The notes under the pieces were generated by a model. It had not been told where the DNA came from. It saw only the letters and a list, made by a program, of their open reading frames with translations, and searched no databases. From Octopus vulgaris (Eukaryota), in the NCBI GenBank assembly GCA_951406725.2, contig OX597822.1, forward strand, positions 56,978,001-57,042,000: DNA of 64,000 nt. The letters are read 5' to 3'. Shown piece by piece: positions 1 to 64,000 of this stretch. The stretch's first letter is position 1; the number at the start of each line of letters is the position of its first letter. The translations under genes and the position numbers were made by a program.

Positions 1-129
1 TGTTAACGTAAAAGCCGTAAAAGTAAAGTATACACACAATAATATTACAGAAAAACATATTACATCATCTTTCAGAAAAATATGCTTGGCTGACGTGAAA
101 AACGAAACCAAGCACTGAAATGCCGTCAG

Positions 130-230
130 TTGAAAAACTATATCAACTTTTTTTACAACCAAATATATATGAAGCCAAAATATCTAATCTCAAGGCCAAT
201 TATAGACATTTTATAAATTATATAAATAGA

Positions 231-307
<77 letters not shown>

Positions 308-480
308 TCAAGTTGAAAGATAAAAGAAAAGAAGAGAAAAAATTAAAGAAATGATATTAATAGCTACGATTATCTTTAAGAGAATATTAAAATTTCATCA
401 TTTTTGTCAGATTTAAATTTAGATCAGACGCAAATGTCTAAGATGAAATACCCCAAAACTACAAAAACAATAGATGAAAA
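130..480. repeat. Degenerate AT-rich interspersed repeat, interrupted by (TA)n(TG)n; a related copy lies in opposite orientation at ~9995-10290
   Basis: tttttgtcagatttaaatttagat (~401-424) resembles the reverse complement of atctaaattt...aaatctgacaaaaa (~10064-10095); further blocks match. Confidence 0.45.
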
Positions 481-534
481 ATTAAATACACACACTTACA
501 CACACACACATATTTATATATATATATATATATT

Positions 535-603
<69 letters not shown>

Positions 604-832
604 CAACAATGTTGTTGACAGGGACTTCGAAGTTCCGGCCAGCTAAGCCATCGTCGGACTGCGATGCATCAGAGTTAGTCTCTGTTGAATCAAAATCATC
701 TTCGCGTGTGTGCGTATATGTATGTATGAATGTATAACACACACACACATATGCTGAAACAGTTCTATTTATATTTCACGGTAGGTGACCAGCGTTGCCG
801 GGTATGTGAGTACATACATATACATACATACA

Positions 833-867
<35 letters not shown>

Positions 868-942
868 GTATATATATATATGTGTGTGTAAATGCATAAA
901 TACATATATACATATACATACATATATATATGTATATATATG

Positions 943-1018
<76 letters not shown>

Positions 1019-1098
1019 TCCCGGGTTGAGTCGGGGTTAACCACAGTAAATAAGGTACTCAATACGTAGCAGAGTAAATTAATTTATTTTATAGAAGG

Positions 1099-1149
1099 AG
1101 CTTCTACAGGACTAGAACTGTTTCATTCAAAAGAAATCATCAGGAAGCT
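1099..1149 (-). ncRNA. Type I hammerhead ribozyme
   Basis: Minus strand: AGCTTC-CTGATGA-tttcttttgaat-GAAACAG-ttctagtc-CTGTA-GAAGCT; stem I 6 bp, stem III 4 bp, GUA cleavage triplet. Confidence 0.8.
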
Positions 1150-2729
1150 AGTAGACAAGAGTTGTTTTGGCATTTATACATTTAGGCAGGTTTAATTGGG
1201 TGGTGGTGGGGGACTATTTTTGGGGGTAGGCATGGCGCAAAACTGTCATTATAAGGGGAGTGGTCAAAGGAATCGGTGGTAAAGTAGATAAAAGAATAAA
1301 TAAAAGAATAAAAAAATAAAAAAATATAAATAGAAAAATAGGGTTTTAGGCAAGCAGGGAAACTCCCACTTGTACATCCACATATATATATATATATATA
1401 TACACATATATACACCCGCATATTCACATATATCTATATATATACATACATACCCACACATACATACATATATATATATACATACATACACACATATACA
1501 CACATATATACATACATATACACATATATATACACACACACCCATGCACGCACGCACACACAGACACACATATACATACACATACACATACATACATATA
1601 TGTATACCCACTCGCACAAACATATACAAATGCACATACATGCACACACACACACACCCTTACTCTCCCATTTATATATATATATATATATATGTGTATA
1701 TGTATATGTATATGTATGTGTGTGTGTATATATGTGTGAGTGTGTATGTGTATGTATATGTGTATGAGTATATATGTATATATATATGTGTATATGTGTA
1801 TGTATATGTATGTATGTGTATGTGTGTGTATGTATGTGTGTATATATATTGGTTGGTGTATGTGTATGGACTGGTCTTCTGTGAGTGTGTTGAGGTATGT
1901 ATGTGTATGCGTGTATGTGAATATACGTGAATGTGTGTAGATGTATGCGTGTATGAATATAACACATGGACTGGTCTTCTGTGGGTGTGTTGGGGTGTGT
2001 CTGTGTGTGCGTGTATGTGGGTGTACGTGAGTGTATGTGGATGTGTGCGTGTATGGATGTGGCACGTACGTGTGTGTGCGTGTGGGTGTGTGGGCGTGGG
2101 TGGGTGCTTGCGTTCGTGTAGGTAAGTAGAGGGATGGAGTCTTTGGATCGTCCCTTGAGACCGATTGACCGGTCAAGATGGAAATAAAGATAGAGATATA
2201 GACAGGGGTAGTAATAATAAAATTAAAATGGGAGAGTAACGGTGTGTGTGTGTGCATGTATGTGCATTTGTATATGTTTGTGCGAGTGGGTATACATATA
2301 TGTATGTATGTGTATGTATATGTGTGTCTGTGTGTGCGTGCATGGGTGTTTGTGTATATATATGTGTATATGTATGTATATATGTGTGTATATGTATGTG
2401 TATGTATGTATATATATATGTATGTATGTGTGGGTATGTATGTATATATATAGATATATGTGAATATGCGGGTGTATATATGTGTATATATATATATATG
2501 GATGTACAAGTGGGAGTCTCCCTGCTTGCCTAAAACCCTATTTTTCTATTTATATTTTTTTATTTTTTTATTCTTTTATTTATTCTTTTATCTACTTTAC
2601 CACCGATTCCTTTGACCACTCCCCTTATAATGACAGTTTTGCGCCATGCCTACCCCCAAAAAATGTCCCCCACCTACACCCATTTAAACCTGCCTAAATG
2701 TATAAATGCCAAAACAACTCTTGTCTACT

Positions 2730-2780
2730 AGCTTCCTGATGATTTCTTTTGAATGAAACAGTTCTAGTGCTGTAGAAGCT
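2730..2780 (+). ncRNA. Type I hammerhead ribozyme
   Basis: AGCTTC-CTGATGA-tttcttttgaat-GAAACAG-ttctagtg-CTGTA-GAAGCT. Confidence 0.8.
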
Positions 2781-2793
2781 CCTTCTATAAAAT

Positions 2794-2839
<46 letters not shown>

Positions 2840-2844
<5 letters not shown>

Positions 2845-3905
2845 GGATGAATGAATTATTGTTTGTTTACTGTTAACACGGAAAATTCAAGAACCAGTTA
2901 CCAGGGTAGCAAAGTTCACGCGAGTAACAAGGATGTAGCGACCTATTCAAAGATAGAAACTCCTGGATAATGTGCAGTAATTTGTATAGTATAAGTAAAT
3001 AAATGGAGTTGAACGCAGGTGTTATTCAAATTCTTTTACTTTCGACATATGTTTCGAAGACAACATTGGTTTTATCCCAAAGGAATAAACGGTGTAAAAT
3101 AATGTAATCTTCTCATCAGGAAAGAAAAACAATAATAATTTTGATGATTGGATAAATGATAAACAGAACGCTATTAATTATTTTTTAAAAACCATTAGTA
3201 GATCTGACGCGAAAGGCAGACCATAGGAAGAGAAGAGGTAAAGAAATAAAGAGGGATATATTGGTTGAAAAATTTTTCAAAGGCATGGAAGTAGATTTCT
3301 CTATTGAAGTAATGTGCAAGGTGAACTAGATATTCAAACTATACAGAGTGGTAAAAATCACTTATATGAGCTAAAGGTATGGTTCTGCCAGTGCTTACAT
3401 TTGTAAGATCACTCTATAAGTGTGTTAACAAGGTGATTATTAGAGAAGAGAATATGGAAGAGTTCCGAGTTGCAAATGTTACAAAATCCTTTGCCCTTGT
3501 CATAAGGGAAAGAGATAGATAGGATGAAGCAATCTAACTTAAAATCCTTATTGTTGTCTTTAAGATACCAAACCGATTTACTTAACCCTGTGCTATTACG
3601 TTTACTGCTATCCCTAAATGAAGAATAATGATTGGAAATTCTCTTAGATAAATGGAAAGAGGAAGCGCCAATATGGAGCCAGTACCACATTAGTTTCCTC
3701 TCTAGAGAGACCTCCTTTATTTTGTGCATGCCAGAGTACCGTATTGAGTATAATAGGGTTGATTGATGAATACAAGCTAGATATATCAAACTGAATAAAT
3801 TTAGTGTTAACCTTATTAGCAATAGAAGAAAACCAATCAACAATTTGAAAAGAATTAGACCATAAGCTAAGTTTTAATTTATTGATTAATATAGGGACAT
3901 ACTTA
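2840..3905 (-). mobile_element. 5'-truncated Penelope-like element: degenerate GIY-YIG endonuclease plus pseudo-LTR with hammerhead
   Basis: ORF 3409-3843 has HIGAS...KRISNHYSSFR...RNSTGLSKSVWYLKD...PY..GKGFCNICNSE, typical of a PLE GIY-YIG C-terminus; hammerhead downstream at 3039-3124. Confidence 0.75.
3039..3124 (-). ncRNA. Type I hammerhead ribozyme with palindromic minimal stem III and long stem II
   Basis: Minus strand: CTTTC-CTGATGA-GAAGA(47 nt)TCTTC-GAAAC-ATAT-GTC-GAAAG. Confidence 0.8.
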
Positions 3906-3912
3906 TCTAAGA

Positions 3913-3985
<73 letters not shown>

Positions 3986-4019
3986 AGAGAGAGAGGCGGG
4001 GAGAGAGAGAGAAAGACAT

Positions 4020-6150
4020 TAGAAAACAAAAGCACAAGCAAAACGGAAATACTAAATTTATCCACTAAGAAATTATCTAAAGAAGAAATTAAACTTCTGG
4101 AAAATAGATTGAAATTTACACCCACTCCAAAACCCAACGAAGCTGAACTCATAAAAGACAGAATAATTTTGACGGAAATTACGACTGAGAGAATTTTTTT
4201 TAAATACTGGATACACAGACAAATCACTGGTTAAAAACAGAACAGGGTTCAGACCTCCCTTATACAGAGACTAAAAGTTAGAAGAATATATTAGCTACCT
4301 ACAACGATCTTTTGACAGAGAGGAAATGTAAACCCAACTTATCTAAAGATCAGTTGGAAGCTTTAACAAATTTGCAAAGAGATTCATCGATAATTTTCAA
4401 AGAAGCTGACAAAGGTGGAGCAATAGTTATCATGGACAAGGACCATTACAGATATATGTTTAGGGAACAACTTAATGGCCAACACTTCCACAAGAAGCTA
4501 AACCAAAACGAAGATAAAAAGGCCATGAGCGAGAAACATAGATTGGTTTAAAATATCGTAATAACCTAACTGGGAATGAAGTTAATTATTTAACCAATTT
4601 CGAAGTAAAAACCAGTAACTTCTATGGATTACCTAAGATCCATAAATCAAAAGAAAGACAAAATAAAAGGAAACAATTCAACCAGAGACCTGAAATTACA
4701 CGCAATCATTGCAGAACCAGCATCTTAATACATATAGTTTTAAAACCTTTATGCAACATTACACCAAGATTTGTCCGGGACGATATGGACTTTTTAAACT
4801 ACATACCTAAAAGTGTCCACCAGGAGACAATTCTTGTTAGCTTCGATGTAACTAGTCTTTACACCAATATCCTACACGACCCAGGAATTGAAGCTATAAA
4901 TTTCTGCACCCGAATCATATCATGGAAAGATTCTCAAACACTTTCATTTTAGAAGGATTAGAATTAATACTGGGAAATAATCATTTCTTCTTCAACAACT
5001 TCTACTTACAAATGAAAGGGATGGTGATGGGGGAAAAGCTATCCCCCACTTTCGCAATACTCGTAATGGGCTTCTTAGAGGTCAAACTCTGTTTCCAACG
5101 AACAGAGACATTTAACGAACAATTCTCGATTTATATTAAAAAAATTGGAAACGATATTTGGATGACAGTTTTATATTTTGTACCAAAAGGCAACAAGACT
5201 TAGGAATCTTTCACTCACTTTCAAATAATTTACATACCTCAATGAAATTCAGTATGGAACAGCACACAAAGGAATTAGCATTTTTAGACATACTTCTAAT
5301 TAAAGAAGATGACACCATAAAAACAGATCTCTTCCACAAACCTACAGAGACACACCAATATTTGAACTTACGTTCCTCCCATCCCTCACATATTAAAAGA
5401 AACATACCCATTAATATGGCGATATGAATTTGCGCTATGGTAAAAGATGCAGAATTAGGGGATAAAAGATTACAAGAATTAAAAGTATCCCACTAGATTA
5501 ATTGATCCAGCAATTACCAGGCGAAAAACATCCCAACTACAGACGTCAGAGGAAAACAGACATACAATAATAAAAATACAGACTCATAAGCACTCCTTTT
5601 GTCATCACACCCAACCCAAGAAATCACGACATCATCAATATCGCAAAAAGTGTCTCCAGTACTTCAACAATCATCATAAATGAACAATTTTAATAACAGA
5701 TTCAGACGTGAAGCACCCAACCTAAAGAAAAGCTCTTAACTCAAGCAAGATTTACAACTAGGGAAACAACAAAGAGAGTTCAAAAATGTGGTGACCCTCG
5801 TTCTGGAACATGTGATTACGGTGACGAAGAAGAAGAAATTACTTTTAAAGACAGCAACATTCTAAAAATAAATGGAAATATGAATTGCAAATTCAGGAAC
5901 CTAATTTACTGTGCCAATGCTCCGAATACAAAGAATACTACATTAGTAAAACTGACATTGAACTATATAAGAGATTAAGGGTACATAAACAACAAAACCA
6001 TGACCCTTCCGTTAGAAACACAACTTGCAAATGTGGGAAAAGAAAATTCAAAATATTCCCTTTCTTCAAACTATGAACAGAAAATGAACATTTTCGCAAG
6101 GCTAAGGGAAAATACCTAATTCGAAAATACCAGCCAAACCTGAATAAAAA
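4020..6150 (+). pseudogene. Degenerate Penelope-like RT plus GIY-YIG ORF (many stops and frameshifts)
   Basis: Fragments EADKGGAIVIMD, FYGLPKIHK, SFDVTSLYTNI, QMKGMVMG, MDDSFI, LAFLDI, TDLFHKPTETHQYL..SSHPSHIKRNIP, then C..C..YYISKT...KRLRVH. Confidence 0.85.
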
Positions 6151-6361
6151 AAAACAATACTAAAATCACCGGAACTACCATCCCAACAATCCATAGAAAG
6201 ACACTAACCAAACACTGCCTGAATAATGAAAATGACATATGCTTTTATATTTTTTTCTGTACTATTTTATGCACCCAAAATATTATATCCAGATGGATGT
6301 TTTTTTTTCTCCCTTCACTCTCTATCCCTCTATCTCTCCCCCTGTCTCTCTCCTGTTCTGC

Positions 6362-6440
<79 letters not shown>

Positions 6441-6799
6441 TGTATGTATAGGTGTATATATATATGTGTGTGTGTGTGTGCATGCATAGGTATATGGGTT
6501 AAGGGGACTGTATATTCATATATTATGGGCATATATACCATGTTTGAGAACTAAATATGTGACCTCAAATCAGTAGCCACCCCACCAGTCATCTTTTGAC
6601 ATTTCACAATATTGGCCACTCCAAAATGTTCCATTTTTTAAATCCTTGAGGGATTTAACTCTCCTTTCCCCTCCGTTCCCAATTATTATTAGTCTTATCT
6701 TCATTCTGATCGTCATCACTATTTGTATATTTAATTTTATTTTTATCCTCATTTCATTTTTCCCCTTCTTTTTCTCCTTCTTTCTTCCTTTTTTTCCTT

Positions 6800-6892
<93 letters not shown>

Positions 6893-7213
6893 CAAAAATC
6901 ATTTTGTATTTTTTCTATGTACTTTTCCGCTGTTGTGTATGTTTTTTGTGTGTATACTTCTAATTTTATTTGCTTTTTAAGCAACAGGTAAAGCATCCAC
7001 TTTTCAGTTTGAAAACGGATATTTGAATCTTGAAACTCATACCAGAGTCATTCACTGTAAACAATATTATCAAAATATAAATTATCCCAAAAAATTATCC
7101 CCCAGAAGTTATCTAATAAAAATCATCGCCGAATAATTATTCAATTATCCATCTCTACTTGTTTTTTCAGATATATAATACTGTACAATGAACTTCCTTT
7201 TTATTATTCTACC

Positions 7214-7278
<65 letters not shown>

Positions 7279-7359
7279 TATATATATATGTATGTATGTG
7301 TGTGTGTGTGTGTGTTTGCGTGCGCGTGTGTATGTATGTATCTGTGTATATATATATAT

Positions 7360-7410
<51 letters not shown>

Positions 7411-7611
7411 TACATATACATATATAGATATAGATATATATATATATATACACATATATATATGTAATGTGTGTGTATGTATGTATGCATGTATGCCTAC
7501 ACACACATGTGTATATATATATACATATATACATGCGTGTGTGTGTGTGTTAAATATAATAAGACAACAAAGCCAAGGCTGTGTGGAATTTCCAGAACAT
7601 TTATAAAGAGA

Positions 7612-7662
7612 AAGTCTTGCAGCTGTTTCTGGGATATTAGGGATATTTCTTCATCAGAGATT
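7612..7662 (-). ncRNA. Degenerate type I hammerhead in a PLE pseudo-LTR fragment (~7550-7900)
   Basis: Minus strand: atct-CTGATGA-agaaatatccctaatatccca-GAAAC-AGCT-GCA-agac; U16.1 mutated to C. Confidence 0.55.
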
Positions 7663-7899
7663 ATGTGAGATGGTTAAATACAGGGAAATATTAGAATTCA
7701 ATATGAGGATTTAGTTTGGAAAGGAAGCAAATAAGGTGTATATAGGGAAATAAAGAATGAATATAGAAATAAAAATAAAAATGCAAACTTGCAGTTCCAT
7801 TGTCACTGTCATTATCGAGCCGAGAGTAACTACAGTCCTTCCATAGCACTTACATAGTATTACTTGCCACCTTGAGTCTTCTGTGTACCAATACCTCTC

Positions 7900-7938
<39 letters not shown>

Positions 7939-8036
7939 TATCTTTTCTGTATGGCTGCCACTTTTCGATTTCTTCAACTTTTGTTTCATTTGACTTCAAA
8001 TTTGATGTATAGGTGTAGTTTTGTATGGTAGTCATG

Positions 8037-8158
8037 AACATCAAATTCATTTTCGCCATAGTTCAATAAATAAAAACTTAAGAGATTTTAAAATTTGCAA
8101 ATTTTAAAATCTCTTAAGTTTTTATTTATTGAACTATGGCGAAAATGAATTTGATGTT
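8037..8158. repeat. Perfect spacer-less palindrome, 61-bp arms
   Basis: aacatcaaattc...aaatttg|caaattt...gaatttgatgtt, centre at 8097/8098. Confidence 0.9.
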
Positions 8159-8179
8159 TTATATATATATAACAACAAC

Positions 8180-8295
<116 letters not shown>

Positions 8296-8310
8296 CAACA
8301 ACAATAACTA

Positions 8311-8415
<105 letters not shown>

Positions 8416-9980
8416 GTAGTTGAAATTTACAGAAAACCAAGACGAAATTAGGTGTATAAACAGCAATCAGTATGACGGTCGGGAAGGAGAGACAGTCTTT
8501 TACGTTTCGAGCCTACGCTCTTCAATAGAAAGGAACGCAAGGAAATAATCAGAGAGAGAAAAAAAACTTGTGGAGTTAGCGGTTAATCATGGTGATTGAT
8601 TGGACAAAGCTAGTTAGACAGGAGAGGTAGGAAGAAGGGGAGATAATAAAGTAGTGGTGATCCGAAAACGAAGGTGCGCGCGTGTGTGTGTGTATAGGGG
8701 CTGGTCACTTTGACGTGTGGATGTGTGTGTCAGTGTGTGCATCTGTAATATGAGAGTGTGTGGATGATGGTGTGGGTGCTGGGGAGTGGTCAGTGACAGC
8801 ATGTGTGGAATAGTGTGGTGTGGTATGATGTAGTGAGGTGGTGTGGTGTGGTGGTGGTATGTGGTCTGGTGTGGAGGTGTTGGCGTGTGGGGATGTGAGG
8901 GTGGGTATGGGTTTGAGGTGAGAATGTGGGGTGCGGTGATGTCGGGTGGGGTATATGGGAGTGGGATGTGTGGTGGTTGGGTGGATGGAGTGGTATCAAT
9001 GAAGGGAGAAGGTGAGTAGGTGTCAGGGTAAGAGAGAAGAGGAGAGGTGGGTAGGACTGAAGAGCGAAAGTAGCTGTCGGATGAAGAGAGGAGAGGAATG
9101 AGTCAGATGAAGAGGGGAGGGGAGTTGAGCCCATGTGGCGCAAAGGAGCGAAGGAAGATTAAATCCTGTTCACAGTGAAGGCGGGAGTCCGAATGGCCAC
9201 TGTACAAAGACAGTCCGAACACAAACATGTGTTGTAATGAATGACCGGTAGAGCGGAAATGGTGCGAGACTGGGGTGTTATTGCTGAGTCTAATGTCTCG
9301 AAGGTTCTACGCGAACCGGTCAGCCAAGCGGCGTCCCGTTTAAGCGATGTAAAGAGGACAGGATGAGCATGAGATGAAGTAAATGACGTTGCTAGAAGTA
9401 CAGTTAAAGGAGTCAGTGATATGATAGTAACGATGATGGGTGTCTGTGATGATAGTGGCGTAGGAAAGGTAGGGGAAAATGCAGCAGCGTGGGCGGGGGC
9501 AGGGGAACGAGCCAAGTTGGGAGGTTGGGCTAGGGAAGAAACAGTGGACCAGCAGGTCACGTAGGTTGTAGGTTCGTTTGAAGGAGGGAAGAGTTAGGTT
9601 GGAGAAGATGTACGAAGTAGAGGGGTCGGACTGGAGTCGCCGGAAGGCTCGGAGTATGGTGTGTTGGAGGGGCAGGGTGGAGGAGTGATAGGTGAGGGGA
9701 AACGGGAGGCGAACAACGGCAGGGTGGCTGTGAAGAGAGAAAGTACGGTCCACGGAACGTGCTCTGGCAAGGGCGGTTTGGATAGGGGTGAAGGGATATC
9801 CACGAAGGATGAAGTGGCGAGCCATGAGTTGAGACTGAATTTCAAAGTCATAGTTGTCACTGCAGAGCCTGCGCAGACGTAGGAATTGGGAGTAGGGAAT
9901 GGAGTTTTGTGCGGGTGTGGGGAGGAGGAGATTTTGAGGTATGAGTGTAATTTGGTGTGTTTGTAGTAAATGGAGGTAGA
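8416..9980 (-). mobile_element. 5'-truncated Penelope-like element (Poseidon-type): RT C-terminus, GIY-YIG, low-complexity 3' region and pseudo-LTR
   Basis: YYKHTKLHSYL.ISSSPHP, MARHFILRGYP, NLRDLLVH, GSFPCPRPRC, FNCTSSNVIYFISCSSCPLYI motifs; hammerhead-like motif at 8496-8532. Confidence 0.8.
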
Positions 9981-10374
9981 TATATAAACATACATATATA
10001 TTTTTGATTTTTCATTTATTGTGATATTTTTTGTTATATTTCTCTCCATGCACATTCCGCTTAATCTAAATTTAAAAACATAAATCTGACAAAAATAAAG
10101 TAATTTCAATATTCTATTCTCTAAAAGATAACTGTCGCTACTGATACCGACCCTTTTTACTTTTCTCTATGTTTTTGTTTTTTTCTATGAATTCTATTTT
10201 CACAGATTTATATATTAGTTCTGTTTATAAAATTTCTGAAATGTTTATAATTCGCCTTCCAGATAAAATAGTTTTGTTTATTAGCTATTTATTTAAATTA
10301 AGTAGGATATAGCTAACTCTTTATTGATATAAATCTGTTTTTGTTCGTATTATTGTGTTTCAAATTAAATCTTC

Positions 10375-11235
10375 AAGCTCGCAGAATCGTTAACACAGCA
10401 TTTCATCTGTATTCACGTTCCAAGTTCAAATTCCACCGATGTTGACTTTGCCTTTCATCTTTTGGGAGTCGATAAAATAATGCACCAGTAGAGCACTAGG
10501 GTCGATGTAATCGACTTATCCCATATCACGAAAATGTTGGCTTTGTCCCAAAATTTGAAATCATTATTATGTGGCAAATTAAGTCGGTGAACTCACAGAA
10601 TCTTTAGCATGCCTGGGAAAATTCTTAACAGCGTTTGACCGTCTTCATGTTCTGAGTTCAAATTCCATTCGAGGTCAACTTTACTTCTCATTCTTTCAGA
10701 ATTGATAAGATGAGTACCAGTTGAGCGCTGGGGTCGATGTAATCGACCTACTCTTTTCTATGAAATTGCTAGCCTTGTGCCAAAATTTGAAAGCAATTTA
10801 ATACACAAAAAAAGTAAGGCAGCGGGCTGGCAGAATCGTTAGTACGCCAGGCAACATGCTTATCGTCATTTTGTCCGTCTTTACGTTCTGAGTTCAAATG
10901 CCGACGAGGTCGACTTTGCCTTTCATAAAATAAGTACCAGTCAAGAACAGGGGTCGATGTAATCGTCTTGTCCCCTCCCCAAAAATTTCAGGCCTTTTTA
11001 CCAATAATAGAAGGGATTATTATTTTACAAATTAGGACAATGAGCTGGCAGAATCGTTATCGCTTTGGTCAAAAAGTTTTTCTCCCAATTCTTTATGCTC
11101 TAAGTTCAAATTTCGATTTTGCCTTTCATCCTTTTGAGGTCGATAAAATAAAGTACCAGTCACGCGCTGGGGCGAATGTAATTGACTAACACCTATCCCC
11201 TAAAATTACTAGACTTGTGCCAAAATTTGAAATAA
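10375..11235 (+). mobile_element. Four head-to-tail copies of a tRNA-derived SINE (~10375, ~10585, ~10817, ~11040)
   Basis: Each has gagctggcagaatcgtta...ctgagttcaaattcc...gtcgactttgcctttcatc...gataaaataagtaccag...ccaaaatttgaaa; central domain resembles the Meta-type SINE core. Confidence 0.8.
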
Positions 11236-11419
11236 TTATTGTGATACCTAAATTATGGCTGTTATTTTTGTGCTTTCCGCTTTATATACTGTTATAAGCC
11301 TGAGGTGCTCTTGGGACGTATCACTTATCCGACAGAACCCAATTCTAATGGGAAAGCGTAAATATCGATGCTATTCGATATATGCTTTATGAACTTTTCC
11401 CTTTGCTTCTTCATGAGTC

Positions 11420-12565
11420 TTAGTGATTTGATGACGCAGGTATTATTTCGATCTCATATTCTACATCTTATTGATTTCAAACTATGACACCGGATATCTG
11501 TATCTGTATGTGCAGACATTGTCGCCATAATACTGTCGCACAACACAGAAGTCGAGGTTGTCGGCAACTTTCTAAAGGAATACGAGACCATGACGGCAGT
11601 AAACATTAACCTAAGATATTAGTGGGTTTGTAACGCGGTTATCATACTATCGGGCAACTTTGTTAGGTGGCAGACGGTTGGAAAGGGCTAAATTGACTGG
11701 GATCTGGTTCAGTTTATACATCCAAGATATAAACGAAATTTTGGATAGGGTAGTCAGACCCACTCCGAAATGGAAGCTATATTGAACGATTGTGCTTTAC
11801 TTTAGTTTTCGACTGACGTGGAGTAGCGTCTATTCTTCCGTATTTTGAGGAAAAGACGCCTTCCACTGATCATGTTGCCCATCCGCAGCCAGTACATTCT
11901 GTGGGTGTTCAATATGCCGTGGATGATGACGTACAGATTTCCGCGAAGCTATAGCATCTGCAGAGATTCCTTGATAAGCTGATGTGGTCAACGGTTTTCA
12001 GGTACGTTTTCTCACTGCTCGATAAACTGTTAAAAGCCGAGTACATTGTACAGATCACCTGCAACCGCCTTTAGTCCACGAAGAGCTTGTAGTTTTTACC
12101 TGTCTGATGGTTATGATTAAAGAAGTTATGTGGTAGACACATCCGAAATTATTGAAGCCCAACATTTTCGTTTTCTACCAAGCTCCCAGTAACTTTCGTG
12201 GTAGGAAGCGAGAAATAAATGTACTTCCCACCCACTGACTGTAAATAGATGTGAATAAAAATGAATGTGCTTTCCACACACCGACTATAAATTTGTTGAG
12301 AATTTGGTGAGAGTAACGAAGAAGTCTCGAGTGAGGCGTCTATTGCTCTAGAACGGCTGGTGAAGGAGTAATTGAAGTGGTCAGGATAATTTGGGGTCTA
12401 TGGCTTTCTTTTATCGTAGCTAGGAGGTCAAACATCAATTGTAATTTGTTATGACTATTTAACTTTTATTTTTAGTGTATCTAAAGCTCCAGTATGTTTT
12501 ATCTCGTTCTCTTCTCTGTAATGTGCCCAATGTCTTTCAACCCTTATGGCTAATAAATTTATTTG
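11420..12565 (+). mobile_element. Old degenerate Tx1-like ORF2 3' part and 3' end
   Basis: CADIVAII / LKEYETMTAVNIN match YADDVTVVV / LNQYEAVTGAKIN of the intact ORF2; 3' end cccttatggctaataaa...ttg-(att)n matches the young element end. Confidence 0.65.
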
Positions 12566-12583
12566 ATTATAATTATTATTATT

Positions 12584-12990
12584 CAGTAGTCTTATTTTTA
12601 TCACATGATTTCACTACACAACCGAGCGCAGCTCTTTGTATCTTTTTGTAACTTGAGTACGTGCTGTGGTTTGCTGCGGTGCCTTTATTTTCACTGTATT
12701 GAAAGTGATTTACGTAGGATATGTACGGTGCCTAGTAGTGCTATTTTCTGTATGTCATATACATTCGTAAGTCCTGATGTCTTGGTTATGTATTTGTCTG
12801 AATGATTTGAATCATGCCTAATGCACCTATTATTATAGAGATTGTTTCTGATTTTAGGCTCCACATTCCAGATCCTTGTATTTTGAGAGTTTCTCCAATT
12901 CTTTTAGAGATATATTGTCATCTCTTGGTATTGATACATCGATTAAAAGGCTTTTTCCTTGGTGATCCCTGACAACTATATATAGCCTTT
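12584..12990 (-). mobile_element. 5'-truncated R4/Dong fragment (RLE domain plus 3' UTR) inside (ATT)n
   Basis: IVVRDHQGKSLLIDVSIPRDDNISLKELEKLSKYKDLE; 3' end cagtagtc matches the element at 22002. Confidence 0.85.
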
Positions 12991-13008
12991 TATTATTATT
13001 ATTATCAC

Positions 13009-13077
<69 letters not shown>

Positions 13078-13089
13078 CATTATTATATT

Positions 13090-14152
13090 GTCTTTGCACA
13101 GCTTCTAACGCTGGAGATGTAATACCATGTCAGCAGTTCACTACCAGTGAACTAAGGTAACACCCCTTATTTTTCGAGCACCATCTGGAGTATAAGAGTG
13201 AATCCTAGCAGTGTTGTCTTCTGCAAGTGCTCCACCGTTATTGCAGCCCCTATTTGTTCTCAAGATTTTTACTCACTGTTCTCAGGGCTCCAGCAATTAT
13301 CGGTACTACTACCACCTTTTCTGTGACCACAACTGCTGAACCTCCCAAGCTAACCTGTTATATCTATCGACTTTTCTTTCTTCCTTATCGCATACCTTGT
13401 TGTCAGCAGGGTATGCTATATCTATGATCCAGAAATCGTTTGCTTTCTTTCTGAATTAACTCTATGTCTGGTTTCCTATTCTCTATTTCATGGTCACGCT
13501 GAATCATAAAATACCATAGGATCTTTGCATTATCATTTTCGATGATACCTTCAGGTTTATATTCGTACTACATTTTTACTCTGTCAAGTCCATACTTATT
13601 TCAAAGTGTCCAATGGATAATCTTTTCTATGTCATGACGTCTCTTATATTATTTCTGGACTAGTAACGTACATTGACTGGTAATATGCCATACAGTTTCA
13701 CCATTTTGTCCGCCATATTGTTTTCTTCTGCTCTAATGCTGTGTTCACATCCAATCAGTCCGCTTCCCCTCCCCCTTTTTCTTAGTACATACAAGTCTGT
13801 CTGTGTAACTCTCTGGGTAGAGTATCCCATATCTCGTCAGCAACTTCCTTGTCTTGCTGTTTAAGCTGTTTAGTTCGCCTACTGTCTATGCGATTATTCC
13901 TGCTCCATATCTAAGGAGTGAAACCGCCCAGGTGTGATAGCTTCAATCTTATTCCGTCCGCTTAATTTCGACTTAAGGATCAGTCTCAGTCTGCACAATC
14001 ACTCCACCTTAAATTTTTTTTTCTGCCATTTCTTTCTCCATCAATTTATCCATTTCTTATAGCCCGTCTCTTCTATCTGCTTCATAACCTCCCCTGACGG
14101 TATCGCTAGCCCGTCCATACATTATTATTATTATTATTACTATTATTATTAC

Positions 14153-14212
<60 letters not shown>

Positions 14213-14700
14213 CATCATCATCATCAATCTATTGCATGCTATATTAGTTAAGGTTGTTATCTTGTGGTTTGGTAACAAGAGGTGGCCCAAATCTTCAGAA
14301 TCTTTCTTCGGATTCTTGCAAAATAGAGGATGGTACTTTTCTGTAGATCGAGAAATCTTGTCTCAATCCCAATATTCTTCAATCTTTTATGTAATAATTT
14401 GGTTGTTGTGCCAAGTGTACTAATTATCATTGAAACGATTGTCGCCTTTGTGTTCCTCAATCTCTTCATCTCACAGGTTACGTTCTGAGATTTTTCAAGT
14501 TTCTCAATTTCTTTGATACCTGCTCTATCAACATACGATATTGCAAGATCAATGATCTTACATTGTTTGGTTTTTTTTGCCCTCTACAAGCGTAACTAGT
14601 CTCCTTGCTTTAATAGCATGGCTAGGTTTTATAGAGAAATCCCATAAAATCCTCAAAATCATTCACAGTCACTGCCTTTGGTTCAAAGTGACATTTTTTC
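13090..14700 (-). mobile_element. Further degenerate R4/Dong-like RLE fragments separated by (ATT)n/(ATC)n
   Basis: KILWYFMIQRDHEIENRKPDI-like peptide near 13450-13530; ORF 14257-14469 (IISTLGT...LQKSTILYFARIRRKIL) resembles the RLE C-terminus. Confidence 0.6.
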
Positions 14701-15602
14701 TGTCTATATCGACCATGAGTACGAGGTGCTTGCGGCAGCGCCAGCAGAGTGGAAGCAGAAAACACGAGCACATCCACGTGGGCGGTGATAGGAACGGGAA
14801 CAAACAGGAAAAGAAGCTTGAGCACGGCCCCGTCACCACTGCTACGAGCACGGCCACTAGCACGGCGGCAAGCAAGGTCGCTATCACCACCAGCTTACAT
14901 GTTAACTCTACTGGCCGCAGGACAGTTCAAAGTGGCTTTTCTCTCACTTTGACTCCACACACATCCCTGTGCACATTTTTACCGATATGACATGCCTGTA
15001 CATATATTCATTTTGTACACTCCACCCTTTGTTATCTTTAGATTGTTTTAACCATCAGATTATGCGCGCGTGGGTGCGTGTTCGTATGATTGCTGCCTGT
15101 TAGAAGTTTAGGTCTATGTATATATTTGTAGATATGTGTTTTTGAGTGCTTGTGTGCAGGTATATCATTATATTAACCATTTCATGTATGTGTATGCGTC
15201 GGTGGGTGTTTGTGAGTACTTGTATGAGTGTGAATTTGCTTCTGTTTGCTATTATTATTTTCCTTGTTCTCTTCCTTCACCTTATGATCCCTCTTTCTTC
15301 CATCAAAATCGGAGATGACATTAAAGTTTGTATTTTTCTTTATGGGTATTATCGGATAATGGAAATGGTAAAGCAGCGGCCCACAAGCACTGAGGTGTTT
15401 AGTTTCTAAGCTTAAATTCGCCCGAAAGACTAGTTTTCATTTTATCGTATTCGAGAAGTAATCGATCAGATACTTGGATCATTTAAATCAACTGTTCATA
15501 CACAAAATAAATATGACCTTAAAGTAATGTAAGAAAGCGTTACTTCAAAGTTTAGCATTTATTTAAGACATGTTTAATATTTTTGTCTACTTCCACTCCC
15601 CC

Positions 15603-15800
15603 ACTAGCTGAATCGTAAGCACACCTGGCAAAGTCCTTTCGCCCGCCTTTACGTTCTGAGTTCAAATTCTGCCGAGGTCGACTTTGTCTTTCATACTATC
15701 GAAGTTGATAAAATAAGAACCAGTTGAGTGCTAGGGTTTATGTAGTCGAATTACCCCTCCCTCGAAATTGCTGGCCTTGAACCAAAATTTGAAACCAATA
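15603..15800 (+). mobile_element. tRNA-derived SINE (same family as 10375-11235)
   Basis: acgttctgagttcaaattctgccgaggtcgactttgtctttcat...ccaaaatttgaaa. Confidence 0.75.
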
Positions 15801-16759
15801 TTTTTGTCCGCTTTTCCAGAGATTATGTGTTTGCTCTTTGACTGAGTTTTATCAATCTTCGTCTTTATCAAACTCGTTCTACTAGCCTTTTACTAAGAGG
15901 TTTTAATTAGCTATTTCATCTCACGTTTCAGGTTTCCATCTGTCAGTCACAACTAGCGTCATTTCCCTTAAATATGCTCGGTTTGTTTCCATCTATTTGT
16001 CCTGTCATTCGGTCTTCTATTGTTTAATTCTCCTACTATTTCAGGTATTTGGGGGATTTTTGTAATAACCGCAGACAGTATCGTTTCTTTGCAATGTAAC
16101 ACAGAGTTTACCAAACCTAATATTGCAACAAACTTTTAACTCCTTACTTAGTAGAGCCTGTCGTAATTACATTTAGGATGGTGGGTGCTGTGCATTGTGA
16201 CAAGCTTTATAGTTTTTCCGCCTTATTCCTGCAGATCTGTTTTTAAGAGTTGTATGTCTTAATACTGCTATCACCCATCCTTTTTATTTAGTTTCAATCA
16301 ACTTTCAGTTCTTTCTTTTGTACACTTTTAAAACTTTTTATTTCTCTTTCCATTGAATTATCATCGTGCAGATTCCTCAGGTCTTTGTATCCATTATTAC
16401 ATCTCACTCGCATCTTCTGGTAATTCTATGTCATCATATTCAATCATTCAGCTTCGCTTCATAAACAAAACTACACACTTATTTGACTTAAACTACATAC
16501 CAATATTCGTGACTCATCATGACTACCCGTCTAATAAGGGTACACCAGGTACATGCATCACAACCATATGTGCGTGATATGTTGATCTTATATCACGATA
16601 AACAGTGCATGACCTTGCAGGTGGGGCCCAGTTAGAATTTTCTTCTGGTGGAGTAGCCCATCCCGCTCAGAAAGGTCCCTGAATAAGGATTATTTAAGGA
16701 TGTTGAACGAACCACCCATGTTTCCAAAGGTGAATTATCCAAACCTCCAAGAATTCCTT

Positions 16760-17340
16760 CCGCGAACTTACTCAACACATTGTGCGGTTCCAAGTATCGT
16801 TGCCAGTTGTGTACTTCCTATAAAGTAGCTTTTAATGCCAGAATATTGCTTCCTTTGAGATGGCCCCATGTGCACCATTCACAGGTGTCACACTAACTTT
16901 TTTGAGGCTCTATGGATGCATTTATTTTCCAATACTACGTCTTGGTACTTCTCACTTTGCTACGTTGATGAAGGTCCATTCTTTAGACTCCGTCTGCAGG
17001 ATAGTGATATCTGACGAGTTAAGTTGTGGCTTCTTATCTGTATAGGTTGGCATAGCCCATTTGAGTTTCACATCATCATTCACTCCTACTGGCAAAGGCT
17101 AGGGCTCATACCACTTGCTGGAACATTGTAGCCCATACTTTCTGCACATTCCCAGTGTATTCGCAATTCCACTTTGTCATAGCGTTTTGTGCTCTACTTG
17201 AGCCAGGTCTTATCATGCACTAGTTATGTCTGTCTTAAATTATTTTTTACATAATAGACACATAGGCGATACTGCGGTCTTGTCAGTGCTACATTTGATT
17301 GAGTTGGTTCGTAAAGCGTGTTCTTGGGTAGCAAAGATCA
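16760..17340 (-). mobile_element. Degenerate R4/Dong-like fragment (CCHC and RLE region)
   Basis: FATQEHALRTNSIKCSTDKTAVSPMCLLCKK; downstream WY..EP, LKWAMPIQIR remnants; bordered by (ATC)n/(ATT)n. Confidence 0.6.
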
Positions 17341-17437
17341 TCATCATCATCATCATCATTATCATCATCATCATCATTATCATCATCATCATCTTCATCG
17401 TCGTCATCGTCGTCACCATTATTATTATTATTATGAC

Positions 17438-17498
<61 letters not shown>

Positions 17499-17764
17499 AT
17501 GTTACTTCTCAAAGTTCTTGGTCTTATTGCTCTGTTTGGTTATATGAGAGCAGACAGCAACCTGTTGTCAGCGATCTCACAGTGTCTCTTTCGGCAAATT
17601 ATTAAGATTTGGTGCTTGGAAGTTAACTTATCGTGGAAGACACTAAACACCCACGTACCAATTATTATTATTATTATTATTATTGTTGTTGTTGTTGTTG
17701 TTGTTATCATTATTATTATTATTATTATTATTATCATCATCATCATCATTATTATTATTAAGTC

Positions 17765-17950
17765 GTCGAGCTGTTTGAGTCGTTAAAACGTCAGATAAAA
17801 TGCTTAGCGGCATTTCGTTTGCCTTTGCATTTTGAATTCAAATTCAGTGGAGGTCGACATTTTCTTTCATCTTCTTAGTGTCGATAAAATAAGTACCAGT
17901 CAAGAACTAGGGTCTAAGTAATCGACTAGCCCTCTACCTCAAAATTTCAG
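17765..17950 (+). mobile_element. tRNA-derived SINE (same family)
   Basis: aaatgcttagcggcatttcg...gaattcaaattcagtggaggtcgac...gtcgataaaataagtaccag. Confidence 0.7.
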
Positions 17951-18249
17951 CTATAAAGGTGGTGGGGTCAAAGAGTCGTCTTTATTATTTTACAACCTGT
18001 TTGCTAGTGCTGCTGTTTTGCTAGATATAAATAAAAACAAAACATACTGCAAATTCACAGGCAACAAAAGAAAAGTTTTTCGGATACAGAACGGAGCTAT
18101 TAATCAAAACAGATGAAGTGTGGAAGCCACCCCTGAACTGATCAGCCTATCAGATGGCACAAACCATTTTCTATCTACAACACTGTGGCTGTTGTTGTTG
18201 TTGTTGTTAAGCAACAAGACGGGTAAGGGTGATTAGGTGATGGTGTAGG

Positions 18250-19030
18250 GCTTAGGGGCGGGAGAACCCAGACCTTGAAAAAAAAAACTTTGGTCGTCTT
18301 GTTTGTAGTCAAGGGCTCTTCATTGACGCCCGACACCACTGGGAGGTGGCCCTCGAAGTCGCTGGAAATGGAGATCTCCAGGTGCAAATTCTTGGACGGC
18401 TATAAGATGGCTTGCAACTATTGGTGGCGTTTGAAGTCAAAAAGCCAAGATGTCACTTATGCGGTGACACAAACAATTTTCAATCTACAATACTGCTACC
18501 GACACCATAGCTTCAACAGCGACAACATCAACAACAAAAGCTGCATTATCAACAACAGTAGCACCAAAAGCGGCAGCAATAACAGCATTAACACAAGCAA
18601 CATAAACAACCACAAATATTACAGCAACAGTAATAACCGAAGCAGACACCACCGTCGTAGCACAGGAGAGCATCATTACCAACAGTTATAGTGTAAGAAA
18701 TATGTCCAAAGTTTCAACAAGTCATCTACACAGACACCAAATTCGAGCTCTGTACGGTCGACTTAAATAAAACTCGTAGACAGAGATATGGCTACTGGAA
18801 ATAAGCGATTATTTTCCAAAGCAGAAAATTTAGTCTAGATTAACAATTGAATTACACGACAGTTAACAGGGACAGTTGACAACAACTAGTGATGGGGTAC
18901 TCTGAAGAAAATGATTTGAGGTGAATCGATGGGTCTTAGTAAAACGAAAAGGCGTTAGAGATAAATAGATTAGATGAAGAATTAGTAAGTCAGATGAATT
19001 AATTAGGAAAGGCATCGTGACAGATCTGCC
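18250..19030 (+). mobile_element. Old internally deleted Tx1-like fossil (ORF1 zinc-knuckle region joined to end of ORF2 APE domain)
   Basis: VAFEVKKPRCHLCGDT vs VAVEGRKPKCFLCSSE; YTDTKFELCTVDLNKTRRQRYGYWK vs YTDHKLVICTVDLDRLHRQGPGYWK. Confidence 0.7.
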
Positions 19031-19034
19031 ACTC

Positions 19035-19436
19035 ACAACTATATTAATTATTACTGTTTATTACATGCCACACCAAACCACACCACATCATACCATATCA
19101 CACCACCCCGCACACACTAGCACACACCACTTCCCAGCATTCACACCATCATTCACACACCCACACATTACAGATGCATCTGTAATGTGTGGGTGTGTGA
19201 ATGATGGTGTGAATGCTGGGAAGTGGTATGTGCTACATCTGTAATGTGTGGGTGTGTGAATGATGGTGTGAATGCTGGGAAGTGGTATGTGCTACATCTG
19301 TAATGTGTGGGTGTGTGAATGATGGTGTGAATGCTGGGAAGTGGTATGTGCTAGTGTGTGCGGGGTTGTGTGATATGGTATGATGTGGTGTGGTTTGGTG
19401 TGGCATGTAATAAACAGTAATAATTAATATAGTTGT
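19035..19436. repeat. Spacer-less palindrome (142-bp left arm) whose right arm contains a 59-bp unit three times
   Basis: Centre cagatg|catctg at 19176/19177; units 19177-19235, 19236-19294, 19295-19353. Confidence 0.9.
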
Positions 19437-19639
19437 TGGTTATTACCGACCAAGGAGTTACCACTGGTTTAATACCTATAACCAATAATTATATTGATTA
19501 TATGTATATGTGTGTGCGTGTGTTTGTGTGTGTGTGTGTATGTGTGTATACGAACGTGCGTATGTTTGGATGTATATATATCTATCTGTCTTTGTATTTG
19601 TGTTGTGTTAATCAATCGTTATCGCTTAATAACTGAAGT

Positions 19640-19820
19640 TGCTTTGTTTACGTCTCCGTAACTTAGCAGCTCAACAAAAGTCGTCGATAGAATAAGTAAC
19701 AAACTTAAAAAGAAGTACTGGCATCGCTTTGTTCGTCTAAACCTTTCAATGCAGTGCTTCAGCATGGCCGCAATGCAATGACTGAAACAAGTAAACGATA
19801 AAACGAATAAAAGAAATAGA
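19640..19820 (+). mobile_element. 3' part of a second SINE family (also ~39170-39420, ~63190-63380 and, on the minus strand, 42890-43090 plus 43850-43980)
   Basis: Shared gtaacttagc...gatagaataagta...ttcaa.gc.gtgc.ccagcatggccgca...atgactgaaacaagtaaa. Confidence 0.65.
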
Positions 19821-19839
19821 ATAAAGCATAAAACTTGCC

Positions 19840-20420
19840 CTTGATTTGCAACATAGGTGTTTTCATCTAACTACATCACAAGCATGCCTGAGTTCTGTAA
19901 TCTAACAAGTTCACTGATCGAATCATTTGACATTTCGTCAGTTTTATGCTTTACTATGTCATTGGAAATTGCTATTGATTTCAAATTTAATACAATATTC
20001 TCTTCAATACACAACGGTGCATTGTGTAACACTGTTATGTAGCAGTTGTGCAATAGCTTCCTGAATCAAAGTTTCACGAGTTTTATCTGCTTTGCAATTT
20101 CTGACACAATATAGAATGCCTTTAAGCAAGATGAAGAGATGTAACATGTTCTTCTTTAGTTTGAATAGCAATTGCCTTATTTTTGAAAAAAAATACGCTG
20201 GCTTCCCTTCCATTTTTTAAATGATTATTCAAAAGACGTTTCTCCAATTATTTTATGGTATTAAATTTCTATTTGATATTTCAACGTTACATACAATACA
20301 CTTTTCTTTTAGCTCAACATGATTGCCACTGCATGTGTTTGGAAGCATCATATTACTTAGTTCCATCCTTGTTCTTAGCTAGGGCGGGGCGTAAAATCTT
20401 CTGTATCAGATTTCTGTTTT
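19840..20420 (-). mobile_element. Degenerate hAT (Charlie/Buster-type) transposase fragment
   Basis: NLKSIAISNDIVKHKTDEMSND...LVM*LDE resembles LSNDTV.RRI.EMS.DI...LQLDE; KPAYFF upstream. Confidence 0.55.
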
Positions 20421-20554
20421 ATGAATTTGTTCAATAATGTCACTCTAAACAAACATATTATATTTCTAAAACAAAAATGTCATTAGAAAAAGAAAAAATG
20501 ATTATTGAACACTTATTGTATAATGTTGAATAAAATACAAATTTTGTTGATTAA

Positions 20555-21590
20555 TACAGGGTGGAGCAGAGAGAACGGACGCTTTTGAAATTGCTATTAC
20601 TTAGCCCCAGAGGGAGGGACATATGTCCGACAGGTACTATTCAGTCCGTGGTGTCTTAGTCTATTTTGTTTCTTTTCTAGTAAAGCCATGGCCTTGTGGA
20701 CGATAGAGCATCTCGTGTGTGCCTACGACAGTTACGTGAAGAATAACGAGCCTGTCAAAGAAGTTCAGCGTGAGTTTCAGCACCACTTCGACATTCACCG
20801 AAATCCGGCTGTTCCCACCCGTAATACAATCTTATGTTGAGTGAATGCTCTTCGTACATGAGGTACACTAATGAATAGGAGACTGGTGGGGGCGCCACGA
20901 ACGGTAAGGATATCGGAAAATTTAGAACGCGCCAGACAAGCTTTGATACGGAGTCCGAATGTTCCGAGACATTCCACTGAACTTCGCATCGGTAATCGAT
21001 CGGTATTTTTTTACATAAAGACCGGCATTCCTACCCGTACAAATTGGTCGTTGGGCAACATTTGAAACTATGGGACTATGCACAGCGGGTTAACTTTGCA
21101 CGTCAGATGGAAGCAATTTTTGAGACAAATGACAACCCCATTTTGTTAATGAGTGACGAAGCCCAATTTTGTCTCAATGGCATGGTGAATCAGCAGAAAT
21201 GTTGTTATTGGGCTCTTGAATATCCATTTTTTAAAGACAATAATGGAAATGATGTTACTGTGAACTCCGAGCGTTCCATCGAGAAGACAAGCAATTTCTT
21301 TGTACCTGAATTACGACGAAAACATACGCCTATTCGACGTGTGTTGTTTCAGCAGGTTGGGGTGACGGCCCTCACAGCCAGAGCATCAATAGACGTCCTT
21401 CGCCCTCCCTTCGGTGCTGACATTCTCCAGGTTTGCTGACATTCCTTGGCCTCCTCGGTCCTCTGATTTGTCCATGTGTGATTATTTCTTGTGGGGAAGC
21501 CTTAATGCACCTGTGTATGCGCATAAGCCCCGTTCACTGGACGATTTGAAGGAAACTATTCGTGTGGAAGTTGCCCAATTCGACAGACTG
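20555..21590 (+). mobile_element. Degenerate Tc1/mariner-superfamily transposon
   Basis: TA-CAGGGTG TIR start; MSDEAQFCLNGMVNQQKC, FQQVGVTALTA, WPPRSSDLSMCDYFLWG. Confidence 0.85.
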
Positions 21591-21811
21591 ATAGGGCTTA
21601 TGCTTTCTTCTGCCCCAATAAGAGTTGGTGAGAATACTCATATACAATGACTTACATAAAGAAACTTGAGTCACACTAGTACTGGTCGTTTAATCCGACC
21701 GCAGTTCTTGACTTGAATATTTTCAGTTCTATATTTAAGAGATGAGGAATTATGTACATTATTTACATTATTTACAATTGACGGATATTTGTCCTCATCT
21801 TGTTTGTTGTT

Positions 21812-21857
21812 AACACAACGTTTCGGCTGTTATACCCTCCAGTCCTCATCAGGTGTC
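21812..21857 (-). ncRNA. Type I minimal hammerhead ribozyme
   Basis: Minus strand: GACAC-CTGATGA-GGaCTG(gagggtataa)CAGCC-GAAAC-GTT-GTGTT; palindromic AACGTT stem III. Confidence 0.75.
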
Positions 21858-21909
21858 TTGGGGAAATTTCTAACCTGGGTTCTCATTCCTAAGGTATTTT
21901 TCTATGTTG

Positions 21910-22001
<92 letters not shown>

Positions 22002-22004
<3 letters not shown>

Positions 22005-24548
22005 TAGTTTTATTTTTATAGCGTGCTTTCACTTCATTACCGAGCGCAGCTCTGTGTGCCTTGGGTATGTGTTGTGATTTGTTGTGATGCTCTGATGGTT
22101 ATTGTATGGAAAGTGTTCTGCGTAGGATGTGTGCAGTGCCTAGTAGTGCAATTTTCTGTATGTTATATGTGTTTGTAAGTCCTGGTGTTTTTGTTATGTA
22201 TTTGTCTGAATATTTTTTTATCATGCCTAATGCACCTACTATGATAGGAATTGTTTCTGTTTTCAGGTTCCACATTCTAGTTACCTCTATTTCCAGGTCT
22301 TTGTATTTTGAGAGTTTCTCCATTTCTTTTAGAGACACGTTGTCATCTGCCGGTATTGATACATCAATTAGAAAACATTTTTTTCTTCATGATCTCTGAC
22401 AACTATATCTGGTCTGTTGGCCTTAATTTCTCTATCTGTGTGTATCGGCATATCCCAGAGTATGGTTGCTTTCTCGTTTTCTGTGACCTTTTCTGGTGTG
22501 TGCCTATACCATCTTTTTTCTGTTGTTATTCCATAATGTTGGCATAGCTTCCAATGTATGTAGGTTCCAACTCTGTCATGTCTGTGAATATATTCCTTCT
22601 TAGCCAGGACTGGGCAGCTAGAGATAATATGATTTATTGTTTCTTGTCCATCTCCACATATTCTGCAGTTACTTGTAATATTTCTTTTCATTACATGTTT
22701 TTGGTAATTTCTGGTGGGGAGGCTTTGGTCTTGTGCTGCAATTAAAAATCCCTCTGTTTCTGCTTTGAGTCCTGAGCTTCTCAACCATTGCTGGGATTTT
22801 TCTTTGTCTATTTCTTTTGCGTTTAGTTTAGTGCAGTATTTACCATGAAGGGGCTTTTCTTGCCATCGTTTTATCATGGTTCGTTGCTGTTCTATTTTTA
22901 GTTTGGATTTCATTTGTTTTATAGCTTTTGTTGTTCCTTCATCATCTTCTTCTTCTTCTTTGTGTTTATTAGGTGGTATGATTTCTTGTTTGTATTTGTC
23001 AGCTTCCTTAAATACTGAGAACAGTTTTTTGTTTTGCTCGTGTTTTGCTGCTATCTGGATCAGTTTTCCTTCCTTCTGAAGTAGGTATTTTTGCAGTCCT
23101 ATGGTGGTTATTTTATAGTAGTTTTCCAGCTGTATAAGGCCTCTACCACCTTCTATACGTTGTATATATAGTCTTTCTATGTCAGATTTTGGGTGATGCA
23201 TCCTAGATCCTGTCATTATTTTTCTTGTTTTCCTATCTATTTTGGACAGTTCATTTCGTGTCCAGTTAAGGATATTGTAGCTGTAACTTATAACTGGGAC
23301 AGCTAAAGTGTTGATACCTATTATCTTGTTTTTAGCATTGAGCTCTGTTTTTAGTATTGATCTAACTCGTCTATAATATTCTTTTTTTATTTTCTCTTTC
23401 ATTTGTGTGTGTTGTGTCTTATCTAGTTCATGGATTCCTAAGTATTTGTAAGTTTGGCTTTGGTCTAATTCTTTTATTTCATTGGTTTTATCTAGTGTGA
23501 TGTTGTTACTCTTAACTAGTTTTCCTCTTTTCAGGGTTACTTTGGCGCATTTTTCTAATCCAAATTTCATATCTATTTCTTTGGTAAATCCATGAACTGT
23601 CTTTAATAGTGTTTCCAGCTGTTTGTCATTTGCAGCGTATAGTCTTAGGTCATCCATATATAAAAGGTGGCTGATCGTTTTGCCGTAACATTTATATCCG
23701 CATCCAGTTCTATTTAGCATATCAGATAGAGGTGACAGTGCCAAGCAGAAAAGGAGTGGAGAGAGCGTGTCTCCCTGGAATATTCCTCTTCTAATGGGGA
23801 TGTCTTTGGTTTTCATGAGTCCCTCTTTTGTTTGGAGGTGTAGGACTGTTTGCCATTTATTCATAGAGTGCTCTATGAATTTTATGATTGTTGGTGCTAC
23901 TTTGTTAATGGCTAGTGTTTCGAGGATCCATGTGTGGGGGATGCTATCAAACGCCTTTTTGTAGTCAATCCAGGCCATACTGAGGCCTTTCTTCTTTCTG
24001 TGGCTGTCTTCAGTTACGGCTTTATTAATCATTAGTTGATCTTTACAGCCATATGAGCCTTTGCGGCATCCTTTCTGCTCTTCTGGGAACAGTTTGTTTT
24101 CGTCCAGGTGCTTGTTCAGCCTTTGCGATATCACTGCAGTAAATGCCTTGAACATAGTAGGGAGGCAGGTTATTGGTCTGTAGTTTTCTGGTTTTGTTGT
24201 TTCATTTGATTTGGGAATTAAGATGGTTTTCCCCTTCGTGAGCCATTCAGGCATTGTCTCTGGCTCTGCTAGTATGCTGTTAAAGTTTTCAGCCAGCTTT
24301 TTGTGCATTCCTGTTAGATATTTCAACCAGAAGTTGGGGATCTTGTCATGCCCAGGTGCCTTCCAGTTGCTTAGTTTTTGCAGTGCCTGGGTGACCTCTT
24401 CAGTTGTTATGGGGGTCCAAAGTTGTTCAGATGCCGAGTTTGTTATTTTCATACTCCTTTTTTTTGGCTGTTCGTTCGCCGACCATATTTCTCTCCATGT
24501 TCGTTCGCCGACCATATTTCTCTCCATTACCATTACCATATTTCTCTC

Positions 24549-24550
<2 letters not shown>
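22002..24550 (-). mobile_element. Young 5'-truncated R4/Dong-clade non-LTR retrotransposon inserted in (TAA)n
   Basis: RT, CCHC and RLE ORF; flanked on both sides by (ATT)n on the + strand. Confidence 0.9.
22099..24498 (-). CDS. R4/Dong reverse transcriptase with CCHC finger and restriction-like endonuclease; 5'-truncated, one frameshift in a T7 run at 22378-22384
   Basis: NWKAPGHD, NYRPITCL, WIDYKKAFDS, GIFQGDTLSP, LYMDDL, YKYLG, CRICGDGQETINHIISSC, RHD, NRPDIVV, then KLSKYKDL in the next frame; poly-Ile N-terminus of the called ORF is microsatellite. Confidence 0.85.
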
Positions 24551-24606
<56 letters not shown>

Positions 24607-24622
24607 ATTATTATTATTATTA

Positions 24623-24698
<76 letters not shown>

Positions 24699-24714
24699 CA
24701 TTATTATTATTATT

Positions 24715-24853
24715 CAGGTCACTGCCTAGAACCGAACTCGGAATCTTGGGGTTAGTAGCCCACGCTCTTAACCACTATGCCATATGCCGTGGCATAGTGG
24801 TTAAGAACGCGGGCTGCTAACCCCAACGTTCCGAGTTCGGTTCTAGGCAGTGA

Positions 24854-24857
<4 letters not shown>
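24715..24857. promoter_or_regulatory. Two divergently oriented tRNA-derived heads (Pol III A and B boxes); 68-bp inverted arms with a 7-nt spacer
   Basis: TGGCATAGTGGTTAAG (A box), ggg-CTGCTAA-ccc (tRNA-Ser(GCT)-like anticodon arm), GAGTTCGGTTC (B box); 5 mismatches between arms; no full cloverleaf. Confidence 0.75.
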
Positions 24858-24947
<90 letters not shown>

Positions 24948-25231
24948 CAATTCTTTTTTATTGGCCACAAGGGCTGACACGCATGATTACATAAAGGGAC
25001 AGGACAGGACGAAAGGTTACAAAGGGTTTTGTCCGTTTGTTAAAAAATCCGTGTAAAAAAAAAACTTTAAAACAATGATTATTAAAACAATGAAAAACTC
25101 CCAAAAGGGGGAGACGTCTCGAAATGTTCCCGGTGGAAAAAACCCTACAAAAGCCAACGGGAGCCTGGTCAAAAAAAGGGGGTGTAGAGAGTCCCCTTTC
25201 TTCTCCTTTTACATTACCTTTTTCTTTGAAA

Positions 25232-28200
25232 TCACAGGCGAAACCTGAGAACTGGTCCATTTATACAGGCCAGTCTCGCACAATTCACCCACCTTTCATA
25301 AAACTTGCTATCGGACAGCACTTTCCTCTCTAACCTCATCTTCCTTTTCAAGTGAAACTTGAAAAAGTTGATGAGGCCTTGACCAAAGAGGAAAGTGTCT
25401 GTCTTTAGCCCTTTTAAACGAGTCCACCACACGACCTCTTTCGCCACAGCCACTAGGCACAAGAAAACGGCCTCGCCCTCCTTGTTAAAGGAGGTCGGCG
25501 GGGCAATCTTCACTATGGATTCGGCCGATAGTCGGATCCGTCCTACACGTGACAGTAGCTGTTCGACATAAACCCATATTTCAGCAATACTCGGGCACTG
25601 GACGAGTGCGTGCAGAACGGTTTCGTCGTCCTGGCAACACCTCGGGCAGGCCCGGCTGACGGCACTTCCGTGCCGGTAGAGTTTATCTCGAACAGGCAGA
25701 GCCCCTCGGTAGCACTGCCAGGCGAGAGACCTCTGGAAATTATCCATCGGCCCCGGCCCGAAAGTCCTCCCGAACAGACTGCTCAGTTCGTCGTCTTCAA
25801 CGCCTAGAGTTTCCCCGAGAACGTCGTCGCATTTTTCCTCCACTAACCCTCTATAGAACGCTAGAGTGGAGCTGTAACCGACCGCATTGCCCGCCTGGTG
25901 GAGGGCGGAGAGGGCTTGACGGCACTCGAGGTGCCAAGCGCCCTTTCTCGGTCTACGTTTGATCCAGGTCTGCAGCTCCGTCAAAGAGACGAGCTGCGGA
26001 AAATCGCGTCTGACAAAAGACGACCACACCTGTTCACCGTCTAGGAAGCGCTTGAGATGCCGCAGCCTGAGCGCATGTCTGCGCAACAGCAACCACGGCA
26101 TTCCAAGGCCTCCGTTCAGCGGTCGTTGACAGCAGATGGATCGCCTGACCAGTGGCACCTGACCCTTCCACAAAAAGTCGAAGAGCAGACGTACCAGCTT
26201 GGCCAACCAGCGGTTGGGACAAGGGACGACGGTCAAGCGGTAATAGATGACGGATGCGATGTACGCATTCGCCACCTCCGCTCGACCTTTCAGGGACAGC
26301 TTCCTCTCGGCCCATTTCTGGGTGAGACGTGCCACTCTGCTCGTCACCTCTTCCCAGTTCTTATCCACCTGGAGGTCCGGACCGAACCAGACCCCGAGCA
26401 GTTTAACGGGTCCGTCTGTCCAGCGCCCTACGACGCTGTTGGACGGCATGGGCTTGCCTCTCCAGGTGCCCAGTTGCAAGCCCACAGACTTTTCCGCGTT
26501 AATCTTTGCCCCTGTCACCGCTTCGTACTGGTTTAGCGTCTCGCCAATCAGGCTAATGTGCCTGTGGCTCGACACCACCACGGTGACGTCGTCGGCATAA
26601 GCAGACACGCTGTTTCCGCCTCCTAGATCGCGCGGGATGCCCCTCAAAGCCTCCAACTTGCGCAGTAATGGCTCGAGAGTCAAAATGTACAAGAGGGAGG
26701 AGAGATGGCATCCTTGGCGGACCGAACGCGAGATGTCGAACGGTTCCGAACGGTGACCGTTCACCCGTATCACCGAGCAGATGTTGCTGTATAAAGCAGC
26801 GATCCACCCGCGGAAGACTGGACCGAAGCCGGCTGCCTTGAGGACAGCTGCCAGGTACTGATGGTCGACCCTATCGAAGGCTTTACTCTGATCCAAGTTG
26901 ATCAAAGCCCCACCCGCGCCAGCGTCGTTACCCACCCTCTCTATGATGTAGCGCATGAGATGGAGGTTGTCGTGTATCGACCTGGTCGGCACGGCGCATG
27001 TCTGCGTCCCGCCGACCAGCTTGTCCACGACAAGCGCCAATCTCTTGGCTAGCACCTTGGCCAAAATCTTCAACTCTGCATTGAGCAGAGTGATGGGCCG
27101 GAAATTCCCTATAACGTCCCCCTTGTTTGGGTCCTTCTTTAGCAAAGCCACCACCCCTCGACAGACAAAAGCAGGAATTCTCCCGTTTTGCTGCCAGTTG
27201 CAGTAGACGTTTGCCAACAGGTCCGCAAACAAGTCTGGCATCGAAAAGTAAAGCTCGTAGGGCAGACCATCCAAACCCGGCGATCTACCTCTCGTGCAAC
27301 TCTTCATCGCTTCCTGTACTTCCCAGGCAGATATCGGTCCTTCGCAGCACTCCGCCTCGCTGTCCGAGAGTTGCGGCAGTCCGTCCAGGTACACACCGAA
27401 GTCTGTACCGTTGGTGTCCGTTCCACCGCTCGTCCCAAACAGTTGAGCAAAGTGCCGCTGAAGCACCGTACACATCTGCTTCGGTTGGGTAACCTCGCGC
27501 CCGTTCTGGTCCACCAAAGACCGAATGGTTGCTTTGTTGCCTCGCTTCGCCTCCGCCACGCGGGCCCATCGAGCGGCTCTAGTCCCCTCCCCGTTTAGCG
27601 AACGTGCCTTAGCTCTGACAACGCAGCCTTCGTGTTTGGCGTCGAAGTGTTGGTCGAGGGCCAACCTTGCCGCCAACACGTCGGTCGCGATGCCAGTGTC
27701 AAGAGCCTCGTCTAGTTTCTTAACTAAATCCCGCTCTCTCTTCCTACGTTCAATAGCTAGAGTCTTACTATACCTAATCGACTCTACTCTAATTGCTCTC
27801 TTGAGGGCAAACCACCAGTTGTTGTTGATGATTGCCCCCGTGAGCGCCCGCTTAACTAGTAAACTAATCCGGTCTCTGTAAGCTTTGCACGCCGTTAACG
27901 ACGCGTTCAGCTTCCAGTAGCCGGGTCCCTGTCTATGTAGCCTATCTAAGTCGACCGTACAGATCACTAATTTGTGGTCCGTATATTCGACTAGGTGGAA
28001 TTGTGGACACCCTACGCTGTCCTTATCCGCTGGCCTACAAAACACTCTATCTAAGTACGATCTAGACGACCCGATGCGGTTTGTCCAAGTCCACATTGGC
28101 ACATTCGGGTTGTCTAGTCGAAACCTGTCGGACAGCTGAAAGCGGCCGAGTAGGTTGGCGAGGCTCTTGCACCCTCCCCCTCTCCTAACAGACGCTCCCC

Positions 28201-28666
28201 TGCCCACCCGATCGAAACGTTCGTCTAAGACAGCGTTCCAATCCCCAACTAGTACTAGAGTGCGTGACGTTCCCAGGAAAACTTCCAGACGTTTGAAATA
28301 ATCCGACTGCCCTGCTCCTGTCGGAGCGTAGGCAGCCAGCAGTCTGAAAGCACCGCCGTCACTACCGTCGACGTCGAGGACCACCAACTTACCTTCCGGA
28401 TCCAAGAAGACTGTCCTTATTTTCAGGTCCAGGCCCTTCCGAAACAACACCGCAGTACCACCACCGCCCGCTCCCGGCCGACACGGAGATAGAAATATCT
28501 CGTATCCGCCGAAAAGGGCTGCGAGTTCCTGCGGGTCGGAGAGCCTGGTTTCACTGATGGCTGCTACATCCACATCATGAAACCTCAGGTCGTTTAACAG
28601 GTGACCCTGTTTCCAAGGTGACCCGAGGCCTCTCACATTCAAGCAACCGATTCTAAGATTTGCCAT
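25232..28666 (-). CDS. Tx1-like ORF2, 1144 aa: APE endonuclease, RT, C-terminal CCHC
   Basis: CLNVRGL, ISETR, GDWN, YLDRVF, TDH; SPGLDG, NFRPITLLN, LDQSKAFDRV, RQGCHLS, AYADDV; CPRC..ETVLHALVQC. Confidence 0.95.
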   Translation of the reverse strand: MANLRIGCLNVRGLGSPWKQGHLLNDLRFHDVDVAAISETRLSDPQELAALFGGYEIFLSPCRPGAGGGGTAVLFRKGLDLKIRTVFLDPEGKLVVLDVDGSDGGAFRLLAAYAPTGAGQSDYFKRLEVFLGTSRTLVLVGDWNAVLDERFDRVGRGASVRRGGGCKSLANLLGRFQLSDRFRLDNPNVPMWTWTNRIGSSRSYLDRVFCRPADKDSVGCPQFHLVEYTDHKLVICTVDLDRLHRQGPGYWKLNASLTACKAYRDRISLLVKRALTGAIINNNWWFALKRAIRVESIRYSKTLAIERRKRERDLVKKLDEALDTGIATDVLAARLALDQHFDAKHEGCVVRAKARSLNGEGTRAARWARVAEAKRGNKATIRSLVDQNGREVTQPKQMCTVLQRHFAQLFGTSGGTDTNGTDFGVYLDGLPQLSDSEAECCEGPISAWEVQEAMKSCTRGRSPGLDGLPYELYFSMPDLFADLLANVYCNWQQNGRIPAFVCRGVVALLKKDPNKGDVIGNFRPITLLNAELKILAKVLAKRLALVVDKLVGGTQTCAVPTRSIHDNLHLMRYIIERVGNDAGAGGALINLDQSKAFDRVDHQYLAAVLKAAGFGPVFRGWIAALYSNICSVIRVNGHRSEPFDISRSVRQGCHLSSLLYILTLEPLLRKLEALRGIPRDLGGGNSVSAYADDVTVVVSSHRHISLIGETLNQYEAVTGAKINAEKSVGLQLGTWRGKPMPSNSVVGRWTDGPVKLLGVWFGPDLQVDKNWEEVTSRVARLTQKWAERKLSLKGRAEVANAYIASVIYYRLTVVPCPNRWLAKLVRLLFDFLWKGQVPLVRRSICCQRPLNGGLGMPWLLLRRHALRLRHLKRFLDGEQVWSSFVRRDFPQLVSLTELQTWIKRRPRKGAWHLECRQALSALHQAGNAVGYSSTLAFYRGLVEEKCDDVLGETLGVEDDELSSLFGRTFGPGPMDNFQRSLAWQCYRGALPVRDKLYRHGSAVSRACPRCCQDDETVLHALVQCPSIAEIWVYVEQLLSRVGRIRLSAESIVKIAPPTSFNKEGEAVFLCLVAVAKEVVWWTRLKGLKTDTFLFGQGLINFFKFHLKRKMRLERKVLSDSKFYERWVNCARLACINGPVLRFRL

Positions 28667-28704
28667 GTCTCAAAGTAGGGGGAAAAAAAGGAGAAAAAAA
28701 GGCT

Positions 28705-29509
28705 CTACTTACTGTTGTTGGTGGTGGGGGTGGCTCCCTTGTGCTTTTGCACGGGTGCTTCCACAATGTTTTTATAAAGTTTCTTCGAGAAACTTTTCCC
28801 TAGCGATCCCACATCGTTAGGGAATATTTGTTTGATTTCATCATATGATTTTGCATTTATTTTTATTGTGAGAATGTGTGCTGGTGGTGTGTTTTGTGTT
28901 GGTATGATGAAATCGGTTATATTTGTACTAGTTTTGTTTTTTAAGTACTCCACTAGTTTTTGGTTCTTTGTGTTTATTGATGTAATTGTGTCTGTGTGTG
29001 TTTGTGTGTGTGGCAGTGGCAGTAGTGGTGTCGAAAGTGTTGTTGTTGTTTGTTGTTGTGAGTGTGTGTTGTTGTTGTTGTTGTTGTTGATGTTGGGAAG
29101 CACTATTTGTTCGTGCTTCCCCTGTAAATCTTTTTGTTTCTTCCTCCTTTTCTTCTTTGGAGGCACTATACTCCATTCTCCTTTGTTGGAATCAGAGCTC
29201 GCACAATCCGAGATCTCTTCATCCGGCAAAGGAATGGTTGAGGGTCTGCTTCAGTAGCAGGACGAAAAGTTTCTGGTTCCACCGGTATCGGTGGTGCCGC
29301 TGCTCCTGTTACTGTTGATGTCGCTGCTGTCGACCTTCGAGGTACTGGTGTCGGTGTTGGTTTGGTGGTGGTTGTCGGTGTTGGTTTGGTGGTGGTTGTT
29401 GTTGTTGGAGGTGGTGTTGCTCGTCTTGGTGCTGGTGTTGGTGATGGTGTTGGTGGTGTGGCAGCCTTTGGTGTTTCTTGCTGTTTTTGTTGTTTCTGTT
29501 GTTGTTGCT

Positions 29510-29547
<38 letters not shown>

Positions 29548-30571
29548 GCTGCTGCCTCTTGCTGAAAGCCTCCATCCTCTTTTTGTGAATGGGACAGTCC
29601 CTCTTTAAGTGGCTTTCGCTGCTGCAGAGAAAGCATTTTGGCTTTCGCCCCTCCACAGCAACGTTTAGCCTAGTGCCGTCCGGCAAACTTACGAAATCAG
29701 GGACTTTACTTATATTCTCTTGCTGAATTTGCGCAAGAAGCAGCACTCCCATCCCCAACCAGTTTTTCGCCCTCACTCTCCTGACATCTAGAATGGTGGT
29801 AGTGTCCTCTATATCATAGAGGACAGCTGCCACCAGCCATGACATATTTAATTCAGGGGGGACGAGGTCGATTTTTATTTTTGTAACTCTTCGCCCGAGG
29901 TGGGTTGGAATTAGTAACAAATTCTCAGTTTGCAAGGGCGAAATGGCGTTCGCCCTTGCCAGCTCCTCTGTTGGGAAGCGAACCTCCACGGTTCCAAAAC
30001 GCTTCCCCTTGGTTACGTAGCTCTTTTGGGCCCAAATGGGCTTTAGAGCTATCTCCAACTGTTGGGGTGTGGCATTTGTTATTCTTTTTAGTTTTCTGTC
30101 GAAAACTTTGTAAATTATTGTTTGCTTGTTGGTGCTTTCAATCACCTCTTGTGGAGTATTGAGGAAGATACCATTGCCATCCTTCCTTAACAATTCCTTC
30201 GCTCTTTTCACATCTTCTAGAGTTATCTTAACTTCCTCCGAAATTTGCTTCGCAGCAGAAGCAAAATTGTTGGAAGTTTTTTCTTTTATCTCCGTGTCAA
30301 TGTTTGTGATGATTTTTGTATTTGTTTTTTCTCCCTCCTCCTTCCTTACCAAAGCATTGGGTGAAGGCAGAGGGGGAAAATCAAGAATTACGTCGAACGC
30401 GACGTCATGACTTGCATTTTCCTTTTGAACCGAGCGCGTGCTCTGCGGTTCGGAAGGAGAATCTTTGTTGCCTTTTAAGGCGTGAAGTGGGTGTTTTGTA
30501 CGAGTTGTGCGTGTTTGCGGAGGGAGTGTATTTTGAAGGAAGGAACAGCCAACTGTTCGCTTCATAGCCAT
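28705..30571 (-). pseudogene. Tx1-like ORF1 copy A (RRM-like region, CCHC knuckle, polyQ and Thr/Pro tracts), two 1-nt frameshifts (~29510, ~29243)
   Basis: ATG at 30571 (MAMKRTVG); CFLCSSESHLKRDC; continues in ORFs 29166-29636 and 28705-29229, collinear with copy B. Confidence 0.8.
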
Positions 30572-31109
30572 GTTTTTTCTTGTTGTAATATTCAAAATGT
30601 TGAAAAATGTCAAATGTTCAAAATTTTCAAACGCAATTTCACCCCGAATGGGGCAAAATTTCGCCCAACCGACGAGCTCCGCAAGAAGCCGGTCGGTTTG
30701 GCTACAGAAATATTAAAAAATATTCAAACCTATTAATAGATTTCCAATGAAATTGGTGTCAAATTCACGGAGCTGATTCACGTACGTCTAACGGCGTCGG
30801 AAGGAATAATAATAATAATAATCAATTCTTTTCTTTTTTATTGGCCACAAGGGCTGACACGCATGATTACATAAAGGGACAAGACAGGACGAAAGGTTAC
30901 AAAGGGTTTTGTCCGTTTTTTTAAAAACATCGTGTAAAAATCTTTATAACAACTTATAAAATTCAACAATGAAAAACTCCCAAAAGGGGGAGACGTCTCG
31001 AAAGGTTCCTGGTGGAAAAAACCCTACAAAAGCCAACGGGAGCCTGGTCAAAAAAGGGGGTGTAGAGAGTCCCCTTTCTTCTCCTTTTACATTACCTTTT
31101 TCTTTGAAA

Positions 31110-34100
31110 TCACAGGCGAAACCTGAGAACTGGTCCATTTATACAGGCCAGTCTCGCACAATTCACCCACCTTTCATAAAACTTGCTATCGGACAGCACT
31201 TTCCTCTCTAACCTCATCTTCCTTTTCAAGTGAAACTTGAAAAAGTTGATGAGGCCTTGACCAAAGAGGAAAGTGTCTGACTTTAGCCCTTTCAAACGAG
31301 TCCACCACACGACTTCTTTCGCCACAGCCACAAGGCACAAGAAAACGGCCTCGCCCTCCTTGTTAAAGGAGGTCGGCGGGGCAATCTTCACTATGGATTC
31401 GGCCGATAGTCGGATCCGTCCTACACGTGACAGTAGCTGTTCGACATAAACCCATATTTCAGCAATACTCGGGCACTGGACGAGTGCGTGCAGAACGGTT
31501 TCGTCGTCCTGGCAACACCTCGGGCAGGCCCGGCTGACGGCACTTCCGTGCCGGTAGAGTTTATCTCGAACAGGCAGAGCCCCTCGGTAGCACTGCCAGG
31601 CGAGAGACCTCTGGAAATTATCCATCGGCCCCGGCCCGAAAGTCCTCCCGAACAGACCGCTCAGTTCGTCGTCTTCAACGCCTAGAGTTTCCCCGAGAAC
31701 GTCGTCGCATTTTTCCTCCACTAACCCTCTATAGAACGCTAGAGTGGAGCTGTAACCGACCGCATTGCCCGCCTGGTGGAGGGCGGAGAGGGCTTGACGG
31801 CACTCGAGGTGCCAAGCGCCCTTTCTCGGTCTACGTTTGATCCAGGTCTGCAGCTCCGTCAAAGAGACGAGCTGCGGAAAATCGCGTCTGACAAAAGACG
31901 ACCACACCTGTTCACCGTCTAGGAAGCGCTTGAGATGCCGCAGCCTGAGCGCATGTCTGCGCAACAGCAACCACGGCATTCCAAGGCCTCCGTTCAGCGG
32001 TCGTTGACAGCAGATGGATCGCCTGACCAGTGGCACCTGACCCTTCCACAAAAAGTCGAAGAGCAGGTGTACCAGCTTGGCCAACCAGCGGTCGGGACAA
32101 GGGACGACGGTCAAGCGGTAATAGATGACGGATGCGATGTACGCATTCGCCACCTCCGCTCGACCTTTCAGGGACAGCTTCCTCTCGGCCCATTTCTGGG
32201 TGAGACGTGCCACCCTGCTCGTCACCTCTTCCCAGTTCTTATCCACCTGGAGGTCCGGACCGAACCAGACCCCGAGCAGTTTAACGGGTCCGTCTGTCCA
32301 GCGCCCTACGACGCTGTTGGACGGCATGGGCTTGCCTCTCCAGGTGCCCAGTTGCAAGCCCACAGACTTTTCCGCGTTAATCTTTGCCCCTGTCACCGCT
32401 TCGTACTGGTTTAGCGTCTCGCCAATCAGGCCAATGTGCCTGTGGCTCGACACCACCACGGTGACGTCGTCGGCATAAGCAGACACGCTGTTTCCGCCTC
32501 CTAGATCGCGCGGGATGCCCCTCAAAGCCTCCAACTTGCGCAGTAATGGCTCGAGAGTCAAAATGTACAAGAGGGAGGAGAGAGGGCATCCTTGGCGGAC
32601 CGAACGCGAGATGTCGAACGGTTCCGAAAGGTGACCGTTCACCCGTATCACCGAGCAGATGTTGCTGTATAAAGCAGCGATCCACCCGCGGAAGACTGGA
32701 CCGAAGCCGGCTGCCTTGAGGACAGCTGCCAGGTACCGATGGTCGACCCTATCGAAGGCTTTACTCTGATCCAAGTTGATCAAAGCCCCACCCGCGCCAG
32801 CGTCGTTACCCACCCTCTCTATGATGTAGCGCATGAGATGGAGGTTGTCGTGTATCGACCTGGTCGGCACGGCGCATGTCTGCGTCCCGCCGACCAGCTT
32901 GTCCACGACAAGCGCCAATCTCTTGGCTAGCACCTTGGCCAAAATCTTCAACTCTGCATTGAGCAGAGTGATGGGCCGGAAATTGCCTATAACGTCCCCC
33001 TTGTTTGGGTCCTTCTTTAGCAAAGCCACCACCCCTCGACAGACAAAAGCAGGAATTCTTCCGTTTTGCTGCCAGTTGCAGTAGACGTTTGCCAACAGGT
33101 CCGCAAACAAGTCTGGCATTGAAAAGTAAAGCTCGTAGGGCAGACCATCCAAACCCGGCGATCTACCTCTCGTGCAACTCTTCATCGCTTCCTGTACTTC
33201 CCAGGCAGATATCGGTCCTTCGCAGCACTCTGCCTCGCTGTCCGAGAGTTGCGGCAGTCCGTCCAGGTACACACCGAAGTCTGTACCGTTGGTGTCCGTT
33301 CCACCGCTCGTCCCAAACAGTTGAGCAAAGTGCCGCTGAAGTACCGTACACATCTGCTTCGGTTGGGTAACCTCGCGCCCGTTCTGGTCCACCAAAGACC
33401 GAATGGTTGCTCTGTTGCCTCGCTTCGCCTCCGCCACGCGGGCCCATCGAGCGGCTCTAGTCCCCTCCCCGCTTAGCGAACGTGCCTTAGCTCTGACAAC
33501 GCAGCCTTCGTGTTTGGCGTCGAAGTGTTGGTCGAGGGCCAACCTTGCCGCCAACACGTCGGTCGCGATGCCAGTGTCAAGAGCCTCGTCTAGTTTCTTA
33601 ACTAAATCCCGCTCTCTCTTCCTACGTTCAATAGCTAGAGTCTTACTATACCTAATCGACTCTACTCTAATTGCTCTCTTGAGGGCAAACCACCAGTTGT
33701 TGTTGATGATTGCCCCCGTGAGCGCCCGCTTAACTAGTAAACTAATCCGGTCTCTGTAAGCTTTGCACGCCGTTAACGACGCGTTCAGCTTCCAGTAGCC
33801 GGGTCCCTGTCTATGTAGCCTATCTAAGTCGACCGTACAGATCACTAATTTGTGGTCCGTATATTCGACTAGGTGGAATTGTGGACACCCTACGCTGTCC
33901 TTATCCGCTGGCCTACAAAACACTCTATCTAAGTACGATCTAGACGACCCGATGCGGTTTGTCCAAGTCCACATTGGCACATTCGGGTTGTCTAGTCGAA
34001 ACCTGTCGGACAGCTGAAAGCGGCCGAGTAGGTTGGCGAGGCTCTTGCACCCACCCCCTCTCCTAACAGACGCTCCCCTGCCCACCCGATCGAAACGTTC

Positions 34101-34544
34101 GTCTAAGACAGCGTTCCAATCCCCAACTAGTACTAGAGTGCGTGACGTTCCCAGGAAAACTTCCAGACGTTTGAAATAATCCGACTGCCCTGCTCCTGTC
34201 GGAGCGTAGGCAGCCAGCAGTCTGAAAGCACCGCCGTCACTACCGTCGACGTCGAGGACCACCAACTTACCTTCCGGATCCAAGAAGACTGTTCTTATTT
34301 TCAGGTCCAGGCCCTTCCGAAACAACACCGCAGTACCACCACCGCCCGCTCCCGGCCGACACGGAGATAGAAATATCTCGTATCCGCCGAAAAGGGCTGC
34401 GAGTTCCTGCGGGTCGGAGAGCCTGGTTTCACTGATGGCTGCTATATCCACATCATGAAACCTCAGGTCGTTTAACAGGTGACCCTGTTTCCAAGGTGAC
34501 CCGAGGCCTCTCACATTCAAGCAACCGATTCTAAGATTTGCCAT
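31110..34544 (-). CDS. Tx1-like ORF2, 1144 aa: APE, RT, CCHC; canonical RQGCPLS motif
   Basis: Same motifs as copy A; about 11 aa differences by eye. Confidence 0.95.
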   Translation of the reverse strand: MANLRIGCLNVRGLGSPWKQGHLLNDLRFHDVDIAAISETRLSDPQELAALFGGYEIFLSPCRPGAGGGGTAVLFRKGLDLKIRTVFLDPEGKLVVLDVDGSDGGAFRLLAAYAPTGAGQSDYFKRLEVFLGTSRTLVLVGDWNAVLDERFDRVGRGASVRRGGGCKSLANLLGRFQLSDRFRLDNPNVPMWTWTNRIGSSRSYLDRVFCRPADKDSVGCPQFHLVEYTDHKLVICTVDLDRLHRQGPGYWKLNASLTACKAYRDRISLLVKRALTGAIINNNWWFALKRAIRVESIRYSKTLAIERRKRERDLVKKLDEALDTGIATDVLAARLALDQHFDAKHEGCVVRAKARSLSGEGTRAARWARVAEAKRGNRATIRSLVDQNGREVTQPKQMCTVLQRHFAQLFGTSGGTDTNGTDFGVYLDGLPQLSDSEAECCEGPISAWEVQEAMKSCTRGRSPGLDGLPYELYFSMPDLFADLLANVYCNWQQNGRIPAFVCRGVVALLKKDPNKGDVIGNFRPITLLNAELKILAKVLAKRLALVVDKLVGGTQTCAVPTRSIHDNLHLMRYIIERVGNDAGAGGALINLDQSKAFDRVDHRYLAAVLKAAGFGPVFRGWIAALYSNICSVIRVNGHLSEPFDISRSVRQGCPLSSLLYILTLEPLLRKLEALRGIPRDLGGGNSVSAYADDVTVVVSSHRHIGLIGETLNQYEAVTGAKINAEKSVGLQLGTWRGKPMPSNSVVGRWTDGPVKLLGVWFGPDLQVDKNWEEVTSRVARLTQKWAERKLSLKGRAEVANAYIASVIYYRLTVVPCPDRWLAKLVHLLFDFLWKGQVPLVRRSICCQRPLNGGLGMPWLLLRRHALRLRHLKRFLDGEQVWSSFVRRDFPQLVSLTELQTWIKRRPRKGAWHLECRQALSALHQAGNAVGYSSTLAFYRGLVEEKCDDVLGETLGVEDDELSGLFGRTFGPGPMDNFQRSLAWQCYRGALPVRDKLYRHGSAVSRACPRCCQDDETVLHALVQCPSIAEIWVYVEQLLSRVGRIRLSAESIVKIAPPTSFNKEGEAVFLCLVAVAKEVVWWTRLKGLKSDTFLFGQGLINFFKFHLKRKMRLERKVLSDSKFYERWVNCARLACINGPVLRFRL

Positions 34545-34582
34545 GTCTCAAGAATTAGGGAAAAAAAAGGAGAAAAAAGGCT

Positions 34583-36464
34583 CTACTTACTGTTGTTGGT
34601 GGTGGGGGTGGCTCCCTTGTGCTTTTGCACGGGTGCTTCAATAATATTTTTGTAAAGTTTCTGAGAGAAACTTTTCCCTAACGATCCCACATCGTTAGGG
34701 AATATTTGTTTTATTTCATTGTACACTGTTTTGTTTATTTTTATTGTGAGAATGTGTGCTGGTGGTGTGTTGTGTGTAGGTATTATGAAATCTGTAATGT
34801 TTGTGCTTGTTTTGTTTTTCAAATACTCAACCAGTTCCTGGTTTCTTGTATTCACTGCTGTAATCGTGTCTGTAATTGTGTCTGTGTTTGTTTGTGTCTG
34901 TGGTAGTGGCAGTAGTGGTGTCGAAAGTGTTGTTGTTGTTGTTTGTTGTTGTGAGTGTGTGTTGTTGTTGATGTTGTTGTTGATGTTGGGAAGTACTATT
35001 TGTTCGTGCTTCCCCTGTAAAACTTTTTGTTTTTTCCTCCTTTTCTTTTTTGGAGGTACTATATTCCATTCTCCTTTGTTGGAATCCGAGCTCGCACAAT
35101 CCGAGATCTCTTCATCCGGCAAAGGAATGGTTGAGGGGTCTGCTTCAGTAGCAGGACGAAAAGTTTTAGGTTCCGCCGGTATCGGTGGTGCCGCTGCTCC
35201 TGTTACTGTTGATGTCGCTGCTGTCGACCTTCGAGGTACTGGTGTCGGTGTTGGTTTGGTGGTGGTTGTCGGTGTTGGTTTGGTGGTGGTTGTTGTTGTT
35301 GGAGGTGGTGTTGTTCGTCTTGGTGCTGGTGTTGGTGATGGTGTTGGTGGTGTGGCAGCCTTTGGTTTTTCTTGCTGTTTTTGTTGTTTCTGTTGTTGTT
35401 GCTTGTGTTGTTGTTGTTGTTGTTGTTGTTGCTGCTGCCTCTTGCTATACTCCTCCATTCTCTTTTTTTGAATGGGGCAGTCCCTTTTTAGGTGGCTTTC
35501 GCTACTGCAGAGGAAACATTTTGGCTTTCGCCCCTCTACAATAACATTTAGCCTGGTCCCATCCAGCAAGATGACAAAGTCAGGTATGGCATTGATGTTT
35601 TCCTGCTGGATCTGTACCAGCAGTTGAATACCCATGCCTGACCAGTTCTTTTCTCGTACCCTCCGAACATTCAGAATAGTGGCAGTGTCCTCTATGCCAT
35701 AGAGGACAGCCGCCACTAGCCATGAGATTTTCTGTTCGGGGGTATTGTGCTTATGGTTATTTTTTGTACCTTACGCCCGAGGTACGTCGGGACGAGGAAC
35801 AAATGTTCATTTTGCAAGGGCGAAATGGCGTTTGCCCTTGCAAGCTCCTCTGTTGGGAAGCGAACCTCCACGGTTCCAAATCGCTTCCCTCTTGTCACAT
35901 AGCTCTTCTGGCCCCAAATGGGCTTCAGAGCCATCTCCAACTGTTGTGGTGTGGCGTTAAACAATCTTTTAGTTTTCTTTTCGAAGACTTTATAAAAGAT
36001 TGTTCTTTTGCTTGTTTCTTGTGTGAGTTGTTGAGGTGTGTTGAGGAAAACACTGTTCCCCTCCTTTCTCAACAAATCTTGTGCCATTTTTATGTCCTCC
36101 ATTGTAATTTCTACATCTTCCGAAATTTGCTTCGCAGCAGAAGCAAAATCGTTAGAAGCTTTTACAGTTTTTTGTTGGTTCTTGTCTGTGTTTGTGTCTG
36201 TTATAATTTTCTTTACCTCCCCCTTCGGTACAGCATCACTTGTTGAAGGCAGAGGGGGGAAATCAAGAGTGACGTCGAACGCGACGTCCTGGCATGCATT
36301 CTCCTTTTGAACCGAGCGCGTGCTCTCCGGTTCGGAAGGAGGAGCTTTGTTGCCTTTTACGGCCTGAAATGGGTTGTACGTAACCCGTGACGTTATTTTT
36401 TTTTGTTCTTGTAGGGGGGTGTTGCAAGAAGGAGGGAAGAGCCAGCAGCTCGTTTTAGTGCCAT
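34583..36464 (-). pseudogene. Tx1-like ORF1 copy B, frameshifts in homopolymer runs (~36400, ~35740)
   Basis: Probable ATG at 36464 (MALKRAAG vs MAMKRTVG in A); ORFs 35716-36564 and 34583-35716 collinear with copy A; CFLCSSESHLKRDC. Confidence 0.75.
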
Positions 36465-36697
36465 TTTGTAATGTGTGTGTGCAAAAAAATGTCAATTTCA
36501 AAAGGATAGACAGTAATTTCACCCCGAATGGGGCAAAATTTCGCCCAACCGACGAGCTCCGCAAGAAGCCGGTCGGTTTGGCTACAAAAATATTAAAAAA
36601 TATTCAAGCTTATTAAAAAATTTCCAACAAAATTGGCACAAAACTCACAGAGCTGATTCACGTACGTCCATCGGCGTCGGAAGGAATAATAATAATG

Positions 36698-36757
<60 letters not shown>

Positions 36758-36804
36758 TCAAAAAATACCTTAGGAATGAGAACCCAGGTTCGAAATTTCC
36801 CCAA

Positions 36805-36850
36805 GACACCGGATGAAATTTGGAGGGTATATCAGCTGAAACGTTATGTT
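36805..36850 (+). ncRNA. Mutated hammerhead (partner of 21812-21857), probably inactive
   Basis: GACAC-CGGATGA-aatttggagggtatatcagct-GAAAC-GTT-aTGTT; core U4 changed to G. Confidence 0.55.
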
Positions 36851-37239
36851 AACAACAAAGAAGATGAGGTCAAATATCCGTCAATTGTAAATAAAGTAAA
36901 TGATGTTGAATATTTTCGCCATCAGGAGGACGAAAATCGAAATTGACGTCGACATGAGTTAAACACAAAACGTAAACTGTCAGTTCAATTACAATCTAAT
37001 ATTTTGACCAACATACTAACCTAACGATTCTGATAATCTACCGCCTTACCAATAAAATGGGTAAATTCATAACAAGGTCTGGAATAGGTCTGCTATAATT
37101 AGCCTTAAATCCTAGACAAATTATTGTAACATAGCGTATAAGAAATAATGTGTAACTAACGAATACACATTCTTATACATAGACGTGCAAGCGCACATGC
37201 ATTTTAAGTCATTATTGTATTTGACAAATTTTTATTGAA

Positions 37240-38501
<1,262 letters not shown>

Positions 38502-38949
38502 ATATATGCAAATTTACATTCATGTACATTCCTGACGAGAAGATATTTTTTTTATTAAAATTGTACAATTCGATTCAAATATATACAGCGTATGTATTCT
38601 TATGTATTAATATAAAAACTTGAATTTTCAGACCTACGTTCTCAACTTATAGCCACGATTGTATACATGTGTGTGTGTGTATGTAAGTGTGTGTGTATGT
38701 GTGTGCGGGCGTAGGTGCGTGGGTGCGTGTGCGCGTTTGTGTGTACGTTTGTATGTGTGTGTATTGACTGAAGAAAGAGCACTCAGTACCATAAGAGACA
38801 ATAGTATTATTCTTATTTTGGTCAACTCAGACTCGCTACTCTTGAGTTTCGCCTGTGCGTTTATAAAGTCATTGGGGAAATTGTGTCTTTACTTGCCTAG
38901 ACTTCAGGAAAGCAAGCGGTTGACTCGAATAAAATGAAAATATTAAATA

Positions 38950-39150
38950 TATCGGTAGTGAGTGTCTGCATTCACAATCGTGGTTTCAATACCTGGACCG
39001 GATGGGCCGTTGTGTTCTTGAGCAAAATACTTAATCTCATGCTGCTCTTCAATCACTTCGACACCTGAGGTTTGGTACACCTTGTACCTATGCGGGCAAC
39101 GTAGACTGGATGGTGAGAGTGAGCTGCGGTACAACACATACACTTGATTT
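38950..39150 (+). mobile_element. Degenerate tRNA-derived SINE (related to 44420-44675)
   Basis: gtggtttcaatacctggaccgg...tgtgttcttgagcaaaatactt. Confidence 0.5.
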
Positions 39151-39424
39151 CATTATGACAACTTGGACAAGTCTCTTCTACTATAGCCTTGCGAGTAGAT
39201 CTGGTAGAAAGAGACTGAAAGAAGTATGTCGTGTGTGTGTATGTGTGTGTATTTGAGTGTGGTGTGTGTAACTAGCGGTTCGGCAAAGATACCAATAAAA
39301 TAAGTAGCAGTCTTAAAAAAAGTACCAGGGTTGATACATTCGATTAAACTCTTCAAGGTGGTGCCCCAGAATGGCCGCAGTCTAATGACTAAAACAAACA
39401 AACGAATAAAAGAATTTAAAAAAT

Positions 39425-39562
39425 ACATAGATAGATAGATACATAGATAGATGGATAGATACATAGATAGATAGATACATAGATACATGCATACATACAT
39501 ACATACATACATACATACATACATACATACATGGATAGATAGATAAATGGATAGATAGATAA

Positions 39563-39593
<31 letters not shown>

Positions 39594-39727
39594 CATACAT
39601 ACATACATACATACATACATACATACATACATACATACATACATGCATGCATGCATGCATACATACATACATACATACATACATACATACATACATACAT
39701 ACATACATACATACATACATACATACA
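39425..39727. repeat. Compound (GATA)n/(CATA)n microsatellite
   Basis: Direct inspection. Confidence 0.9.
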
Positions 39728-40899
39728 TTGGTTGAATTTAGATTTTATGGCTAGCTTTGGCTATTTCTTATATATGTATGTGCGTATATATGTACATGAG
39801 TCTATGCGTATGTATGTGCATATGTGTACAAACACTTGAAGAGATTAAATCTATCTGAGCTACTATGTGTACTGGCGGAAATCAAGGATGTAAAGGTCCA
39901 ACATAAGTGTAAGGAGAATGGTAAAGAAAGCGTAACTCTTAATTTCATTTGCAATACAACTATTGTTTGTCTTTATAATTTCAGGAAAACACTCTGGCAG
40001 CATGGAACGATAAAACACTATGGCAGTATGGAACGGTTTGTATAACTGAAATACTAAGTACAGAGCATAAAGCTGGATGACAATTATGATAAATTGTACA
40101 GAAAGAAAGAAACCAATTCATAGACAATTCCGTAAAACACAAGTAGGTTTGAGAAGGCTATTTATTTATTCAAGAGTTCAAGCCACAGTTGCTGTTTTCG
40201 TTGTCGTCGTCGTTGTTATTGTTCTTCGTATTGGTGGCGGTAGTGGTGGTGGTGGTGGTGGTGATGGTGTCACTTCTCTTTTCGACGCTGTTGTTACCGT
40301 CATGTTGCTGCTGCTGTTGGTTAACTTTAGGCAGACTTGATTCGGCTATTAACCAAGCACATTGTATATTTGTTATGCACTAAATTATCCAATGTGTACA
40401 GCATTAGCCAATATCGCCTTCTATTTTAGACTATAAGAGGGCCTTTCATGGAGATGTTATTGATATTTCTAGCAAGAAAATTAACAATGTAGAGGTTCTA
40501 TCGTTGGTTCGAGAAGCTTCCTCGTTTATAGCCGTATGGAAACCTGGTGGAAACTTCACAAGACAGTGACTTTAATGACAAACTGTTTGAGGAGATATCA
40601 ACCTTATATGAGATACTGTTAAATGCTGACTGCAGGAAAAATAATGGAAATGTGTCATAGTTCATGTGAGTAGCTGCAAAATGTTATCCGCAAGAATTCC
40701 ATAGAGTCATGACAAAATATTCTCCAATCTTTTTATGGAATGTATGTGGATTATTACTAGTTGGCAGTACGTATATACCAAATCGCAATATCAATGAGTA
40801 AAATATGGTTGTTTAGATTCAACTGTCCGTCACATACTAGCTGAATGTTCCATACTGTGCGAGTCAGAAAACATCTGAACATATGAGTGGCCTGCAGTA

Positions 40900-41620
40900 T
40901 GTGCTAACAATGATTTTTCTGCCTTACTCGCAATCAACTTAGGTATTACCCAGGGTTCGGTTCTGCTCTTTACTTTTTTCTCCTAGACATTAATAACCTA
41001 CTGCCGCCACATCCAACATAGCCCATTCATATACCGATGTTATGTCCCTTCATTCCTTCCTAATGTTTCCAAACTGCGTACTGTCTACAAACAGCTTAGC
41101 ACCACATGCTAAAGTTTTCGATGGAAACCTTGAGAGCATTCTCCACTGCGGCCATTCCAACCTTGTCACATTTAACAACAAATGAACTCAAGTTCGACTC
41201 ATATCAGAACGAAAATCTACAATATCTCACCCCTTCTAAACATGAACGTCATAGAGATGTCACAATCACTCCCGAAGTTGGGCCACATAATCCTCGAGAA
41301 TCTCTCCTGGTAGAAGCATATCCCCAACATAGTTAGGATCACATCCCAAAAGCCAATCCTTTGATCGAGTATTGCTCCTGCATCTGGGACGGCGCTACTG
41401 CTACTACGTACATAAACATACTAATCATATCCAGAGAAACCCCACTCGGCTGACTGGCTTCCAATTACTAGTTAACACACTCTCATCTATCTCCTCTCTA
41501 TATTTTCTATTGCTACTATAATGGTTCCCGAATTTGGTTCGTCTGGTACATCACTCAGCCCCCACCCCCGTCTCATTCGTTTCCCCACTTCTCGGAATCT
41601 ACAGTGCGTCCACTTACGTT
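40900..41620 (+). mobile_element. Highly degenerate CR1/Jockey-group LINE RT 3' fragment
   Basis: GITQGSVL, INNL, HSYTDV, EYCSCIWDGA remnants. Confidence 0.5.
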
Positions 41621-42035
41621 TTTCCTATACTAATCTCTGTATCCGATCCTTTTACAGTATTAATATTTCAAAGAAACTGTGATGTAAAATACAAATTCAG
41701 TGATTATCTGGGATATGCAGATATCAAGAGATAAGGGAAAAGCTGAAAGTGATTAGTTCTCCTACGCGAACTGATGTTATCTTTTTTGTGTATGAATGAG
41801 GAACAAAGTACTCGAAAACAGTTGTAGAATATACAGAATTTCTTTCTTATAACTCATGTTTCACGACTGACAATCACTATTGGCCTGAAACTTAAGTCTC
41901 TAGAAAACAAATTCAATATCAAAATGGATTTGACACTATAGTTAAAACTATTAAGAGATATTTAAGTTGATGCTCGACTATTTATGAATGATTATACATA
42001 AAATAACCCACATTAATGCATACATACAGACATTC

Positions 42036-42117
<82 letters not shown>

Positions 42118-43145
42118 TGTACACATACACACACACACACAATTACTATTAAATATAATATATTCGAGAGGAAATAGATGTCCTATATTTATGTAATTTT
42201 TAATGATTGCTGAATTCTGATGTAACTACTTCAAAAACTACTTTAATTCAATATCCCTTCTGGTTAACTAACCACTAAATTTTACATATTAATAGAAAAC
42301 ATTAATATCATTATTTCTACAAGATGCCTCTCAATGAAACAAATATAGAACGTAAATGTATGAGATATGTTAAAATTAACAACGAATCAAAAATGTAATA
42401 ATAGAAACAGAAATCAATATATTCGTTTTCTTAGTGTTACTGTTAATGTCAATTATATTTGTATAAATATGTGTTTATATGTTTGTATACATACTTGTAA
42501 AAAATATGAAGAGAAACTTTCTCTGAATTTATATAAAGTCGACTAAAAGTAAAACGATACAAGTAGTTGTAAATTTATTTGATAAAGATACATCTTATGA
42601 AGATATGTACGATTTCTACAAGAGCGACAAACTTATTGAATGCCCGAATGCAGTAAACTTTAGATATTTAAGAGTTATTTAAAATATTCACAAAATTTAC
42701 ACACACACATTTTCTGCTGTTACATATGTGTATCTTAGAAATGTCATATTTATTCTTCTATACTTATGTTTGTTAGTTCCAGTGATTACAAAATGCTCAT
42801 ACAATGCCAAATGATTTTAAATTCTTTACTGATAGAGTGTTCAGCATTTCTAATACGATAATGGGCTATGTGGCTCATCTAAGGGAGCTATGCGGTATAT
42901 CTTTTATTTTTTATCTGTTTCAGTCTCCGCTTTGAACAGTTTAGTCGAATAAGTCGACTCCCACTACTTATACTTTCAAACATAGTACTATTTTCTATCG
43001 GTTCTCTTTTGCTGAACCGCCTTGTTAGGAAGATGCAAACAAACAAACACCGGTTGTCAAGCGATGAGGGAGGACAAACGCAATGCAAACATAGATACAC
43101 AGGCACACACCTACACACATATATATATACATATATATATAAATA

Positions 43146-43199
<54 letters not shown>

Positions 43200-43278
43200 T
43201 TTTTCGAAATCAGTAGCGGAAGTTACTAGAAAAACACTTAAGTATTTGCATACAGGTCTTCCTTTTCATCGTAAACCG

Positions 43279-43336
43279 GTGATTACCGCCCGTTGACAAG
43301 ATGCAACTACCTCGAAACTGCGGTCCGTGCGTATCA
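43279..43336 (+). ncRNA. Degenerate type I hammerhead in a short insert between (TA)n tracts (43197-43492)
   Basis: gtgattaccgcccg-TTGACAA-gatgcaactacctc-GAAAC-tgcg-GTC-cgtgcgtatcac; extended imperfect stem I. Confidence 0.5.
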
Positions 43337-43675
43337 CTTAGGCTTACGAGAGAGGGATGACCTCCCTTTGCAAATTCCATAAGGGCACAGATAGTGTGCT
43401 TAAAACCAGCTGGAGACGATGATCTCCTAGGGCTAAAAGCTACAGTAACACCTACCCTTTGTGGTTAGCCATATTGAGATGGCTATCATACTTTATATAT
43501 ATATATATATGTCTGTATGAGTTAGCGGTTAAAAAACCATCTAAAGGATATTAAATATCCAATACACTACTGGATGTGTACCTACGTATTTTAACCAAGT
43601 GCTTACTATTGCATGGCAATACCGCAATTGAATGCAAGGTATGGGTGGGGGTAAATTGGAAATTTACCCAGGATT

Positions 43676-43830
43676 TATAAGGCAAAAAAGAAAATGGAGA
43701 AGGTAGGCAATCGACAAACATCAGCCAGTAAACATTAGCCAGTAATCAATTAATGAATAGATATAATTGATTGTTTACTGGCTGTTGTTTGTCGATTGTA
43801 TATCCTCTCCATTTTCTTATTTGCCTTATA
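43676..43830. repeat. Imperfect inverted repeat, ~60-bp arms
   Basis: tataaggcaaa...cagccagtaaaca / tgtttactggctg...tttgccttata. Confidence 0.8.
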
Positions 43831-44419
43831 TATATATATATACATGTATATACGATGGACTTCTTTCAGTTTCCGTCAACCAAAGTCATTCAAAAGGCTT
43901 TGACGAACCGGGACTATAATAGGAAACGCCGTGGGACTCGACCTAAGACCATGTAGCAAGCTTCTTAACCACATAGTATACTGGCACTTACATTTACTGA
44001 TATTTAGTTCTCTTATAGCGTGTCAAAAGTCAATGGAAATGTGGAAAAAGGAAGCAACCGCATATAATTAAAGATATGTTAATCGAATACCACTAGGGCA
44101 CAATGGACTTCAAGTTTAGACCTTTTGGGTCTCCATCTTGGTTGGGAATCGTGGAAAATCAGGCAGATGTATTGTCATGTCCGTTTGAATTTATTCAGTC
44201 AGGTATTTATTCGTAAGGATTTCAAGAGGCTTTGCCTAAACGAACTTCAGTACATAGCGCAGTGATGTACAACAATACATTGTGCTGAATGTTAAGACGA
44301 GTCGTACACCAGTGAAAATACATTATTTCTGGAATTTGTTTCTAGACCTCTGTTGGGGACTACAATTTGTGGGTCTTAAGTTAAATATCTGAAACCAGAA
44401 GCTCGGAGAAATAATTTTT

Positions 44420-44675
44420 TTTTTAACGTTACCTTTTCCAGTCATGCTGACTCATAAGGGCCGGTTTCGCAGTTTCTATGGCGTATAAATTCTCCACCTA
44501 GATGGGATACCGTTCCATCGAAGGATTACTCATGTTGCCAGCTGACTAGACTGGAGCAACGTGAAATGAAATGTTTTGCCCAAGAACACAAAGAGTCACC
44601 CGGTCCAGGAATCGAAACCACTGTCTTACGATCAGGAGTCCAATGCCCTAATCACCAAGCCACGCGCTTCCACAA
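44420..44675 (-). mobile_element. tRNA-derived SINE with V-domain-like core
   Basis: Minus strand: gcgtggcttggtgattagggcattggactcctgatcg...ggtttcgattcc...cgatggaacggtatcccatctagg. Confidence 0.6.
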
Positions 44676-45178
44676 ACTCGGATAAATGGGTAAACATGAA
44701 TGGATTTATAGGGAAGACGAAGCAGGATTTCTGCTTCTGTAAATCAGTAAATTTGCCTAGGAAATTATTAAGCAGTTTCTGTAAATTATTTTTGTCTTCT
44801 CCCAACTTGTGGTCTATATCGCTCATTCCCTAATGAGATTAGAAAGTTACTGAAACTTCTCAACAATATGTATCAGCTAAAACTTATTTCATTCTGAACG
44901 ATAAAAACTATCCAAGATCAGAAATAATTTTATCTTCCACTGGAATGCCAAACTGAGAATTCGTAGATTATTCATCAGTTATGATTTCGCATCCATTCAT
45001 CATTTTCTTGTTGAAGATAGGATCTGAACAGATCAACAAATCTGCTGAGTTGGATGGAAGAAAATTCATTACATAATCATTTTGCAATTTGCTAGCAATA
45101 TCAGTACAGACTACGGAGATACACTTCTCTATAGTATCGCAAAATTGGTTTCTATGATAATAGTCAATGATGTATATA

Positions 45179-45655
45179 TACGAGGTGGTATCAAAAGTTT
45201 CCCAGACTAGTTCTGTAGCGCGCCAACAGACAGCAGCATACGGTTGCTCGCGCAGTGAGAGCTCTCAGTGACCTTCATGAGACCGTATGCCGAGTGACAT
45301 TATGGTTTTGCGATCTCGTGTATGCTGTAGTCTGCGATTTTGCCATGGACAGAAGGTTGGAACAAAGAGCCAGTGAAATTTTGCGTCAAAATTAGGAAGT
45401 CTGCTACTGAGACACTGAGCATACTTCGGCAAAATTTCGAAGATGCGGCAATGGATCGTGCGAGTGGTATGAGTGCTTCAAAGGCGGAAGAACTTATCTG
45501 AAAGACGGCGAGCGATCTGAAAGACTTGCCACGAGCGTCACACCCCGAAATGTGGAGAAAATTCATCAGCTTGTGCCTGAGGCTCGTTGGAGGACAATCA
45601 ATGACATTGCTGATGTTGTTGGTCTGTCACATGGGTCCGTGCAGGCACAGCCAAC
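45179..45655 (+). mobile_element. Mariner 5' fragment
   Basis: TA-CGAGG..TCAAAAGTT TIR; EQRASVKFCVKIRKSATETL-like N-terminal HTH; WRTINDIADVVGLSHGSVQ. Confidence 0.75.
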
Positions 45656-45789
45656 TTATTTTCATTATTTTTTATTGCAGTGGATATTCATACGGAAAGT
45701 TGTATTTTTTGTGTGTGATTTGCTTTTTTGGTCCTCTTGAGAAGTTTTCCCAGTGCACTGGTAATCATCACTGTATCTCAGACAGAAGT

Positions 45790-46330
45790 TCTAGTGTTCA
45801 CGAATGATAGAAAACAGGAAGCCGGATTAGATGCTTGAATTGCAGATGCTAGCACAGTAATGTACCAATCTAGCATTCGATCCTCAGAAGAGATGTTGGT
45901 AAAAAAGCCAAACTTGCTATCTTCAATTCGGTTTTCAGATATGGTCATGAATACTTGGTAATGACCGAAAGGGTACGATCGCAAATATAAAGAGCCGAAT
46001 GGAGTAACGTTACTTGATAGAGTGTGTAGCTTGGAGATCAGGGAGTCTCTCAAAGTCGAGCTGCTAGTCCTCCGCCTTTAGAAGTTACAGCTCCGATACT
46101 ACGGACATGTGATTAGAATGTCTCAGGAAAGAATCGCAAGACAGGTCCTCCAAGCTGAGCCAACCAGAAGGAGATCTAAGGGTAGACTAAGAATGAGGTG
46201 GTTCATTAATATCCTTAATCTAAGTTGATCACGCTTGAGAATCCAGTCGGAAAGTGTAATGATAGTTGCTTCTCATACAACCCTATGAAGAAAGAATTTG
46301 AAGTCTCTACCCCCACAACGCTCGTAGGAA
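45790..46330 (+). mobile_element. RTE-clade LINE 3' fragment
   Basis: GVTLLDRVCSLEIRESLKVE...LRYYGHVIRMSQERIARQVL....RRRSKGRLRMRW. Confidence 0.7.
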
Positions 46331-49184
46331 TAATAGGTGAAGAAGACGAATTTACTTCATAGGGACAGTATAGTGACATTATTAGCTTCATAGTGACATT
46401 CATAGAGACATTGTAGTGACGTTATAATGATATTATTGGATTTGTAATACCTGACATAAGGCAGATAAGGTACATAGGCTTAGTTCTTCTAACGGCGAAT
46501 GGATAACTTCCAATTCTAGTTTAAAATTCGCTATTATTTTTATAGTTTCATTTATTAGCATTTTTGAAGTCAAACTTTTCCAGTATTTACACGGATACTT
46601 GCAGACAAAACGTATATCTGAAATTTACCAATAAGGTCTACCCCCACCAATTTATGCAATTTATGTATAACTTTCCATCATTTAAAGCTATTTCACTATT
46701 TATTTCAGGTATTGAGTAAGTATCTTGATGTAAGATATTTCACAATTTTTGTTAGATCTTTATAACGTATTTCAGTATTTTTTCTGTAGCAATTTTCCTT
46801 GAAAATGTTTAACGGAAAATTGTTCCCGGATAAGTGACTGCAAGTATAACATTTGTTGAAGGAACTTTTGCTTCTGTGGTAGACCGCGTACTGGTCTTGT
46901 TACTGATGTTGCTTCTGTTGCTGCTGCCGCCGTTTTTGTTGTCGAATTTACAGTTCTTAACTGTAGGTCAGCTTTGATAGACCACGCTAATGATCAAAAG
47001 CATTGCAATGATGATCATAACCCAATGTATCCTTCTCGAAGAGGGTACTGACCAGTTATGCCTAGCAGGGGAAGTAACTACAAAGAAGTAGCTTTAACGC
47101 AAAAACAAGTACTGAAGTTCAGGGACTTTTTTTTATTATTAATATTGAGCTAGCAGAATTGAAGTTTGAACTGGCCATCATCTGAACTTGTTGAGGTTAG
47201 AATTTTGAACCAAAAGCTTGAACCGCAAATTCATTTAAAATTTGGCGTACGAGAAATAAGTATTCTGCTGCATAATTGACAGATGAAAGAAAATGGGATT
47301 ATAAGATTAAGATTTATTTTTGTTATTTTTGCATCGAGTTTTCAAGCAGGAAATTAATAAATGTTTTTAATTAAATTTTAGGTCAAAAGAAGTAATTTAC
47401 ATATCTTCTTTATTTAATTGCAAATATCTTAGTACTGTCATATAGGAGAATAGATTCTCTTCATTTTAATGCTAATATTAAAGGATTTTCGGGTCATAAA
47501 CCTAATTTTGGATGTAGATCTGAGAGAAAATATTACAGAAATAATACTCAGGAAAAGAATCATAGCCACTAATAAATTAAATGAAAGATGTGAGGAAAAC
47601 ATCTAGAAATAAACTTCTCTGCGCTTGCAAACAACACAAATAACGATTAACAAAACATTTTAGCATATTAGAGGACATCAAGTGGATTTTTTCGGGAGAA
47701 AATATTTTGAGGCGTATAAAGATCTCAACTACTACTCTTTTGAAATGAATGCATATAAATAATAAGGTTGTAAGTGTTGGATAACAGTATAATACTATTC
47801 ATTTGCTTAAATAGACCTGCACTACATTAGTAGTGCAGGTCCATTTATGCGGGAAAAGCTTGGATAGAAATATTGTTATTATATTGATGCTATCCGGAGA
47901 AAATTATTTAGAGATATTATAGCATTTGATCTCATTTTCTTTTATATTATTCAATTAAAAAGGTCGGTCAAGGAAAAAGGTATTCAGTAGCATAAATGCG
48001 TTGGGGCGCGGGTTACGGTAAAATAAAGAAATAAGGTTCAATATCCTGTATTTGAAGCTGGTTTCTGTCAAATAAGGTGTGAAGCAACACGAGAAATGTT
48101 GCAAGTGTTATTATTTGCCTGAAGTAACAGTAAATAATATTATCACAATGGTCACACATTTGATTCAGTAACGAAGTAGCAGAGCTGGAAATATTGAAAG
48201 AATTAACAATTTAGATTTTTTTCGACGCTGATTCAAATCTATGAGCGAAGATTTCATTTATATATTTCTTTTCTAAGTAACGTAACTTGCATTATTTTGT
48301 CTAGCATTTCTTCCAGCATTTTCGCATTTTTGTCGAAGTTTGGTATTAAACTGTCATTTTCAATTGATAACACCATTTCAAGGTTTTCTTTGTCGTATTG
48401 TAGTCGTTTTATAAATCAGAGCGAGCATAGCTCACTGAGGGTTTGCCATCACAGTTGAACAGTTGATGGCAGGTGTTCAAAGTTACAGGAAATGAGAAAG
48501 AGGAAGTGAGAAAGTGGGAAACTGAGTAAAGGAAAAAGACGAAAGAAGACAGAGAAAAGAGTACAAAACGAAAACAAGAAAGTGGTAATAATTGCAAGAA
48601 TGGAGAGAAGATGTAGCGATGAAAGGAGGTAGAGAAATAGTGGAATGAAAAGTGTGTGTGAGAGAGAAAGCGAGAGCGAGAGGGAAATAGTGACATGAAA
48701 ATGTTTATATCAAGTTTAAAAATATGTCATTTTCTTCCCCTTCTTAACATTCAATGCTTCATTATAAACATTCAACTAACAAACGACACCGCGTTAAACT
48801 GAGACCTGGCCAACGCATAGCGATAATAAAAGAAATGCCATGTTTCTAATAATGGCAAAAATTATTTGACAATATAGCAAGAACAACTAAAAATATGTCA
48901 TAAAAAAAACTAGCGGAATTTAGAAAATACCAAATATCATTATCATTATGTTGTATTTATATACTTAACATGATCCACGCGTTAGTTCAAAGGTTATGTC
49001 TGAATAATTAGATCCATAGAGAATATGGCCTTAATTAATAATAATATTCACCCAACTCTAAACGTCAATTTTAACTGCTACTCATAAGTTTATTTTTTAG
49101 CAGTATATATTATATGCACACACCTCTAATAGAAATGTATTTTGACACACTTATTCTGATACGTTATTATTTATTCAGTTCTAA

Positions 49185-49585
49185 AGACGGCACGCCAGCA
49201 GAATCGTTAGCACTCCGGACAAAATGCTTAACGGTATTTCGTCTGCCGCTACGTTCTGAGTTCAAATTCCGCCGAGGTCGACTGTGCCTTTCATCCTTTC
49301 GGTGTCGATTAAATAAGTACCAGTTACGTACTGGAGCCGATCTAATCGACTTAATCCGTTTGTCTGTCCTTGTTTGTCCTCTCTGTGTTTAGCCCCTAGT
49401 GGATAGTAAAATAGTAGGTATTTCGTCTGCCGCTACGTTCTGAATTCAAATTACGCCGAGGTCGACTTTGCTTTCTACTTTTTGGGGTCGATGAAATAAG
49501 TACCAGTAGACGATTGGGGCTGGTACAAGTGGCTCTCCTCTTGCCCACAAAATTTCAGGCCTTATACCTATAGCTGAAAGGATTA
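49185..49585 (+). mobile_element. Two adjacent tRNA-derived SINE copies (second lacks the 5' start)
   Basis: ggtatttcgtctgccgctacgttctga.ttcaaatt.cgccgaggtcgact occurs twice. Confidence 0.8.
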
Positions 49586-49599
49586 TTATTATTATTATT

Positions 49600-51230
49600 A
49601 AGTAGTCTTAGTTTTATTACGTGTTTTCAGTGCACTATTGAGCGCAGTTCTGTGTGCCTTGGATACATGCGGTGGTTTGTTTTGGTGATGTTATTTTTAC
49701 CGAATTGAAAGTGCTCTACGTAGAATGTGAGCGGTGCCTAGTGGTGCTATTTTCTGTGTTATATATATTCCTAAAATCTGGTGTTTTGGTTAAGTACTTG
49801 TTTGCATGTTTTTCTTTCGTTTTTTTTTTTTTACTTTGCTTAAAGAACCTCTTACTTTAGTAGGGAATGTTTCTGTCTTCGAGTTCTACATTCGCGTTAT
49901 CTCTATTTCCTGATCTTTGTATTTCTTTTAGACATATATTGTTATCTGCTGTTGAACTAATATATCGATTAGAAGGCTTCTTTTCTTGTTGATCCTTGAC
50001 AGCAATATCCGCCCGACCAACCTTGATTTCCTCATCTGTGGGTAAAGTCATACCTATACCATGTTTTTCTGTTGTCACTCCGTGATGCTGGCGTAACCTC
50101 CAGTGCATATAAGTCCCAACTCTATCATGTTTTAAGATATATTCCTTCTTAGCCAAGACTGGGCAACCATATTTATTATTTCTTCCCCATCAATACATAT
50201 ACTGCTGTTACTTATTGTATTCTTGCTTCAATAATATGTTTTAGGGGTTTTCTGGTGGGGAGGCTTTCATCAATTGCTGCAGTAAAGAACCTTTTCAGTC
50301 TCTGCTTTGATTCCTCCGCTTCTAAAACAGTATTAGGATTTAACTTTCTCTATTTACTGTTTACCTTTTTGCCAGTGTTTGCCATGTAAGGGCTTTTCAT
50401 GCCATCATTTTATCAGAACTTTTTCATAGTTCCAGCTTTTGCTTAGATTTTAGCTGCTTTACAGTTTTCGCTGTTTTCTTTATATTTCTCATATTTGTTA
50501 TATTATGATCTCTTCTAATTTTCAGCTTCCTTGAAGACAGAAATCAGATCTTTGCTTTGCTCCTGCTTTGTGGATATCTATACCAGTTTTCTTTGGTTCT
50601 GAGTTAGATATTTCTGTAATCCCATGGTGGATAATTTATAGTAGTTTTCTAGTTGTATAAGGCCTCTACCGCTTTCGTTTCGTTGTTTATATAACCTTTC
50701 TGTGTCACATTTTGTGTAGTGTATTCCAAATACAGTCATTACTTTTCTTGGTTTCCTTGGCTAGTTCATTTAACGTCCAGTTAAAAATATTGTAACTGTA
50801 ACTTAGAACTGAGACAGCTAAAATATTATGTTATGTTTTTTTTATATTTTACATTTAGTTATTTTAAGTATTAATTTAATTCATATATAATATAATATTC
50901 CTACCTTATCTTTTCTGTCGTTTGTGCATTTTATACACTATCTTTTTCATTGGTTCCTAAATATTTATATGTCTGGATTTCGTCTAGTTCTCTAATTTTG
51001 TCTTTATCTACTCTTCGAGCTTTAGCTAGGAATTCTTGTTCTAAATCTTCTTTTATTTCAGGTATATCTTTTTTCGCTATTTTCTATTCCTGCAGTATTT
51101 TTCTTTCTTTTCTGTTCTTTAATTTTGTTTTGTTTCTAATTTCATTAAAGATTGATAGATCCTTTCTTTTATTTTCTATCGTTTTTCTGGATATTTGTTT
51201 TCCAAGTAATTTGTCTGAGTTTTGATACTC
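49600..51230 (-). mobile_element. Older degenerate R4/Dong copy, 3' end in (ATT)n
   Basis: AKKEYILKHDRVGTYMHWRLRQHHGVTTEK; collinear with 22002-23450. Confidence 0.8.
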
Positions 51231-51603
51231 CTAATTGAATGGATCTGTAGGAATATGCACTTTCTTCTGTGACTGCAGAGGTTGTTGCTTATATTATTTA
51301 ATTTAGCCTGGCTTATTTATCCCCAATGGCTACTTGCAACACCTGTGCCTGAATAGACAGAGATTCCATGTACATAACTGACGGGGGAATCGTTGCTACG
51401 CCTAACTAATGGCGTCTGTTATTAAGAAGTCTAAGGAAGGCCGGAATCACACCATCTGGCAGATAACAGGCAATGGCAACAGCAGGCGATTATCTCCCGC
51501 TAGCAATATAAACATGAGTGTTTACATGCACTACAAGTCCACAATATTTTGTATTCTAATACAACATCCACTTTTAAGTGGGGATAAATATTACCTTATG
51601 TAT

Positions 51604-51866
<263 letters not shown>

Positions 51867-52415
51867 GCTGCATACATACAGTCATCCATAAATACATACA
51901 TACCTACCTACATACATTTACAAAGAGATATTTAAATTCAAATATAAATGTACAGATAGTGATTCATGAATAATCATGTATTTCCAAACACATACACCTA
52001 CGCACATATCTTTTTAACACTTAGCGACAATCACTCGTACACCGTACATTACATAAACAAGTTCGAGCATCACTTTATCTATTAATCAATTCAGACATCT
52101 TCCATTTATATGTATCGATCATTCTCGTACCAGTTAATAGTTACACATCGTTCTTAAAACATCTATGAATATTCTAACAAGAATAAGTTTTTTTTTAACA
52201 GCAGGCCTGTTGGTGTTTCTATACATAAAAGAAATAAAAAAGAAAATCAAAATCAAGAGACAAAATGAGAGGTTAATAAATTATGAGCTATAGAACGATT
52301 ACACAATCTTCTATATCCCCGCAGAATAGTAGCACTATATGCAACTTCGTGCATACGAACACAAATTCAAGAAACATAACACTTACGTATATACCTGAGT
52401 GTGTCTGTGTGTATA

Positions 52416-52497
<82 letters not shown>

Positions 52498-52513
52498 TTT
52501 ATATGTATGTATG

Positions 52514-52569
<56 letters not shown>

Positions 52570-52574
<5 letters not shown>

Positions 52575-53492
52575 GGCTCCAAAAATCAGAACCCAAAATC
52601 TTTGAATAAAACTGTTAATTTTTATTTTTCTTCTATTCTTTTTCAGGGTATAGAAGTCGAATTTGTGCATGGAAGATTGTCTACCCCAATAGTCTACCCC
52701 AACATGTCTTGGTCAACCAAAGAAAAGACATTTTACCTGGATGCCTGCTTGTTTCTATGACGAAGCGCACTTTTGACTGTCAGGAAATGTAAACAGCAAA
52801 AATAATGTTTATTGGAGCACCGGAAGAAGTGTTTCGGAGGTCGTTGCACTCAACAAAGTGCACAGCATGGGTAGCAGTCTCTAAACATGGCATCATCGGC
52901 CCATATTGTTTCAAAGACAAAAATGAGAGAGCTCAAACGTTGAATACGGAGCGCTATGTAGCAGTGCTGAGGAGGTTTTAGGCACTACTAGGACGACGCA
53001 GAGGAATAGATTGAGATGAACACTGGTTCCCACAAGACAGGGCCATTCCATCACGTATCAAATAACTCCCTAGCGTGGCTAAGTGAATGATTTCAGGAGA
53101 GATTCATCAGCAGGAAGTGTGACGTTATGTGGGCACCGCTTCACAGGACTTAAACCCACCCAGATTTTTATATGTTGGGGTATCTCAAGGATAATGTTTA
53201 CCAGAACCCTCAAACGATTGGTGAACAGAAGGCAGCAATCTCAACAGAAATCAGGGAAATCCCTAAAGAGAAATGTGTTCGAGTAATTGTCAATTTTGCG
53301 CGACGTATACAAGTGTGCCTCCAACGCCGCGGAGGTCATTTGGAATATATTTTGAAAATAACATGACTTTTATGCAAAGGACATGATCGTACACAGACTG
53401 GAGTCCAACAAATTTCAAGGAATTTGCTGGAACTTTGTAGGATTTAATACAAGTTTTATGGGTTCTGTTTTGTTTTTTTTTGGTGGGGGGCA

Positions 53493-53497
<5 letters not shown>
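52570..53497 (+). mobile_element. Internally deleted Tc1/mariner-superfamily transposon in (TA)n
   Basis: Imperfect TIRs (ggtgg..ccaaaaa.cagaaccc); DEAHF.LSGNVNSKN, WAPLHRT/PDF..LGYLKDNVY, CLQRRGGHLE. Confidence 0.8.
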
Positions 53498-53529
<32 letters not shown>

Positions 53530-53533
<4 letters not shown>

Positions 53534-54747
53534 CGATGCGGTGAATAAATTATTTTCTAAATTACGCACAAATGAAAATAAAAAAGTTATATTTACCAAA
53601 ATTACATAAGAATATGACTTCAGAATCTCCTGCAAATCTTCTGGACGGTCTCCTTGTTTAAGTTAGTCGATGCTGCCATAATCCTTGCCTTCGGTTCATC
53701 TTTGCTGTTACAAGGAGTTTTGTTGGTCTCTCGCTCAACTGTGTCCCACACATAATAATCAAGCGGGTTGCAGTCTGTGGAGTTAGGTGGCTAGATGTTA
53801 GGTGTGGCGTGGTCGCAAACATTGTCTGTCATCCATGACTGCGTTCTCCTGCTTTTGTGGCATATGCAGATTCCTGTCGCCAGACATAGGGTCTTCCAGC
53901 AGCCACCCTTTTAACCCAGGGCAGTTCTACCTCCTCCAGGCACTTGATGTAGGCCTCCGTGTTGAGTCTGAGGATGTGTCGGAAGATGAATGGAGGCATA
54001 ATGCCGCCATCACTAGTTACCACTTCAAACACCGTGTTGATGACTGGATGTTTGATTTTTATCCCTTTCGGTACATGTTTTATGGACACGGCAAGCCAAC
54101 AGTTGTTCAGTGTGTTCAGTATCTGATCCTGGCTGGAATTTTTCTCGTCTGCGGAAAACAAAAGCATCTTCGGTTGGAGGGGTTGTTTGGATTTTTTCAA
54201 AAGCTTCGTAACGAGGTCTTTCTTCTTGTCCTTGATGACTTGGGATAAAAATTGGCCCTTTGTCATCTTGTATGAGGAATACTGAATGTCTTCATGCACT
54301 ACCTGCCTGATAAGAAAGTAAAATACTTCCATATCCCTAGCGATGGACCTGATTGGTTTGGAGGGATCGTTGTCAAACATGGCCTGGATCTCACCAACAA
54401 ATTCAGGAGTTCTTTTTTTTTACCAGAAAGATCAGAGTGAGTTTTCCCAGCTGCTGTACCTTCGCAATCACCATAAGACTATCCAACTCTTGCTGAAGCC
54501 TCTGCACTGTCCTCAGATTGACATCCAAACTCTTTGAAATGTTTGTATTGGAGTTTTCAGTGCGAATGCCAAGCAGTACAGCATGACGTTTACAAATTAC
54601 TGGCAGGGTAAACTGTAACATGGTGCTGTTTTTCTCACAGACGGTACACGACTGAGCCTACTATACTGTGTAGTTAACAAAATCAAAAACAAACAATGCG
54701 CAAAATTAAAAATATAAAATGGCGATAATTTACCCACCGCACCGTAT
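53530..54747 (-). mobile_element. Tc1/mariner-superfamily transposon, degenerate, both TIRs present
   Basis: TIR acg.tgcggtg..taaattat at both ends; FSADEKN, GRPYVWRQESA; related to 37240-38390. Confidence 0.85.
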
Positions 54748-54813
54748 ATGTGGGTGTGTGTGTGCGTGTGTGTAAAGATATATATATTTATACATACATA
54801 CAGACATACATAC

Positions 54814-54885
<72 letters not shown>

Positions 54886-55333
54886 GTAGACACGTTTTAT
54901 CCTTTATCCGATAATACCAAGCTCAAGATTTAGGTAAATCAACCTCGGCACTAATCAGAGAGGCTAGTGGGGAAAGAAGACACTAACATATGTCACTGGA
55001 AGTCATAATATATCACGCCAAGTTTGCATGTGTCGCAGAAAAGCTGGAAGGAAAAGAAACTCGTGGAAAAATATTCAGATTGGAACGTATATTCATTGGT
55101 TACGTCCCTTGGATAAGGATCAGATGATGGAATCACAGTAAATAGGGTAAATATCAGTAATGTTGGGCTCGAGTAAAGAGATATTCGACTCTGTGGCCCT
55201 GTCCTACAACCAGACCCTTACCACTTGTGCATTTAAGGATTTGTTACACGCCGAAAATGAAAATGCCATCAGAAAGTTTTGTGGTAAATACCACTTCTCC
55301 CTAAACTAAAAACCTGTATAGAGAAGCTCAACA

Positions 55334-55588
55334 CCCGTGGTTCTCAACATTTTCATTTGGCACCTGGGCCCCATCCGTTGCGACCCACCATTACCACTAT
55401 CACCACCAACTCACTCCCACAACCATAGACCACTTTCTGCAAAAAATTCGAAACAATTGAATCTCATATATAAAACTCAACCTAATTAACCCATTGTTTT
55501 GGGGTCTTTTTTATACCAATCACCTCCTTTTGGCCACCCCATTATCGCCCCACTGAATTTTTCCACTACCCACTTTGCAAAGCACTGC
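55334..55588. mobile_element. Possible hAT-type MITE
   Basis: c.gtggttctcaac ... tttgcaaagcactg ends resemble Charlie-type TIRs. Confidence 0.35.
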
Positions 55589-57119
55589 TCTCCATGGTAG
55601 TTCGGCCTGCTGATACAACAACTAAGAAAATTAGCAGCTGCCACAGCGAGAGCTGAAGAGATATACAACTAAAGACTATCTCATACTATACACGTGCCAA
55701 GAAAGAAGCCTCTAAGCAATCACTTGACATTCATAAATAGCAACCAAATCTTCCTCAAATAATTTGTTACTGTCTTTTTAAATAGGAAAATGAACTGGTA
55801 GATTGAATAATGGTTGAATGATAACGACGACAGTTCTTCGTGTCCGAAGATCACATGGAAAACTGGCTACCTGCATGCAGAGTAGAGGCTACTATTTGCA
55901 GTATCATCCAGTACCTGTCGTTTTCGTCTTTCCTCCATCGCTGCAGGGTTTTCCTTCCTGTCTACGCTTAGTAGTTTTAAGGTGAGTGTCACACCGCGCA
56001 ATCTGATCCCACTCTTTAGAATTGGAAGTCTGGCCAGAGTGGCTCAGCAAGCTAAGACGGGGGCAGCGACCAGTAAGTTGTAGGTTTTACATTAACCTTT
56101 TATTAAGTGAATTGTCTTGCAGGGCTTCAGAGATACTCTTACTCTGAAGTTGCCGAAAGAGTATCAAAGAGGGCGCCGGACCGCCTGAGGGTCTCTGCTC
56201 CTTTATTTCCTATCGAGGCTGACACCCCAAGCCTTTTCCTTTACCAAGGCATTCATAACACAGTGAGGGTTTTCGCTTGAAGTTTCTTCCCTACCATACT
56301 ACTTAACCTACAACTGGGACCCAAACAAGTGCTATTGCTGCATGTCAGAATAGAACTGGAAATAATAACGGTCACGAACTGATTCCTCACTTCTCAAAAC
56401 GCTGGAACTCCTGAACCAAGATTCCACTATTGGATGTTGTTTAAAGTCATACTCTGGGGAAAATGATCAAATATTTCTAATTATACTATTCATGAAAAAG
56501 AAAATCAGAATATTCATGGTTCTACTCCATCAGAGCCGACCAAGGCTACAACAGGCTCAGTTAATATAGGCTATTAATCATCCATACATTGTTTGCGTAG
56601 GAAACTTGTAAACCACACATCTCTGACTGTGCTGACATATTTATAAGATACTTTGCCGAAAGGTGTACTACCTAATTATTCTCTGCCTGATATCTTCTTT
56701 CTCAAGCCGTTCCTGAGAATGTAACTCTTTTATAAATGTTTGAGAAGTTATTGCTATACGTTTCTAAGTTCAATCTTACCTCTAGAAGTTCGATTTTACA
56801 TTCTTGTTTACTAATTAGTTTATTTTGTTTTTGTCTTAAATTAACAACCTTGCTGTTATAAGAAAAGCCACTCTTAAGACACAAATGGAGTAAGAATTTA
56901 TAACTGTCCAGAGGTATTTACAGAATGATTTATAGTTTAGAAATGGTTTAGAAAATAAATGAAAGGAAATGCTATCTTGTCTTATAAACAAGGTTCATAC
57001 TTATTTTATTACGATGTTTCTGTGCTTCGAAGGTTTATTTTGTTTTCCTTAGCCATATTGAAACAGGGAAACCGGGCCCTTGAGCCTGGCTAGGCTTTAA
57101 AAGGGCGCATTTATTTTAT

Positions 57120-58775
57120 TTTAAAATATAAAGGACAATACAATAATGACAGTGGATATTTACATAAAATCGAGTAAAATGCCAGTGATAACACTGTTAT
57201 CAAAACCAATAAAGGTGTCGACAAGGTCAAAACAATAGAAAATCTCTAATGCAGGGGAAATACTACCAAGAAGCAACCAAGAAATCACACAAACCCCGAG
57301 TCATCTTGATCACCAGGAATACTATCGGCCTACAGACACATGCTTAGTACACGCTCATTCCCTCGGGCCATTCTAACTACATTCGTTCATCTTCTTATAA
57401 ATTCATTGGAAGCAGGCATCGCCACACTCAACCCTCGCTTTGTTTTCCAAGTGGTACTTTGAGAAGTCGATGAAGACTTGGTCAATAAAGAAAGTATCCT
57501 TTCAGTCTCGTCTACCATACAACCTTTTCACCAGAGCCTCTTGGAAGAGGACAACTGCTGTCCTTCCCAACCAAAGGAAGGTAAGGGTGCATCTTCACGA
57601 GAGGCTCAACTGATAGACGGATCCGTCCTGCACGCGATAGCAGCTGTTCAAAATAACTCCATAAGTCAACAATGTTCGGGCAGTACTCGAGTGTGTGTAG
57701 AATCTCGGAAAGGTGCGGCTGACGGCACTACTATGCCAAGCCTATAGATTAGATCTCGAACTGGCAATGTCTCCCGATTAGATTGCCAAGCCTGAGATTT
57801 CTAGAAATTATCCATGAGCCCCATCCAAAACAGAAAAGTCAGACAAAACAGACAAGCCAGTTGATTTTCATCGACTCTCAGAGTTTCCCTAATGACGCTG
57901 CCCCTCTTACCTACCACTTATCCTATGTAGAATTCTATGATGGAACATCCACCAACAGTATTTACAGACTGGTAGAAGGCTGTGAGCACCTGGCGATACT
58001 GATGCTAGCAGTCGACTTGCGCCGATCTAGGCTTGATCATGGAAAGTAGCGCTATTAAAGAAACGAGCTACGGATACCACTTCAGCGCATGTTTGCGCAT
58101 CATCAGCCTCGGTATGCTCAGTCAACCGGGCATCGGATTTTAACAGTAAATGGAGCATCCTACCAGTAGAACATGTCTCCTCAGCAGAATGCGGAAGAAC
58201 TAGTGTTCCATTCTGGTCAGCCATGAAGTGGGACAAGAGGCACGACAGCGACAATGTAGTCGTCTGTCACTTGCGCACGATCCTTCAAGGATAATTTCCT
58301 CATGGCCCATTTCTGGGTGAGAGTAGCTACTCTGCTCGTCATTCTGTCTCAGTTCTGGTCCATCTGATGATATGGTACAAACGACTTAACTGGTCTTTCC
58401 GTCCAGCGTCTCATCATGCCACTGGATGGCATGGGCCTGCCTCTCCATGCGTTTAGCTATAGGTACAATGCATTTTCCTGGTTAATTTTTGCTCTGGTCG
58501 ACACCTAGTTTTCCTTTAGAATAACGCCGATTACCTCGATGTATTCGGTGCCTGATATTACCCATATTACGGTAACGTCGTCCGCATAGCCAAACAGAGA
58601 TCTCACGTATCTTAGCTCACGCGGAAAACTTCTAGCTTCTGAAGCAGTGGATCTAGGGGTCAGTACGTACAAACGGAGAGACAGAAGATCCCACTGACGA
58701 AACAAATGCATGAACCTAAACGATTCCGATAGGTGGTCATTTACTCTGACAAGCAAGCAAATGCTGTACATTACA
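57120..58775 (-). mobile_element. Old degenerate Tx1-like ORF2 3' half
   Basis: VRVNDHLSESF, GYADDVTVI; nucleotide blocks such as gcccatttctgggtgag and gctgacggcact shared with the young copies. Confidence 0.8.
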
Positions 58776-58789
58776 GCATACTATATATA

Positions 58790-59872
58790 TATTAAGTTGT
58801 TTCACATGAAATGTCGTATTTGAAAGGTAATAAAATGTTTCAGAAGTGATAGAGAACTGATTTATTTAGTCAAAGTATGATACATTTTCCTTTATTACGT
58901 TTACCCAACGTTTTGCTATGTCATTATATTCCATCCCTAAAAAACATTCATATTTTGCTGTGATAAACAGTCCGAATGCTTCAATTACCTCTTCTCTATT
59001 TAAGAATGTTTTATTGCTTATGAAAAACTCAAGCTGATCAGTAGGTGAGATATCAAGAGAACAAGGAGGATGTTGCATAATTCAGACTTTGTAACTTTTG
59101 GACCGTAGCTTGAGGAGTGTGAGGACGTGCATCGTCGTGGAGCAAAATTGGTCCATCTCTATTCCCTAGACTGGGTTGCTTCTTTTTCAAATTCTCATGC
59201 ATACAATCAATTTCCTGGCAATACGATCTTGCTGTTACCGTATTTCCTTGTTGCAAAAATAAATAATGAATAACTCCCTTCGTAGACCACCATACGGTGA
59301 CCACTGACTTTTTAGGGTGGAATGGTGGGTTTGGATAGTGTTTAGGTGACTCTCCTGCATCTAATCACTGTCTTGTCCTCCTGCTGTTGTCAAAGATTAT
59401 CCATTTCCCATCACAAATAATGATTTGATGCAAAAATGGTCTTTTTCCAGCCGAGAAAGCAATGAGGAGCACACTTCGAGGCCTCTGTTTTTTTTTTTGG
59501 TGTGGAACAAACCTATCTGTTTTCTTGACTTTTCCAATTTTTTCGGGTGTCCAAAAACAGTTGTGCGAGATGTTTGCAGTTCTGATGAAAGTTTTCGAAC
59601 CTTTGTTCTCGGTTTTTCTTCAACCAAAGCATTTAATCCATCTTGCCGAATAACTGATTTTGGCCTACCCCTTGGTTTATTTTCAAGGTCATCATCTCCT
59701 GAATGCTGCGGCAGAGGACGGTTGTTATCCTTTTTAATAAGGTCTGTGGGTACGAATTTGTATACCAATATTGTTGGGAAAGAAGTCAAGATTAAATGCA
59801 AGGTATACATAATTGAGTTTTTAAATGACTGAAATAACAAGTAATTAAAAATGCGACATTTCATCTAATATA
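58790..59872 (-). mobile_element. Degenerate mariner (DD34D-type) transposon
   Basis: MVTVWWSTKGVIHY, ILLHDDARPH, HPPCSLDISPTD; ends aaatgtcgtattt / aaatgcgacattt are inverted. Confidence 0.85.
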
Positions 59873-60279
59873 TATGTGTGTGTGTGTGTACATATAGTAT
59901 CTACGTCTGGAACATGAGTTAACTTTCGGTTTCAATATCACAAACTACATCATTAGATGAGCTGTTGTTTGTTATTGTTGTTGACGGAAATATCAGTTGG
60001 CTCACTACGTCATGTGTCACTGGTTCTATGTCTTGTTGGCAATAGGGGAGTTGATCGCAATTTATCCCATATACAAGAATCAGCCACCTTTATCATAGAA
60101 ATATAAAAATCATTATAGTCTTTTTAGAACACCAAATACTGCGTTATTAGTCTTGAGAGAATTTCTCACATAGGCGCTTGGTACATAAAGGCACACAGAG
60201 ATCATAGCAGACTCGAATCATCGACACCCATCACAGACGATTCTCATCTGCTTCTCAGGGCTAATAACGTAATATACAG

Positions 60280-60600
60280 TGTTTTAAAGATTATTTTTGC
60301 TACTGATATTGCTAACGTCATCACAAGGTTTCGTGATCTCATACCGAATCGTGGGGACGTGAAAAGGCATAGGTTTTCTTTTACCACTCAACCAAGCTGT
60401 TAGCATTGCATTAAGCACAGCAAATATCTGATGTCCAAACATTGGTCTCCTACAGTACAATAACATTAGTACTTGTAGGCAAGTTCGATCGTTGTTTTTC
60501 TCGCTATGTTCATCGGTGTTGTATAGGTGTCTACTATCCATAGACAGCAGAATTTGTCTGGGTTATTTACACCAGCATGACTGTTTCATATTATTCTCGA
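60280..60600 (-). mobile_element. Fragment of a DNA-transposon-associated Cys-rich N-terminal domain (superfamily uncertain)
   Basis: VNNPDKFC...AWLSGKRKPMPFHVPTIRYE resembles the widespread NxPDxFCY...WxxGKRxxMPFxVPxxWREP motif. Confidence 0.45.
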
Positions 60601-61419
60601 TTACCACAGAAATATATAAGTAATTAGAATATGCTTTCTGGTGTGTCCACTATATCACGTGAAATAAATTATTAAGTTACATATTGAACTTCATAAATGT
60701 ACAAAATAAGCAGAATTTAATTTCACAAATTTGGATAGGAAAATCTATTTGTTTTTCTGAAATAAATTCTGTGTTGCATAAAGTGTTTGTAAGTTTCTTG
60801 CTGTAAGGCGAAGTGCGAATAAGTGGAGAAAAATGTAAACTAGACGTATAACATTCATTAAAACGTATGAGTTTTAAATTGGTATAAACGACAAGTAAAT
60901 GATTAACGTGTCTTGTGATTGAAGGCAACCGATTATATTCTGAGGAACTCATCTGAAGGTTTCATTGGGGTTTTAAGTCTGTCCTAATTCGACGCTGACA
61001 TATTTGACGTTTCAATGTTTCTCTCGTTCTCTCCCTCCCTCTCCTTCTCTCTCTGTCTGTGTGTATGAGTATATTTCACTTACGTGTATGAGGAGAGGGG
61101 AAGTGTTTATGTCAATCGTGTTCAATCTAATAAATTGTAATGTGTCTTCCTCTCTCATTATCCCTCTTTCAAATCCGTATGTGCATATTTCTGTGCGCGG
61201 GCGTGGGTGTGCTTGCGTGCATGCGTGTTTGACTCCAGTGCCAAAATGTACTGCCGAAATAGGTTCAATGTCTAGGTGAGCCGTGCCAAATCACCAGCAT
61301 CCAAACAGATGCGCCCAGTCGTCCCATTGCGTACGGCAAAATATGGTAACTGGTAGCACTGAACAGTGTATGATATCTAAGTTGGCGGACACATATTTAT
61401 GTATTATTTTGCAGTATTG

Positions 61420-61790
61420 TAGACAGGATGTTTGCCTATATCTGACAAGATGAAAAATGGAAATGGACTTCAGATCGATGCCTTATAATAGTCTACTTAT
61501 TACTACAGACTTCTCAGATAGGGATCCGTTGGTCGCTGATGCTTACACTTCAGTCTTCCATAAAATCAAATAGCAACACTTCTAAACTTATATTATGCCA
61601 ACGCTTTGCAATTTGTGAACGTTAGTTCATGTTCAACTTTGTCAAAGGGCATTGGTGTAATTATGGTATACACAGTCAACACTTGATCGACATCACAGGC
61701 ACTTTTGAATTTGGTTGCATTGCTACAGAGATAGATGAGAGGTCAGCCAAAGTGGGGATCAACAAGCAGGTGCAAGTCATCTTCATAGAT
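61420..61790 (-). mobile_element. Degenerate CR1-like RT fragment
   Basis: DVDQVLTVY.NYTNA.FDKVEH-like remnant of the YLDxxKAFDKVxH motif. Confidence 0.35.
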
Positions 61791-61848
61791 TCTTTCTTCT
61801 ATTCCTCTTCCCTTTCGTCTTCTTCTCCACCTCCCTCCGCCATCCAGA

Positions 61849-61865
61849 AGTAGTAGTATCAGCAT

Positions 61866-61905
<40 letters not shown>

Positions 61906-61906
61906 G

Positions 61907-61980
<74 letters not shown>

Positions 61981-62062
61981 GGTGGTGGTGGTAGTAGTGG
62001 TGGTGGTGGTGGTGGTGGTGGTGGTAGTAGTGGTAGTAGTGGTGGTGGTGGTGGTGGTGCTG

Positions 62063-62131
<69 letters not shown>
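61849..62131. repeat. Compound (AGT)n/(GGT)n trinucleotide microsatellite
   Basis: Direct inspection. Confidence 0.9.
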
Positions 62132-62290
62132 TTGATAACAACATCAACTCTGTATGGAATGATCTCAAGTTATGCAGTGCAAAAGACAAAACAACTGATT
62201 TAGCGTGCGGGCTATAGTAGAAAAGAGTGCTGCGACTAACTTCAAATAATAGAAAATTGCTGATTGTCAACAAAATACAATTAAGCAAAG

Positions 62291-62323
<33 letters not shown>

Positions 62324-64000
62324 GAGTGAAAGAGGGGAAGAGAGAGGGACTTGGACGAACAGCGAACTGAGAAACGCTGAGGAATTATTAAAATAGAATA
62401 GGGTAAGTACTGAATAAGTATGAAAGGCAAAATTGCGAGAGATAACAACAGAAGCACCATATTTATATATTTGAAGGAAACCTAAATAGTAGGAGCAGTT
62501 CTATAGCGTTTGGTGTAATAATAAGATTCATACACTCAGTAAGAACTGATACAAACTATGTAACTATAAATAAACAAGGAACATAATATTATGAAGCACT
62601 TCGAACTAATCTCAGGTTGAAAGAGTATATTAGCGAATTGTTCAATAAAAGAATTATAAATTAATTGATTCCTTTACCTTAGATTACATTTTTCTTCAAG
62701 TTATTACAAAGTAATTAATAATCGTTACTAGCTAACCAAAAAAAAAAAAAAGCCGCAAATTTAAGGAAATAAGTTAGTTTCTTATTCTGACCCAACAAAT
62801 ATATTTCAACGGCATGCGAAGAGTAAAAGGAAAACTTGAAGTTGGTGGAATTTTGAACTCAAAACAAAAAGACGGATCAAATACCGAAGAGTACTCCTCT
62901 CAACTAGAACGCTCTAATTCTTCTGCCACCCCATCGCCCGGTAAAAGGCAATTAATCATTCAAAGTGATATGTGTGTGGTTAAGAACACTCATTACAACC
63001 AAATGGTCTCGGATTCAGATCGACTGCATGGCATTTCGGACAAGTGTCATGTTAGTGAATCTGATTGGCGGGAAATCTGCGGAAATTTGCCGTATACATG
63101 CATGCAACATACATACATACATACACACATACATATATATTTGCGTGTGTATGTGTGTGCGTGTGCGCTTATATGTGTCTTTGTGTTTGTTCTCCCATCA
63201 CTTGATAACCACTGTTGGTTTGTTTACGTCCAGTAACTTATCGGTTTGACCTAAGAATAAGTAAAAAAAAAAAAAGAATTAGAATAAGTAAAAAAAAACA
63301 AAAATAATTACTTGGAGTCGGATGGGTTCGATTTTTTCGACGAAACCCTTCAAAGCGGTATACTAATATGGCCACTATTCCGTTTCGTACAAAATATTAA
63401 TATATCAATTTCCATGTTAACAAAGAAAATTTGTCAACGTGTTGTCAACTATCTATCACAGTGCAACTGCTACTTTCATAACATTGTATATGATATATTC
63501 ACACTCGAGAGATGGTCGAATATATGTTGGCCCACGTACTTTTAAACACAAAAGCAATTAATGAAAATCACCATAAGCAGGAATTTCCTTCACCAGAAAA
63601 GAAATAATAAACCTGGAGAGAAAATTTTTCAGAAATACATTAGATTATTGTAGCCTTTTAAAAGCATGATATGTAATAAAGAATAAATTCAAAATACTGA
63701 AACTTCTGAAAAAGAAAAAAGAACAATAGCAAGAAGGCAAAATGTAAAAAAAAACAATATCCGAAATGACAGACGATATTGATAAGCATGAATATGTTTC
63801 GATAAAAATGAAAATATAATCATAAAAACAGAAAATAAGCAACTTTTTTCTCTGAAATAATGACACAGTCATTATTATGGCTTGTTCAGCTAAATATTCG
63901 TGATATTAAGCAAAGTTGGAGTAAGTAAAGAAAAGATCAGCTCAGGCTGGAAAAAGCTTGAAGTCGTTTCGAAACTGTATCAGAGTAGAGTGGATAAAGA

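What the first reader, a model, noticed from the sequence alone, without database searches (positions are those of the whole stretch)
21713..36917. Palindromic tRNA-promoter + (AAT)n + hammerhead mobile element, delimited by a 12-bp TSD and split over 15 kb by nested LINEs
Seen: removing the Dong and two Tx1 insertions leaves TSD-[tail]-[hammerhead arm, minus]-(ATT)n-[tRNA head, minus]-7 nt-[tRNA head, plus]-(AAT)n-[hammerhead arm, plus]-TSD. The TSD TTGAATATTTTC lies at 21713-21724 and 36906-36917, and only the left arm has a ~30-nt extra tail. Known: inverted arrangement, one-sided tail and minimal type I hammerheads are PLE hallmarks; animal retrozymes are small hammerhead repeats thought to be PLE-mobilised; classical SINEs use LINE tails instead. 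Inference: a Pol III-driven, ribozyme-processed, PLE-mobilised SINE/retrozyme hybrid with a tRNA-Ser-like head and an internal microsatellite. Whether it is already catalogued needs a database search.
Basis: partly seen in the sequence, partly recalled or inferred. Interest (0 to 1): 0.85.

Follow-up and report, generated by a model that had tools for sequence, protein, structure and literature searches.

The report
Penelope retrotransposon with tRNA-derived promoter

Summary
The anatomy is real: duplicated target site, tailed left arm, two divergent tRNA-like heads, (AAT)n, untailed right arm, split by one R4/Dong and two Tx1-like LINEs. It is one copy of a large family (3,702 exact hammerhead-core matches, control 0). 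It is not an independent SINE/retrozyme hybrid. The unit is the pseudo-LTR of a Penelope/Poseidon-type element: the head follows an RT + GIY-YIG ORF 23 nt after its stop (28 of 30 loci), and the hammerhead arm plus tail is the coding start of that ORF, matching the N-terminus of an intact 847-aa homologue. In 39 of 46 inverted copies one arm ends at the tail and the other at the inner site, with 8-16-bp duplications. This fits priming from both target strands at the two start sites known in vitro. Ribozyme cleavage does not set the ends, and both window hammerheads are damaged. New: a tRNA-like A/B-box head inside a Penelope pseudo-LTR, copy ends piling up at its 5' edge, and no TTTT terminator on 2.7 kb of sense strand. 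Pol III transcription is inferred, not shown; a TATA-like box at -28 is a live Pol II rival. No intact ORF was seen.

The parts
21713..21724 (.). Left target-site duplication (C21724 probably also the element's terminal base)
21724..21754 (-). PLE tail (arm positions ~152-182), coding; present on this arm only
21724..21905 (-). Left arm = 19 nt of 5' UTR plus the first 163 nt of the Poseidon-type ORF (ATG at 21886; one stop in this copy)
21812..21857 (-). Minimal type I hammerhead, palindromic stem III; one unpaired position in stem II; predicted cut between 21817 and 21816
   Evidence: sequence
21906..22001 (-). (AAC/AAT)n of the left half, part left of the Dong insertion
22002..24549 (-). 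Nested 5'-truncated R4/Dong-type LINE (RT, CCHC, PD-type nuclease motif) in the microsatellite
24550..24714 (-). (AAT)n of the left half, part right of the Dong insertion
24715..24789 (-). tRNA-like head (A and B boxes) of the tailed half, reaching its 5' end at the joint
24790..24857 (+). tRNA-like head of the untailed half, starting at the A box
24858..24947 (+). (AAT)n of the right half, before the Tx1-like pair
24948..30804 (-). Nested Tx1/L1-like LINE a (APE + RT ORF2, 1145 aa)
30805..30822 (+). Short (AAT)n between the two Tx1-like copies
30823..36684 (-). Nested Tx1/L1-like LINE b (92.6% identical to a)
36685..36756 (+). (AAT)n of the right half, after the Tx1-like pair
36757..36905 (+). 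Right arm = ORF start (ATG at 36776), ending at the inner site (~position 150), no tail
36805..36850 (+). Hammerhead remnant with mutated core and broken stem II
36906..36917 (.). Right target-site duplication

Best explanation
The feature is one inverted, ORF-less insertion of a Penelope/Poseidon-type retrotransposon whose pseudo-LTR consists of a tRNA-like head, an (AAT)n tract and the hammerhead-bearing start of the element's own ORF; it was likely made by reverse transcription primed from both nicked target strands, likely on short RNAs started by the head acting as a Pol III promoter. Shown: the head follows the RT + GIY-YIG ORF; the arm is the ORF's coding start; inverted copies pair one tail end with one inner end and carry target duplications; LINEs later entered the (AAT)n. 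Inferred: the element's protein cuts both strands about 10 bp apart, starts one cDNA at the tail end and one at the inner site, and the two cDNAs join head to head through the self-complementary 5' leader or other microhomology; a tRNA-derived SINE once landed at the pseudo-LTR's start site and lets any copy with head and arm make a new short template. Hammerhead cleavage is not needed for insertion.
For: ORF end followed by head in 28 of 30 loci; near-full-length copy L282 runs tail, ORF, head, (AAT)n, arm, tail; 40 scored copies carry the tail-to-ORF junction at 86-100%. Arm frame of the window and the ORF start line up with the N-terminus of the intact 847-aa homologue P0005 (ORF start E 9e-31). 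39 of 46 inverted loci have one tail end and one inner end, 1 tail/tail, 1 inner/inner, 5 unclassified; duplication score >=8 in 29 of 39 against 1.1% of mismatched flank pairs. PMC11167929 (parts 1-2 of 4 read) shows a Poseidon protein cutting and extending both strands, starting at two sites that bound the tail, with the hammerhead at the ORF start and cleavage dispensable. About 60 of 90 listed sites that reach head position 1 do not continue into the ORF side (sorted by eye). No TTTT on the sense strand of L282 602-3339 (T 0.226; about 5 runs expected by hand) against 7 runs in 1,790 nt of a Neptune ORF, 7 in 2,760 nt of a Dong copy (same T content) and 8 in 1,710 nt of a Poseidon relative. 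The window's two halves share minority variants in heads and arms, as expected for one event.
Against: No transcription start or polymerase was observed. A TATAA overlapping the ORF stop lies 28 nt before head position 1, and relatives L291 and L292 have CCAAT + TATA at that place, so Pol II could give the same 5' edge. The leader hairpin could also stall RT on long RNA. The TTTT result was noticed post hoc, rests on one near-full-length copy plus partial, non-independent copies, and L257 has 2 private runs. The head scores only 17.3 bits on the tRNA model. No intact ORF among the 150 scored RT matches (longest open frame 569 aa). The window's right-arm peptide alone matches P0005 only weakly (E 0.10). 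16 of 30 'other' joints show short fold-back extensions, so snap-back also occurs.
Confidence: 0.7

Rival explanations
1. Same PLE and same insertion mechanism, but the head is a passenger: a Pol II promoter (TATA-like box at -28) starts RNA at head position 1, or RT stops at the leader hairpin of long RNA, and the short copies are ordinary 5'-truncated PLE products.
For: TATAA 28 nt before head position 1; CCAAT + TATA in the same place in relatives; smooth 3'-to-5' fall of depth along the ORF, typical of truncation; about a third of listed heads continue into the ORF side; the protein needs a translatable RNA.
Against: A and B boxes are intact and correctly spaced; TTTT is missing from the whole sense strand while equal-composition controls have it; copies that lost the ORF side have no TATA.
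Confidence: 0.3
2. The inversion arises from a single priming event followed by snap-back of the cDNA on its own 3' end, not from two primings.
For: 510 perfect palindromic centres; short fold-back extensions at 16 of 30 non-ORF, non-palindromic joints.
Against: In most inverted copies the two halves have different 5' extents with no shared axis (only 6 of 39 have both halves full; either half can be the longer, 17 vs 15); ORF pieces can lie on either half; the untailed end sits at a fixed inner site next to the duplication.
Confidence: 0.15
3. One reading: an independent SINE/retrozyme hybrid, processed by its ribozyme and borrowing a PLE.
For: Short head-(AAT)n-arm copies far outnumber ORF-bearing ones (depth gradient); a few halves start just after the predicted cut (5 of 11 partner arms starting beyond position 55 start at 91-96).
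Against: Head and arm are contiguous parts of the coding element; about 97 of 100 listed sites lacking the normal sequence before the cut are internal variants, mostly a 3-nt deletion of the cut triplet, not starts at the cut; copies are inverted and dispersed, not hammerhead-delimited tandems (3 of 87 loci have a second same-strand arm).
Confidence: 0.07

Closest known systems
Penelope/Poseidon-clade PLEs, e.g. Poseidon of Anolis (PMC11167929; PMC8557442; PMC4209133)
   Same: Single RT + C-terminal GIY-YIG ORF, pseudo-LTR overlapping the ORF start, minimal hammerhead there, 30-40-nt one-sided tail, inverted truncated 5' copy. Opposite-strand hammerhead pairs 100-700 bp apart were noted in Schistosoma (PMC4209133, part 1).
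   Different: The pseudo-LTR holds a tRNA-like A/B-box head and a microsatellite. The D. virilis promoter is described as an internal TATA-less LINE-like promoter (PMC2377424, abstract). Four relatives read here (L290, L292, L306, L360) and L291 show no such head.
Schistosoma Sm-alpha / Sj-alpha SINE-like repeats (as reviewed in PMC6765202, passages; primary paper not held)
   Same: Pol III-type promoter followed by a type I hammerhead in a short animal retroposon.
   Different: Described as non-coding repeats released from tandem transcripts by cleavage; here the unit is the terminal repeat of a coding PLE, inserts inverted, and cleavage does not set the ends.
TRIMp3: Cassandra, Helenus, Ajax (PMC10886601, passages)
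   Same: Small-RNA-derived Pol III promoter inside a terminal repeat, proposed to arise by SINE insertion.
   Different: Those are non-autonomous LTR elements with PBS/PPT, and the paper argues their autonomous partners must use Pol II and not share the repeat; here the coding element itself carries the head.
Non-autonomous Chlamys elements such as MRC1 (PMC8557442, passage)
   Same: Short copies sharing the 3' end of an autonomous PLE.
   Different: No tRNA head or hammerhead is described in the passages read.
Metazoan retrozymes (PMC7229834, abstract and passages)
   Same: Short, type I hammerhead, PLE-linked.
   Different: Tandem, hammerhead-delimited monomers and circular RNAs; not seen here.

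Membership tests
PLE, Penelope/Poseidon clade | One ORF with RT and C-terminal GIY-YIG nuclease | tested here: met
   RVT_1 hits; nuclease recognised by motif and by 52-69% identity to full homologues, Pfam itself silent on L254; all copies seen are broken
PLE, Penelope/Poseidon clade | Partial tandem forming pseudo-LTRs that overlap the ORF start | tested here: met
PLE, Penelope/Poseidon clade | Inverted 5'-truncated copy and 30-40-nt tail on one side | tested here: met
   46 of 87 loci inverted; 39 of 46 with one tail
PLE, Penelope/Poseidon clade | Minimal type I hammerhead with palindromic stem III | tested here: met
   core and stems present, 94.5% of cells paired in 10 copies, no significant covariation; activity not tested
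PLE, Penelope/Poseidon clade | No extra zinc-finger linker (against Neptune/Nematis) | tested here: met
   translations read by eye
PLE, Penelope/Poseidon clade | RT phylogeny within the clade | not tested
   no tree built
tRNA-SINE (SINE2) | tRNA-related head with A and B boxes | tested here: met
   weak covariance-model score
tRNA-SINE (SINE2) | Pol III transcription | not testable with these tools
   indirect only:
tRNA-SINE (SINE2) | Unit separate from its partner, sharing only a LINE-type 3' tail | tested here: not met
   whole unit, head included, is part of the coding PLE
Metazoan retrozyme | Tandem monomers delimited by hammerhead cleavage | tested here: not met
Metazoan retrozyme | Abundant linear and circular RNA monomers | tested here: inconclusive
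   reads on both strands, mostly running into unlike sequence
TRIMp3 (Cassandra/Helenus/Ajax) | True LTR pair with PBS and PPT, 4-5-bp TSD, no coding capacity | tested here: not met
   inverted PLE anatomy, 8-16-bp duplications, coding partner

The most novel reading that the evidence does not exclude
An autonomous, protein-coding retrotransposon transcribed by RNA polymerase III: a captured tRNA promoter in the pseudo-LTR drives the full 2.7-kb RT-endonuclease RNA (hence no TTTT terminator on the sense strand) and, from every short copy, a SINE-like RNA, so LINE and SINE are one element; its tens of thousands of inverted copies record twin priming at the two PLE start sites.
Probability: 0.25. 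Interest if true: 0.85.

Novelty: new variant of a known kind. Interest (0 to 1): 0.58.

Why it matters
How PLEs make inverted, one-tailed insertions is called unresolved in PMC8557442; the near-strict tail/inner pairing with target duplications gives genomic support for twin priming and a ready statistic. A tRNA promoter inside a coding PLE's terminal repeat would show a route by which a SINE-like family arises from its own autonomous element, and, if Pol III also makes the long RNA, a coding retroelement that breaks the Pol II rule stated for such partners. Practically, tens of thousands of copies would be mislabelled as SINEs or microsatellites, and their (AAT)n tracts are landing sites for Dong and Tx1-like LINEs.

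Tried and rejected
GIY-YIG family search found mainly Neptune-type PLEs with intact 781-aa ORFs; none of 30 loci or 20 wider stretches linked the arm to those ORFs, so they were rejected as partners. Rfam Hammerhead_1 search gave 6 other hammerheads, not this family. Single-strand folds do not recover the hammerhead as the minimum-energy form and z-scores are not significant. An intron in the tail was considered and dropped: the frame is open through the tail. No RNA holder was listed on record; raw RNA reads map to both strands equally and 76-82% run on into unlike sequence, so they say nothing on promoter, strand or cleavage. No solved PLE structure matched. P0005 found no relative in the first metagenome scan and the alignment none in viral contigs. 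tRNA hits beside relatives L292 and L354/L356 are unrelated neighbours; Rfam found no other in 36 of 79 relative loci scanned, an insensitive test since this family's own head scores below cut-off. Earlier scan notes held nothing. Ten paper searches found no description of a tRNA head in a PLE pseudo-LTR; Dfam, Repbase and SINEBase could not be searched, the 1994 octopus SINE paper, the 1998 Schistosoma paper and the 2015 octopus genome paper were not held or not read, and the repeat library of PMC13282606 lies outside its readable supplement, so the sequence may be catalogued. An empty-site allele could not be sought (no relatives held).
Full report
Observation. The 12-mer occurs only at 21713 and 36906. 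The arms are about 90% identical, the heads 93%, and only the left arm has the last ~30 nt. The inserts are an RT ORF with CCHC and PD-type nuclease motifs (R4/Dong type) and two tandem APE+RT LINEs, 92.6% identical, each with a 1145-aa ORF2; 'Tx1' rests on domain content and microsatellite targeting, not on a tree. The two halves share minority variants in both heads and both arms, which supports one event. The window lies in G000 (2.8 Gb, 227 contigs); size and repeat content suggest an octopus (inference).

It is a large family. The hammerhead-core pattern has 3,702 exact matches, reversed control 0. It matched 2 of about 33 arms in head-seeded loci and 5 of about 35 partner arms in pattern-seeded loci (counted by hand), which gives a rough 25,000-60,000 arms. 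Full arms differ from the family majority by about 4-5% (58 arms). Of 28 head-seeded loci other than the window's own, 25 have a co-oriented arm.

Insertion anatomy. I took the first 90 pattern matches on contig C1 (87 distinct loci; the seed arm must have an intact core). 46 are inverted within the 1.2-1.5 kb fetched on each side and 41 look solo, many with another element in the (AAT)n that may have pushed the partner out of view. Arm 3' ends are bimodal: position 176-182 (tail) or 135-158 (inner). Of 46 inverted loci, 39 pair one tail end with one inner end, 1 is tail/tail, 1 inner/inner and 5 have an unclassified end; 39 of 41 against an even chance gives p about 4e-10 (by hand). A direct repeat scoring 8 or more flanks 29 of these 39, against 1.1% of mismatched flank pairs; lengths run about 8-16 bp. 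Either half may be the longer (17 vs 15 reach the head's 5' end, 6 both, 13 neither). The window is a typical case: tail left, inner end right.

What the unit is. Several copies continue 5' of the head into a shared sequence. It encodes the end of an RT + GIY-YIG ORF. In 28 of 30 loci fetched with that ORF end the head follows 23 nt after the stop; the other two break off there. L282 holds nearly the whole element: inverted arm, tail, ORF, head, (AAT)n, arm, tail. The tail-to-ORF junction recurs in all 40 scored copies. The arm is coding: the window's left arm reads MRTQVRNFPKTPDEDWRV*QPKRCVNNKQDEDKYPSIVNNVNNVHNSSSLKYRT, the ORF goes on with VSFNRYGADIRLQW, and the intact 847-aa homologue P0005 begins with a like stretch (TPDDG, WPKRCVNN, SSLTFR, RYG; ORF start E 9e-31; the degraded right arm alone E 0.10). 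RT pieces hit RVT_1; Pfam does not call the nuclease. There is no Neptune-type zinc linker. None of the 150 scored RT matches has a full frame (longest 569 aa), so the family is probably inactive now. So head + (AAT)n + arm + tail is the pseudo-LTR of a Penelope/Poseidon-type PLE.

Mechanism. PMC11167929 (parts 1-2 of 4 read) reports that the Anolis Poseidon protein cuts and extends both DNA strands, starts reverse transcription at two internal sites that bound the tail, has its hammerhead at the ORF start and does not need cleavage. The pairing above is what two primings, one at each site on opposite strands of a staggered cut, would leave (inference). The tail is predicted to pair with the arm upstream, putting the inner site in the loop (z -1.5, not significant). 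The joint uses a self-complementary leader: 510 perfect palindromic centres exist, control 0, mostly AC/GT or AT at the axis. Snap-back also occurs (short fold-back extensions at 16 of 30 other joints), but cannot explain halves of unrelated extent.

The hammerhead. Core, stems I and II and a palindromic stem III are present; 94.5% of cells pair in 10 copies, without significant covariation. This is the minimal dimer-type motif of PMC4209133 (parts 1-2 read). It does not set copy ends: of the first 100 of 596 sites lacking the normal bases before the cut, about 97 are internal variants, mostly a 3-nt deletion of the cut triplet, and about 3 are foreign joints. A small excess of starts just after the cut (5 of 11 partner arms starting beyond position 55) may reflect minor cleavage. 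Both window copies are damaged.

The head. It has A and B boxes at tRNA spacing; Rfam aligns it to the tRNA model at 17.3 bits, below cut-off. The best matches among 35 distinct genomic tRNA sequences were Arg(TCG) and Arg(TCT); Ser(GCT), Asn and Arg(ACG) were not in the set, so the donor is open and the ACT/GCT loop does not establish Ser (no long variable arm). Among the first 100 of 1,610 matches reaching head position 1 (90 sites, sorted by eye), 30 continue into the ORF side, 30 are palindromic centres and 30 join something else; the pattern undercounts the last class. Position 1 lies 13 nt before the A box, a usual Pol III start distance (own knowledge). The sense strand of L282 has no TTTT over 602-3339, where about 5 runs are expected at T 0.226. 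Controls of equal T content have 7 runs in 1,790 nt (Neptune ORF) and 7 in 2,760 nt (Dong); a Poseidon relative has 8 in 1,710 nt. L254 has none in its element; L257 has two private ones. This is post hoc and rests on one near-full copy. Against Pol III: a TATAA lies 28 nt before position 1, relatives L291 and L292 have CCAAT + TATA at that place, and the leader hairpin could stall RT. RNA reads were uninformative.

Comparison. It meets the PLE tests run here and fails the SINE and retrozyme tests on independence and on cleavage-defined ends. It resembles Sm-alpha (Pol III promoter + hammerhead; PMC6765202 passages) and TRIMp3 (small-RNA promoter in a terminal repeat; PMC10886601 passages, which argue the autonomous partner must use Pol II and not share the repeat). 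Inversion and tail are known PLE traits (PMC8557442 passages). Five relatives read by eye lack the head. Ten searches of the held literature found no tRNA head in a PLE pseudo-LTR; repeat databases were not searchable and the library of PMC13282606 (parts 1-2 of 3 read, supplement searched) was out of reach, so the sequence may be catalogued.

Verdict. Real; a new variant of a known kind. Structure as a PLE pseudo-LTR about 0.9; twin priming about 0.8; Pol III for short copies about 0.55; Pol III for the coding RNA about 0.25. Interest 0.58.

Noticed in passing
window 24948-36684: Two full-length Tx1/L1-like LINEs in tandem in one (AAT)n, both with intact 1145-aa ORF2; ORF1 region open in one copy (467 aa) and split in the other.
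   Followed up: partly
L203:1430-4190; L035; window 22002-24549: The family's (AAT)n is a recurring landing site for Dong and Tx1-like LINEs; further Dong-like pieces at window 12559-12981 and 49582-51010.
   Followed up: partly
G000:C2:2734234-2735999: Array of about 215-bp period carrying the arm variant that lacks the 3-nt hammerhead cut triplet; the variant has several hundred exact matches genome-wide.
   Followed up: no
L091:1745-4087; L092; L067: A young Neptune-type PLE family with many intact 781-aa frames, an upstream ORF, and tandem repeats with TGACGTC motifs after the stop; no canonical hammerhead found by the pattern used.
   Followed up: partly
L187, L188, L191 (1501-1608); beside the arm in L028: A second repeated hammerhead family with a very long stem II insert, over the Rfam Hammerhead_1 cut-off.
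   Followed up: no
L284:3860-5490 (G000:C9, about 57 kb beyond the window's end): An inverted, ORF-bearing copy of the same family close to the window.
   Followed up: yes
window 1080-2799, 8037-8158, 19035-19436, 43673-43833: Other long palindromes or inverted repeats (596 bp at 94%, a perfect 122-bp palindrome, an inverted repeat with a 59-bp tandem).
   Followed up: no
window 24469-24527: A perfect 29-bp tandem duplication at the 5' joint of the truncated Dong copy.
   Followed up: no
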